Source: Burkholderiaceae bacterium (GTDB lineage Bacteria; Pseudomonadota; Gammaproteobacteria; Burkholderiales; Burkholderiaceae_F). Taken from it: a DNA stretch of 53,879 nucleotides. The notes beneath the pieces are model-generated. The model saw nothing but the letters and a program-made list of their open reading frames with translations, made no database searches and was not told the origin of the DNA. This document shows, piece by piece, positions 1-53,879 of the stretch (its first letter is position 1; each line of letters begins with the position of its first letter). The translations under genes and the position numbers were made by a program. The DNA lies in assembly GCA_035255845.1 (NCBI GenBank), contig DATEZE010000224.1, positions 1-53,879 on the forward strand, in the 5' to 3' direction.

Positions 1-28
1 AGTCCCGCTAGACCTTCGGCCCGAGCCA

Positions 29-1009
29 ATGGCCGTCTTCACCGCGATCACTCGCGCCGAAGCCGCGAGTTTCCTGACGCAGTTCGCGATCGGCGAGCTG
101 ACGGACCTGCACGGCATCGCCACTGGCATCGAAAACACGAATTTTTTCCTGACGACGACCGATGGGCGCTTTGTTCTGACGATCTTTGAGCGACTGACCT
201 TCAAGCAGCTGCCCTTTTATCTGGAACTGATGCGGCACCTGTCGCGCCGCGGGCTGCCGGTGCCGGCGCCACAGGAAAACCGCAGCGGCGCGCTGCTGTC
301 GGAAATCAAGGGCAAGCCCGCGGCGATCGTTACGCGCCTCGAGGGCGAGGCCGTCACCGAGCCGAACGCATCGCACTGCGCACTGGTGGGTGAGGTGCTG
401 GCGAAAATGCACCTTGCCGCGTCAGATTTCCCGCTGTTCCAACCGCATCTGCGCGGCATCGGCTGGTGGAAAGAATCGGTGCCGAAACTGGAACCACACA
501 TCCCCGATCATGTGTTCCAGCGCCTGGCCGATGAACTGATCTACCAGGACACCTTCTTCCGCAGCGCCCGTTTCGAGCGCCTGCCGGCCGGTCCGATCCA
601 TGCCGACCTGTTCCGCGACAACGTGCTGATGTTAAAAAACGGCGCCGACGAGGCGATTGGCGGGCTGATCGACTTCTACTTCGCCGGTTGTTCGCTTTGC
701 CTGTTCGACCTGGCCGTCACGATGAACGACTGGTGCATCAACCTGGCCACTGGTGCGTTCGACATGGTGCGGGCGCAGGCGATGATGGACGCATATCACG
801 CAGTGCGACCGCTGCACGAGGAGGAGCACGAAGCCTGGCGCACGGTACTCCGCGCCGCGGCACTGCGGTTCTGGATCTCGCGGCTCTACGACTACTACCT
901 GCCACGCCCCGCCGAGGTGCTGACGCCGCATGATCCCACCCACTTCGAGCGGATTCTGGAGCATCGGATCGCTGACGCGACTCTCCCGTGGCCCAGTGCG
1001 GCCGGGTGA
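29..1009 (+). CDS. thrB: homoserine kinase, type II (APH-fold ThrB)
   Basis: 326-aa ORF. The N-terminus MAVFTAITRAEAASFL...GIENTNFFL and the HADLFRDNV kinase motif are typical of the Pseudomonas/Burkholderia-type homoserine kinase. Confidence 0.9.
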   Translation: MAVFTAITRAEAASFLTQFAIGELTDLHGIATGIENTNFFLTTTDGRFVLTIFERLTFKQLPFYLELMRHLSRRGLPVPAPQENRSGALLSEIKGKPAAIVTRLEGEAVTEPNASHCALVGEVLAKMHLAASDFPLFQPHLRGIGWWKESVPKLEPHIPDHVFQRLADELIYQDTFFRSARFERLPAGPIHADLFRDNVLMLKNGADEAIGGLIDFYFAGCSLCLFDLAVTMNDWCINLATGAFDMVRAQAMMDAYHAVRPLHEEEHEAWRTVLRAAALRFWISRLYDYYLPRPAEVLTPHDPTHFERILEHRIADATLPWPSAAG

Positions 1010-1030
1010 GCCGCGCCGATAGAATGCGGC

Positions 1031-1825
1031 ATGCAAGTCAGAACGCTGCCGGCGGCTGCCGGCTGGGGCTGGTTGCGCGAAGGCCTTTCCCTGTATCGAC
1101 GTCAGGCGTTCGCGTTTACCGCGCTCGTGATCCTGTATTCGATGGCGTTGATGCTGATTGCGAACGTTCCGCTCGTCGGGCTACCGTTGGCGGCCCTCCT
1201 GGTGCCGTTCGGAACAGTCGGCATTACCGCGGCCGGACGCGAGGTGGAACGCAACGTCGTGCCGATGCCCTCGCTGCTGATCGAAGGCTTCAAGCATCCC
1301 CAGCGTAACGCGCTGATACGCCTCGGCGTCATCCATGCAGGCCTCGTGGTGCTGATGACCATGCTCACCGCGTTGTTCGCGCAGGACGAACTCGCCAACT
1401 GGAAAGTCGTCGACGGCCAGCTCGACCCGAGCTCGGTTGCGGCCAACGTGCCGTGGGACGCGATCACTGCAGCCGCGATCGTCTACACGCCGATCCTGAT
1501 GCTCACCTGGTTCGCACCGCAGCTCATCGCCTGGCACCAGTATCCCGTCGGCAAGGCAATGTTCTTTTCGCTGATTGCCTGCTGGCGCAACCGCTGGCCG
1601 TTCCTCGTGCTCGGCATCGCGCTGGCTGCGCTCATCTTTGCAGTGTCATGGCTAACTTCGGTGCTGCTCAACCTCGTGGGCGCCTCGCCGCAAGTGGGTT
1701 CGCTGATGCTTGCACCAGTTGCACTGCTGCTCACTAGCGTTGCCTATTCGACGCAGTATCCGATCTATCGCACCGTCCTCGATCCGAGCGCCGACGTGCA
1801 GGACGCACCACCTGCAACGGTGTAG
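1031..1825 (+). CDS. multi-pass inner-membrane protein of unknown function
   Basis: 264-aa ORF with several long hydrophobic segments (e.g. FAFTALVILYSMALMLIANVPLVGLPLAALLVPFG). No catalytic motif recognised. Confidence 0.6.
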   Translation: MQVRTLPAAAGWGWLREGLSLYRRQAFAFTALVILYSMALMLIANVPLVGLPLAALLVPFGTVGITAAGREVERNVVPMPSLLIEGFKHPQRNALIRLGVIHAGLVVLMTMLTALFAQDELANWKVVDGQLDPSSVAANVPWDAITAAAIVYTPILMLTWFAPQLIAWHQYPVGKAMFFSLIACWRNRWPFLVLGIALAALIFAVSWLTSVLLNLVGASPQVGSLMLAPVALLLTSVAYSTQYPIYRTVLDPSADVQDAPPATV

Positions 1826-1828
1826 GGC

Positions 1829-4036
1829 CTAGGCCGGCGTCAGCTTTGCGACCGCCAAGGCCAGCCATTTCACGCCGACCGGGCCGAAGTTGACCTGGGC
1901 CCGTGCATCGTCGCCGCTGCCTTCGAGATTGATGACGACGCCTTCGCCAAAGCGCGTGTGGCGCACCGCCTGGCCGATTCGCACGCCATGCGACGGCGCC
2001 CGTGCCGGCGGCGCGCTCGGCGCTGCAGGACGCACGCCAGCATCGTGCCACTGGCCAAAGCGGCCGCCGCCACCGACCGGCTGGCGCGGCGTCAGCCACT
2101 TGACCGCAGTTGCCGGCAACTCCTCGAGGAAACGGGATTTCATGCCGTAGCGCGTCTGTCCGTGCAGCAGACGACTCTGCGCGAGGCTGACGTAGAGCCG
2201 TCGCCGCGCACGCGTGATCGCGACATACATCAGCCGGCGCTCCTCCTCGAGTCCGTCGAGCTCGTTCAGGCTGTTTTCGTGCGGGAACAGCCCTTCCTCC
2301 AGGCCCGTGATGAACACGGCGAAAAACTCGAGTCCCTTGGCCGAGTGGACGGTCATCAGCTGCAGCGCGTCCTGGCCCGCCTCGGCCTGGTTGTCGCCGG
2401 CCTCGAGCGACGCATGGGAGAGGAACGCGGCCAGCGGCGAAGGGATCTGGGTCGCGCTTTCCTCTGCGCTCGCCTGCGTCGCCGGCGCATCCTGCGCGTA
2501 GCCTTCTTCAGAGATGAACGCGGCCGCGGCGTTGACCAACTCATTCAGGTTTTCAATGCGCTCCTGCCCTTCGCGCTCGGTCTGATAGTGCTGGATCAGC
2601 CCGCTGCGCTGCATCACCACGTCGACGATCTCCGACAACGGCAGATGAGCGGTTTCGAAGCCTAGGCTGTCGATCAGGTTCACGAACGCGCCGAGGTTGT
2701 TCCCGGCCTTGCCGGTCATGGCGCCGACCGCTGCATAAAGACTCGTGTTGCCGGCGCGCGCGGCGTCAGCGAGCTGCTCGAGCGAGCGCGCGCCAATACC
2801 GCGCGGCGGGAAATTGACGACGCGCAGGAACGCGGTGTCGTCGGCCGGATTCTCGATCAGTCGCAGGTACGCGAGCGCGTGCTTGATCTCGGCACGCTCG
2901 AAAAAACGCAGCCCACCATAGACGCGGTACGGAATCGCCGCATTGAACAGCGCATGCTCGATCACGCGTGATTGCGCGTTCGAGCGATACAGCACCGCGA
3001 TCTCAGCGCGCGCGTGGCCCTCGGCGATCAATCCCTTCACTTCGTCGACCAGCCAGGCGGCCTCGTAGCCGTCGGTCTGCGCCTCATAGACGCGCACCGG
3101 CTCGCCTTCGCCGGCGTCGGTCCACAGGTTCTTGCCCAGGCGGCGTGCGTTGTGGGCGATCAGCGCGTTGGCGGCGTTCAGGATATGAGCGACCGAGCGG
3201 TAGTTCTGCTCGAGCTTGATCAGGTTCTGCACGCGGAACTCGCGTTCGAAGTCGGCCATGTTGCCGACGTTGGCGCCGCGGAATGCATAGATGGACTGGT
3301 CGTCGTCGCCGACCGCAAAAATGGCGTTCTTCCCGCCGGCGAGCAGCTTCAGCCAGGCGTACTGCAGCTTGTTGGTGTCCTGGAACTCGTCGACGAGGAT
3401 GTGGCGGAACCGGTCCTGATAATGGGTGCGCAGGATTTCGTTGCGGTCGAGCAGTTCGTAGCAGCGCAGTAGCAGCTCGGCGAAGTCTACGACACCCTCG
3501 CGGTTGCACTGCGCGTCGTAGAGCGCGTAGAGCTCGACGAACCTGCGGTTGTAGTCGTCGTTGACCTCGACGTCCTTTGCCCGCAGACCGGCGTCTTTGG
3601 AGCTGTTGATGAAGTGCTGCAGGTTGCGCGGTGGATAGCGCTCATCATCGATGTTGTTGGCCTTCAGCAGGCGCTTGATCGCCCCGAGCTGATCGGCGGA
3701 GTCGAGGATCTGGAAGGTCGACGGCAGTCCGGCGTCACGGTGGTGCGCGCGCAGCATCCGGTTGCACAGACCGTGGAAGGTGCCGATCCACATGCCGCGC
3801 ACGTTGATCGGCAGCATCGCGGCGAGCCGCGTCAGCATTTCCTTCGCCGCCTTGTTCGTGAAGGTCACCGCGAGCACGCCCTGCGGTGACAACTGCCCGG
3901 TCTGGATCAGCCAGGCGATGCGCGTCGTCAGCACGCGGGTCTTGCCGCTGCCGGCACCGGCGAGGATCAGGGCGGACTGATTGGGAAGCGTGACGGCAGC
4001 GAGTTGCTGCTCGTTCAGGTTCTGCAACAGATTCAT
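1829..4036 (-). CDS. uvrD: DNA helicase II (UvrD, SF1 family)
   Basis: 735-aa ORF with Walker A AGAGSGKT, motif II VDEFQDTN and full-length UvrD/Rep/PcrA-like sequence including the C-terminal tail. Confidence 0.9.
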   Translation of the reverse strand: MNLLQNLNEQQLAAVTLPNQSALILAGAGSGKTRVLTTRIAWLIQTGQLSPQGVLAVTFTNKAAKEMLTRLAAMLPINVRGMWIGTFHGLCNRMLRAHHRDAGLPSTFQILDSADQLGAIKRLLKANNIDDERYPPRNLQHFINSSKDAGLRAKDVEVNDDYNRRFVELYALYDAQCNREGVVDFAELLLRCYELLDRNEILRTHYQDRFRHILVDEFQDTNKLQYAWLKLLAGGKNAIFAVGDDDQSIYAFRGANVGNMADFEREFRVQNLIKLEQNYRSVAHILNAANALIAHNARRLGKNLWTDAGEGEPVRVYEAQTDGYEAAWLVDEVKGLIAEGHARAEIAVLYRSNAQSRVIEHALFNAAIPYRVYGGLRFFERAEIKHALAYLRLIENPADDTAFLRVVNFPPRGIGARSLEQLADAARAGNTSLYAAVGAMTGKAGNNLGAFVNLIDSLGFETAHLPLSEIVDVVMQRSGLIQHYQTEREGQERIENLNELVNAAAAFISEEGYAQDAPATQASAEESATQIPSPLAAFLSHASLEAGDNQAEAGQDALQLMTVHSAKGLEFFAVFITGLEEGLFPHENSLNELDGLEEERRLMYVAITRARRRLYVSLAQSRLLHGQTRYGMKSRFLEELPATAVKWLTPRQPVGGGGRFGQWHDAGVRPAAPSAPPARAPSHGVRIGQAVRHTRFGEGVVINLEGSGDDARAQVNFGPVGVKWLALAVAKLTPA

Positions 4037-4098
4037 GAGCGGATCGCAGTTTAGCGGCCCCTATAATCGCTCCTTTGAATCAAATACTTACGAGCGTG

Positions 4099-6729
4099 AT
4101 GGAACCGAAGTACGACCCGCAAGCCGTGGAGCGAGCCGCACAGGCCCACTGGGCGCGCACGCAGGCGTATCACGCGGTCGAGCAGGCGAAGGACGCGCGC
4201 GGCAAACCTAAGCCCAAGTTTTACGTCTGCTCGATGCTGCCGTATCCCAGCGGCAAGCTGCACATGGGGCACGTGCGCAACTACACGTTGAATGACGTGA
4301 TGTATCGCATCCTGCGGATGCGCGGGTACAACGTGATGACGCCGATGGGCTGGGATGCCTTCGGCTTGCCAGCGGAGAACGCGGCGATCGAAAACAACGT
4401 TCCGCCCGCAAAGTGGACTCACGGCAACATCGCCGAGATGAAGGCGCAGATGCAGCCACTCGGGCTCGCCTTCGACTGGTCGCGCGAACTGGCCACCTGT
4501 CAGCCCGGGTACTACAGGTGGAACCAATGGATGTTCCTGCGGATGCTCGACAAGGGCATCGCCTACCGCAAGACGCAGGTCGTCAACTGGGATCCGGTCG
4601 ACCAGACCGTTCTTGCCAACGAACAGGTCGTCGACGGCCGCGGCTGGCGTTCGAACGCGATCGTCGAGAAACGCGAGATCCCCGGCTACTACCTCGGCAT
4701 CACGCGATATGCGGACGAATTGCTCGACGACCTGGAGAAGCTCGACTGGCCGCCGCAGGTCAAGGCGATGCAGGAGAACTGGATCGGCCGGAGCGTCGGC
4801 GTCAACTTCGGGTTTCCCTACGAAGTCGACGGCGAGAAGAAGCTGCTGCGTGTGTTCACGACCCGCGCCGACACGATCATGGGCGTGACCTTCATGGCGA
4901 TCGCGGCCGAGCATCCGCTTGCCGCCCGACTCGCACAAGGCCGCTCGGACATCAACGCGTTCATCGAGGAGTGCAAGAAGGGCGGCCTTGCCGAAGCCGA
5001 CCTTGCGACGATGGAAAAGAAGGGCGTGCCGACTGGATTCTCGGTCACGCATCCGCTGACCGGAGCCGCCGTGCCCGTATGGATCGGAAACTACGTGCTT
5101 ATGGGCTACGGCGAGGGCGCGGTCATGGGCGTGCCGGCGCACGACGAGCGCGACTTTGCGTTCGCGAAGAAGTACGGCTTGCCGATCCAGCAGGTGATTG
5201 GCGTGCCGGGCGAGACGTTTTCGCTCGAGGACTGGCACGAGTGGTATGCCGACAAGGCGCGCGGGACCTGCGTGAACTCGGGCAAGTACAACGGACTCGG
5301 CTATGAGGCGGCCACCGATGCGATTGCCGCTGACCTGAAAGCTAAGGGCCTCGGCGACAAACAGGTGCAGTACCGGCTGCGCGACTGGGGCATCTCGCGC
5401 CAGCGCTATTGGGGCACACCGATACCGATCATCCACTGCGAGTCCTGCGGTCCGGTGCCTGTGCCGGAAAAGGACCTGCCGGTTGTACTTCCCGAGGGCC
5501 TGATACCGGACGGCAGCGGAAACCCGCTGAACAAGTACGAGCCCTTCCTGAAGTGCACCTGCCCTCGCTGCGGCGGCCCGGGGCGGCGCGAGACCGACAC
5601 TATGGACACGTTTGTCGACTCGGCCTGGTACTACATGCGCTATTGCTCGCCGGGCGCGGCCGACGCGATGGTCGACACGCGCAACGACTACTGGATGCCG
5701 ATGGACCAGTACATCGGCGGCATCGAGCACGCGGTGTTGCACCTGCTGTACGCGCGTTTCTGGACCAAGGTGATGCGCGACATGGGGCTGGTGAAGTTCG
5801 GCGAACCGTTCCAGCGCCTGTTCACGCAAGGCATGCTGACGCACGAGTGCTACTACCGCGAGGATGCGGCGGGGAGGAAGCGCTGGTTCTATCCCGCCGA
5901 GATCGAGATCGAGTACGACGACAAGGGCCGGCCCCTCAAGGTGACGGCCCTCGAGGACGGGCTGCCGGTCAGCTTCGGCGGTATCGAGAAGATGTCGAAG
6001 AGCAAGAACAACGTGGTCGAGCCGCGCGACATCATCGACCGGTTCGGCGCCGATACCGCGCGTGCATTCGTCATGTTCGCCGGCCCGCCGGACCAGAGCG
6101 CAGCCTGGAGCAATTCGGGCGCCGAGGGCACCTATCGCTTTCTCCGGCGCCTGTGGAACTACTGCAGCGAGCGGCAGGCCGCGCTGAAATCCCAGCCGAA
6201 GCTCGACGCCCGGGCCCTGAATGCCGCGCAGAAGGAGCTGCGGCGAGACATTCACGCCAATCTTAAGCAGGCGGACTTCGACTACGCGCGCCTGCAGTAC
6301 AACACCGTCGTTTCCGCGGCGATGAAGATGCTGAACGCGCTGGAGGATGCGCGGCTCGGCCCCGCCTCGGCAGATGCGGCGCTTCTGACCGAGGCTGTGG
6401 GCATCCTGCTGCGCACGCTCTACCCAATCGCACCGCACATCTCGCACGCACTGTGGAACGAACTGGGTTATGCAGCCGCATTCGGCGCCGAGATCATCGA
6501 CGCACCGTGGCCGCAGCCCGATCCCGCGGCCCTGCAGCAGGACGAGATCGAACTCGTCGTGCAGGTCAACGGCAAGCTGCGCGCCTCGATTCGCGTGCCG
6601 GCCGCGGCCGACAATGGCGCGATCGAGCGCGCAGCGGTGGCCGATGCCAATGTTCAGAAGTTCGTCGCGGGGCAAACAGTCAAGCGGGTGATTGTCGTGC
6701 CCGGCAAGCTGGTGAACGTGGTCGTCTGA
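4099..6729 (+). CDS. leuS: leucine--tRNA ligase
   Basis: Class I signatures [12 protein letters not shown] (HIGH-type) and [10 protein letters not shown] (KMSKS). I prefer the ATG at 4099 ([11 protein letters not shown]...) to the ORF-track start at 4075. Confidence 0.95.
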
Positions 6730-7223
6730 TGCGGCGTCGGCAACTGCTGCTTGCAATCGGTGCGGCATCTCTGGCGGGATGCGGCTTCCGGCTGCGCGGC
6801 ACGCAGAGTTTGCCGGTCGAGACGATCTACCTCGCACTGCCGGTCAATTCTCCGATCGGTGCCGAGATGTCCCGCCTGCTTCGTTCGTCCACGAACGCCA
6901 AGGTTGTCACCGATCGCCAGGCCGCACAGGCGGTGTTCGAACTGCTTGGCGAAACCCGCGAACGTGAAGTGCTGGCGATCAATTCGCAGGGTCGCGCCAC
7001 CGAATATCAAATTCGCCTGCGCATCCGCTTCCGCGTGCTGGATCACAGCGCGGGCGAGTTGATCGGGCCGACCGACCTCATGGCCCGACGCGACATCACC
7101 TTCAACGAGTCCGACTTGCTGGCGAAGGAATCGGAAGAAGGACTGCTGTATCGCGACATGCAGAGCGACCTGGTGCGGCAGATGGTGAGCCGCCTCGCAG
7201 GCATGCGGGCAGAAGCCACTTGA
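6729..7223 (+). CDS. lptE: LPS-assembly lipoprotein LptE
   Basis: The internal ATG at 6729 overlaps the leuS stop. It gives a lipoprotein signal, [18 protein letters not shown] (lipobox LAGC). The leuS-lptE-holA order is conserved in proteobacteria. Confidence 0.8.
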   Translation: MRRRQLLLAIGAASLAGCGFRLRGTQSLPVETIYLALPVNSPIGAEMSRLLRSSTNAKVVTDRQAAQAVFELLGETREREVLAINSQGRATEYQIRLRIRFRVLDHSAGELIGPTDLMARRDITFNESDLLAKESEEGLLYRDMQSDLVRQMVSRLAGMRAEAT

Positions 7224-8251
7224 TGCAGACGAGGGTCGACGCGCTTTCCGGCGTGCTGGCCCGCGCCGAGCGTGAGCGGCTCATGCCGCCGCTGGTCGTC
7301 GTCAGCAGCGACGAGGCGTTGCTCGCGCTGGAAGCCCAGGACGCGCTGCGCCAGAGTGCGCGCGCACTCGGCTACACAGAGCGCGAGGTGCTCAACGTGG
7401 ATGCGCGTTTCGACTGGTCTAAGCTGACGCAGGCCACTCTGGCACTGTCGCTGTTCGCCGAGCGGCGCATCATCGAGGTCCGTTTGCCGACCGGCAAGCC
7501 AGGCGTCGCTGGCGCTACGGCGCTCGAGGCGCTGGCCGAATCCGTGCCCGCAGACACGCTGACCCTGATCGCCCTCCCGAAGCTCGACCGCAAGACCCGC
7601 GAGGCGCGCTGGGCGAGCGCACTTGCACGCGCGGGTACCTGGTTGGACATCGAGACGATCGAGCGCGCCCGCTTGCCGCAGTGGATCGGCGAGCGGCTGG
7701 CGCGACAGCGGCAGAGCGTGCCGCCCGACGCGCTGGAATTCATCGCCGACCGCGTCGAGGGCAACCTGTTCGCCGCGCATCAGGAAATCGCCAAGCTTGC
7801 GCTGCTGTATCCGGCCGGCGGCTTGTCGCTCGATCAGGTACGCGACGCCGTGCTGAATGTCGCGCGCTATGACGTCTCGCAGCTGCAAGCCGCAATGGTT
7901 GGCGGTGACCGCAAGCGGGTCGCAAAGACGATGGCTGGCCTGCGCGACGAAGGTGAGGCGCTGCCGCTGATCATCTGGGCCATCGCCGAGGAATTACGTG
8001 CGCTGATCCGGGTCAAAGCGCTGGTCGCCAGCGGCCGACCGCTCGCGGCGGCGGCTCGCGAAAACCGGATCTGGGGCCCGCGCGAGCGACTGTTCGAGCG
8101 CGCGTTGGGACGCCTCGATCTCGACCGGCTGGAGCACACCGTGGCGCGGATCGCCGACATCGACCGGTTGGCCAAGGGGCTGCGTGCGCCAAAGGCCGAC
8201 AGCGACCCTTGGCTAGAATTGACCGACATCGCCCTCGACGTTGCGACATGA
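7223..8251 (+). CDS. holA: DNA polymerase III subunit delta
   Basis: About 342 aa with HolA-like sequence throughout. The ATG at 7223 overlaps the lptE stop (ATGA). The position after lptE is conserved. Confidence 0.85.
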
Positions 8252-8330
8252 CCTCGAGGGCTGGGAACTGTCCGTGAACGTGCGCACCGAGCATCGCAGC
8301 ATCGCGACCGCCGCTGGCGAGGATGATCGC

Positions 8331-9635
8331 GTGCACTCTGATTTCGGCGGTGACTTGGATGCCTACATGCGGCACGTCGGCCAGACGGCCCGGACCGTGG
8401 CCCCGGCCATGGCACGGGCGACGACGGCGCAGCGTAACGGCGCCCTGCGGCAGCTGGCGCAGCGCGTCCGTACGGCGCAAGGCGAATTGCTGGCGGCCAA
8501 CCGGCAGGATCTTGAGCGCGCGAGATCCGCTGGACTTGCCCTGGCACTGGTCGACCGCCTGACGCTGGACGATTCGACCATCGAGCAGATGGCCGACGGC
8601 GCCGAACAGGTGGCGCAGCTGCCGGATCCGATCGGCGCGATCGTCGACGTGCGCTCGCAGCCAAGCGGCATCGATGTTGGCCGCATGCGCGTGCCGCTCG
8701 GCGTCATCGGCATCATCTACGAGAGCCGGCCGAATGTGACCGTCGATGCCGCCGCTCTTTGCATCAAGAGCGGCAATGCCGCGATCCTGCGCGGCGGATC
8801 GGAAGCGATTGCCTGCAATCGCCTGTTGGCGCGCCTCGTGGCGGAAGCTCTGGCCGCAGTCGGGCTGCCGCGCGAGGCGGTACAGCTCGTCGACACGACG
8901 GACCGCAACGCGGTCGGTAAGCTGGTCGCGATGCCCGAATTCGTCGACATCGTGGTGCCACGCGGCGGCAAGGGGCTGATCGAACGGCTGATGCGCGAAA
9001 GCCGCGTGCCGATGATCAAGCACCTCGATGGCGTCTGCCACGTTTATGTCGACGCGGCTGCCGACCTCGACATGGCCGTGCGCATCGCAGACAACGCCAA
9101 GACCCAGCGCTACGGCACTTGCAACACGATGGAGACGCTGCTCGTCGCCGAGCATATCGCCGCTGAGTTACTGCCAAGGCTCGGACGGATCTACGCCGCG
9201 AAAAGTGTCGAACTGCGCGGCGACGCGACCACCTGCGCACTGCTGCAGCAGGCGGGAATCGCCTGTATCGCCGCGAGTGAGGAGGACTGGCGCGCCGAAT
9301 ACCTCGCGCCGATCCTGGCGATCCGCGTCGTCGCCGGTCTCGACGAGGCGATCGCGCACATCAATAGCTACGGCAGCCGTCACACCGATGCAATAGTGAC
9401 GACCGACCATGCCGCGGCGATGCGTTTCCTGCGCGAGGTCGACTCGGCCTCGGTAATCGTCAATGCCTCGACACGTTTCGCCGACGGCTACGAGTACGGG
9501 CTCGGCGCCGAGATCGGGATCAGTAACGACAAGCTGCATGCGCGCGGCCCGGTCGGCCTCGAAGGGCTGACTTCGCTGAAATTTGTCGTATTCGGCCATG
9601 GCGAGGTACGCGGCGAGGCTGCACCGCCGTCATGA
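8331..9635 (+). CDS. proA: glutamate-5-semialdehyde dehydrogenase (gamma-glutamyl phosphate reductase)
   Basis: ProA-like over its full length ([50 protein letters not shown]). The start is uncertain: GTG 8331, TTG 8355 or ATG 8367. The ORF-track start at 8241 would overlap holA. Confidence 0.85.
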
Positions 9636-10057
9636 CCGGTTACGCGTGGGTCAAGACGTTGCATCTGGTGTTTGTGATCAGCTGGTTCGCCGGGCTGTTC
9701 TACCTGCCTCGAATATTCGTCAACCTCGCCGACACGACAGACGCTGCCACGCGCGAACGGCTGCTTTTGATGGCACGCAAGCTGCTTCGATTCATGACCG
9801 TACTCGGTTTCCTTGCGATCGGCTTCGGCATGGTGCTCTGGGGCGGCTACGGCGTGGGCAGCAAGAGCGGTTGGATGAGCGCCAAGCTGGTACTGGTGCT
9901 CGGACTCGTTGTCTATCACGTATGGTGCGCGTTCCTGTACAAGCGCTTTGCGACCGCAACGAACACGCGCTCCCACGTTTGGTTTCGCTGGTTCAATGAA
10001 ATGCCCGTGCTGATGCTGTTTGCGATCGTCGCACTCGCGGTCGGCAAACCGTTCTAA
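9632..10057 (+). CDS. hemJ: HemJ-family membrane protein (protoporphyrinogen oxidase HemJ / UPF0093)
   Basis: 141 aa with 4 predicted TM helices and the characteristic N-terminus [25 protein letters not shown]. The start overlaps the proA stop. Confidence 0.75.
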
Positions 10058-10077
10058 TCTCGGGCGAGGACACTGCG

Positions 10078-10683
10078 ATGGCTGCAACAGTTGACTATTA
10101 CATGACTCCGGTCTCGCCGTTCACCTACTTTGGACACGAGCGGTTTCGCGCAATCTGCCGCGACCGCGGCGCCGAAATCAATTTGAAGGTCATGGACCTG
10201 GGCAAGGTCTTCCCGGTTTCGGGTGGGCTGGCGCTCAAGGATCGCGCGCCGCAGCGGCGCGCCTATCGGATGATGGAGCTCAAGCGCTGGCGCGACTTCC
10301 TCGGCATGCCGCTGACGCTGGAGCCGAAGTTCTTCCCGGTGCCGGCCGAGGCGGCGGCGACCCTGATCCTCGCAGTCCTGGAACAGCGCGGCACCGAAAC
10401 GGCGCTGGACGTGGCCGGAGACTGCCTACGCGCGATCTGGACCGAAGACCGTGACATCTCCTCGCGCGATACGCTGCGGGACATCGCTGGCGCGCGCGGG
10501 CTCGACGCGCAAGCGTTGCTGACGCAGGCCGCGTCGGCCGGCATCGCCGCCGTCTATGTGATGCAATCGCAGGAAGCAATCGCACGAGGGATCTTCGGCT
10601 CGCCGACTTATACATACAACGACGAAATCTTTTGGGGACAGGACCGGCTCGATTTTCTCGATCGCGCGCTGGCCCGCGCTTGA
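10078..10683 (+). CDS. 2-hydroxychromene-2-carboxylate isomerase family protein (DsbA-like fold)
   Basis: 201 aa. N-terminal VDYYMTPVSPFTYFG and C-terminal GIFGSPTYTYNDEIFWGQDRLDFL are typical of the HCCA isomerase/DsbA-like family. There is no CxxC motif. Confidence 0.75.
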   Translation: MAATVDYYMTPVSPFTYFGHERFRAICRDRGAEINLKVMDLGKVFPVSGGLALKDRAPQRRAYRMMELKRWRDFLGMPLTLEPKFFPVPAEAAATLILAVLEQRGTETALDVAGDCLRAIWTEDRDISSRDTLRDIAGARGLDAQALLTQAASAGIAAVYVMQSQEAIARGIFGSPTYTYNDEIFWGQDRLDFLDRALARA

Positions 10684-10719
10684 GCCTCAGTTCGACAGCC
10701 ACGCCGGCTGACCGATCTC

Positions 10720-11907
10720 ATGGCAACACGCGCTCAGTCGTACTTCGCGATCTGCCCACGCGGCCTGGAAGCCGCCCTATCCGACGAACTGCAGGCGCTT
10801 GGAGCTCGCGACGTTCTGCCGGACAACGGCGGCGCGTCATTTGCCGGCACACGCGAACTCGGCTACGCCGCCAACCTGCATTCCCGGCTCGCCAGCCGAA
10901 TCCTCTGGCAGGTTGCGCGCCGCGGCTACACGACTGAACAGCACCTGTACGACGCGACGCAGGAAGTCCGCTGGCAGGACCTGATGTCGCCGCAGCAAAC
11001 GCTGCGCGTCGACGTCACCGCGTCGAGATCACCACTCGCGAGCCTGGAATTCGCGATGCTGCGGATCAAGGATGGCATCGTCGACCGGCTGCGTGCACTC
11101 AAAGGCGAACGGCCTTCGATCGAGCGGCAGAACCCCGATGTACGCGTCTTCGCTTTCCTCGATGAACGCACCGTCACGCTCTACCTCGACCTGAGCGGCG
11201 AAGCCCTCTTCAAACGCGGCTGGCGCGCCGACAAGGGTGAGGCACCGCTGAAGGAAAACGTCGCTGCTGGCCTGCTCGCGCTCTCCGGTTGGACACCGGA
11301 GGTGCCCCTCTTCGACCCGTTCTGTGGCAGTGGCACGATCGTCATCGAGGCAGCTTGCATCGCGTCCAGCCGGGCGCCGGGCCTCGATCGAGGTTTTGCC
11401 TTCGAGCGCCTCGGTGACTTCGAGCGCGGCGCGTGGCGGCGTCTGCAGCAGCGCGCTCGTGATGCCATCGATGATAGTGCTGCGATGCTGATCGCCAGCT
11501 CCGACATCTCGACCCGAGTCATCGATCAGGCCCGCATCAACGCGGGACTGGCCGGCCTTGGGGCGCAGCTTACCGACGGACGCCTGCGGCTCGAAGCCGG
11601 CGATGCCCGCACCGCTGCGGCCCCGGCGGAGCACGGGATGATCATCTCCAACCCGCCCTATGGTGAACAGAGCAGCCCGCGTTCGGCCACGGTTCCCAAG
11701 ATGATGGCCGACGTCGGCGATCACCTGAAGGCGTCATTTCCGGGCTGGCATGCGTGGTTTCTGACGTCCGACCGGCAACTGCCGCGGCAGATGCGGCTGG
11801 CCGAGACACGCAAGCCGGTGCTCTACAACGGTGCGCTCGAGTGCCGGTTCTTTCGCTTCGAGTTGGTGGGTGGCCGATACCGGCCGCGTGGAGCAACCGG
11901 CCCCTAA
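10720..11907 (+). CDS. THUMP-domain class I SAM-dependent RNA methyltransferase (RlmL N-domain-like)
   Basis: 395 aa. SYFAICPRGLEAALSDEL (THUMP-type N-terminus), DPFCGSGTIVIEA (SAM motif I) and NPPYGEQ (motif IV). Confidence 0.8.
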   Translation: MATRAQSYFAICPRGLEAALSDELQALGARDVLPDNGGASFAGTRELGYAANLHSRLASRILWQVARRGYTTEQHLYDATQEVRWQDLMSPQQTLRVDVTASRSPLASLEFAMLRIKDGIVDRLRALKGERPSIERQNPDVRVFAFLDERTVTLYLDLSGEALFKRGWRADKGEAPLKENVAAGLLALSGWTPEVPLFDPFCGSGTIVIEAACIASSRAPGLDRGFAFERLGDFERGAWRRLQQRARDAIDDSAAMLIASSDISTRVIDQARINAGLAGLGAQLTDGRLRLEAGDARTAAAPAEHGMIISNPPYGEQSSPRSATVPKMMADVGDHLKASFPGWHAWFLTSDRQLPRQMRLAETRKPVLYNGALECRFFRFELVGGRYRPRGATGP

Positions 11908-12047
11908 GCCGGTTGCGGCGGAGTTTGGGAATACCCGGACACGCCTTGTGTGAATTTGCTGGCAGTGCAATGCTGCATACGCCAGCCGGCAACTGTCGAA
12001 TCGCCACGTGAGGCGGGAATCTGCGGCGCCCAAAATCGGGCGATTAC

Positions 12048-13940
12048 GTGATTCCGGGGAGAACGACGTTGCTGGCAGCGTTGACATCGATGGATGACGC
12101 ACGCGCGTTCAGGCGGGCGTCGCTGACTGAACTCGAGCCGCGGAAGAAGGACGTGATCCCCGAAATCCTGCCGCCAGAGATCGGGACCACGCGCGACGTG
12201 CGCACCGTGCTCGTCGCCGATGTGGTCGAGTCCGTGCGCCTGATGCAGGAAGACGAAGCCGGGACCGTCCAGCGCTGGCGCGCGTTCGTCGATCACGTCG
12301 TTCATCGGTTGTTGCCAGGACAGGAAGGCCGTCTCGTCAAGAGTCTGGGCGACGGACTGATGCTCGAGTTCCCGCGAGTCAACACGGCAATCGGCATCGC
12401 GTTCGCGATGCAGGAAGCAGCGGTCCACGCAAATGTCGACGTTGCACCGGAGCGCAAGCTGCACTTGCGCATCGGCATCCATGTCAGCGCGCGTGTCGCC
12501 GACGAACACGACATCTACGGGCACGGCGTCAACCTGGCCGCCCGCCTGACCACGCTCGCGGGACCCGACGAGATCGTCGTTTCCGCGGACGTGCGCGATC
12601 AGCTCACACCGGCGCTCGATGCCGACATCGAAGACCTGGGCGAGTGCTATGTAAAGCACGTGCAGCAACCGGTGCGTGCATTCCGTGTCGGCGCACCCGG
12701 CGAACAGCCGGTGATCGAACGCGGCAACCTCACGGAGGACCTGCGCGCGACCATCGCTGTCATACCGTTCCGGCCACGCGCGCTGCAGTCAACCGACGAC
12801 GTGCTCGGGCAGTTGCTGGCTGACGAGGTGATCTCGGCCCTGTCGCACTCGCCCGAGGTCAACGTGATCTCGCGTCTGTCGACGTCAACTTTCCAGGGAC
12901 GCGATGTCAAGCTCGAAGACGTCAGCGCGTATCTGCGGGCTGACTACGTAGTGTCGGGCTCCTACCACGTCGACGGCGATCGCGTGACGCTGAAGGCCGA
13001 GATGGCCGAAACGCGATCGATGCAGGTCATCTGGTCGCAATCGCTGAAGGGCAGCGTTAACGGCGTGATCGCCGGCGACGATCCCCTTGCCAACCATCTC
13101 GTAAGCCAGGCCTGTGCCGCGATGATGGTGCGCGAACTGCAGCAGTCGCAGGGCAAGGCTCCGCAGAGTCTGCAGAATCACACGTTGCTCCTATCGAGCA
13201 TCGCGCTGATGCATCGGATCTCGCCGCTCGCGTTCCAGCGCTCGGAGCAGCTCCTGCAGGTGCTGATCGACCGCACGCCGCGTCTGGCCTCGCCCTACGC
13301 CTGGATGGCGAAATGGCACGTTCTGCGAGTGACGCAGGGTTGGTCCAGCGACGCGCAGTCGGATGGGAAGGTCGCCCTAGAAAACACCAAGCGCGCGCTT
13401 GACCGTGACGCCACGTCGTCCCTCGCAATGACCGTCGAGGGCCAGGTCAATACCTACATCTTGAAGCGGCTCGATATCGCCGAGCAGCTGTATGCGCAGG
13501 CGCTGCAATCCAACCCCAACGATTCGCTCGCGTGGCTGCTGAAAGGCACGCTGCACGCGTTCCGCGACGAAGGCAAGGAAGCGGTACGGCATACGCGGCA
13601 TGCGCTGAAGCTCTCGCCGCTCGATCCGCTGAAGTACTACTTCGATTCGCTGGCAGCCACGGCCGCCCTGTCCGCGCACGACTACGCTCGCGCACTACAA
13701 CTGACGGAACGATCACTTCGCTTGAACCGCACGCACGCTTCGACCCTTCGCGTAATGATCACAGCACTGGTTCGACTGGGCCGCATGGACGATGCTCGCC
13801 GGCATACTGAACAACTACTCAGACTCGAACCAGGCTTCAGCGTGGCGCTTCATATGGAGCGGTCGCCGGGTGCTCCTTACAAAATTGGTCGCGACGTTGC
13901 AACGGCGCTCGCGGACGCGGGCGTTCCACTGCGTGCCTGA
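12048..13940 (+). CDS. class III adenylate/guanylate cyclase fused to TolB-N-like and TPR modules
   Basis: 630 aa. Cyclase motifs are VLVADVVESVRLM (metal Asp), VKSLGDGLMLEF (Lys and second Asp) and GHGVNLAARL (Asn/Arg). Next comes ATIAVIPFRPRA...LADEVISALS (TolB-N-like), then a C-terminal helical TPR-like region. GTG start at 12048, with an alternative ATG at 12090. Confidence 0.85.
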   Translation: MIPGRTTLLAALTSMDDARAFRRASLTELEPRKKDVIPEILPPEIGTTRDVRTVLVADVVESVRLMQEDEAGTVQRWRAFVDHVVHRLLPGQEGRLVKSLGDGLMLEFPRVNTAIGIAFAMQEAAVHANVDVAPERKLHLRIGIHVSARVADEHDIYGHGVNLAARLTTLAGPDEIVVSADVRDQLTPALDADIEDLGECYVKHVQQPVRAFRVGAPGEQPVIERGNLTEDLRATIAVIPFRPRALQSTDDVLGQLLADEVISALSHSPEVNVISRLSTSTFQGRDVKLEDVSAYLRADYVVSGSYHVDGDRVTLKAEMAETRSMQVIWSQSLKGSVNGVIAGDDPLANHLVSQACAAMMVRELQQSQGKAPQSLQNHTLLLSSIALMHRISPLAFQRSEQLLQVLIDRTPRLASPYAWMAKWHVLRVTQGWSSDAQSDGKVALENTKRALDRDATSSLAMTVEGQVNTYILKRLDIAEQLYAQALQSNPNDSLAWLLKGTLHAFRDEGKEAVRHTRHALKLSPLDPLKYYFDSLAATAALSAHDYARALQLTERSLRLNRTHASTLRVMITALVRLGRMDDARRHTEQLLRLEPGFSVALHMERSPGAPYKIGRDVATALADAGVPLRA

Positions 13941-13977
13941 TGACAAGCCGAAATGAACTTCGGGAAGGGAAAAACTT

Positions 13978-15171
13978 ATGAGCTGGCTAGAGGGCATGGA
14001 AGGCATGGAAGGCATGGAGGGGATGGAGGGCATGGAGGGGATGGAGGGCATGGAAGGCATGCAGGGCATGTTTCAGCGCTTCCCTTCGGGCGCCTTGATC
14101 ACTCACCGCGACGGGATCGTCGGTTCCTGGGCCATCCCTGCGGTTGGCGTCGGATGGACACTGCCGCCCCGCACTTCCAGCACGGACGGCAATCTAAAAT
14201 TATGGGACCCGCGCATCCGCAGCTTCGTGCTCGAGTCCGAGCTGCTGTCGCGGCTTTGCTTCGGCGTTGACACCAATCCGGTCGGCGGCGTGAAGTGGGC
14301 AACTCTCTGGGCGCTCGAAGTGACGGCGGCCGCGACGGGCTCGAGCCCGCCGATGTGGAATACGCCGGCAGCAATCAATGCCGGCCTGATTCCTGCCGGC
14401 AACTGGACCCCACTGGTTCAAATGCAGGAGCCGGAACCTGCTGTGTTGGACGATCAGCTGGACCTCGTAGCAGGCTACGCGGATTTACGTGGCGACCGCG
14501 CGCGCGAAATCGTCGCGCAGATTCAAGTGCAATACTCGTTCTGGGGTTCCGTGGTTCCGCTTTTCACGGCGCGACACAAGCGGACGTTTGAGTTGATCCG
14601 GCTGGTCCTGCAGCTCGCCAAGTACGCGGAGATGAACTTCAAGAACGCGTTCGGCGTCCAGCGTCCGCACGAACGGTCCGCGCAGATCCAGCCGATGATC
14701 TCGACGCCGATCCATGGGTCGTTTCCAAGCGGACACGCCACTGAGGCCATCACCGTCGCGCGCGTGCTGTACGAGCTCGTGAGCCAGAACTCCGGAAATG
14801 CGAACGGCAAGCAGCAACTTCGAGAAATGCTGCTGCGGCAGGCGGCACGCATTGCGATCAACCGCACGGTCGCAGGCGTGCATTACCCGATCGACAGTCT
14901 TGCAGGGCAGATGCTGGGCCTGAGCATTGCCGAGTATGCGCTTGCACGGATGCGTCCGACCAACAATCCGGTCAACACTTGGCAGTTCGTCCCATCCGCG
15001 GCCAACGTGCCAAACGGTACGGACTTCACCGGCCACGAGCTCTTTCACTTCGTCAACAACGCTCGAACCGCAACCACGTACGCGCAGCAACCGGCGGGGT
15101 CCGCCTCCAAAGTCGCAACGTCTCCGAGCTTAGTGTGGCTGTGGGGCGAAGCGCTCGCGGAGTGGCAGTGA
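13978..15171 (+). CDS. soluble PAP2 / vanadium-haloperoxidase-fold protein with N-terminal (MEG)n tract
   Basis: 397 aa. The full PAP2 active-site signature is present: K222-x6-R229-P230 (KNAFGVQRP), P250-S-G-H253 (PSGH) and R296-x5-H302-x3-D306 (RTVAGVHYPID). I see no TM helix or signal peptide. The true start could be any of the repeated ATGs up to 14068. Confidence 0.75.
   Translation: MSWLEGMEGMEGMEGMEGMEGMEGMEGMQGMFQRFPSGALITHRDGIVGSWAIPAVGVGWTLPPRTSSTDGNLKLWDPRIRSFVLESELLSRLCFGVDTNPVGGVKWATLWALEVTAAATGSSPPMWNTPAAINAGLIPAGNWTPLVQMQEPEPAVLDDQLDLVAGYADLRGDRAREIVAQIQVQYSFWGSVVPLFTARHKRTFELIRLVLQLAKYAEMNFKNAFGVQRPHERSAQIQPMISTPIHGSFPSGHATEAITVARVLYELVSQNSGNANGKQQLREMLLRQAARIAINRTVAGVHYPIDSLAGQMLGLSIAEYALARMRPTNNPVNTWQFVPSAANVPNGTDFTGHELFHFVNNARTATTYAQQPAGSASKVATSPSLVWLWGEALAEWQ
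13993..14070 (+). repeat. 9-nt tandem repeat (GGCATGGAR), about 8.7 copies, encoding (Met-Glu-Gly)n
   Basis: Read directly: ggcatggaa ggcatggaa ggcatggag gggatggag ggcatggag gggatggag ggcatggaa ggcatgcag ggcatg. It lies in-frame at the 5' end of the 13978..15171 ORF. Confidence 0.95.
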
Positions 15172-15172
15172 A

Positions 15173-17560
15173 ATGCACGACCTGCCACCTAACGCCAGTT
15201 CGGACGAAAGGCCAAAGCGCCCAGCGCAGCCGTATCTCGATTGGGCCCTGGCGACCGGCTTTAGCTATTTGCGCGAAGGCAAGTGGATCCCTCTTTTAAT
15301 CGAGTTCAACGCAACCGAAGCGAGGAAGCCGCCTGGCAACGAGCGGCTCGCTGCGTTGGAAGCCTTCGCAACGCGACGTTGGTTGAACGATGATCCACGC
15401 ACGCTCGACGACGAGTTCGTTATCCCGGATCTCTTCGCCAATCCGCCCGCACTGCTGCGCCGGTCATCCGACTTCAATTTCTCCGTCGGGCTGATAAAGC
15501 GAGACGTTGAGGTCGTGCGTAGGCTGACGCAGTTGGACGGCTGGAACCGCACCATCCATCGGGTCGAATTGGGGCCGCCGATCAACTTCGCGGACAAGAC
15601 CGCTCCGGCGCTGAATGGATTTGCGTCCGGTCCGACCCCGCCGTCACCGACGTCGCGCGTGAAGCCTCGTAGTCGGCGCGACATAGCCAGCCGGACAATC
15701 GCGGCAGTGCGACGAGGAATTGCCCGCATCCGTTCGTGGCTCGCTGGCTCAGGATCACCCGGATCGGCGAGCGCAGGCGCGCCACCGCCTCCTCCGCCAC
15801 CCGCTTCAACGAACCCGGCGGGAACACCCGGAACGCCGAGTCCGGGATCGCCCCGGACAGCGCCGCCACGCGGCCAGTCGCAAGGTTCGAGCGCAGGCAG
15901 TGGTTCCGCAGACCAGTTCGAGCGCGTCGTCATCGCTGTCATCGATCAAGGTATCGCATTCGCCAACTCGCGCTTCTTCACTGGCGGAGCACCACGCATC
16001 GAGTACTTGTGGCAACAGAATGTGCTCGGCACGACTATTCCCGCCCCCGGCTTGACGATGCCGTTCACGCCGGGATTCGAGCTCAACCAAGCTGCAATCA
16101 TCAATGCTGTTGCCGCCGCCAGACTGGTGGGCGCTGACGACGAATGGGCGTATCGCAATTTTGGCGGCCTGAACTTCGGCATCGATGGTTATAAGCCGCT
16201 CGCGCGTCGGCGAACGCACGGAACGCATGTACTTGACCTGGCGGCTTCAGTCGCAAATCCGGCGAAACACCCGATCATCGCGGTCGACATGCCCGAGGAT
16301 GCAGTCGGTGACCCGGCTGGATCGACTCTCGCGGTGCAGGCAGCATGGGGTCTCATTTACATACTCGATCGCGCCGAGAAAATGCGCAAACCGAACGAGA
16401 CTCTGCCGGTCGTCGCGAATCTCAGCTACGGTCCCCACGAAGGACCGCACGACGGCACTTCGCTGTTCGAAGCCTTCATGGACGCGATATACGCGGCATC
16501 AGACACAACTCCGACGCCGATCGAGATCGTGCTCGCGGCCGGCAACTATAAGCAGACGCGCGCACACGCAGCGTTCGATCTCGCGAGCGGACAAAATCAG
16601 ACACTTCAATGGCGGCTTCAGCCCGGCAGCCTGACGGCCAGCTTGATGGAAATCTGGTTGCCGCCGCTGCCGCCAGGGTCCGGGCACCAAGTCACCGTAA
16701 CGCTGACGCCGCCAAACCCTTCAGCAACGCTGACTCCGATTACGGTGTCAACAAATGCCAACCATACCGATGAGGTTCCGACGGGCGCCACAACCAATGT
16801 GCTCTACCAGGCGAGGTATGAGCTGCCGTCGGGATCCGCCACGCGCGACTCTATCGTGCTCAGCATCGCCCGAACAGCACCAGACCCGGATGGAAGCTGG
16901 GGCCAGGCGGTCGTCCCATCCGGAATCTGGATGGTAACGGTGCAGTCAGCTACTCCCACACAGGTCATCCATGCGTGGATCCGGCGGTCCGATACGTTGT
17001 CGGGTCGGCGCGCGAAGGGCCGACAGTCCTACTTCGACGACCCCGATCCGGCGAGCTACCAGCGATTCTGGCCCAACGGCCGACCCCGCGATTTCGACCC
17101 GGTGGGTTCGCCGAGCTACGTGCGACGCATGCAGACACTAAGCGGGATCGCAACAGGCGACGAGCCGCGCATCATCGGCGGTTACTGCAATTCGGATTCG
17201 TATCCCGCCCATTACTCGTCCCATGGAACCCGCGTCCGGGCGGCAGTAACCACCGGACCCGATTGGCTAGAATGCTCTGATGATTCCGATGTGCTGCGCG
17301 GCGTGCATGCTGCGGGCACGCAATCCGGGTCGGTCGCAGCAATGAACGGGACCAGTGTCTCGGCTCCGCAGGCCACGCGTTGTATCGCCCAGGCATGGTT
17401 GGGGTTGGCTATCGGACAGCGACCCGGTCTTCCGCCAGGTCTGTTGCCCATTGTCGTACCTCGCCACCGACCGATACCTCTGGCCGAGTTCCCATTCGCT
17501 GCCACCAACGGCCGGGCGCCCTTTGCGCCAAGGTGGCCGCCGCGCCGACCGTACCCCTGA
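15173..17560 (+). CDS. subtilase (peptidase S8) without signal peptide; unknown N-terminal domain plus Pro/Gly/Ser-rich linker
   Basis: 795 aa. Catalytic signatures are VIAVID258QGI, RRRTH349GTHV, LAAGN458 and NGTS728VSAP, with codons checked at nt 15944, 16217, 16544 and 17354. Low-complexity tract at about aa 150-245 (GAPPPPPPPASTNPAGTPGTPSPGSP). The ATG is 1 nt after the upstream stop. Confidence 0.85.
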   Translation: MHDLPPNASSDERPKRPAQPYLDWALATGFSYLREGKWIPLLIEFNATEARKPPGNERLAALEAFATRRWLNDDPRTLDDEFVIPDLFANPPALLRRSSDFNFSVGLIKRDVEVVRRLTQLDGWNRTIHRVELGPPINFADKTAPALNGFASGPTPPSPTSRVKPRSRRDIASRTIAAVRRGIARIRSWLAGSGSPGSASAGAPPPPPPPASTNPAGTPGTPSPGSPRTAPPRGQSQGSSAGSGSADQFERVVIAVIDQGIAFANSRFFTGGAPRIEYLWQQNVLGTTIPAPGLTMPFTPGFELNQAAIINAVAAARLVGADDEWAYRNFGGLNFGIDGYKPLARRRTHGTHVLDLAASVANPAKHPIIAVDMPEDAVGDPAGSTLAVQAAWGLIYILDRAEKMRKPNETLPVVANLSYGPHEGPHDGTSLFEAFMDAIYAASDTTPTPIEIVLAAGNYKQTRAHAAFDLASGQNQTLQWRLQPGSLTASLMEIWLPPLPPGSGHQVTVTLTPPNPSATLTPITVSTNANHTDEVPTGATTNVLYQARYELPSGSATRDSIVLSIARTAPDPDGSWGQAVVPSGIWMVTVQSATPTQVIHAWIRRSDTLSGRRAKGRQSYFDDPDPASYQRFWPNGRPRDFDPVGSPSYVRRMQTLSGIATGDEPRIIGGYCNSDSYPAHYSSHGTRVRAAVTTGPDWLECSDDSDVLRGVHAAGTQSGSVAAMNGTSVSAPQATRCIAQAWLGLAIGQRPGLPPGLLPIVVPRHRPIPLAEFPFAATNGRAPFAPRWPPRRPYP

Positions 17561-17561
17561 G

Positions 17562-18047
17562 CTACGCCGCCAGCGCTCGTCCAACGTCCTTTTCCAAGTC
17601 CTCCGGCTTCGTCGTCGGCGCATAACGCTCGACGACGTTGCCCTCTTTATCGACCAGAAACTTGGTGAAGTTCCATTTGATCGCCTCGCTGCCGAGCAGG
17701 CCCTTTTTGGTGCTCGTCAAGTATTTGAACAGCGGGTGCGCGGCTTCGCCGTTGACATCGATCTTCGAGAACATCGGAAAGGTCACGCCGTAGTTCATCT
17801 CGCAGAACTCGGCGATCTCTGACTCGGGCCCCGGCTCCTGCTGGCCGAACTGGTTGCTTGGGAAACCGAGCACCGCGAAGCCGTTGTCCTTGTACTTCTT
17901 GTAGAGCGCTTCCAGCCCTTTGTACTGCGGCGTGAAGCCGCACTGGCTGGCAGTGTTCACGACCAGCAGCACTTTGCCCTTGTAGTCGGAAAGCCTGCGC
18001 GCCTTGCCGTCGATGGTCTTGGCGCTGAAGTCGTAGACAGTGGTCAT
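17562..18047 (-). CDS. gpx: glutathione peroxidase (Cys-type)
   Basis: [15 protein letters not shown]...[14 protein letters not shown]...[14 protein letters not shown] is the canonical GPx signature. The active-site residue is a TGC Cys codon. I prefer the ATG at 18047. Confidence 0.9.
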
Positions 18048-18100
18048 TGGCGCGCCCCTGGGAGTTTCCAAGATTCCAGTTTAGCGACCGCGCCCGGCAG

Positions 18101-18128
18101 AAACGAAAACGGAGCGCCGCAGCGCCCC
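18101..18128 (-). terminator. probable rho-independent terminator downstream of pilU
   Basis: On the minus strand there is a hairpin GGGGCGC-TGCG-GCGCTCC (7 bp, one mismatch) followed by GTTTTCGTTT. It starts about 20 nt after the pilU stop. Confidence 0.5.
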
Positions 18129-18148
18129 GTTGCAGGGGATCGCCCCGG

Positions 18149-19291
18149 CTAACCGGCCAGCCCGAGGTGTTCGATACCTTTGTGGATTCCCGCCACGCCG
18201 CCCGAAAGCTTGCTGTTGAGCTTGATCTGCAGTCGCAGGTCGTTCACGGAATCGGCGTTGCGCAGCGCGTCCTCGTAGGAGATCTGCTCGCGCTCGTGCA
18301 GGTCGAACAGCGACTGGTCAAAGCTCTGCATCCCCTGCTCGCGCGAGCGCTTCATCACTTCCTTGATCTCGTGCACCTCGCCCTTGAAGACCAGGTCGGA
18401 GATCAACGGGTTGTTGATCAGGATTTCCACCGCCGGGATGCGGCCCTTGCGGTCCTTGAACGGGATCAGGCGCTGCGACACCATCGCCCGCAGGTTCAGC
18501 GAAAGGTCCATCAGCAACTGCTGGCGCTTCTCCTCGGGGAAGAAGTTGATGATGCGATCGAGCGCCTGGTTGGTCGAATTCGCGTGCAGCGTGCACATCA
18601 CCAGGTGGCCGGTCTCGGCGAAAGCGATCGCGTGTTCCATCGTCTCGCGTTCGCGCACCTCACCGATCAGGATCACGTCGGGCGCTTGGCGCAGCGTGTT
18701 CTTCAGCGCGACCTGCCAGGTCTCGCAGTCCACACCGACTTCGCGCTGAGAGATGATGCAGTTCTTGTGGGGGTGCACGTACTCGATCGGGTCTTCGATC
18801 GTGATGATGTGGCCGTTCGAATTTTCGTTGCGGTACCCAATCATCGCCGCCAGCGAGGTCGACTTGCCCGAACCGGTCGCGCCCACGACGATGACGATGC
18901 CGCGCTTGGCCATCGCCAGTTCGTTGATCAGATGCGGCAGGTTCAGTTCATCGGTGGTCGGAATGTGGTCGGCGATCGTCCGGAAGACGATCCCGACCTT
19001 GCCCTGCTGCACGAATGCCGAGACGCGGAAGCGACCGATGCCGGTCGGATTGATCGCGAAGTTGCACTCCTTGGTCTTCTCGAACTCAGTCGCCTGACGG
19101 TCGTTCATGATCGCGCGCACCAGTTCGCTGGTGTGCTGGGCGGTCAGCGGCTGGTTCGACACCGGCAGCACCCGGCCGTCGATCTTGAAGGCCGGCGGAA
19201 ATTCCGCCGTCAGAAACAGGTCCGAACCCTTCTTGCTGTGCAGCAGTCGCAGCAGGTCGTGGACGAATCGTGTGGCCTGGTCGCGTTCCAT
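18149..19291 (-). CDS. pilU: type IV pilus retraction ATPase PilU
   Basis: 380 aa. PilT/PilU family with Walker A GATGSGKST, and the longer paralogue sits downstream of pilT as in other proteobacteria. Confidence 0.9.
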   Translation of the reverse strand: MERDQATRFVHDLLRLLHSKKGSDLFLTAEFPPAFKIDGRVLPVSNQPLTAQHTSELVRAIMNDRQATEFEKTKECNFAINPTGIGRFRVSAFVQQGKVGIVFRTIADHIPTTDELNLPHLINELAMAKRGIVIVVGATGSGKSTSLAAMIGYRNENSNGHIITIEDPIEYVHPHKNCIISQREVGVDCETWQVALKNTLRQAPDVILIGEVRERETMEHAIAFAETGHLVMCTLHANSTNQALDRIINFFPEEKRQQLLMDLSLNLRAMVSQRLIPFKDRKGRIPAVEILINNPLISDLVFKGEVHEIKEVMKRSREQGMQSFDQSLFDLHEREQISYEDALRNADSVNDLRLQIKLNSKLSGGVAGIHKGIEHLGLAG

Positions 19292-19315
19292 CGTTGTCTT
19301 TCCTTTTGCGCGTCT

Positions 19316-20359
19316 TTAGCCGACGAAGGTCTCGGGGGTTTTCGCGTACTGGCGCGCTTCCGCGATCGAGACGACGTTACGGCGAACCAGTTCGAGCAGC
19401 GTCTGGTCCAGTGTGATCATGCCGTGCTGCTGACCGGTCTGGATCATCGAGTACATCTGCGCGACCTTGTTCTCGCGGATCAGGTTGCGAATGGCGGGCG
19501 TGCCGACCATGATCTCGTGCGCCGCCACCCGGCCGTTACCGTCCTTGACCTTCAGCAGCGTCTGCGAGATCACGGCGACCACGGATTCGGAGAGCATCGC
19601 TCGAACCATTTCCTTTTCCGCGGCCGGGAACACGTCGACGACGCGGTCAATGGTCTTCGCGGCCGACGAGGTATGCAGCGTGCCGAACACCAAGTGGCCC
19701 GTCTCGGCGGCGGTCAGCGCCAGCCGGATCGTCTCCAGGTCGCGCAACTCGCCGACCAGCACGACGTCCGGGTCCTCGCGCATCGCCGACCGCAGCGCAT
19801 TCGCAAAAGACAGCGTGTGCGGGCCGACCTCGCGCTGGTTGATGACCGACTTGCGGCTCTCGTGCACGAACTCGATCGGGTCCTCGATCGTCAGGATGTG
19901 GCCATAAAGGTTGTTGTTGACGTGGTCGACCATCGCCGCCAGCGTGGTCGACTTGCCGGACCCGGTCGGCCCGGTCACCAGCACCAGCCCGCGCGGCTTC
20001 CCCGAAAAATCCGCGAACTGGCGCGGGCACTGCAGCTCTTCGAGTGAAAGCACGCGCGACGGAATCGTCCGCAGCACCGCGGCGGCGCCGCGATCCTGGT
20101 TGAACGCGTTGACGCGGAAACGCGCGAGCCCCGGTAGATCGAACGAGAAGTCGGTCTCGAGATTCTCGTCGTATTGCTTGCGCTGCGCATCGTTCATGAT
20201 GTCGTAGATCATGCCGTGCACGTCCTTGTGCTCGAGCGGCGGCAGGTTGATACGCCGTACGTCGCCATGCACGCGGATCATCGGCGGCAGACCGGCCGAC
20301 AGGTGCAGGTCCGAAGCCTTGTTTTTGACGGAGAATGCGAGCAGTTCTGAGATGTCCAT
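19316..20359 (-). CDS. pilT: type IV pilus twitching motility ATPase PilT
   Basis: 347 aa. MDISELLAFSVKNKASDLHLSAGLPPMIRVHGD, Walker A GPTGSGKST and the AIRNLIRE motif. Confidence 0.95.
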   Translation of the reverse strand: MDISELLAFSVKNKASDLHLSAGLPPMIRVHGDVRRINLPPLEHKDVHGMIYDIMNDAQRKQYDENLETDFSFDLPGLARFRVNAFNQDRGAAAVLRTIPSRVLSLEELQCPRQFADFSGKPRGLVLVTGPTGSGKSTTLAAMVDHVNNNLYGHILTIEDPIEFVHESRKSVINQREVGPHTLSFANALRSAMREDPDVVLVGELRDLETIRLALTAAETGHLVFGTLHTSSAAKTIDRVVDVFPAAEKEMVRAMLSESVVAVISQTLLKVKDGNGRVAAHEIMVGTPAIRNLIRENKVAQMYSMIQTGQQHGMITLDQTLLELVRRNVVSIAEARQYAKTPETFVG

Positions 20360-20514
20360 GGCGGAACGCGGTTGCTCCAGGGCGGATCGGGCGGCCTGGC
20401 AGGGTCGAGCCAGGCGTGCAGTGCCATCAAAGCGGCTAGCGTAGGCCGGCCGGCGCCGGGCGGATCAGCAAAAAAGCCAGAAAAAATAAGTCTCTAGGCC
20501 CTTTCCTTTCGATT

Positions 20515-21234
20515 ATGTCCAGGTTGCGAGAGTCCTTGCAAGCCAATTTGGACCGGGTCCACGAGCGCATTACCAAGGCTGCGCGAGCCGCGGGGCGCCT
20601 GGAGAGCGAAGTGGCACTGGTCGCCGTCAGCAAGGCCTTCCCGGGCGAGGCCGTGCTCGCGGCCGTCGGCTGCGGCCAGCGCGACTTTGGCGAGAACTAC
20701 GTTCAGGAAGCCATCGACAAGATCGCTCGTGTCCGACAGGCGGCGCCGGACGCTCCGGTTCAATGGCATTTCATCGGGCCGATCCAGAGCAATAAGACAC
20801 GCCAGATCGCGGAACACTTCCAATGGGCACAGTCTGTTGACCGCCTGAAAGTGGCGGAACGTTTGTCCCAGCAGCGTCCGGAGGACCAGCCGGCGCTCAA
20901 TGTGCTGTTGCAGGTCAATATCAGTGGCGAAGATACGAAGAGCGGCGTGGCAACGGACGAGGTAGCGCCACTCGCGGCCGAGGTGGCGCGGCTGCCGCGC
21001 CTTGTATTGCGCGGCCTGATGGCCGTTCCTGAGCCGGAAAGCGAGCCGGGCCGGCAGGTCGAGCCGTTGCTGCGGATGAAGGCGCTGTTCGATAGTCTGC
21101 GACCGTTGCACCCGCGTTGGGACACGCTGTCGCTGGGGATGTCGGCCGACCTCGAAGCGGCGGTGGCGGCTGGATCGACGATGGTGCGGGTTGGCACGGC
21201 GATCTTTGGGGCGCGCGAAGGGAGTGCAGCGTGA
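20515..21234 (+). CDS. yggS: YggS-family pyridoxal-phosphate homeostasis protein
   Basis: 239 aa. LVAVSKAFP (PLP lysine), HFIGPIQSNK and LSLGMSADLEAAV motifs. Divergent from pilT and followed by proC, as is widely seen. Confidence 0.9.
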   Translation: MSRLRESLQANLDRVHERITKAARAAGRLESEVALVAVSKAFPGEAVLAAVGCGQRDFGENYVQEAIDKIARVRQAAPDAPVQWHFIGPIQSNKTRQIAEHFQWAQSVDRLKVAERLSQQRPEDQPALNVLLQVNISGEDTKSGVATDEVAPLAAEVARLPRLVLRGLMAVPEPESEPGRQVEPLLRMKALFDSLRPLHPRWDTLSLGMSADLEAAVAAGSTMVRVGTAIFGAREGSAA

Positions 21235-22052
21235 AACTGGCCTTCATCGGCGGCGGCAACATGGCTCACGCGATGCTCGGGGGCATGAAGGCATCCGGCA
21301 GTGACAACGTCGTGCATGTGCTCGAACCCGATGCCGACCGCCGCGCGGAGCTTGCAAGCGAGTTCGGCCTCGCCGCGCATGCGGAACCCGGCGACTGGCT
21401 GCGCGACGCCGCGGTCGTCTTGCTCGCAGTCAAGCCCCAACAGGCACAGCAGGCGGTCAATGCCGCCGTCCCCTATCTCACTCGCCCGATGGTGATATCG
21501 ATCGTTGCCGGCGTGCAGGGCCAGACGCTGGCGCGCTGGCTCGGGCATCAGCGCATCGTGCGCGCGATGCCGAATACGCCCGCGCTGATCCGTGCCGGCA
21601 TCACCGGCGCGGTCGCGCTTGCGGATGTCAGTGCGGACGATCGGGCGGAAGCCGATCGCATCCTGCGGTCGATTGGCCAGGTGCTGTGGCTCGAGCGCGA
21701 GTCGCTGCTGGATCCGGTGACCGCGATTTCGGGCAGCGGCCCGGCGTACGTGTTCTATTTCATCGAGGCACTGCAGCAGGCGGGACGCGATCTCGGATTC
21801 TCCGACAAGCAGGCGCGTCAACTCGCCGTGGAAACCTTCAGTGGCGCCGCGAGCCTCGCGCGGCTCTCGTCCGAACCGGTGCACGTACTACGCGAGCGCG
21901 TGACCTCCAAGGGCGGCACGACCGCCGCGGCGCTGGCCCACCTCGAGTCGAGCCAGGTGCGTGCTCGCATCATCGAAGCGGTACGCGCCGCCTGTGCGCG
22001 GGCCGAAGAAATGGGCCGGCAGTTCGACATCGACGAAACTCAGGGCGGGTAG
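21231..22052 (+). CDS. proC: pyrroline-5-carboxylate reductase
   Basis: The GTG at 21231 overlaps the yggS stop (GTGA). VKLAFIGGGNMAHAMLGG (Rossmann) and the C-terminal VTSKGGTTAAAL motif. Confidence 0.9.
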   Translation: MKLAFIGGGNMAHAMLGGMKASGSDNVVHVLEPDADRRAELASEFGLAAHAEPGDWLRDAAVVLLAVKPQQAQQAVNAAVPYLTRPMVISIVAGVQGQTLARWLGHQRIVRAMPNTPALIRAGITGAVALADVSADDRAEADRILRSIGQVLWLERESLLDPVTAISGSGPAYVFYFIEALQQAGRDLGFSDKQARQLAVETFSGAASLARLSSEPVHVLRERVTSKGGTTAAALAHLESSQVRARIIEAVRAACARAEEMGRQFDIDETQGG

Positions 22053-22082
22053 CGAACACAAGCCCGCGCCGACGCGCTTGGC

Positions 22083-22982
22083 TCAGCGGAGATAGTGGGC
22101 GACCGTGCCCGCGAAGATCGCCAGTCCGAGCCAGTTGTTGTGACGAAAAGCGGCGAAACAGCCCTCGCGTGTGCGTGAGCGAATCAGGCCGTGGTGATAG
22201 AGCGCACACAGCACCGCGAAGCACCAGCCGGCGTAAAACGGCCAAGTCGCATTGATGTCGCGGCCGACCAACAGCATCAGCGAGAAAAACCCGCCGTAGC
22301 ACGCCATCACCGCCGCGACGTCCCACCGACCGAAGAAGACGGCCGATGAACGGATACCGAGCCTGACATCGTCATCGCGATCGACCATCGCGTACTCGGT
22401 GTCGTAGGCGACGACCCAGAGCATGTTTGCTACGAAGAACAGCCAACCGAGTCGCGGCACCTGCCCTAGCACTGCGGCAAAGGCCATCGGGATGCCGAAC
22501 GAGAACGCCACCCCGAGATAGAGCTGCGGGATCGGGAAGAACCGCTTGGCGAGCGGATAGGTGCCGGCGACCGCTGCAGCCACCAGAGCGAGACGCATTG
22601 CAGTCTCGTTCAGAAACAGCAGCAGTAAAGCAGCCAGCGCGCATAACGCCGCGGCGACGGCCACGGCCTCGAGCGGGCTCACGTCGCCGCGGGCAACGAC
22701 CCGGTTCGCGGTGCGTTTGACATAGCCGTCGAACCGGAAATCCGCGGCATCGTTGATTGCGCAGCCGGCCGAGCGCATCAGGAAAGTTCCGAGCACGAAG
22801 ACCGCGAACAGCAGCGCATCCGGCGGCCCGGCAGAAGCGATCCACAGCGCAGTCAGCGTCGGCCACAGCAGCAGCAGCGTGCCAACCGGCTTATCCAGCC
22901 GAACCAGGCTGGCATAAAGAGGCAGACGACCGACGGAGATCAAGGCAGAGACGATGCGCTTTGCGTGGGGGCGTGCAGGCAA
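22083..22982 (-). CDS. ubiA: 4-hydroxybenzoate polyprenyltransferase
   Basis: UbiA prenyltransferase motifs (LVRLDKPVGTLLLLWPT, NDAADFRFDG, YDTEYAMVDRDDD). I prefer an internal TTG start (22982 or 22943), because the ORF-track start at 23054 would overlap the divergent ugpB start. Confidence 0.85.
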   Translation of the reverse strand: MPARPHAKRIVSALISVGRLPLYASLVRLDKPVGTLLLLWPTLTALWIASAGPPDALLFAVFVLGTFLMRSAGCAINDAADFRFDGYVKRTANRVVARGDVSPLEAVAVAAALCALAALLLLFLNETAMRLALVAAAVAGTYPLAKRFFPIPQLYLGVAFSFGIPMAFAAVLGQVPRLGWLFFVANMLWVVAYDTEYAMVDRDDDVRLGIRSSAVFFGRWDVAAVMACYGGFFSLMLLVGRDINATWPFYAGWCFAVLCALYHHGLIRSRTREGCFAAFRHNNWLGLAIFAGTVAHYLR

Positions 22983-23038
22983 GCTATCGTAACAGTCGCG
23001 ATCTGCATTACTACGAAATCCAATCAGGGGAGACAACG

Positions 23039-24352
23039 ATGACCTGCAAGACACTTGCCCGTACCGTGGTGGCGGCGGCGCTGTCGCTCGGAGCGACCGG
23101 CGCGCTCGCCCAGACGGAGGTGCAGTGGTGGCACTCGATGCCAGGAGCCCTGGGCGACTGGGTCGGCGGCCTCGCCAGCGGGTTCAACGCCAGCCAGTCG
23201 CAGTGCAAGGTCACGCCCACCTACAAAGGCGCCTACGACGTCTCGATGACGGCCGCGATTGCGGCCTTTCGCGCCGGTAATGCCCCGCACATCCTGCAGG
23301 TCTTCGAAGTCGGCACCGCGACGATGATGGGTTCGAAAGGTGCGGTCGTTCCCGTCGGCGAGGTCATGGCCAAGGCCGGCTACAAATTCGATCCGAAAAT
23401 CTATGTGCCCGCGGTGACCGGCTACTACACGGCGCCCAACGGCCAGATGATGTCGTACCCGCTGAACAGCTCGACGACCGTCTTTTATTACAACAAGGAT
23501 GCCTTCAAGAAGGCGGGGCTCGACCCGAACAAACCGCCGAAGACTTGGCCCGAGGTTGCGCTGGCTGCGGCGAAGCTCAAGGCGAGCGGCGAAAAGTGCC
23601 CATTCACGACCAGCTGGCAGAGCTGGACACAGCTCGAGAGCTTCTCGACATGGCACAACACCGAGTTTGCGACCAAGAACAACGGCTTCGGCGGACCGAC
23701 AGCACGGTTGGCGTTCGACACGCCTCTGCATATCCGCCATATCGAGAACCTGGCGAACATGTCCAAGCAGGGACTGTTCGTCTACAAGGGCCGCGGCAAC
23801 GTTCCCGATGCGCCGTTTTACTCTGGCGAGTGCATCATGAGCACAGCGTCATCCTCGGCCTACGGCAACGTCAAGAAGAATGCCAAGTTTGACTTCGGCA
23901 TGTCGACGCTGCCGTATTACCCGGACGTGACCGGCGCGCCGCAGAACACCGTCATCGGCGGAGCCAGCCTTTGGGTGATGTCGGGCAAGAAGCCAAACGA
24001 GTACAAGTGTGTCGCTGACTTTTTCGACTACCTGTCCAAGCCGGAAATCCAGGCCAAGAGTCACCAGGAAACCGGTTACCTGCCGATCACGTTGGCAGCG
24101 TACGAACTGACGAAGAAATCCGGCTTCTACGATAAGAACCCGGGCACCGACGTGGCGGTGCAGCAGATGATCGTCAAGACGACCGACAAGTCGCGCGGGA
24201 TCCGCCTCGGCAACTTCGTGCAGATCCGCACGATCAACGATGAGGAGATGGAGAACATCTGGTCGGGCAAGAAGACCGTGCAGCAAGCGATCGCCGACAT
24301 GATCAAGCGCGGCAACGAACAACTGGAGCGCTTCGAGAAAACCAGCAAGTAG
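23039..24352 (+). CDS. ugpB: sn-glycerol-3-phosphate ABC transporter substrate-binding protein
   Basis: The in-frame ATG at 23039 gives the signal peptide [25 protein letters not shown]. The sequence is UgpB-like and is followed by ugpA, ugpE and ugpC. Confidence 0.9.
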
Positions 24353-24398
24353 ACCGGGACGGACGGCGCTGCGCCGAACCGCGCGTCGAGTTGCGCAC

Positions 24399-25280
24399 GT
24401 GGAAAAGCGCGCTTTTTTCCGCAGCCGCTGGCTGCCGTATGCGCTGGTCGCGCCACAACTGGCGATCACGATCGTTTTCTTCTTCCTGCCCGCGGGCGAG
24501 GCGCTCTACCAGAGCGTGCTGCTGCAGGACGCCTTTGGTGCCAACACCGAGTTCGTCGGACTGGAGAATTTCCGCACGCTGTTCAACGACCCCGGCTACC
24601 TCGCGTCATTTCGAGTGACGGCGGTTTTCTCGGTGCTGGTCGCCGGCCTAGGGCTCGCGCTATCGCTATTCCTCGCCGTCTTCGCCGACCGGATCCTTCG
24701 CGGCGCCACCGCGATCAAGACGCTGCTGATTTGGCCTTACGCGGTGGCGCCGGCGATCGCCGGTGTGCTTTGGCTTTTCATGTTCAATCCGACACTCGGC
24801 GTGGCCGCGCACTGGCTGCGAGCGCTCGGCGTCGACTGGAACTTCCTGCTCAACGGGGATCAGGCGCTGCTGCTGCTCGTGATGGCAGCGGTTTGGAAGC
24901 AGATCAGCTACAACTTCGTCTTCTTCCTCGCCGGCCTGCAGGCGATCCCGAAGTCGCTGGTCGAGGCGGCGGCGATCGACGGCGCCGGCCCGGCGCGCCG
25001 CTTCTGGTCGATCGTGTTCCCATTGCTGTCGCCGACGACGTTTTTCCTGCTCGTCGTCAACATCGTCTACGCATTCTTCGAAACGTTCGCGATCGTCGAC
25101 GCTATTACGCAGGGCGGGCCTGGCCAGGAAACCTCGATCCTCGTCTACAAGGTCTATCACGACGGCTTCAAGGCGCTGGATTTCGGCGGCTCGGCGGCGC
25201 AATCCGTCGTCCTGATGGCCATCGTTATCACGCTGACGGTGTTGCAGTTCCGCTTCATCGAGCGGCGCGTGAACTACTAA
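24399..25280 (+). CDS. ugpA: sn-glycerol-3-phosphate ABC transporter permease UgpA
   Basis: 293 aa, multi-TM, with the MalF/UgpA-type EAA loop ([24 protein letters not shown]). GTG start. Confidence 0.9.
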
Positions 25281-25359
25281 GCCATGCCACACGCTCACTT
25301 CATTCGCTGCAAACCGTCGCAGCCTGCCGGCTGCCACGCGTTGCCAGGTGGATGCTGAC

Positions 25360-26208
25360 ATGGTCGAACGCCGCCGCTGGCTCGACGTGCTGTCCTACGT
25401 CATCGTGTTTGCCGGGATCGTGCTCGTCGCCTTCCCGGTCTACTTGGCGCTGATCGCCTCGACGCACACGGCCGAAGCAGTCGAAGCTGCACCGATGTCA
25501 TTGGTGCCCGGCGACCTGATGATCGATAACTACCGTCGGGTGCTGTTCGAGGGCGGAGGCGTCGGCTCGCGCGCGCCGGTCGGCCGCATGATGCTGGTGA
25601 GCCTGACGATGGCGGTCGGCATCGCTGTCGGCAAGATCCTGATCTCGCTGCTGTCGGCGTTCGCGATCGTCTACTTTCGCTTCCCGCTGCGCTACTTCTT
25701 CTTCTGGATGATCTTCGTCACTCTGATGCTGCCAGTGGAGGTGCGCATCACGTCGACCTACGAAGTGATGTCCGACCTCGGACTGCTCAATACGTTTCCC
25801 GGGTTGATCATGCCGCTGATCGCGTCGGCGACGGCGACCTTCCTGTTTCGCCAGTTCTTCATGACGGTGCCCGACGAACTGGCCGAAGCCGCCCGCATCG
25901 ACGGCGCGGGTCCGATGCGCTTCTTCTTCACGATCCTGGTGCCGCTGTCGGTGACGAACATCGCCGCGATGTTCGTGATCCAGTTCATCTACGGCTGGAA
26001 CCAGTATCTGTGGCCGCTGCTGATCACGACCAGCGAGGACATGTATCCGATCGTCATCGGCATCAAGCGCATGATCGGCGGCGGCGATGCCGCCAACGAA
26101 TGGAATCTGATCATGGCAACCGCCATTTTGGCGATGATCCCGCCGGCAATCGTGGTGCTCCTGATGCAACGCTGGTTCATCAGAGGCCTGATCGAGACCG
26201 AGAAGTAG
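25360..26208 (+). CDS. ugpE: sn-glycerol-3-phosphate ABC transporter permease UgpE
   Basis: Multi-TM with the EAA loop [23 protein letters not shown]. The ATG at 25360 is preceded by AGGTGG. The ORF-track GTG at 25348 is an alternative. Confidence 0.9.
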
Positions 26209-26215
26209 ACACGCG

Positions 26216-27280
26216 ATGGCCAAGATCGACTTCAGCGACGTCCACAAGAGCTACGGCAGCCTCCAGGTCGTGCACGGCATCACGCTGGCGGTCAACGACG
26301 GCGAATTCGTCGTGCTGGTCGGCCCTTCCGGGTGCGGCAAGTCGACGCTGCTACGGATGGTGGCAGGACTGGAAGAGATCTCCGCCGGCACGATCAGCAT
26401 TGGTGGCCGCGTCGTCAACACGCTCGAGCCGAAGGACCGCGACTGCGCGATGGTGTTCCAGAACTATGCGTTGTATCCGCACATGAGCGTTTACGAGAAC
26501 ATGGCGTACGGCCTGAGGATCCGCAAGCTGCCGAAGGCCGACATCGAGCGCCGCGTCAATGAGGCCGCAGCGATCCTGGAGCTCGAGGGACTCCTTGCGC
26601 GCAAGCCGCGGCAGCTGTCCGGCGGGCAGCGGCAGCGAGTCGCAATGGGCCGCGCCATCGTGCGCGAGCCGGCGGCCTTTCTCTTCGACGAGCCGCTTTC
26701 TAACCTAGACGCCAAGCTGCGCGTGCAGACACGCCTGGAGATCCAAAAGCTGCATCGCCGCCTGCGTACGACCAGCCTGTACGTCACGCACGATCAGGTC
26801 GAGGCGATGACGCTGGCGCAGCGCATGATCGTGATGAACGCCGGCCGCGCCGAACAGGTCGGCACGCCGGGCGACGTCTATTCGCGCCCGGCGACGACGT
26901 TCGTCGCGAGCTTCATCGGCTCGCCGCCGATGAATCTCTTCGAGGGCCGCGTTTCGGCCGACGGACGCGCATTCGAGGTGAACCCGAACATGCCGATCGC
27001 CCTGCCCGAGCCCTGCACGGCGCTGGCGGGACGCGAGCTGGTTCTCGGCGTGCGACCGGAGCACTTGCAGCCCGGTGGTGGCCATCTGTCGATCGAGGTC
27101 GAGACAGTCGAAATGCTCGGCGCCGAGCATCTGATCCATGGCCTTCTGGCCGGACAGGAATTGATCGTGCGGACCGGACCCGAGATCGATCCGCCCCCGG
27201 CAACGCAACTGCCAATCCGGTTTGCGGCCAGTGCAGTGCACTGGTTCGACCCGACGACGCGTGCACGGATCAATGTGTAA
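26216..27280 (+). CDS. ugpC: sn-glycerol-3-phosphate ABC transporter ATP-binding protein UgpC
   Basis: 354 aa. Walker [10 protein letters not shown], signature LSGGQRQR, Walker [12 protein letters not shown] and a MalK-type C-terminal regulatory domain. Confidence 0.9.
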
Positions 27281-27288
27281 AGCGGAGA

Positions 27289-27741
27289 CTATTCCTTGCG
27301 GCGATAGACGCAGTTCGGCTTGGTGCACTCGCCGTACAGCGCGAGCGAATGCTCCTGCAGCTTGAATCCGCGCTCGGCGGCGACCTGTTGCTGGTGTAAC
27401 TCGATTTCGGCGTCGACGAACTCCTCAACACGCCCGCAGGTGAGACAGACAAGGTGGTCGTGATGCGTGCCCTCGTTGAGCTCGAACATCGCGCGCCCGC
27501 CCTCGAAATGATTGCGTGCCAGCAGCCCGGCGTGCTCGAACTGCGTCAGCACCCGGTACACGGTTGCCAACCCGACGTCGATGTGCTCGGCGATAAGCGC
27601 CTTGTAGACGTCCTCGGCGCTCATGTGCCGCACGCCGCGCTCGGCTGTGCTGCGCTGGAAGATCTCCAGCACCTTCAGCCTCGGCAAGGTCGCCTTAAGG
27701 CCAATGTTCTTAAGATCAGCGGAAGTGGATCGGCTCGGCAT
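27289..27741 (-). CDS. fur: ferric uptake regulator
   Basis: [19 protein letters not shown]...[16 protein letters not shown]...CTKPNC are canonical Fur motifs. I prefer the ATG at 27741 ([11 protein letters not shown]). Confidence 0.9.
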
Positions 27742-27821
27742 CGGACGGCGGCGCGAAATGGACGCACCTCTGAGTATCATACGGCTTGCGCCTTCGAACC
27801 GGCTTTGCGCCATCCGCTCTT

Positions 27822-28361
27822 ATGCGTCCGCACCGTCTTGTCGTTTGTTCGCTCGCCTGGCTCGCGTTGCTCGCCGGCTGCGAGTCGATGTACAGCGTCA
27901 ACTCGAGTGTCAAGGGCGGGCTCGCCTCCGCGGCCTCGTGGGCGCCGACCTTTCTCAAGCCGTATCGCCCGGACGTGCACCAGGGCAACATCGTTACGAA
28001 GGAAATGGTGGACCAGCTGCGCATCGGTATGAGCCGCGAGCAGGTCCGGTTCATGCTCGGCACGCCACTGATGACGAGCGAATTCCGCAAGGACCGTGCC
28101 GACTACATCTACTACCTGAACCCCCTCAAGGGGCCAGTGCAGAACCGCCGCCTGACGGTGTACTTCAAGGACAACCGGCTCGAGCGTTTCAACTCTGACC
28201 CGATGCCGGCCGACGAAGAAGCCGATGCGCTGATCCTCGGGACGAACGTCAAGCGCGTCCGGCGCAATCCGCCACAGCCGCCGCCGGCGATCCCGATGCC
28301 CGATGTTTCGACACCGGGGCCCGGAACACAGAGCACCCCGGGTTCGCAGTCCCCGAACTGA
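27822..28361 (+). CDS. bamE: outer-membrane protein assembly factor BamE (SmpA/OmlA)
   Basis: The internal ATG at 27822 gives MRPHRLVVCSLAWLALLAGC (lipobox). It contains the QGNIVTKEMVDQLRIGMSREQVRFMLGTPL SmpA/OmlA domain. The fur / bamE-dapB synteny is conserved. Confidence 0.8.
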   Translation: MRPHRLVVCSLAWLALLAGCESMYSVNSSVKGGLASAASWAPTFLKPYRPDVHQGNIVTKEMVDQLRIGMSREQVRFMLGTPLMTSEFRKDRADYIYYLNPLKGPVQNRRLTVYFKDNRLERFNSDPMPADEEADALILGTNVKRVRRNPPQPPPAIPMPDVSTPGPGTQSTPGSQSPN

Positions 28362-28391
28362 GTCGGTTGGGCCACTGCCACAGCCAGTACC

Positions 28392-29189
28392 ATGAAGCTC
28401 GCGATCGCCGGCGCCTCCGGCAAAATGGGGCAGATGCTGATCGAGGCTGCGCTGGCGCAGCCCGATCTGCAGGTCGCAGTCGCACTGGACCGCGCCGACA
28501 GTCCAATGCTCGGTCGCGACTGTGCCGAAACGCTCGGACGCACGACCGGAGTGCGCGTCGGCGCCGACCTCGCCGCGGTTGCGGCCGCCGACGTGCTGAT
28601 CGACTTCACCCGCCCGGAGGCGACACTGGACCAAGTGGAGGCCTGCGTCGCGGCCGGCGTGCGGATGGTGATCGGCACCACCGGATTCGAGGAGGCCGGC
28701 AAGCGCGCCATTCGCGCTGCGGCCGAGCGCATCGCGATCGTGTTCGCCCCGAACATGAGCGTCGGCGTCAACGCGACCTTCAAGCTGGTGGAGATCGCGA
28801 CACGTATGCTGAACGAAGGCTACGACATCGAAATCATCGAAGCACACCATCGGCACAAGGTCGACGCTCCGTCCGGCACCGCGCTCAAGATGGGCGAGAT
28901 CGTCGCCGGCGCGCTGGGACGACCGCTGGCCGAACTCGCGGTGTACGCGCGCGAAGGACACACCGGCGAGCGCCGCCCGGGGTCGATCGGCTTTGCAGCG
29001 ATCCGCGGCGGCGACATCATCGGCGACCACACGGTCATGTTTGCCGGTGCCGGAGAACGCATTGAGATCACACATCGTTCCGCCAGCCGCCAGTCGTATG
29101 CGAACGGCAGCTTGCGGGCGGCACGCTTCGTTGCAGAAAAACCGAAGGGGCTGTTCGACATGTTCGACGTGCTCGGGCTGGCGCGATGA
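28392..29189 (+). CDS. dapB: 4-hydroxy-tetrahydrodipicolinate reductase
   Basis: 265 aa. [13 protein letters not shown] (Rossmann) and [15 protein letters not shown] (DapB signature). Confidence 0.95.
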
Positions 29190-29869
29190 CGGGCGGGCTC
29201 GGACTCGCCCACTTCTGGGAGCAGGCGGACGGCGTGATCCGGCTGACCGCCTACCTGCTCGTGGTGATGTCGGTCGCAAGCTGGTTCCTGATCCTGTGGA
29301 AGGGCTGGGCCTGGTGGCGCGTGCGGCGTGCTGCGCGCGCGATCGATTCGTTCTGGAGCGCGCCGTCGATCGAGGTGGCCATCGCACAGCTGAAGCCGGC
29401 CGACACCGAAAGCGTCTTCGTACCGCTGGCAGCGGGTGCGGCAAACGCTGCCTCGCATCCGGCCGCGGAAAACAGCCTGGCCGCGCAGATCGGCCGCTCG
29501 GAACTGATCACGCGCGCTCTGCGCCAGCGTATCAACGAGGCCGCGGGCCGCCTCGAAGCCGGGCTGACAATCCTCGCCTCGGTGGGGAGCACTGCCCCCT
29601 TCGTCGGATTGTTCGGCACCGTGTGGGGTATCTACCGCGCATTGCTCAACATCGCGTCCTCGGGGCAGATCGCGATCGACAAGGTTGCGGGGCCGGTCGG
29701 CGAGGCGCTGATCATGACGGCGCTCGGACTCGCAGTCGCGATCCCGGCAGTCCTCGCCTACAACGCGTTCACGCGTGCAAACCGTATGGTGCTGGGACAG
29801 CTCGACGGTTTTGCCCACGACCTGCACGCGACGCTGACGACCGGGTCGCGGCTCGCGGCGCTGTCGTAA
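29186..29869 (+). CDS. exbB: MotA/TolQ/ExbB-family proton channel
   Basis: 227 aa with 3 TM helices and the conserved [16 protein letters not shown] motif. The ATG overlaps the dapB stop (ATGA). Confidence 0.8.
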
Positions 29870-29881
29870 CCGAGCGCTCAC

Positions 29882-30313
29882 ATGCCCTTCGGAGGCTTCG
29901 AGCGGCACGGCGGCACGCAGCAGCCGATGTCCGAAATTAACGTCACGCCGCTGGTCGATGTGATGCTGGTCCTGCTGGTGATCTTCATCATCACCGCGCC
30001 GCTGCTGTCATACGCGATCCGGCTGGACCTGCCGAACGACCCGGCGCCGGCAGCCGACGTCGTCCCGGCGACCGTCAGGTTGTCGATCGACGCCAGCGGA
30101 CAGGTGTACTGGGAGTCGGACGTGGTCAGCGATGACGAGTTTCGCGTACGGCTCGCCACTGCGGCATGGCAATCGCCGCTGCCAGAGCTGAACCTGCGCG
30201 CCGACAAGGCGACCCGCTACGAGCGCATCGCCTTCGTCCTGTCGACCGCGCAGCAGGCCGGACTCGCGAGGATCGGTTTCGTCACCGAACCTGCGACGAC
30301 CACGCGTCCGTGA
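29882..30313 (+). CDS. exbD: ExbD/TolR-family protein
   Basis: The SEINVTPLVDVMLVLLVIFIITAP motif is typical of ExbD/TolR. An alternative start lies at 29927. Confidence 0.8.
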   Translation: MPFGGFERHGGTQQPMSEINVTPLVDVMLVLLVIFIITAPLLSYAIRLDLPNDPAPAADVVPATVRLSIDASGQVYWESDVVSDDEFRVRLATAAWQSPLPELNLRADKATRYERIAFVLSTAQQAGLARIGFVTEPATTTRP

Positions 30314-31227
30314 TCGGGCGCGTGCGGCGCGTCGGCATCGTGGGCCGCATGCTGGCCGTGTTCGCGCTTGCGGCAGCAGCGCTGCTCGCCTCCGCTTCCG
30401 CCAAAGCTACGGTGAGTGCCGTCGACGACGCGGGCGCTCGCATCGAACTCGTGCAGCCGGCCGCGCGCGTCGTCAGTCTCGCCCCGCACGTCACCGAACA
30501 GCTGTTTGCGATCGGCGCGGGAGATCGCATCGTTGGCACGACTGAATTTGCCGACTATCCCGTCGCCGCACAGCGCATTCCCCACGTCGGGCGGGCGCAC
30601 AGTGTCGACCTGGAGCGCATTGCGCGGCTCAAGCCGGACCTGATCGTCATCTGGGGCAGCGGCTTTCCGCCCGGCACCGTGGACGCGGTGCGGCGGCTGG
30701 GCACACCGGTCTTCGTCAGCGAACCGCATGCGCTCGACGATGTCGCATCGTCGATGCAGCGCCTCGGCGTACTCACCGGCCGCGACGGCACACCCGCGGC
30801 TTCGGCGTATCGCGACAAGATCGAGGCGCTGCGTGCGCGCTACGCGGATCGGCGTCCGGTACGGGTCTTCTACCAGGTATGGGCCACACCGCTGATGACA
30901 CTCTCGGGACGGCACGTGATCAGCGAGGCGATCGCGCTGTGCGGCGGGCGTAACGTTTTTGCCGACCTCGCACCGATCGCGCCGCAGGTCTCGGTCGAGG
31001 CGGTTGTCGCGGCCGACCCCGAAGCGGTGATTTCCGCGGAGCCAGGTGCTCGCGCCAGCGACGCTCTGGCAATGTGGCACCAGTTCCCGTCGATGGCGGC
31101 AACGCGGCGCGGACAGTTCTACACGCTCGACGCAGATCGCCTGAACCGGAACGGCCCGCGCTTGGCCGATGAAATCGGGGCGCTCTGCGTCGCAATTGAG
31201 CGGACCCGCGCGACGTCGATCAAGTAA
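30310..31227 (+). CDS. btuF: cobalamin/siderophore-class (cluster A) periplasmic binding protein, BtuF-like
   Basis: RVVSLAPHVTEQLFAIGAGDRIVGT and KPDLIVIWG are typical of BtuF/FhuD-type binding proteins. The GTG at 30310 overlaps the exbD stop, with an alternative ATG at 30349. The signal peptide is MLAVFALAAAALLASASA. Confidence 0.75.
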   Translation: MIGRVRRVGIVGRMLAVFALAAAALLASASAKATVSAVDDAGARIELVQPAARVVSLAPHVTEQLFAIGAGDRIVGTTEFADYPVAAQRIPHVGRAHSVDLERIARLKPDLIVIWGSGFPPGTVDAVRRLGTPVFVSEPHALDDVASSMQRLGVLTGRDGTPAASAYRDKIEALRARYADRRPVRVFYQVWATPLMTLSGRHVISEAIALCGGRNVFADLAPIAPQVSVEAVVAADPEAVISAEPGARASDALAMWHQFPSMAATRRGQFYTLDADRLNRNGPRLADEIGALCVAIERTRATSIK

Positions 31228-31257
31228 ATTGACGGGCTGCAGTTCACGGAGAATCCC

Positions 31258-31743
31258 ATGATCGATCGCACGATGCCGTTGCCGTCACGCGCCATTGTCG
31301 CCGCGGCGCTCGCGGCAATGCTGCTCGGGGCTTGTGGCAAAAAGGAAGCGGCGGCCGACAGGGGAGCGCCCCCTGCTGCAACTACGCCGTCCACAGCCAC
31401 CCCGCCCCCGGCAGCGCAAACCGACCGCGAGATCCGCATCACCGAGATCAGACCGGAGCTCGGCACGCTGACCGTCGGTCAATCGGTCAAGACCGTCATC
31501 AGCGGAACCTACAAGCTGCCGTCGCCCGGCGGCACCATCGGCATCCTCGTGCAGGACGGGAAGAGCGGCCTCGTTTTCAATAAGCTGACACCGGTCGCGG
31601 ATAGCGGTGGAGTATTCACGCAGGAAGTCGAGTTCAAGGTTCCTGCGACCGACAAGCTTTCCCTGCACGTGCCGCTGTACCTGAAGGACGAGAAGAAGTC
31701 GTCCGCAGTCGCGTCGCGCGAGTGGGCCGTCAAGGCGAAGTAG
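31258..31743 (+). CDS. small lipoprotein of unknown function
   Basis: 161 aa. Lipobox LLGAC, an Ala/Pro/Thr-rich tether, then about 100 aa of apparently beta-rich sequence. No motif recognised. Confidence 0.6.
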   Translation: MIDRTMPLPSRAIVAAALAAMLLGACGKKEAAADRGAPPAATTPSTATPPPAAQTDREIRITEIRPELGTLTVGQSVKTVISGTYKLPSPGGTIGILVQDGKSGLVFNKLTPVADSGGVFTQEVEFKVPATDKLSLHVPLYLKDEKKSSAVASREWAVKAK

Positions 31744-32368
31744 TTCGCTGCGGCTCGACCCACTCGAGCAAGGTGCGCCACTGCTCTAGATCGCGCTCTA
31801 CCCGCCCCGGCGCGACGTCCCACAGCGTCAGCCCGTGCGCGGCCAGCTGAACGTAGTTCTGCGTGTCGCGCAGGAAACCAAGCACCGGCAAGCCAAGATC
31901 CTCGACAAAGCGCTGCAGCTGATCGGCCGCGCGCGTGCGCGCGTCGACACGCATGCCGAGGATGCCGACGCGGGGCGCACCACCGAGCAGATCGCGATCA
32001 GCGAGTTTGGTGAGGAAAGCCTGAGTCGCGTAGATGTCGAAGATCGAGGGCTGCACCGGCACGATCACTCGATCAGAGAGTTTCATCACATCGCGTAGCG
32101 CGTGGCCGCGCAGCCCGGCCGGCGTGTCGAGCACGACGTGCGTCACGCCCTTCGGCGGTCGCGCGATCTTCTCGTCGGAACGGTCCCACGACCGGATGTG
32201 CGGCAGCGTGGCCGGCCTGATGCCGAGCCACGCCAGCGCCGACTGCTGGCGATCGAGATCGCCGAGCATCGTGGGGTGGCCCCGCCACGCAAAGTAACCG
32301 GCCAGGTTGGTCGCGGCCGTGCTCTTCCCGCAGCCGCCCTTCGGGTTGGTGATCAGCACGATCGGCAT
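31730..32368 (-). CDS. orphan ParA/MinD-family P-loop ATPase (CobQ/CobB/MinD/ParA nucleotide-binding domain)
   Basis: 212 aa. Deviant Walker A NPKGGCGKSTAATN and a Walker B-like VVLDTPAG. No parB is adjacent. It is the last gene (36-nt gap) of the btuB-C-D transcription unit. Confidence 0.8.
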   Translation of the reverse strand: MPIVLITNPKGGCGKSTAATNLAGYFAWRGHPTMLGDLDRQQSALAWLGIRPATLPHIRSWDRSDEKIARPPKGVTHVVLDTPAGLRGHALRDVMKLSDRVIVPVQPSIFDIYATQAFLTKLADRDLLGGAPRVGILGMRVDARTRAADQLQRFVEDLGLPVLGFLRDTQNYVQLAAHGLTLWDVAPGRVERDLEQWRTLLEWVEPQRTTSP

Positions 32369-32404
32369 CGCGCCAGTCTAGGGCCTGTTCACTGCTCGGC
32401 GGTG

Positions 32405-33199
32405 TCAAGCCCCGACGCGGGACGCGTGGCGGCCGCGCTGTCGGCCGCCGTGGACGTGGAAGAACGCTTCGTCTCCTGCTTGCACTCGACTGATCGGCGT
32501 CGCGAATAAATCCGACAGCGCTGCCGCCGTCAATACGTCCTCCGCCGCACCGGCCAGCGTCCGGCCATCGCCCCAAAGCAGCAGCGCATGAGTCGCGAAC
32601 CGTGTCGCCGCGTTCAGGTCATGCAGGCTCGCGACCAGCGCACGCTCAGTCAGCGCGCACAACTCACCGATCACATGCGCCTGATGGCGGGGATCCTGGT
32701 GCGCCGTCGGCTCATCGAGCAACACGAGCGGCGTGTCCTGCGCAAGCGTCGTCGCAATCGCAACGCGCTGCCGTTCGCCGCGTGACAGTTGGCGCACATC
32801 GCGGTCCGCCAGCGCTGTGCAGTCGAACCGTTGCAGCCAGTCGCGCGCGATCGGCGCCGCGGCGGCCTCGTCGCGGAACACGTAACGGGCCGTCAGCACC
32901 GTGTCCAGCGCGGTGCTGGCGAATGGGTCAAGCCAACGATCAGTCAGCAGCGCGCGTCGCCGCGCGAGCTCGTCGGCGCGCAGGCTGCCCACTGGCCGAT
33001 CGCCGAACACGATGTCGCCCCCGTCGAGCGGCCGAGCGCCGGCCGTCGCGCTGAGCAGCGTCGACTTGCCGGCGCCATTGGGACCGAGCACGGCCCAGCG
33101 TTGACCGGGCTCTAGCGTGAGGTCGAGCGAAGCGATCAGCAGCCGCTGCGGAGTACGCAGCGACACGCCGCGCAGCTCGATGATCGCCGCGCCGTTCAT
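32405..33199 (-). CDS. btuD: ABC transporter ATP-binding protein, BtuD/FecE type
   Basis: Walker A GPNGAGKST, signature LSRGERQR and Walker B LVLLDEPT. It overlaps the upstream permease gene by 4 nt. Confidence 0.85.
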   Translation of the reverse strand: MNGAAIIELRGVSLRTPQRLLIASLDLTLEPGQRWAVLGPNGAGKSTLLSATAGARPLDGGDIVFGDRPVGSLRADELARRRALLTDRWLDPFASTALDTVLTARYVFRDEAAAAPIARDWLQRFDCTALADRDVRQLSRGERQRVAIATTLAQDTPLVLLDEPTAHQDPRHQAHVIGELCALTERALVASLHDLNAATRFATHALLLWGDGRTLAGAAEDVLTAAALSDLFATPISRVQAGDEAFFHVHGGRQRGRHASRVGA

Positions 33200-34227
33200 C
33201 GCCGCCCGAGGATCCAGAGAAACACCGGCACGCCGATCAGCGCAGTCAACACACCGACCGGGAGCTGCAATGGCGCGACCACGCTGCGCGCGATCGTGTC
33301 GGCGCTGACGACGAGTGTGCCGCCCAACAACACCGAACCGGGCACGGCCACGCGCTGGTCGTTGCCGGCCAGCAAGCGCGTCAAGTGCGGCGCTACGAAA
33401 CCGACGAATCCGACGGCGCCGGCGAGCGTCACCGCACCCGCCGTGGCCAGTGCGGCGACGAGCACGAGCCGCCGGCGCGTCGCGCTGACGCGCACGCCCT
33501 GCGAGTAGGCCTGCAGATCGCCGCGCAGCATCAGGTTCAGTGCGCGCGCCTCGCTGCTCGCGACCACGAGCAGCGCAGCCGCGAGCAGCAGCGCGATCAG
33601 CGCGGCGCCGAGATCCGTTGCGCCAGCAAGGTCACCGAGCAGCCAGAAGACCATAGACCGCAGTCGTCCGTCAGGTGCGAGTGCCAGCATCAGGCTCATC
33701 AGCGCCGCCGCGAACGATGCGAGCATCACGCCGGTCAGAAGCACTGCGCCGGTCGCCTGCTCGCCGCTGCTGGTCTCGCTGGCGTAGAGCGCGCGCCGCG
33801 CCAGCAGGAAGAGCAACGCCAGCGTCGCCAGCGCGCCGCCAACGGCCGCAACCTGTACACCGGCGGCGCCGAGCCCGGCGGCGAGCGCCAGCAAGGCGGC
33901 GAACGCGGCGCCGCCGGAGATGCCGAGCACATACGGGTCGGCGAGTGGATTGCGCAGCAGCGCCTGCAGCAGCGCGCCGGACAACGCCAGCAGAGCTCCG
34001 ACCGCAAACGCGGACAGCGCGCGCGGTGCGCGCAACCCGAGCACAATGTCCGTTCCGGCCGGACTCGCGTGTCCACGCGTGATCGCGCCAGCCAGTTCCG
34101 ACCAGCTGACGTCGACGCTGCCGATCGCGAGCGCGGCGGCCAGACTGGCCGCCGCCGCCCCGATCAGGACGAGCAGCGCAGTCGATGGCGCAGGTCGGGT
34201 CATCGATCGTTCAGAAGCGCAGGTCAA
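33196..34227 (-). CDS. btuC: FecCD-family ABC permease, BtuC type
   Basis: 343 aa, about 9-10 TM helices, FecCD/BtuC-like sequence (RNPLADPYVLGISGGAA). Confidence 0.85.
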   Translation of the reverse strand: MTCASERSMTRPAPSTALLVLIGAAAASLAAALAIGSVDVSWSELAGAITRGHASPAGTDIVLGLRAPRALSAFAVGALLALSGALLQALLRNPLADPYVLGISGGAAFAALLALAAGLGAAGVQVAAVGGALATLALLFLLARRALYASETSSGEQATGAVLLTGVMLASFAAALMSLMLALAPDGRLRSMVFWLLGDLAGATDLGAALIALLLAAALLVVASSEARALNLMLRGDLQAYSQGVRVSATRRRLVLVAALATAGAVTLAGAVGFVGFVAPHLTRLLAGNDQRVAVPGSVLLGGTLVVSADTIARSVVAPLQLPVGVLTALIGVPVFLWILGRR

Positions 34228-36097
34228 CGCCGACGATCACCGTCCGCGGCTGTGTGTTGTACCCGCTGACGGTCTCATAGTCGGCATCGAACAGGTTCTC
34301 AACGCGGGCGCGCAGGGTGATCGCTGGCCGCAGAGCCCAGCTCGCGACGATTCGCGCCAGCGTGTAGCTCGCGAGCTGCACCCGTTGAAACGTGTTGATG
34401 TCGAGATCGTCGCGCGGACCGACCGCCGTCAGCTCGAAGCCTGCGCTCCATGACCCCGGCGCCACGTAGACCGAGGCATTGACGATCCACGGCGCACGTC
34501 GCAACAGCTTCTCGCCGGTCTCCTCATCGACAGCCCGTAGCAGCATCCCGTTCGCCGCGAACGACCAGATACCGTGGCGCCAGGAGCCCGCCAGCTCGAA
34601 GCCAGTTGCGCGCGCCTTGTCGAGGTTCTCCGCACGCGAACTCGCCGGGTCAAAGACGATCAAGTCACGCGTGTTGGTGCGGAACAGGCCCGCCCGCGCC
34701 ATCACATCTCCGGCGGCATATTGCAGCCCGAGCTCGCCGCTGACGGCACGCTCCGGTGCGAGATCCGGATTGCCGAAGCCGGGAAAGTAGAGATCGTTGA
34801 AGCTCGGTGCACGAAACGCGTTGGAAAGCTGCGCGGTCAGCCGCCACTCCCGGCCGAGGCGGAAACCGTAGGCCACGAGTCCAGTAGTCGCGCCGCCGAC
34901 GTCCGAATACTGATCCTGTCGCACGTTGAGCTGCAACTGCTGCGGCCCGAATTCGCCGATGAGGCCGAGCCAGCCGCTGCCGACCGCACGAGTGAATCGC
35001 TGCGACTGGCCGCCGAAGTTGGGATCGTAGGCCGTCGATTCGCCGACCTGATGCAGGTACTCGGCGCCGAGCTGCGCCCGCATCTGGCTGGTCACGGTCA
35101 CATCGTTCGTCCACGTCGCCGCCACGTTGTCGGAGCTGAACTCGCCGTTGTTGAACGAAGCCGGATCGCTGACGATGTTGCTGCTGCGGTCGCGACTGGC
35201 GCCCAGCGCGAGTTGCGTGGTCCAGCGCTCGTTCAGGGGCGTGCGTAGCAGCGCATTGGCCGCACCGAGCTGGGATTTCTCGAGGTGGGTCGCCGTTGGA
35301 CCATCTGCCGTGCTGTCGAACTCGGTCCGGTTGCGATTGAGCCAGCCGTTCACGGCCAGCAGGGTCTCGCCCGAACGGTAGGTCGCCCCGAGCGACGTCG
35401 ACAGATACTCGTTGCCGTCGATATCGGGATTGGCGCCGGGCGCGAACGGACCGGGGATCACTCGCGCCGCGTCGATCGCAGAAAACGCCGCCGTGGTGCC
35501 GCCGCCTATCGCGCCGCCGATGCGCACTGGCCCAAGATCGGTACCGCCGCTGAAGTGACCGTCGAGCGTGCGGCCCTGTCCGCCTTCAGCACTCAGCACA
35601 AGACCCTGTTCGGCGCCGCGCCGCGTGAAGATCTGCACGACGCCGCCGATCGCGGCCGACCCGTACAGGCTGGACAGGTTGCCGCGGACGATCTCGATGC
35701 GCTCGATCGCATCGAGCGCGATGCCGCCTACCGCCGGAGCGCCGCTGGTGCCAGCGTTGAGCCGCACGCCATCGACGAGAACCAGGACTTGCGAGGAGTT
35801 CGCGCCGCGCAAGAACAGCGACGCCGCGGTACCGCGTCCGCCCGACTGCGCAAACTGCACCCCGGTTTCGCGCGACAGCAGGCTCACGATGTCGACACTC
35901 TGGGTGCGTTCGATGTCCGCACGGGTGATGACCGATGTCGCCGGCAACGCTTCGTCGATCGCCTGTGTCTGCCGCGCCGGCGTGATCACCGTCATTGGCA
36001 GTTGCGAGGTCGCCTGCGCCAGCGCAGTGTTATTCGTGAAGACAAAGAGCGTGATCGCAGCAGCGCTGCTGCGTGCAGTCGAACCGAGGGTAGACAT
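34211..36097 (-). CDS. btuB: TonB-dependent outer-membrane cobalamin receptor
   Basis: Signal peptide, plug domain (ATSVITRADIERTQ, LLSRETGVQF) and a beta-barrel ending in the terminal ...GVDLRF. It is preceded by a cobalamin riboswitch. I prefer the ATG at 36097 (MSTLGSTARSS), which has a GGGAG Shine-Dalgarno. Confidence 0.85.
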   Translation of the reverse strand: MSTLGSTARSSAAAITLFVFTNNTALAQATSQLPMTVITPARQTQAIDEALPATSVITRADIERTQSVDIVSLLSRETGVQFAQSGGRGTAASLFLRGANSSQVLVLVDGVRLNAGTSGAPAVGGIALDAIERIEIVRGNLSSLYGSAAIGGVVQIFTRRGAEQGLVLSAEGGQGRTLDGHFSGGTDLGPVRIGGAIGGGTTAAFSAIDAARVIPGPFAPGANPDIDGNEYLSTSLGATYRSGETLLAVNGWLNRNRTEFDSTADGPTATHLEKSQLGAANALLRTPLNERWTTQLALGASRDRSSNIVSDPASFNNGEFSSDNVAATWTNDVTVTSQMRAQLGAEYLHQVGESTAYDPNFGGQSQRFTRAVGSGWLGLIGEFGPQQLQLNVRQDQYSDVGGATTGLVAYGFRLGREWRLTAQLSNAFRAPSFNDLYFPGFGNPDLAPERAVSGELGLQYAAGDVMARAGLFRTNTRDLIVFDPASSRAENLDKARATGFELAGSWRHGIWSFAANGMLLRAVDEETGEKLLRRAPWIVNASVYVAPGSWSAGFELTAVGPRDDLDINTFQRVQLASYTLARIVASWALRPAITLRARVENLFDADYETVSGYNTQPRTVIVGVDLRF

Positions 36098-36194
36098 CGT
36101 GACTCCCGCGCACCGGCCCGCCGCCGGCAAGGTTCACACACGAACGGGTCGGGAGTCGGCTGGTCAGGGCGCAGAGCGCGCCCCGCCGGCCGGC

Positions 36195-36400
36195 ACCCCG
36201 CGGCTCGTCCTCCTGCCGATGGCCGGTCTCCGGGCTGCAGGGATGCTTCGCGCCTTCCCGCGTCAAAGACGCAGTGGCTGTTGCGAAGCGTGCGATACGC
36301 GCCTGCTTACCGTTGCGGGGGCAGCACAGGTTGGGATGCGTTGCCGCAGCCTCCTGTTTCCCGTTTCACCGAAGTCACTTGTCCTTCGGCACCATTGGCA
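36195..36400 (-). promoter_or_regulatory. cobalamin (B12) riboswitch in the btuB leader
   Basis: The minus strand reads GGTGAAACGGGAAACAGGAGGCTGCGGCAACGCATCCCAACCTGTGCTGCCCCCGCAACGGTAAGC (nt 36370 to 36305), matching the conserved cobalamin-riboswitch core. A B12-box-like CAGCCCGGAGACCGGCC follows at about nt 36238-36222. Downstream, GACTCCC (complement of 36151-36157) can pair with the btuB SD GGGAGTC (complement of 36101-36107). Confidence 0.85.
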
Positions 36401-36483
36401 ATCGGCAGTCTATCTCACGAATTGCCGCGAGCACCGTCGCTCACTCGGCGATCGGTGACTACGCGCGGTGATACGATCGCCGC

Positions 36484-36708
36484 ATGCTTGAAGACCTCGA
36501 CCGACTCGCCGAGAAGGTGCACGAACTCGCTCGACTGGTGCAGTCGTTGCGGACCGAAAACCAGCAGCTGCGTTCCCAGCTGGTACAGGCTGGCGGTGAA
36601 CTGGATGCGATGCGCCATCGCGTCGACGAGGCTGGTCGTCGCCTGGACGTCCTGATGGAACGCCTGCCCGGTCATGCCAACTCATCGAAGGCGTCATGGA
36701 ACACCTGA
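36484..36708 (+). CDS. small coiled-coil protein, ZapB-like (TIGR02449-type)
   Basis: 74 aa, heptad-rich (LEDLDRLAEKVHELARLVQSLRTENQQLRSQL). It overlaps the zapA start by 13 nt, in the conserved position upstream of zapA. Confidence 0.6.
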   Translation: MLEDLDRLAEKVHELARLVQSLRTENQQLRSQLVQAGGELDAMRHRVDEAGRRLDVLMERLPGHANSSKASWNT

Positions 36709-36995
36709 CCGTCACGATCCTCGACCGCGAGTACCGGCTGGCATGCACGCCGGACGAGCGCGATGCGCTGCTGAAGTCCGCCGCGTATGTCGATTCGAAA
36801 ATGCAGGCGATCCGTTCCGGCGGCAAGGTGATGGGCGCGGACCGTATCGCGGTCATGGCGGCGTTGCAGATCACGCATGAACTGTTTTCTGCACGCAGCG
36901 CCGACGGCATCGAACTCGGTGATCTCCGTCGTCGCGTGCGCGACCTGCTGCATACGGCCGAAGATGCGCTACTGCCGCAGGAAAAGCTCTTCTGA
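36696..36995 (+). CDS. zapA: cell division protein ZapA
   Basis: 99 aa. VTILDREYRLACTPDERDALLKSAAYVDSKM...DRIAVMAALQITHEL is typical ZapA. Confidence 0.85.
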   Translation: MEHLTVTILDREYRLACTPDERDALLKSAAYVDSKMQAIRSGGKVMGADRIAVMAALQITHELFSARSADGIELGDLRRRVRDLLHTAEDALLPQEKLF

Positions 36996-37040
36996 TCCGC
37001 TCTGCCGCGTGCAGCGCGCGACCGGGCGGGGATACAATTT

Positions 37041-37235
37041 GGTCCGATTCGCTGGTGTGCGCCGGTGCGCACAGCAGCACAAGGTTTTCCCTGCGGTGCT
37101 CGCGCAAAGGTCGTTCGTTCCTTGAACCGATGCGCTTTGCGCAAGGTTGCTGGGCTCGCGTCGTGGTGTGATCGGCACGCGTTTGCTGAACCTAAACGGC
37201 GCGGACAGCGACCACCCTGAACCGATGGTTCAGGA
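37041..37235 (+). ncRNA. ssrS: probable 6S RNA
   Basis: A non-coding gap lies immediately downstream of zapA, which is the conserved ssrS position. A -10-like TACAAT sits at 37033-37038. The closing stem pairs TCGCTG/GCGCCG (37049-37064) with CGGCGC/CAGCGA (37198-37212). A hairpin CCTGAACC-GAT-GGTTCAGG lies at the 3' end. The ends are approximate. Confidence 0.55.
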
Positions 37236-37300
37236 CATCCGGCCGGGCGGCACAGGCGGGGATCCTCACTACAAGACGCGCGAGCCGCGTCCGGCTTCCG

Positions 37301-37774
37301 ATGAACTATTGGCTGATGAAGTCAGAGCCGGACGAGTGTTCGATCGACGACACGCTCGCTGCGCCGTACCGGACCGTCCCATGGACCGGGGTGCGTAACT
37401 ACCAGGCACGCAACTTCATGCGCGACCTGATGAAGATCGGCGACGGCGTTCTGTTCTACCACTCGAGTTGCGCCGAGCCTGGCATCGCCGGACTGGCGGA
37501 AGTTGCCAGCGCGCCGTATCCCGATCCGACGCAGTTCCAGCGAAAAAGCCCGTACTTCGACGCCGCCTCGACGCGCGATACGCCGCGCTGGGTGCTCGTC
37601 GATATCCGCGCCCGGCGCAAGACGCGGCTGATACCGCTCGCCGAGTTGCGTGAGCACGCGGCGCTGCGCAATATGGTCGTACTCAGACGCGGCAATCGGC
37701 TGTCGATCACGCCGGTTACGGCCGATGAGTGGGAGTTCATCACGCGGGCGCTGCTGAAAGACCGGGCTCAATGA
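37301..37774 (+). CDS. EVE-domain (PUA-like) protein
   Basis: 157 aa. MNYWLMKSEPDECSIDD...VRNYQARNFMRD...GDGVLFYHS is the canonical stand-alone EVE domain. Confidence 0.85.
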   Translation: MNYWLMKSEPDECSIDDTLAAPYRTVPWTGVRNYQARNFMRDLMKIGDGVLFYHSSCAEPGIAGLAEVASAPYPDPTQFQRKSPYFDAASTRDTPRWVLVDIRARRKTRLIPLAELREHAALRNMVVLRRGNRLSITPVTADEWEFITRALLKDRAQ

Positions 37775-38580
37775 GCCCGATGTTCATCGGTGCGCTGGTG
37801 CTGCTCGGCGCCTGCACCGGGTTTGCCGCCGGACTGCTCGGGATCGGCGGCGGCATGTTGATGGTGCCGTTCCTGACGGCGCTGTTCACCTGGCAGGGCT
37901 TTCCGAACGAGCAAATCGTCCACATCGCGATCGCCACGTCGCTTGCGACGATCCTCTTCACCTCGGTGTCGTCGATGCGCGCACACGACCAGCGCGGCGC
38001 GGTGCTGTGGCGCGTCGTCTGGCTGCTGGCGCCGGGGATTCTTCTGGGATCGCTGATCGGGGCGCAGATCGCCGGGCGGCTGCCTACGTTCTGGCTCTCG
38101 GTCATCTTCGCGATCTTGGTCAGCGTGTCTGCACTGCAGATGCTGCGCGATCGCAAGCCCCGGGCAACGCGCGAGTTGCCACGCGGCGTCGGGATGTTCG
38201 GCGCCGGCGGCGCGATCGGTTTCATCTCCAGCCTGGTGGGCGCCGGCGGCGGCTTCATCTCGGTGCCGTTCATGATCTGGAGTAACGTCAGCATCCACAG
38301 CGCGGTCGCCACTTCGGCCGCGCTCGGCTTCCCGATCGCCGCAGCCGGAACCGTCGGATATATCGTGGCCGGCCATGGGGAATCAGGCCTCCCGGCCGGC
38401 ACACTGGGGTTCGTCTACCTGCCAGCGCTGTTCGCGATCGCCTTTGCAAGCGTGCTTACGGCTCCGTTGGGAGTGCGCACCGCCCACACGCTCGATCGCC
38501 GCCCGCTGCAGCGCATCTTCGCAGTGCTGCTGTTACTGCTGGCCGCCTACATGACTTACCGGGGCTACAAGGCCTACTGA
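37771..38580 (+). CDS. TauE/SafE-family anion exporter membrane protein
   Basis: Multi-TM with a duplicated GxGGGxLxVP motif (LLGIGGGMLMVPFL, VGAGGGFISVPFM). The ATG at 37771 overlaps the EVE stop (ATGA). Confidence 0.8.
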   Translation: MSPMFIGALVLLGACTGFAAGLLGIGGGMLMVPFLTALFTWQGFPNEQIVHIAIATSLATILFTSVSSMRAHDQRGAVLWRVVWLLAPGILLGSLIGAQIAGRLPTFWLSVIFAILVSVSALQMLRDRKPRATRELPRGVGMFGAGGAIGFISSLVGAGGGFISVPFMIWSNVSIHSAVATSAALGFPIAAAGTVGYIVAGHGESGLPAGTLGFVYLPALFAIAFASVLTAPLGVRTAHTLDRRPLQRIFAVLLLLLAAYMTYRGYKAY

Positions 38581-38671
38581 TCCGCGCGGCTGCCGCGCAG
38601 CTTGCGCATCTCGCTTTCCGGTGCGCTCCGCCGGCCGCATAATGGAGCGCGAACGACACGGTGGAACGGCA

Positions 38672-39313
38672 ATGACAGCAAGCGAGCAGGCCATCAACGA
38701 GATCGGCGATCCGATGGTGCGCGAACTGGCGCTACGTGGCCAGGTGCGCGCGTTCCCGAAGAACGCAGTCATCATCAACGAGGGCGATCGCGGCGACAGC
38801 CTGTACGTGATCCTGACCGGGAAGGTGAAGGTCTACGTCTCCGACGACGACGGCCGCGAGATGATTCTCGACACCTACAGCCCCGGGGACTACGTCGGCG
38901 AGATGGCACTCGACGGCCGGCCGCGTTCAGCCTCGGTGATGACGCTGGAGCCGACCACCTGCTCCGTAGTCACACGCGACGAGTTGCGCAACGCCATCAG
39001 TGCCAATCCGGACATCGCGATGGGCCTGATCGCCACGCTCATCGACCGCGCCCGCATAGCCACCGACAACGTCAAGAACCTGGCACTGATGGATGTCTAC
39101 GGCCGGGTCGCCCGACTGCTGTTGTCGCTCGCGAAGGAAGACGGCGGAAAGCTGGTCGTGCCCGAGCGGATGACGCAGCAGGATATCGCCGATCGCGTCG
39201 GCGCTTCGCGCGACATGATCAGTCGCATATTCAAGGACCTGACGATTGGCGGCTACGTGACGATCGAGAACCGGACGATCACGATCCACCGCAAGCCGCC
39301 GGCACGCTGGTAA
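38672..39313 (+). CDS. CRP/FNR-family transcriptional regulator (cNMP-binding domain plus HTH)
   Basis: cNMP-binding beta-roll (VIINEGDRGDSLYVILTGKVKVY...GDYVGEMAL) and a C-terminal HTH (MTQQDIADRVGASRDMISRIFKDL). There is no FNR-type Cys cluster. Alternative ATGs at 38621 and 38642. Confidence 0.85.
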   Translation: MTASEQAINEIGDPMVRELALRGQVRAFPKNAVIINEGDRGDSLYVILTGKVKVYVSDDDGREMILDTYSPGDYVGEMALDGRPRSASVMTLEPTTCSVVTRDELRNAISANPDIAMGLIATLIDRARIATDNVKNLALMDVYGRVARLLLSLAKEDGGKLVVPERMTQQDIADRVGASRDMISRIFKDLTIGGYVTIENRTITIHRKPPARW

Positions 39314-39496
39314 GGCGGCCCGCCGGCGTCCCGTGACCGGCGCGAAGCCCCGGCCGGCAAACCCTGAGCCGCCAGCTGTCGAATATTCCGGATCCGGCGC
39401 GCCCAATACGCGGCTGCTCGGGTCCTGCGCCCCTCCTACAGTGCGTTTATCCGCTGCGGCCTGACGCCGCAGATCCAAGACGCCAGGGAGACCGTT

Positions 39497-39904
39497 ATGT
39501 CCATTCATCGACTGATCGCTGCAGCCATATTGGCCGTCGCCGCCACCGCGGCCGTTGCCGACGAATTCGAATCCGCCTACGACGCCGGCCGTTATGCCGA
39601 GGCCCTCACCCTGCTGGAGGCTCGTGGCCTGGAAGGAGATATCGAGGCGCAGGGCATGGCCGGAATGATCCATCTGATGGGCAGCAGCCTGTACGGCACT
39701 GAAGTGCCGACAGACACCGAGAGCGCGGCCCGTTGGATGCGAACCGCGGCGCTCAATGGCAGCGTCCAGGCGCAGTACATCCTCGCCCAGCTCTATGAAC
39801 AAGGCATCGGGGTCCCGCAGGACTCCGCCCGCGCAGCCGCCTGGCTGGCGCTCATTGCCGGACAGAACCTAGCGTTTTCAATCGCCCAGAACGCGGAACG
39901 GTAA
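39497..39904 (+). CDS. secreted Sel1-repeat (SLR/TPR-like) protein
   Basis: Signal peptide MSIHRLIAAAILAVAATAAVA. Sel1 repeats (AQGMAGMIHLMG, AARWMRTAALNGSVQAQYILAQLYEQGIGVPQDSARAAAWL). Confidence 0.8.
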   Translation: MSIHRLIAAAILAVAATAAVADEFESAYDAGRYAEALTLLEARGLEGDIEAQGMAGMIHLMGSSLYGTEVPTDTESAARWMRTAALNGSVQAQYILAQLYEQGIGVPQDSARAAAWLALIAGQNLAFSIAQNAER

Positions 39905-39953
39905 TCGGTCGCGCCTGACTCGCGCGTCGACCTGCCGATCAATTCTGGAGAGC

Positions 39954-40508
39954 ATGATGACTGACCCGATCACCGTTGTCCCGTATGACGCGGCGTGGCC
40001 CGCCCGCTTCCGCATCGAAAGCCAGCTGATCCGAATCGCCCTCAACGACCTCGAACCGAAAATCGAACATATCGGCAGCACCTCGGTGCCCGGCCTTACA
40101 GCCAAGCCGATCATCGACATCCTGGTCGGCGTGCGCTCGCTCGATGCCTTCGAGCGCCACTGCGATCGACTCACCGTTTACGGCTATGAATACATTCCCG
40201 AATACGAGCGGGTGCTGCCCGACCGGCGCTTCTTCAAGCGTGTCTACCGCGGCGTGCGGACTCACCATGTGCACGTGGTTGAGGTCGACGGCCGCTACTG
40301 GAAGCGCTACCTCCGGTTCCGCGACCATCTGCGTGCCGATGGATTCTTGGCGTCGCGCTATGGCGATCTGAAGCGCCGGCTAGCGTCCCGCTTTCGTTTC
40401 AACCGTGACGCGTACACCAACGGCAAGTCGAGCTTTGTCGAAGCGGTAGTCGCGCTGCCGCGTCCGCAGGCGGCGAGCCTCAGGCCGCAGTTCGCGTTTG
40501 CGGCGTGA
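39954..40508 (+). CDS. GrpB-family (nucleotidyltransferase-fold) protein
   Basis: 184 aa. ITVVPYDAAWPARF...IEHIGSTSVPGLTAKPIIDILVGV...THHVHVVE are characteristic GrpB motifs. Confidence 0.8.
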   Translation: MMTDPITVVPYDAAWPARFRIESQLIRIALNDLEPKIEHIGSTSVPGLTAKPIIDILVGVRSLDAFERHCDRLTVYGYEYIPEYERVLPDRRFFKRVYRGVRTHHVHVVEVDGRYWKRYLRFRDHLRADGFLASRYGDLKRRLASRFRFNRDAYTNGKSSFVEAVVALPRPQAASLRPQFAFAA

Positions 40509-42066
40509 ACGTGGTGCGATAGCGGTCCCGCAGCACGTTCTTCTGGACTTTTCCCATCGTGTTGCGCGGCAGGTCCTCGACCACGAACACGCGCTTCGGC
40601 ACCTTGTAGTTCGCGATCCGGCCCTTAAGCGCGTGGACGATGGTGGCCGCTTCGAGCGTTCCGACGCGCCGCGCGACCACGACCGCAGCGACCGCCTCGC
40701 CAAAGTCCGGATGCGGCAGGCCGATGACCGCGGATTCGACCACGTTCGGCAACTCGTCGATGTAGCCCTCGACCTCCTTCGGATAGACGTTGTATCCACC
40801 GGAGATGATCAAGTCCTTGGAGCGACCGACCAGCGTCAGGTAGTCGTCCGGCACGCCGGCGCCGCCAAAATGGCCGACGTCGCCGGTGCGGAACCAGCCG
40901 TCGCGCGTGAATTCCTCGGCGGTCTTCTCCGGCATGCGCCAGTAGCCGCTGAAGACGTTCGGTCCGCGCACTTCGACCGCGCCGATCTCGCCGGGCGCAC
41001 AGGCTCGGCCGTCGTCACGCACAACTCGCAGCTCGACGCCTGGCAGCGCAACGCCCACCGTGCCGGCAAGGCGTGGTCCGCGCGCAGCGAAATACGGGTT
41101 CGACACGAGCATCACGGTTTCCGACATGCCGTAGCGCTCGAGGATGCGCTGTCCAGTGCGCGCCTCGAAGTCGCGATGCGTGTCCGCCAGCAGTGGCGCC
41201 GAGCCGGAGATGAAGAGCCGCATCCTCGAGCACAGCGCGCGGTCGAGCCGAGCTTCGGCGAGCAACCGCGTGTAGTACGTCGGCACGCCCATGAACACGG
41301 TCGAGCGCGGTAGTCGCTCGAGAACCTGCGCCACGTCGAACTTCGGCAGGAACAGCACGCGCGCTCCGGCGAGCAACGCCGCGTGCGAGGCGACGAAGAG
41401 TCCGTGCACGTGAAACAGCGGCAACGCATGCAACAACACGTCCTGCCGACCCTCGGCGCGCTCGCGCGCAAATCCCCAGAACTCGTCCAGCGTCAGTGCG
41501 TTCGACGCGAGGTTGCGGTGAGTCAGCATCGCTCCCTTGCTGCGTCCGGTGGTGCCGGACGTGTACAGAATCGCGGCCAGATCGTCGGCGGCGCGCAAAC
41601 GAGTCCCGAATCCGTCGGCGTGTGGCGCGGCCGCTTCGAGCAACGAGCCGTCACGGCTTTCCCCCAGCGTGTAGACGTGGCGGATTCCGGCCTTGCGCGC
41701 GAGCGGTTCCAGTTCATCGCGCCGTGCCGGCGTGCAGATCAGCACCGTCGGCTCGGCATCGGCGAGGAAGTATTCGATCTCGGCGCGCTGGTAGGCGGTA
41801 TTGAGCGGCAGATAGACGAGCCCCGCGCGCAGGGTCGCCAGATAAAGCATCAGGCATTCCGGCGACTTCTCCACCTGGACCGCAACGCGCGCTCCCGGCG
41901 CGGGACGCAGCGATACGAGCCAGTTCGCGAGGCGCCCGCTGGCGTGTTGCAGGTCGCGCCAGCTGTAGACAAGGCCGTCGGCCGTCTCAATGCTGCAGGC
42001 TTCGAGGTCCGCCGGAAAGCGGCGCTCGACCAGCGCGTAGAAGTTGGAATTATCGGAGTGGGCCAT
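40480..42066 (-). CDS. AMP-dependent acyl-CoA ligase, malonyl-CoA synthetase (MatB)-like
   Basis: AMP-binding motifs ILYTSGTTGRSKGAMLTHRNL, GYWRMPEKTAEEF and TGDVG. I prefer the ATG at 42066 (MAHSDNSNFYALVERRF). The longer ORF-track form would run across the divergent promoter into the mutase gene. Confidence 0.85.
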   Translation of the reverse strand: MAHSDNSNFYALVERRFPADLEACSIETADGLVYSWRDLQHASGRLANWLVSLRPAPGARVAVQVEKSPECLMLYLATLRAGLVYLPLNTAYQRAEIEYFLADAEPTVLICTPARRDELEPLARKAGIRHVYTLGESRDGSLLEAAAPHADGFGTRLRAADDLAAILYTSGTTGRSKGAMLTHRNLASNALTLDEFWGFARERAEGRQDVLLHALPLFHVHGLFVASHAALLAGARVLFLPKFDVAQVLERLPRSTVFMGVPTYYTRLLAEARLDRALCSRMRLFISGSAPLLADTHRDFEARTGQRILERYGMSETVMLVSNPYFAARGPRLAGTVGVALPGVELRVVRDDGRACAPGEIGAVEVRGPNVFSGYWRMPEKTAEEFTRDGWFRTGDVGHFGGAGVPDDYLTLVGRSKDLIISGGYNVYPKEVEGYIDELPNVVESAVIGLPHPDFGEAVAAVVVARRVGTLEAATIVHALKGRIANYKVPKRVFVVEDLPRNTMGKVQKNVLRDRYRTTFTPQTRTAA

Positions 42067-42283
42067 GATCCGTCCACGGACGGCGTGAGTGTTGAGCGCA
42101 GAAGACGGCAAGAGTACGCGCGCCGCGGCTCGACGAAACGTGACCCGGCCGCCTCCGTCGGTTAGCGCTACGTCGATTCCTTCGTCGCGAATCGCCGCGC
42201 AGCCGGCGGCGTCGCTCCGGAGCCCGGTGTAGGATTTTAGGTGGATGGCCTGACCGCTTCGGCGGGTCCGTGAGGGAAACGAG

Positions 42284-44440
42284 ATGGCAAAGGATGCAAG
42301 CGCCGACCTGGGTGCATGGCGTGCCGCCGCTTCGAAGCAGCTTGACGGTGCGGCGGCGGACACCCTGACCTGGCACACGCCGGACGGGATTGCGGTCAAG
42401 GCGCTCTACACGGCCGCCGACGTTGCCGGTCTGCCGCACGCGGACACGCTCCCCGGCTTCGCCCCATATGTGCGCGGACCGCAGCCGACCATGTACGCGC
42501 AGCGCCCGTGGACCATCCGGCAGTACGCGGGCTTTTCGACGGCGGAGGAGTCGAACGCGTTCTACCGCCGTAACCTCGAAGGCGGCGGCCAGGGCGTCAG
42601 CGTCGCCTTCGACCTCGCGACGCACCGCGGTTACGACTCGGACCACCCGCGCGTCGTCGGCGACGTCGGCAAGGCGGGCGTCGCAGTCGACTCCGTCGAA
42701 GACATGAAGATCCTGTTCGACAGCATTCCGCTCGACCGCGTGTCGGTGTCGATGACGATGAACGGGGCCGTGCTGCCCGTGCTTGCCGGCTACATCGTCG
42801 CCGCCGAGGAGCAGGGCGGCGCCCAGGACAAGCTCGCAGGAACCATACAGAACGACATCCTCAAGGAGTGCATGGTCCGCAACACCTACATCTACCCGCC
42901 GGGACCGTCGATGCGCATCATCGCCGACATCATCGGGTATACGGCGAAGCACATGCCGCGCTTCAACTCGATCTCTATTTCCGGCTATCACATGCAGGAA
43001 GCCGGGGCCACTCAGACTCTCGAGCTCGCGCTGACGCTGGCCGATGGCAAGGAATACGTCCGCACCGCGCTCGCGACCGGAATGGACGTCGACGACTTTG
43101 CGGGACGGCTGTCGTTCTTCTTCGGCATCGGCATGAACTTCTACCTCGAGATCGCCAAGCTGCGCGCTGCGCGCCTGCTGTGGCACAGGATCATGACGGA
43201 GTTCAAGCCTAAAAACCCGAAGTCGGCGATGCTGCGCACGCACTGCCAGACCTCGGGCTGGTCGCTCAGCGAACATGACCCCTACAACAACATCGTGCGC
43301 ACTGCGATCGAGGCCATGGCCGCCGTGTTCGGCGGAACGCAGTCGCTGCACACCAACTCGTTCGACGAGGCGATGGCGCTGCCGACCGACTTCTCGGCGC
43401 GCATCGCGCGCAACACCCAGGTCATCCTGCAGGAAGAGACGAACATCACGCGCGTGATCGATCCCTGGGCGGGGTCGTATCTGATGGAAAGGCTGACGCA
43501 GGACATGGCCGATCAGGCCTGGACGATCATCGAGGAAGTCGAGGCGATGGGCGGGATGACCAAGGCCGTGTCCAGCGGCTGGGCCAAACTTCGGATCGAA
43601 CAGTGCTCGGCCGAGAAGCAGGCGCGCATCGACCGTGGCGATGACGTCATCGTCGGCGTCAACAAGTACCGGCTTACTGAAGAGGAGCCGATCGACATCC
43701 GCGAGATCGACAACGCCGCGGTGCGCGAGGCGCAGCTCCGGCGGCTGAGCGAGCTGCGCGCCCGACGCGACGGCAAGTCGGTCGCCGCTGCCCTCGATGC
43801 GCTGACCGACGCCGCACGCTCAGAGCAGGGCAACCTGCTCGATCTCTCGATCAAGGCGACGCGTGCGCGAGCCACGGTCGGCGAGATCTCGGACGCGCTC
43901 GAGAAGGTCTTCGGCCGTTACCGCGCGAGGACCGAGAGCGTTTCCGGTGTATACGGGGCGATGTTCGAGAGCGACGCACCCTGGCAGGAGCTGAAGGGCG
44001 AGATCGAACGTTTCGCCGCGGACGAGGGGCGCCGGCCGCGGCTGATGGTCGCAAAGCTGGGCCAGGACGGACACGACCGCGGCGCGAAGATCATCGCGAC
44101 CGCCTTCTCCGATCTCGGCTTCGACGTCGACATCGGCCCGCTGTTCCAGACGCCAGAGGAGGCAGCCCGCCAGGCCATCGAGAACGACGTGCACGTGGTC
44201 GGCGTGTCGACGCTGGCGGCAGGTCACAAGACGCTTGTGCCGCAGCTCATTGCGGCGCTGCGCGAACAAGGGGCGGAGGACATCCTCGTCGTCGTGGGCG
44301 GCGTCGTTCCGGCCCAAGACTACGAGTTCCTGCATGCGGCCGGTGCCGCTGCGGTGTTTGGCCCCGGCACGGTCATCACGGAGGCCGCGCAGCAGATCAT
44401 CGCTGCGGTCCGCGCGGTACGCACACGGCTGGCGGCGTGA
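42284..44440 (+). CDS. methylmalonyl-CoA mutase (single-chain, B12-dependent)
   Basis: 718 aa. The TIM-barrel substrate domain ([22 protein letters not shown]) plus a C-terminal B12-binding domain with the DxHxxG motif ([10 protein letters not shown]). Confidence 0.95.
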
Positions 44441-44535
44441 GGGCGGATGGCACGTCGCACCACGACGGTCGCTGAGTTCTCACCGGTTCAACGTCCCGAG
44501 CGCCGCGGCAGCGCTACCGCCGTCGTGTCACCGGC

Positions 44536-45558
44536 GTGACTGCGAAACACTCTGCTGCGCCGCTGGCGCCCGCCGACCAAACGCTCGTGACCCGCGCGCG
44601 CGCCGGCGAGAGGCGCGCACTCGCAAAGACGATCACGCTCATCGAGTCGACCCGGCGCGATGACCAAACGCGCAGGCAGGCCGTGCTGGAGGCGCTGCTG
44701 CCGCACGCGGTGGCTTCGATCCGCATCGGCATCAGCGGCGCGCCCGGCGTGGGCAAGTCGACCTTCGTCGAATCGTTCGGCCTGCATCTGATCGCGCGCG
44801 GCCATCGCGTCGCGGTGCTGGCGGTGGACCCGTCGAGCAGCGTGACCGGCGGCTCGATCCTCGCCGACAAGACACGGATGGAGGAGCTGTCGCGGTCACC
44901 GGGCGCATTCATCCGCCCCTCGCCCGCCGGCACGTCGCTCGGCGGCGTCGCCGCGAGAACGCGCGAGGCGCTGGCCGTCTGCGAAGCGGCCGGGTTCGAT
45001 GTGATCATCGTCGAGACGGTCGGCGTGGGACAGTCGGAGACCGCGGTCGCGCGCATGACCGACCTGATGGTGCTGTTGCAGCTGCCGAACGCCGGCGACG
45101 AGTGGCAGGCCCTGAAGAAAGGCATCGTCGAGCTCTCCGACATCATCGTCGTCAACAAGAGCGACCTCGACCCGCAGCGCGCCGCACAGGCCGAGCGCAT
45201 GCTGAAGAACACGCTTGCGATCCTGAGACCATCGTCGCCGAACTGGCGGCCACCGGTGCTCGCGTTGTCGGCACTGATCGGTGACGGTATTGCGCGCTTC
45301 TGGAGCGAAGTCGAGCGCTACCGCAGCACGATGCAGGCGAGCGGCGAGTTCGTCGCCCGACGCCGCGCCCAGGCCCAGGATTGGATGTGGCAAGTCATCG
45401 ACGAGCGGCTCCGTGCGGATTTCCGGAGCCACCCGGAAGTCGCTGCCTGGCTGCCGCGCATGGTGACCGCCGTCGCCGCCGGAACGCTGACGCCCTCGAT
45501 GGCCGCCGAGCGGCTGCTCGGGCTGGCGCAGACGACTCGCCCGGCCGGGGACGGCTGA
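44536..45558 (+). CDS. meaB: methylmalonyl-CoA mutase-associated GTPase MeaB (ArgK)
   Basis: P-loop GISGAPGVGKST, VIIVETVGVGQSE and VVNKSDL (NKxD). It sits immediately downstream of the mutase. GTG start. Confidence 0.9.
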   Translation: MTAKHSAAPLAPADQTLVTRARAGERRALAKTITLIESTRRDDQTRRQAVLEALLPHAVASIRIGISGAPGVGKSTFVESFGLHLIARGHRVAVLAVDPSSSVTGGSILADKTRMEELSRSPGAFIRPSPAGTSLGGVAARTREALAVCEAAGFDVIIVETVGVGQSETAVARMTDLMVLLQLPNAGDEWQALKKGIVELSDIIVVNKSDLDPQRAAQAERMLKNTLAILRPSSPNWRPPVLALSALIGDGIARFWSEVERYRSTMQASGEFVARRRAQAQDWMWQVIDERLRADFRSHPEVAAWLPRMVTAVAAGTLTPSMAAERLLGLAQTTRPAGDG

Positions 45559-45747
45559 CCGCGGCCGCAACACGAAGCAAGCGCCGAACCGCGTTGCTGC
45601 CCCGTAAGGGGCGGTCCCGATGAGGGACACGGATCGCCCTAGAATTGCAAGCCCACACGCGCCGCTCGCCCGGCCATCGCAGCCGGGCTGCGCCTGAAGG
45701 CGCGGACCCCGGGCACAGAACCAAGTCGACCATAGGGGAGAGCACGC

Positions 45748-47280
45748 ATGCAAGAAGTCATTGGAAGGCTCGAGGAGATGCGCGAAGCCGCGCGGCTCGG
45801 CGGCGGAATCAAGCGCATCGACGCCCAGCACACCAAGGGCAAGCTGACGGCACGCGAGCGCATCGAGCTGCTGCTTGATCCGGAAAGCTTCGAAGAGTGG
45901 GACATGTTCGTCGAGCATCGCTGCCACGACTTCGGCATGGGCGATCAGAAGATCTCTGGCGACGGCGTCGTGACGGGCTACGGAACGGTCAACGGCCGGC
46001 TCGTGTTCGTCTACAGCCAGGACTTCACTGTCTTCGGCGGCGCGCTGTCGGAAGCGCACGCGGAGAAGATCTGCAAGATCATGGACCATGCGATCAACGT
46101 TGGCGCCCCGGTGATCGGACTCAACGACTCGGGCGGCGCGCGCATCCAGGAGGGTGTCGCGTCGCTGGGCGGCTATGCAGAAGTGTTCCAGCGCAACGTC
46201 CTCGCTTCGGGCGTGATCCCGCAGATCTCGGTCATCATGGGCCCATGCGCTGGCGGCGCGGTCTATTCGCCGGCGATGACCGACTTCATCTTCATGGTGA
46301 AGGACAGCGCCTACATGTTCGTCACGGGACCGGAAGTGGTGAAGACCGTGACCCACGAGGAAGTGACCGCCGAGGACCTCGGCGGCGCAGTCACGCACTC
46401 GACCAAGTCGGGCGTGGCCGATAGGGCATTCGAGAACGATGTCGAGGCGATGCTGATGGTCCGCGCGATCGTCAGCTATCTGCCGGCGAACAACCGTGAA
46501 AAGCCGCCCATCGTGCCCACCGACGACCCGGTCGACCGCATCGACCGGTCGCTCGACACGCTGGTGCCGGACAATCCGAACAAGCCCTATGACATCAAGG
46601 AATTGATCTACAAGGTCGTCGACGAGGGAACATTCTTCGAACTCTCGCCCGATTATGCAAAGAACATCGTGATCGGGTTTGGCCGCATGGACGGCAGCAC
46701 CGTCGGGATCGTCGCCAACCAGCCGCTCGTACTGGCCGGCTGCCTTGACATCAAGTCATCGATCAAGGCCGCGCGCTTCGTCCGCTGCTGCGACAGTTTC
46801 AACATTCCCATCGTCACCTTCGTCGACGTGCCCGGATTCATGCCCGGCACGGCCCAGGAATACGGCGGCATCATCAAGCATGGCGCCAAGCTGCTGTTCG
46901 CCTACGCGGAGTGCACGGTGCCGAAGGTCACCGTCATCACTCGCAAGGCGTACGGTGGAGCCTATGACGTCATGTCGTCCAAGCACCTGCGCGGCGACGT
47001 CAACTTCGCGTGGCCCACTGCGGAGATCGCCGTGATGGGAGCGAAGGGCGCGGTCGAGATCATCTTCCGCAAGGACGCGGGCGACGCGCAAAAGCTTGCG
47101 GCACTGACCGAGGAGTACCGCACCAAGTTCGCCAACCCCTTCATCGCCGGACACCGGGGCTACATCGACGACGTGATCATGCCGCGCGAAACCCGCAAGC
47201 GGATCTGCCGCTCGCTCGCGATGCTGCGCGATAAGAAGCTCGAGAATCCTTGGCGCAAGCACAGCAACATCCCGCTCTGA
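45748..47280 (+). CDS. pccB: propionyl-CoA carboxylase beta subunit (carboxyltransferase)
   Basis: 510 aa. Methylmalonyl-CoA decarboxylase/PccB-type carboxyltransferase sequence throughout ([43 protein letters not shown]). Confidence 0.9.
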
Positions 47281-47308
47281 GCACCGGCCAGCGAACGGAG
47301 GCCGCCAC

Positions 47309-47410
47309 ATGTTCAAGAAGATCCTCATCGCCAACCGGGGCGGCCGAGCAGCCGCAGGCTGCGAGTCTCATCCTGCTGGGCGCGCAGCGGCCGGCGATCG
47401 AGCCGCGAGG
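47309..47410 (+). other. 34-codon upstream ORF mimicking the PccA N-terminus (possible relic start or leader peptide)
   Basis: ATG 47309 is preceded by GGAGG and encodes MFKKILIANRG. It then diverges and stops at TAG 47408-47410, 8 nt before the pccA ATG (MFRKILIANRG). The two 33-nt stretches differ at 8 positions. Confidence 0.3.
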
Positions 47411-47418
47411 TAGCGACG

Positions 47419-49407
47419 ATGTTCCGCAAAATCCTGATTGCCAATCGCGGCGAGATCGCCTGCCGTGTGATCCGCACCGCCCACAGCATGGACATCAAGA
47501 CGGTCGCCGTCTATTCCGAGGCTGACAAGGACGCCCGCCACGTCGAAATGGCCGACGAAGCGGTCCTGATCGGCCCGCCGCCCTCAGCGCAGAGCTACCT
47601 GCAGATCGAGCGCATCGTCAAGGCGTGCAAGGACACCGGCGCGGAGGCCGTGCACCCGGGGTACGGCTTCCTCTCGGAGAACGCCGCGTTCTGCGCCGCG
47701 CTGGAGAAGAAAGGCATCGTCTTCATCGGGCCGAAAGTTCATGCGATCGAGGCGATGGGCGACAAGATCGCGTCGAAGAAGCTGGCGATCGAAGCCAAGG
47801 TCAGTACGATCCCCGGCCACAACCAGGCGGTGACCTCGCCGGAAGAAGCTGTCGAGATCGCCCGCCGGATCGGCTACCCGGTAATGATCAAGGCCTCCGC
47901 CGGCGGCGGCGGCAAGGGATTGCGCGTCGCCTACGACGACACGCAGTGCCGCGAAGGCCTGGCCGCGTGCCGCAACGAGGCAAAGAACGCCTTCGGCGAC
48001 GATCGCGTCTTCATCGAGAAGTTCATCGAGGAGCCGCGCCACATCGAGATCCAGGTGCTCGGTGACGCGCACGGCAACTACGTCTATCTGCACGAGCGCG
48101 AATGCTCGATCCAGCGTCGCCACCAGAAAGTCATCGAAGAGGCGCCCTCGCCTTTCATCGACGAGGCGACGCGCAAGGCCATGGGCGAGCAGGCGGTCCA
48201 GCTCGCCCGCGCGGTCAAGTACCAGTCGGCTGGGACGGTCGAGTTCGTCGTCGGCAAAGACCGGTCGTTCTACTTCCTGGAGATGAACACCCGGCTACAG
48301 GTCGAGCACCCGGTCACCGAGTTCATCACGGGGCTCGACCTCGTCGAGTTGATGATCCGTGTCGCCGCCGGCGAGCGGCTGCAGATCGCGCAAAAAGACG
48401 TCCCGCGCACCGGCTGGGCGATCGAGTGCCGCATCAACGCCGAGGATCCGTTGCGCGGCTTCCTGCCGTCCAGCGGGCGGCTCGTCAAGTTCATCCCGCC
48501 ACCGGAGGTTCCCGGACAGGTGCGCGTCGACACCGGCGTCTACGAGGGCGGCGAAGTGTCGATGTACTACGACTCGATGATCGCCAAGCTGATCTGCCAC
48601 GGCGCAACACGCGACCAGGCGATCACCCGCATGCGCGAGGCGCTGAACGCCTTCGTGATCCGCGGCGTCGCCTCCAACATCGCATTCCAGGCGGCGCTGC
48701 TGCAGCATCCGCGCTTTCTGTCAGGCAACTTCAACACAGGGCTGATCGCCGAGGAGTACCCGAAGGGATTCCGGGCGACGAGCGTCGTGCACGACGATCC
48801 GCTGCTGCTCGCGGCCGTCGCCGCGCTGGCGCGCCGGCGCTTCATCTCCCGCGCCGTGCAGACCACGGGACAACTGCGCGGCCATCAGCGGCACGTGGGC
48901 GAGGACTGGGTCGTGGCCATCGGCTCGCAGCGCTTCCCACTGCGGCTCAGACCCATCCAGGGTGGCTGCCGCATCGAATTCGAAGGCGAAACAAGTGAGC
49001 TGCTCTCGGACTGGAAGCTCGGCGACCTGATCTTTCGCGGCCTGTGGAACGGCCAGGAAGTCTGCCTGCAGATCCAGCGCGTCAGCTGGAGGTACCGGCT
49101 GATCCACTGGGGCACGCAGGTGGACGCCACGGTGCTGACCGCGCGGCAGGCCTACCTGCTGTCGCTGATGCCCGAGAAGCCCGTGCCGGACATGTCGCGC
49201 TTCCTGCTGTCGCCGATGCCCGGCCTGCTGACGGATCTCATTGTCAAGGCCGGCCAGGAGGTGAAGGCCGGCGAGCGGCTCGCGGTGATCGAGGCGATGA
49301 AAATGGAGAACACGCTGCGGGCCGAAGCCGACGGCGTGGTCAAGAAAGTGTTCGCCGCGCGCGGCGACAGCCTCGCGGTCGACCAGCCGATCCTCGAGTT
49401 CGAGTAG
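47419..49407 (+). CDS. pccA: propionyl-CoA (acyl-CoA) carboxylase alpha subunit: biotin carboxylase plus BCCP domain
   Basis: 662 aa. The biotin carboxylase N-terminus MFRKILIANRGEIACRVIRT, the ATP-grasp motif GYPVMIKASAGGGGKG and the C-terminal biotinyl site IEAMKMEN. Confidence 0.9.
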   Translation: MFRKILIANRGEIACRVIRTAHSMDIKTVAVYSEADKDARHVEMADEAVLIGPPPSAQSYLQIERIVKACKDTGAEAVHPGYGFLSENAAFCAALEKKGIVFIGPKVHAIEAMGDKIASKKLAIEAKVSTIPGHNQAVTSPEEAVEIARRIGYPVMIKASAGGGGKGLRVAYDDTQCREGLAACRNEAKNAFGDDRVFIEKFIEEPRHIEIQVLGDAHGNYVYLHERECSIQRRHQKVIEEAPSPFIDEATRKAMGEQAVQLARAVKYQSAGTVEFVVGKDRSFYFLEMNTRLQVEHPVTEFITGLDLVELMIRVAAGERLQIAQKDVPRTGWAIECRINAEDPLRGFLPSSGRLVKFIPPPEVPGQVRVDTGVYEGGEVSMYYDSMIAKLICHGATRDQAITRMREALNAFVIRGVASNIAFQAALLQHPRFLSGNFNTGLIAEEYPKGFRATSVVHDDPLLLAAVAALARRRFISRAVQTTGQLRGHQRHVGEDWVVAIGSQRFPLRLRPIQGGCRIEFEGETSELLSDWKLGDLIFRGLWNGQEVCLQIQRVSWRYRLIHWGTQVDATVLTARQAYLLSLMPEKPVPDMSRFLLSPMPGLLTDLIVKAGQEVKAGERLAVIEAMKMENTLRAEADGVVKKVFAARGDSLAVDQPILEFE

Positions 49408-49432
49408 AGCGTTGGAAAGCGGCGCGGAGCCG

Positions 49433-49900
49433 TCAGCGGCCCAGCGCCGCCACGACGTCGGGCGGCGCCTGCACAAGTTCGATCAGAACGCCCTCGCCGC
49501 AGAGCGGGGCCGTCTCGTTGCCCTTCGGGTGGATGAAGCACACGTCGTAGCCGGCGGCGCCCTTGCGGATGCCGCCGGGCGTAAAGCGCATCCCTCGTGC
49601 CGTCAGCCAATTCACCGCCGCCGCGAGGTCATCCACCCAGAGTCCGAGGTGATTGAGCGCGGGATCGTGCACGGCCGGCTTCTTCGCCGCGTCGATCGGT
49701 TGCATCAGGTCGACTTCGACCCTGGCGGGCCCGTCGCCGAGCGCCAGGATGTCCTCGTCGACATTCTCCCGCTCGCTCCGGTAGCTGCCCACGGACGGTA
49801 CGCCCAGCGTATCCACCCAAAGGCCGCGCAACCGCGCCTTGTCCTGTCCTCCGATGGCCACCTGCTGGATGCCGAGGATGCGGAACGGACGTTCGTTCAT
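49433..49900 (-). CDS. VOC/glyoxalase-fold protein, methylmalonyl-CoA epimerase-like
   Basis: 155 aa. VOC-fold pattern ([10 protein letters not shown]...[15 protein letters not shown]...IELVQ). Its placement next to pccA and the mutase genes fits an epimerase role. Confidence 0.7.
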
Positions 49901-49928
49901 GCAAATTTCCCGTCTGTTTCCGCGCGGC

Positions 49929-50906
49929 TCAGTCCAGCTTGGCGCCGGACGCCTTGGTCACCTGGGCCCAGCGCTTGATTTCGCCGTTGAGGAACTTCGC
50001 GAAGTCCTGCGGGCTCATCGTCGTCACCTCGGACCCATTGCTGGCCCAGATCTCCTTCAGTTCCGGAGTGTTCAGCGCCTTCACGACTTCGACGTGCATC
50101 CGATCGAGGATCGGCTGTGGCGTGCCTTTCACGCCCCACAGCGCATACCAGGTCGACACGTTGTAGTCCGGCATGCCCTGCTCTGCCGCGGTCGGAAGAT
50201 TCGGAAATGCACTCGAGCGTTTCGGCGCAGCGACGGCGAGCGCCTTGATGCGTCCTGCACGAATATGCTGGGCCGAGGAACCGAGCCCGTCGAACATCAT
50301 GTCGATGTTGCCGGCGACCAGGTCCTGCAGCGCCGGGCCGGCACCACGGTACGGGATATGCACGATGAAGGTCTGCGACTGCTGCTTGAAGAGCTCGCCG
50401 GCGAGGTGGTGCGAGGTGCCGTTGCCGGCAGAGCCAAAATTGAGCGTGCCGGGCGTCTTGCGCAGCTGATCAAGCAGCTGTTTCAGGTTGTCCGCCTGGA
50501 CGCGACTGGCGTTGATGACGATGACCTGCGGCGGATTGGCAATCGTCGTCAGCGGAATCAGGTCCTTTTCGATGTCATAGTCGAGTTTCGGATAGAAGCT
50601 CGGTGCGATCGCGTGATGCACGGCGCCGACGAAGAAGGTGTAGCCGTCCGGTGCGGCTTTCGCAGCGATCGACGCGCCAACGGTACCGCCGGCACCGCCG
50701 CGGTTGTCAATGATCACCTGGCGGCCGAGCTGCTTCGACAGCTGCGCAGCCAGCGGGCGCGCGAAGGCATCGGTGCCGCCTCCTGGCGGAAAGGGCACGA
50801 CTAGCGTGATCGGCTTAGTCGGCCAGTTGGTCGTTTGTGCATGCGCCGACGCGGCGGCAACAACCGACACAGCCAGCACGGTCACCAGCAGGGAACGGAC
50901 TTGCAC
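49929..50906 (-). CDS. Bug-family (TctC-like) tripartite tricarboxylate transporter substrate-binding protein
   Basis: Signal peptide [49 protein letters not shown] is the hallmark Bug-family N-terminus. Confidence 0.85.
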
Positions 50907-50991
50907 GGAGGTCTCCTTCGCAACTGGGTGAAAGCGCTGCGCTCTGACGGTGCCTGCGCCACCGCGGTTTGCCGCGGCCGAACTTGTTACT

Positions 50992-51804
50992 TTAACGTCT
51001 TGCCGGCTGCGCGGGTGGCAGTCCCCGGCGCTGCAATATCACGAAGCAGACAGCGCCGATCAGCACCATCGGCACCGACAGCCACTGCCCGGCAGATAGT
51101 CCGAGCGGCATTGCGCCGTACAGCGCTTCGGGCTCGCGGAAGATCTCGCCGATGATGCGCAGCACACCATAGGCGATCAGAAACAAGCTGCCGACGGTCC
51201 CCGCGGGGCGCGGGCGCTTTGAGTAGAGCCACAGAATCGCGAAGAGCAGCAGCCCTTCAAGCGCGAACTGGTACAGCTGCGATGGATGCCGCGGCAGATC
51301 ATCGCCCGCCTGCGGAAAGATCATCGCCCAGGGCAGTGCGGGGTCCGTCACTCGCCCCCACAGTTCGCCGTTGATGAAGTTGCCGATGCGTCCGGCACCG
51401 AGGCCGAGCGGCACCAGCGGCACGACGAAGTCGGTCACACGTAAGAACGACTTGCCGCGGCTGCGCGCGAATGCCCACATCGCAACGATGACGCCGAGAA
51501 TGCCGCCGTGCGATGCCATGCCGCCCTTCCACACCGCGAAGATCTCGAGTGGATGCGTGAGGTAGTACGACAGCGGACCGTAGAAGATGACGTGGCCCAG
51601 GCGCCCGCCAACGATGACGCCGATCATTCCGTAGAACAGCAGATCGTCGACGTCCTGGACCGACATGTCGCGCCACGCGTCGCGCGAGCGCAACCGGCCG
51701 AGCAGCAGGAACAGCGCGAAGCCGATCAGATACATGAGCCCATACCAGCGGATGCTGATCGGGCCGAGTTGCAGGGCGACGGGATCGAAGTGATGGACAG
51801 GCAC
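50992..51804 (-). CDS. lgt: prolipoprotein diacylglyceryl transferase
   Basis: [34 protein letters not shown] and [16 protein letters not shown] are Lgt signatures. I prefer the GTG at 51804, which has an upstream GGAG. The ORF-track start at 51909 would abut ilvD. Confidence 0.9.
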
Positions 51805-51907
51805 GCGTGGCTCCGGAGGCGAGTGGCTCGAAGGACGGCCGCTCAGGCGAAATGCTTGGCCTATTATTGCCCGTTCACCCGCCCGCATTTTCCTTTCGGC
51901 AGCCGCC

Positions 51908-53593
51908 ATGCCCTACAACGAACGCTCCAAGCATGTGACCGAGGGCGTCGCCCGTTCGGCCAACCGCGCGATGTACTACGCGATGGGCTACAAGGACGAA
52001 GACTTTGACAAGCCGATGATCGGCGTGGCCAACGGCCATTCGACGATCACGCCATGTAACTCGGGCCTGCAGAAGCTGGCCGACGCTGCGATCGAGGAGA
52101 TCGCAGGCTGCAAGGCCAACTCGCAGGTGTTCGGCACGCCGACCATTTCGGATGGCATCGGCATGGGCACCGAAGGCATGAAGTACTCGCTGGTGTCCCG
52201 CGAGTTGATCGCCGACTGCGTCGAGACCTGCGTCAACGGCCAATGGATGGATGGCGTCATCGTCATCGGCGGCTGCGACAAGAACATGCCCGGCGGAATG
52301 ATGGGCATCGCGCGCTGCAACGTGCCCGCGATCTACGTCTACGGCGGCACCGTGAAGCCGGGCCACTACAAGGGCAAGGACCTGACGATCGTCTCGGCGT
52401 TCGAGGCGGTCGGCGAGTTCACCGCCGGTCGCCTGAACGAAACCGACTTCAAGGAAATCGAGCGCCGCTGCATTCCGGGCTCGGGCTCATGCGGCGGCAT
52501 GTACACCGCGAATACGATGAGTTCGTCGTTCGAGGCGCTCGGCATGAGCCTGCTGTATTCGTCGACACAGGCGAATCCGGACGACGACAAGCTCGCGAGC
52601 ACGCGCGAGGCGGCGCGGGTGCTGGTCGAAGCTGTGAAGAAAAACCTGCGACCGAGCGACATCATCACACGCGAATCGATCGAGAATGCGGTAGCGCTGA
52701 TCATGGCGGTCGGCGGCAGCACCAACGCGGTGCTGCACTATCTGGCGATCGCGCACGCGGCCGGCATCCCGTGGACGATCGACGATTTCGAGCGCATCCG
52801 CCGCAAGGTGCCGGTGCTGTGCGACCTGAAGCCCTCGGGCAAGTACGTCGCGACCGACCTGCACCGCGCCGGCGGTATCCCGCAGGTGCTGAAGGTCCTG
52901 CTTGCCAACGGCTTGCTGCACGGCGATTGCATGACGATCACCGCCAGGACGCTGGGCACAATGCTCGAGGACGTCCCGGCCGAGCCGCGCAGCGACCAGG
53001 ACGTCATTCGCCCGTTTTCGAAGCCGCTGTACAAGCAGGGCCACCTCGCGATCCTGAAGGGCAACCTGTCGCCGGAAGGATGTGTGGCGAAGATCACCGG
53101 GCTGAAGAACCCATCAATCACCGGGCCGGCGCGCGTCTTCGACTCCGAGGACGCCGCGATGGAGGCGATCCTGGCCGACCACATCCGACCCGGCGATATT
53201 CTTGTAATCCGCTACGAGGGTCCGCAGGGCGGACCGGGCATGCGCGAGATGTTGTCGCCGACGTCGGCGCTGATTGGAAAGGGCCTCGGCGAAAGCGTCG
53301 GGCTCATTACCGACGGTAGGTTCTCTGGCGGCACTTGGGGCATGGTCGTCGGCCACGTCGCTCCTGAAGCCTACGTCGGCGGAACGATCGCACTGATCCG
53401 CGAGGGCGATTCGATCACGATCGACGCCCACAAGCTGCTGCTGCAACTCAACGTCGCCGACGACGAAATCGCGCGTCGACGCGCGGCATGGAAGCCACCG
53501 GCGCCGCGCTACACCAAGGGTGTGCTCGCCAAGTTCGCCAAGCTCGCCTCGACCGCAAGCAAAGGTGCGATCACGGACGAAAAGCTGTTCTAA
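51908..53593 (+). CDS. ilvD: dihydroxy-acid dehydratase
   Basis: 561 aa. [20 protein letters not shown] and [13 protein letters not shown] (Fe-S ligand region), plus TDGRFSGGT. Confidence 0.95.
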
Positions 53594-53608
53594 GCGTCGC
53601 TCGTGTAC

Positions 53609-53629
53609 GCGATCGGTGTAGCCGATCGC
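53609..53629 (+). terminator. hairpin just downstream of ilvD (possible terminator, no U-tract)
   Basis: GCGATCGG-TGTAG-CCGATCGC, an 8-bp perfect stem starting 16 nt after the ilvD stop. No T-run follows it. Confidence 0.3.
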
Positions 53630-53653
53630 ACGTGCACTCGCTCCGGAATAGTT

Positions 53654-53876
53654 AGTCGGCTGCGCTCCGGAGCGGCCGCGCGCTCTGCCGAACTTCAACG
53701 GGACAGCACCCACCCTGCCCTCCCGCCAAGCGGGATGGGATCGACACTCCTCCCTGCGCCCTCCTCGCCTGGCGAGGAGGGAAAGGTGAACTTGGCACTG
53801 CGAGGTGCACAGCGGGGTGGAGTGCCGGTCTTTACTCATCGGCGGAGCGCGCGGCCGCTCCGGAGCGCAGCCGACT
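53654..53876. repeat. 223-bp element bounded by 36-nt inverted repeats (35/36 match), MITE-like or structured RNA
   Basis: 53654-53689 (AGTCGGCTGCGCTCCGGAGCGGCCGCGCGCTCTGCC) is the reverse complement of 53841-53876 with a single mismatch. The 151-nt interior contains a nested 10-bp hairpin, CCCTCCTCGC-CTG-GCGAGGAGGG. The window ends 3 nt after the right arm. Confidence 0.6.
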
Positions 53877-53879
53877 GAT

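Follow-up and report, generated by a model that had tools for sequence, protein, structure and literature searches.

Analysis of the window, the whole 53.9-kb stretch of DNA under study, revealed three co-directional genes coding for a cyclase-TPR regulator (gene 1), a PAP2-superfamily phosphatase (gene 2) and an S8 subtilase (gene 3), which together constitute a mobile, accessory and self-contained three-gene module. The initial annotation had stated that this combination matches no known system, and no description of the triad was indeed found in the literature searched; the cassette is apparently undescribed and present in hundreds of proteobacterial species. As a tentative reading, we propose that gene 1 is a sensor-regulator controlling a co-adapted pair formed by the S8 protease and the PAP2 phosphatase. 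The features of the cassette and its neighbours are collected in Table 1.

Table 1. Cassette features and neighbouring genes in the window, in nucleotide positions and residues of the encoded proteins.
Feature	Nucleotides	Strand	Residues	Remarks
THUMP/RlmL-type methyltransferase gene	10720-11907			Upstream of cassette
Conserved non-coding block	11946-11976	+		TTGTGTGAATTTGC-N5-GTGCAATGCTGC; ~70-100 nt upstream of gene 1
Gene 1, signal-transducing regulator	12048-13940	+	630 aa	GTG start
Gene 1, class III adenylate cyclase domain	12195-12692		~50-215
Gene 1, TolB_N/FlgO-like middle domain	12720-13187		~225-380
Gene 1, TPR sensor	13188-13937		~381-630
Gene 2, soluble PAP2-superfamily histidine phosphatase	13978-15171	+	397 aa
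In-frame 9-nt tandem repeat	13990-14070	+		GAGGGCATG x 9; TRF score 120
PAP2, disordered N-terminus			1-67	MEG repeats
PAP2, extra alpha/beta region			~70-160
PAP2, catalytic helical core	14578-14967		~201-330
PAP2, C-terminal extension				Ends in invariant E-W motif
Gene 3, Csp-like subtilase	15173-17560	+	795 aa
S8, family-specific N-domain	15173-15595		1-141
S8, disordered P/G/S linker	15596-15907		142-245
S8, catalytic part 1	15920-16564			D258, H349, N458
S8, jellyroll-type beta insertion	16565-16987		~465-605
S8, catalytic part 2	16988-17557			S728
gpx	17562-18071			Convergent with cassette
Crp-family regulator gene (cNMP_binding + HTH_Crp)	38621-39313	+		Pfam E 2e-25

The gaps between the three open reading frames measure 37 nt and 1 nt, and the stop of the S8 gene lies 1 nt from that of gpx; this layout, with an RNA methyltransferase gene upstream and gpx downstream, is as the initial annotation had described it. 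Among 185,579 species genomes, 338 relatives of the S8 protein were found, and neighbourhoods were counted in the best 80 of these 338 loci plus the window. The recurring families are PAP2 (78 sources), S8 (78) and gene 1 (74). PAP2 lies directly upstream of S8 in 78/81 sources, the exceptions being contig truncations or frameshifts, and gene 1 is present in 74/74 sources with enough upstream sequence, the seven sources without it being all truncated at contig ends. The hosts belong to the Alpha-, Beta- and a few Gammaproteobacteria, and plasmids also carry the triad; the adjacency is thus kept outside close relatives, as the initial annotation had left to be checked, and none of the three proteins falls into a characterised housekeeping family, a possibility it had also raised. 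In related loci, gene 1 and PAP2 are typically separated by ~12-80 nt and PAP2 and S8 by ~1-60 nt, and the three genes usually form one operon-like row, except in three loci (L023, L044 and L068) where gene 1 is divergent from PAP2-S8, as is usual for a regulator and the genes it controls. Beyond the triad, only a Crp-family regulator gene recurs; no other conserved ORF, large or small, was found near the cassette. The Shine-Dalgarno sequence of S8 (GGAG) is embedded in the final codons of PAP2, which specify the invariant C-terminus, and the two genes are predicted to be translationally coupled. The adjacency of the triad is far beyond chance. That three independently acting genes came together fortuitously is ruled out by neighbourhood conservation across relatives and deserves practically no credence: the same three families occur in the same order across classes and replicons in every informative source, and correlated divergence and the predicted coupling argue in the same direction.

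In gene 1, the initial annotation had recognised a class III cyclase fused to TolB-N-like and TPR modules. Searches against Pfam and NCBIfam support the cyclase (Guanylate_cyc, residues 53-204, E 2.4e-10) and the TPR part (residues ~430-600), but the middle part gave sub-threshold matches only (FlgO, E 7e-4; TolB, E 0.017). The PDB matches are class III cyclases (3mr7, 7e-19; Ma1120, 2e-15), and residues 229-525 match a model of the HilA/EilA wHTH-TPR regulators (E 2e-12). The cyclase residues D58, K98, D102, D155, N162 and R166 are all intact in the window and are kept in 52-58 of 73 aligned gene-1 sequences, an alignment in which non-cyclase and truncated copies make up most of the sequences without them. 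From established class III cyclase motifs, we take Lys98/Asp155 to be a substrate-specifying pair of the adenine type.

In at least 11 loci, a winged-helix DNA-binding domain replaces the cyclase on a homologous TolB_N-like/TPR sensor, and the sensor part is conserved across these swaps. The replacing domain is a Trans_reg_C (OmpR/CadC-type) wHTH in L052, L066, L075 and the Phaeobacter locus L083, and a SARP-like wHTH in L032, L044, L045, L058, L064, L068 and L073, with BTAD also in L032. This bears on the analogy with CBASS and Pycsar drawn in the initial annotation, in which S8 and/or PAP2 would be effectors directly activated by the cyclic nucleotide that gene 1 produces. An intact class III cyclase beside two enzymes is what such a switch would contain, and PADLOC returned a weak, generic PycC match for gene 1 (21.9 bits, E 2.3e-5). 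The cyclase is however dispensable for the module, as the swaps show, its residue pair is presumably of the adenine type, profile searches found no cNMP-binding, SAVED, CARF or other nucleotide-sensor domain in PAP2 or S8, and the associated readers are Crp-type receptors. Direct activation of S8 and/or PAP2 by a nucleotide is thus not borne out and appears very improbable.

Crp-family genes lie within ~3 kb of ~18 cyclase-type cassettes, those of Hydrogenophaga and Methylobacterium among them, and adjoin 0/11 wHTH-type cassettes (one-sided hypergeometric P ~0.03, calculated by hand and not corrected for kinship). The earlier remark that no cNMP receptor is present therefore holds inside the cassette but not for the vicinity of many relatives. 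In the window itself no Crp gene is adjacent; the nearest, listed in Table 1, lies 21 kb from the cassette and clusters with the cassette-adjoining Crp proteins of other Burkholderiales (46-52% identity), which makes it a candidate reader of cAMP from gene 1. Upstream of gene 1, the motif TGTGA-N6-TCACA occurs with at most one mismatch in 5/64 loci vs 0.41 expected (max 3), and with at most two in 15/64 vs 6.1 expected (max 13), expectations being taken from composition-matched shuffles (n=300); such boxes are found in a minority of loci only. Because a wHTH can take the place of the cyclase, Crp genes accompany cyclase-type cassettes only and CRP boxes are enriched, the output of gene 1 is most likely transcriptional and not a CBASS-like switch.

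In the window, the conserved non-coding block overlaps a weak CRP-like site (TGTGAATTTGCTGGCA, 11949-11964, 2 mismatches), although the strongly conserved block is itself no CRP palindrome. The block occurs once in the window, and copies with 0-2 mismatches precede gene 1 in six other loci (L008, L010, L012, L013, L086 and L085), the last of which bears an additional copy with 4 mismatches. It is absent elsewhere in the loci scanned, the empty-site locus L087 included, and matched no family in an Rfam search. The block, which travels with the cassette, is a candidate promoter or operator.

The PAP2 domain of gene 2 was matched at residues 214-319 (Pfam, E 4e-13), in agreement with the superfamily first proposed for it. 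The likeness to vanadium haloperoxidases suggested earlier is the weaker one: the AlphaFold2 model (pLDDT 77.7) has class A acid phosphatases as top Foldseek matches (7f17, PhoN and PhoC; E ~1e-6, target TM 0.6-0.7), vs E 1e-2 or worse for the haloperoxidases, and the modelled core thus appears closest to soluble class A acid phosphatases. All 71 homologues have K222, R229, H253, R296, H302 and D306, and nearly all have P230 and S251. The tandem repeat encodes an (M-E-G)n N-terminal tail, and distant homologues likewise carry G/M-rich N-terminal repeats. In Kyte-Doolittle profiles with 19-residue windows, values stayed at or below 1.21 for all three proteins, none of which has a hydrophobic N-terminus; this is in line with the initial annotation, which had noted neither a transmembrane helix nor a signal peptide in PAP2 and no signal peptide in S8. 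By this simple hydropathy measure, PAP2 and S8 are predicted to be cytoplasmic.

In gene 3, the Peptidase_S8 match spans residues 252-742 (Pfam), and D258, H349, N458 and S728 are kept in 76-79 of 79 homologues; the catalytic residues that had been reported as intact in cyclase, PAP2 and S8 are thus present in the window and conserved among homologues. The best PDB sequence match is CspB of C. difficile (9sj6, 1e-11). Csp proteins fill the first 11 places in a Foldseek search with the AlphaFold2 model (E 1e-15 to 1e-11), in which ordinary subtilisins did not reach significance. The N-domain that the initial annotation could not place is confined to the S8 family of the cassette, without match in Pfam and PDB profile searches, and the Pro/Gly/Ser linker it had pointed out is lineage-specific and corresponds to residues disordered in the model. 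Since similarity to subtilase prodomains is not detectable, it is the position of the N-domain and the analogy with Csp proteins that suggest that S8 is probably made as a zymogen, with the N-domain as a retained or removable prodomain.

In related genomes, a single rlmL-gpx site exists in three states: with a window-type cassette, with a deeply divergent one (L085, L086) or empty (L087). Cassettes from Alpha- and Betaproteobacteria are intermingled within clades, a sign of horizontal transfer; copies are carried by plasmids or chromids of Rhizobium, Paraburkholderia and Bosea and by 21 Phaeobacter plasmids, and IS66 and IS110 transposases adjoin some copies. Between syntenic loci, identity is 74-91% for gene 1, 44-75% for PAP2 and 32-66% for S8, the last two diverging at two to three times the rate of gene 1 and the flanking genes. 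Pairwise identities of PAP2 and S8 are tightly correlated (r = 0.89) vs r = 0.62-0.68 for gene 1, a pattern that would fit one regulator over a co-adapted effector pair. Conserved catalytic residues and dN/dS values of 0.06-0.31, highest in S8 and 0.06-0.18 in gene 1, the slowest-evolving, place all three genes under purifying selection. When the window is compared with L001, dS amounts to 0.32 for S8 as against 1.21 (gene 1) and 1.51 (PAP2), a contrast that points to intra-cassette mosaicism.

The sensor-regulator model does not explain why the cassette evolves fast, is transferred horizontally and has its alleles replaced at one site, features that hint at a role in conflict. In a module for conflict or anti-phage defence, toxic or protective PAP2 and S8 effectors would be made or activated upon infection or attack, with gene 1 raising the alarm; the patchy distribution, the horizontal transfer, the copies on plasmids and chromids, the neighbouring transposases, the three states of one site, the rapid divergence of PAP2-S8, the dN/dS of S8 and the mosaicism would all be in keeping with it. 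PADLOC, however, gave beyond the generic PycC hit only an insignificant IetS match (E 0.012) and nothing for PAP2. The defence-rich surroundings envisaged earlier were not encountered either: among 117 flanking proteins from 33 loci, the defence search returned only generic ATPase and methyltransferase cross-matches and no recurrent defence gene, cassette flanks encode transport and metabolism, and the neighbours in the window are housekeeping genes. No phage-borne relative was found, dN/dS revealed gene-wide positive selection in none of the genes, and the slow evolution of the gene 1 sensor would be unusual for a sensor of invaders. We consider a conflict role unlikely; as it concerns biological role, it can coexist with the sensor-regulator wiring.

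Control might also run in the opposite direction, in the manner of RRNPP systems or of regulated proteolysis. Together with PAP2, S8 would make or remove the ligand of the TPR sensor, or would cleave gene 1, which would report PAP2-S8 activity to transcription via cAMP or DNA binding. Peptides or protein termini are the typical ligands of TPR domains, the sensor part is kept whatever the output, PAP2 ends in an invariant E-W, and the triad is obligate and usually one operon, an arrangement that gene 1 acting downstream of PAP2 and S8 would fit equally well. Csp relatives moreover work in a proteolytic signalling cascade (PMC3567191). On the other hand, no small ORF for a propeptide is conserved near the cassette, and variation in the less conserved parts of S8 is not mirrored in gene 1: between L008 and the window the TPR part is 91% identical and the S8 N-domain 40%, which speaks against S8 or PAP2 surfaces being specifically recognised. 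A regulator acting on the locus also agrees with the three divergent loci, the associated Crp genes and the CRP boxes. This reversal seems quite unlikely to us, and we tentatively infer that control is exerted by gene 1 on PAP2-S8.

In the sensor-regulator model, the TolB_N-like/TPR part of gene 1 would sense a cue and gene 1 would turn it into a transcriptional output: in the window by way of cAMP and a Crp-family factor that reads it, in other lineages through direct DNA binding by a wHTH fused to the homologous sensor. The output would act at least on the promoter region of the cassette itself, with the conserved block. PAP2, as a histidine phosphatase resembling class A acid phosphatases, would act with S8 as its partner or substrate. 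S8, by analogy with CspB probably a zymogen with an N-terminal prodomain, would cleave one or few specific proteins. It resembles the clostridial Csp proteases in the jellyroll insertion of its catalytic domain, which accounts for the long spacing between N458 and S728; CspB itself combines a retained prodomain and a jellyroll insertion with the activation of a zymogen, pro-SleC (PMC3567191).

A pattern scan with the S8 alignment across 185,579 species genomes yielded 338 relatives of the subtilase, and the best 80 of these 338 loci were analysed by tblastn and all-against-all clustering of ORFs, which were called mechanically in loci that are in many cases MAGs. In these 80 loci together with the window only three families recur, namely PAP2 (78 sources), S8 (78 sources) and the cyclase-TPR regulator, gene 1 (74 sources), and every source missing a member of the triad is either truncated at a contig end or comes from a long-read MAG with a frameshift. 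Gene 1 invariably comes first, PAP2 second and S8 third, with short gaps between them; gene 1 is divergently oriented relative to PAP2-S8 in L023, L044 and L068 (loci compared with the window are numbered with the prefix L). No fourth conserved gene, large or small, was found in the best 80 of 338 loci, and the small ORFs of 25-95 aa lying up to 1.5 kb from the cassette are in no case conserved outside close relatives. Independent look-ups from the PAP2 homologues of Hydrogenophaga and Methylobacterium led to the same triad again. Pairwise identities of PAP2 and S8 are correlated with r = 0.89, and those of either protein with the TPR part of gene 1 with r = 0.62-0.68. The initial annotation had coupled the three genes from adjacency and spacing; the neighbourhood analysis upholds them as a linked unit, and a chance adjacency of three genes is now scarcely conceivable. 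In two MAG loci (L012, 8823-11954; L010, 10001-11465) PAP2 and/or S8 seem to be spread across two reading frames, which could reflect pseudogenisation or long-read indel errors.

In the window, the three ORFs lie exactly where they had first been placed, separated by 37 nt (gene 1-PAP2) and 1 nt (PAP2-S8), and Pfam and NCBIfam searches agree with the domain content proposed for the three proteins. The TolB-N-like module of gene 1 stands in part, as the middle of the protein does match FlgO/TolB_N, but below threshold. Kyte-Doolittle scanning, a crude test for export signals, detected zero signal-like or TM-like hydrophobic segments in all three proteins, again as annotated; the maximum over 12 residues in the first 40 aa of PAP2 is -0.13, and this N-terminus is not hydrophobic. 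The Shine-Dalgarno GGAG of S8 sits within the final codons of PAP2 (window 15161-15175), which suggests that the two genes are translationally coupled. The same GGAG is made by the codons of the invariant Glu-Trp that ends the C-terminal extension of PAP2, so that a conserved protein motif and the putative coupling signal overlap. A scan of the cassette for sigma-70 promoters and terminators gave sites not above shuffled sequence.

Coordinates of the cassette, its flanks and associated features, and of the rlmL-gpx site in related loci
Feature	Locus	Position	Strand	Remarks
THUMP/RlmL-type methyltransferase gene	window	10720-11907		upstream flank of cassette
Conserved non-coding block TTGTGTGAATTTGC-N5-GTGCAATGCTGC	window	11946-11976		31 nt, upstream of gene 1
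Gene 1	window	12048-13940	+	GTG start, 630 aa
PAP2	window	13978-15171	+	397 aa
In-frame 9-nt tandem repeat, GAGGGCATG x 9	window	13990-14070	+	encodes the N-terminal (M-E-G)n tail of PAP2
S8	window	15173-17560	+	795 aa
P/G/S-rich disordered linker	window	15596-15907	+	S8 aa 142-245, between N-domain and catalytic domain
gpx	window	17562-18071		convergent with cassette, downstream flank
Crp-family regulator	window	38621-39313	+	same cluster as cassette-linked Crps
rlmL-gpx site	window	10720-18071		window-type cassette
rlmL-gpx site	L085, L086	9001-15910		deeply divergent cassette
rlmL-gpx site	L087	9001-10696		empty, 28-nt gap

Gene 1 encodes a class III cyclase domain (aa 53-204, with a Guanylate_cyc score exceeding the Pfam gathering threshold) and TPRs at aa ~430-600 (Pfam, NCBIfam); its PDB sequence matches are class III cyclases (3mr7, 7e-19; Ma1120, 2e-15). 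All six class III catalytic positions, D58, K98, D102, D155, N162 and R166, are kept in the window and are found in 52-58 of 73 aligned gene-1 sequences, most of the exceptions being non-cyclase and truncated copies included in the alignment. From established class III motifs, we take D58 and D102 to be the metal-binding aspartates, K98 and D155 the substrate pair, and N162 and R166 the transition-state residues. The Lys98/Asp155 specificity pair is presumably of the adenine type, so ATP is the predicted substrate. The sensor region (aa 229-525) matches the model of the HilA/EilA wHTH-TPR regulators (E 2e-12), and the N-terminal winged-helix DNA-binding domain is absent from gene 1 of the window, where the cyclase holds that place (Pfam).

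At least 11 cassettes have another domain in place of the cyclase on a common TolB_N-like/TPR scaffold. An OmpR/CadC-type Trans_reg_C wHTH occupies gene 1 of L052, L066, L075 and L083 (Phaeobacter pGal_C110), and a SARP-like wHTH that of L032 (with BTAD), L044, L045, L058, L064, L068 and L073; the domain was seen directly in L052, L083, L032 and L044, and by homology in L045, L058, L064, L066, L068, L073 and L075. A second, distantly related cyclase-TPR gene (27-28% identical) lies nearby in L020 (13269-15014) and L058 (589-2748), and gene 1 of L022 (3-2345) apparently carries two cyclase domains.

The only other recurrent neighbour of the triad is a gene for a Crp-family regulator (cNMP_binding + HTH_Crp), located within ~3 kb of ~18 cyclase-type cassettes and of 0/11 wHTH-type cassettes, an association with a one-sided probability of ~0.03 (hand calculation, uncorrected for relatedness). 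No Crp gene adjoins the cassette of the window; the nearest, at 21 kb, encodes a protein that shares 46-52% identity with the Crps linked to the cassette in other Burkholderiales. A TauE gene (37729-38580) is directly upstream of it, and the Hydrogenophaga cassette (L081) also has a TauE gene nearby (3835-4650), possibly by coincidence. A protein of ~230-245 aa with weak PAS and LuxR/GerE-type HTH matches, which could be a further regulator, adjoins the cassette-linked Crp in L081 (11677-12372, minus strand) and in L082 from Methylobacterium (12061-12795, plus strand).

Boxes of the CRP type (TGTGA-N6-TCACA) were scanned for in the 380 nt around and upstream of the gene 1 start of 64 loci. With at most one mismatch they occur in 5/64 loci (0.41 expected) and with at most two in 15/64 (6.1 expected), neither count being attained in any of 300 composition-matched shuffles; L019 has a perfect box, TGTGAAGCAGCTCACA, and the window a CRP-like site at 11949-11964 with 2 mismatches. 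This site overlaps a 31-nt non-coding block, strongly conserved and distinct from the CRP-type boxes, that recurs with 0-2 mismatches in L008 (6747), L010 (6831), L012 (6714) and L013 (6826) and, unexpectedly, also in L085 (10236) and L086 (10230), where the cassette proteins are 30-49% identical to those of the window. The block is missing at the empty-site locus L087 and has zero Rfam matches as an RNA element. It contains an imperfect palindrome, GTGCA-N4-TGCA(C/T), and L085 has a second copy with 4 mismatches at 10366. Neither FNR-type nor Clr-type (TGTT-N8-AACA) boxes were found upstream of gene 1.

Taken together, the output-domain swap, the Crp neighbours and the upstream CRP-type boxes indicate, at the level of sequence, that gene 1 outputs to transcription, via cAMP or by direct DNA binding. 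The initial annotation had likened the cassette to CBASS and Pycsar, in which a nucleotide directly activates the effectors. Such an activation is highly improbable here: it is contradicted by the output-domain swap, and nucleotide sensors are absent. Segments of the cNMP-binding, TIR or TM kind are absent from PAP2 and S8, and CD-NTase, SAVED or related domains are found neither in the cassette nor recurrently in the best 80 of 338 loci. The domain searches also agree with the annotated lack of an ATPase and of a cNMP/SAVED/CARF receptor within the triad; an IetA-like ATPase is absent from all analysed loci, and no ATPase gene recurs beside S8.

The PAP2 domain (aa 214-319, Pfam) bears the complete signature KxxxxxxRP, PSGH and (S)RxxxxxHxxxD; K222, R229, H253, R296, H302 and D306 are kept in 71/71 homologues, S251 in 70/71 and P230 in 66/71. 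The active-site motifs of the PAP2/vanadium-haloperoxidase fold first assigned to this protein are therefore sound, but haloperoxidases are not its closest fold. In Foldseek searches with the AF2 model (pLDDT 77.7), the best matches are soluble class A acid phosphatases (7f17, PhoN and PhoC; E ~1e-6, target TM 0.6-0.7, rmsd 2.4-3 over ~185 residues), whereas vanadium haloperoxidases match weakly (E 1e-2 to 0.3), and the haloperoxidase reading was demoted since acid phosphatases are ~10,000-fold better by E-value. PAP2 homologues have a weak match to PF22778 (VCPO_2nd). PAP2 may still have vanadium haloperoxidase activity, because that family has the same active site and does match weakly.

The known class A acid phosphatases, ~230 aa long, bear a signal peptide and are either secreted or periplasmic. 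PAP2 shares the helical core and full motifs of PhoN, PhoC, EB-NSAP and the Pseudomonas aeruginosa enzyme 7f17, but differs from them in its 397 aa without signal peptide or TM helix, with ~200 residues added at the N-terminus (disordered repeats and an alpha/beta region) and 65 at the C-terminus. No structural match was obtained for aa 1-67, the alpha/beta region (~70-160) or the C-terminal extension of the AF2 model, in which aa 1-67, containing the MEG repeat, are disordered. Distant PAP2 homologues likewise begin with G/M-rich short repeats (e.g. MTGMTG, GGLGGL), and a low-complexity, possibly length-variable N-tail thus seems to be a trait of the family.

The Pfam match of S8 is stretched across aa 252-742, and the catalytic residues D258, H349, N458 and S728, annotated as intact, are kept in 76-79 of 79 homologues. 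In the AF2 model the long Asn-Ser spacing is a beta-rich insertion (aa ~465-605). The best PDB sequence match is CspB of Clostridium difficile (9sj6, 1e-11), and the top 11 Foldseek matches are all CspB, CspA or CspC (E 1e-15 to 1e-11); no others are significant, ordinary subtilisins included. Like Csp subtilases (4i0w, 9sj6, 9pr8, 6mw4), S8 has a jellyroll-type beta insertion that parts its oxyanion Asn from its catalytic Ser, and an extra N-terminal domain in prodomain position. Csp proteins, too, are not known to bear a signal peptide. They are defined by the jellyroll insertion together with a prodomain that remains bound, and CspB, with its prodomain retained, is a specific activator of the zymogen pro-SleC (PMC3567191). 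S8 also differs from Csp subtilases: its sequence identity to them is only 14-16%; its gene is always paired with those of PAP2 and the TPR regulator; and, unlike the Clostridia in which Csp proteins serve spore germination, its hosts are non-sporulating Proteobacteria without SleC or a germination context (nearly all Alpha-, Beta- and Gammaproteobacteria, plus one MAG labelled Anaerolineae).

The N-domain of S8 (aa 13-140), which the initial annotation could not place, is confidently folded in the AF2 model, occupies the position expected of a prodomain and appears specific to the S8 family of the cassette. It has no match in Pfam at E<=1 or in the PDB profile search, similarity to any subtilase prodomain was not detected by Pfam, PDB profile or sequence searches, and the 48 relatives retrieved by phmmer from 1.84 billion representatives are, almost without exception, N-terminal ends or fragments of members of this S8 family. 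The annotated Pro/Gly/Ser linker is real and disordered in the AF2 model; this lineage-specific stretch of 100 aa, another difference from Csp proteins, is found only in the closest relatives of the window, most S8 family members being short-linkered. The Polaromonas locus L074 has a second, tandem S8 paralogue (10001-11512, 12186-13769).

Clustering of S8 sequences separates three clades: one holds only Burkholderiales, the window among them, another is formed by Polaromonas/Ramlibacter, and a third, large one mixes Alpha- and Betaproteobacteria. The mixed clade indicates transfer of the cassette between proteobacterial classes, and relatives are carried by plasmids and chromids of Rhizobium, Paraburkholderia and Bosea and by 21 Phaeobacter plasmids. 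Starting from RlmL homologues, three states of the rlmL-gpx site were found in related Burkholderiales within an otherwise identical core neighbourhood (uvrD-leuS-lptE-holA-proA-hemJ-dsbA-rlmL ... gpx-pilU-pilT-yggS): the window-type cassette, a deeply divergent cassette and an empty site. Identity across syntenic loci amounts to 74-98% for the flanking genes and 74-91% for gene 1, but to only 44-75% for PAP2 and 32-66% for S8. The dN/dS ratio is at most 0.31 for all three genes, highest in S8 (0.12-0.31) and lowest in gene 1 (0.06-0.18), and gives no gene-wide positive selection in gene 1, PAP2 or S8. Between the window and L001, dS shows a ~four-fold spread (S8 0.32, gene 1 1.21, PAP2 1.51); such unequal values point to a mosaic cassette whose S8 segment was probably exchanged recently by recombination.

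Replacement at a hot spot and the fast evolution of PAP2-S8 would suit a module acting as a conflict or defence system, a function compatible with gene 1 controlling the pair. We regard it as rather unlikely, since the genomic context, the PADLOC results and the slow evolution of the sensor gene argue against it. In PADLOC, gene 1 has a weak, generic match to the PycC model (21.9 bits, E 2.3e-5), the match of S8 to the IetS HMM is insignificant (11.9 bits, E 0.012), no single stretch being sufficient by itself, and PAP2 has zero matches. The 117 flanking proteins of 33 diverse loci gave only ABC-ATPase and methyltransferase cross-matches, and PADLOC and Pfam reveal no recurrent defence genes there; the initial annotation had suggested checking for defence-rich islands, and none is apparent at these loci. 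Membership in a defence system was rejected on these grounds. The flanks carry transport and metabolic genes and a few IS66 and IS110 transposases (Pfam). A phage origin was also rejected: searched with S8 by tblastn, 50,697 phage records contained no relative.

In its broader form, also improbable in our judgement, the triad would be a new prokaryotic conflict or stress-alarm system with a rapidly diversifying cytoplasmic PAP2-S8 pair. The conserved TPR sensor would raise a transcriptional alarm via cAMP-Crp or direct DNA binding, the alarm would deploy a Csp-like protease zymogen and the PAP2 phosphatase against invader or self proteins, and recombination at fixed hot spots of the chromosome would swap PAP2-S8 alleles. 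Csp-type subtilases would thereby gain, within the searches made, a first functional context other than spore germination.

The best-supported reading, which we favour tentatively and at somewhat under even chances, is a self-contained accessory module in which gene 1 would be the cluster-situated sensor-regulator of the cassette. PAP2 and S8 would be a pair of co-adapted enzymes, coupled in translation and controlled by gene 1, with S8 as a Csp-like specific protease, probably of the zymogen type, and PAP2 as its partner or substrate. In this model we infer which way control runs, that S8 behaves as a zymogen, where the proteins reside and what they act on. The wiring could run in reverse, with S8 and PAP2 generating or removing a ligand of the TPRs, much as an S8 protease could in principle make a peptide ligand in a circuit of the RRNPP kind; gene 1 and S8 fail to co-vary and no propeptide ORF was found, so that this direction seems quite unlikely.

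Each part of the triad belongs to a known superfamily. As noted at first annotation, the combination matches no known system: no paper describing the triad was found in the literature search, and the obligate triad, a proteobacterial Csp-type subtilase, its PAP2 partner and the cyclase-to-wHTH swap are absent from the literature and model libraries searched. We rate the triad as an accessory operon under local regulation whose effector pair is new. If the model of a gene 1-controlled pair holds, it would constitute a widespread uncharacterised signalling module, present in at least 338 species-level genomes and many plasmids. Class III adenylate cyclase and DNA-binding domains would then be interchangeable outputs of one sensor, making local cAMP-Crp circuits readable from genome context. 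Moreover, the triad would bring to Proteobacteria the Csp-type subtilases, so far known only from the germination of clostridial spores, and their obligate PAP2 phosphatase partner would imply a protease-phosphatase mechanism for which no precedent was found. Because its enzyme pair evolves fast and alleles are replaced at the locus, the cassette qualifies as a tractable candidate for a new system of conflict or niche adaptation, and culturable hosts exist for genetics in Variovorax, Phaeobacter, Bradyrhizobium and Methylobacterium.

What the triad has in common with Pycsar, CBASS and IetAS is that it encodes both a nucleotide cyclase and a subtilase devoid of a signal peptide, and that its distribution is patchy and mobile. 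It differs from this group in having no CD-NTase, no cNMP/SAVED/CARF sensor on any effector and no IetA-like ATPase, in matching the HMMs only generically (PycC) or insignificantly (IetS), and in a cyclase that is replaceable by a DNA-binding domain. With the RRNPP regulators (Rap, NprR, PlcR, AimR) it shares a TPR sensor fused to an output domain, but no propeptide ORF adjoins it, output domains and phyla differ, its proteins appear cytoplasmic and no export/import system is linked.

Its regulatory logic has precedents in SARPs, in HilA-type wHTH-TPR regulators and in CyaD1-Clr of Sinorhizobium meliloti (PMC5498481, PMC4222275). In the latter species, the class III cyclases CyaD1, CyaD2 and CyaK signal to a dedicated Crp-family regulator, Clr, with smc02178 as a target and an output restricted to a small gene set of unknown function (PMC5498481, PMC4222275). 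The Crp genes beside ~18 cyclase-type cassettes and the enriched upstream CRP boxes recall this circuit. Its cyclases, however, have CHASE2 sensors and unrelated targets, the Clr regulon paper does not mention PAP2 or protease targets, the window has no adjoining Crp gene, and Clr-type boxes were absent upstream of gene 1. Finally, the gene 1 sensor region matches the HilA/EilA model, and gene 1 orthologues in cassettes of other lineages bear a Trans_reg_C or SARP/BTAD wHTH on the shared scaffold. As with SARPs, the wHTH regulators of the cassettes adjoin the genes they presumably control, and gene 1 of the window departs from the HilA/EilA and SARP-TPR proteins in carrying a class III adenylate cyclase in place of the DNA-binding domain.
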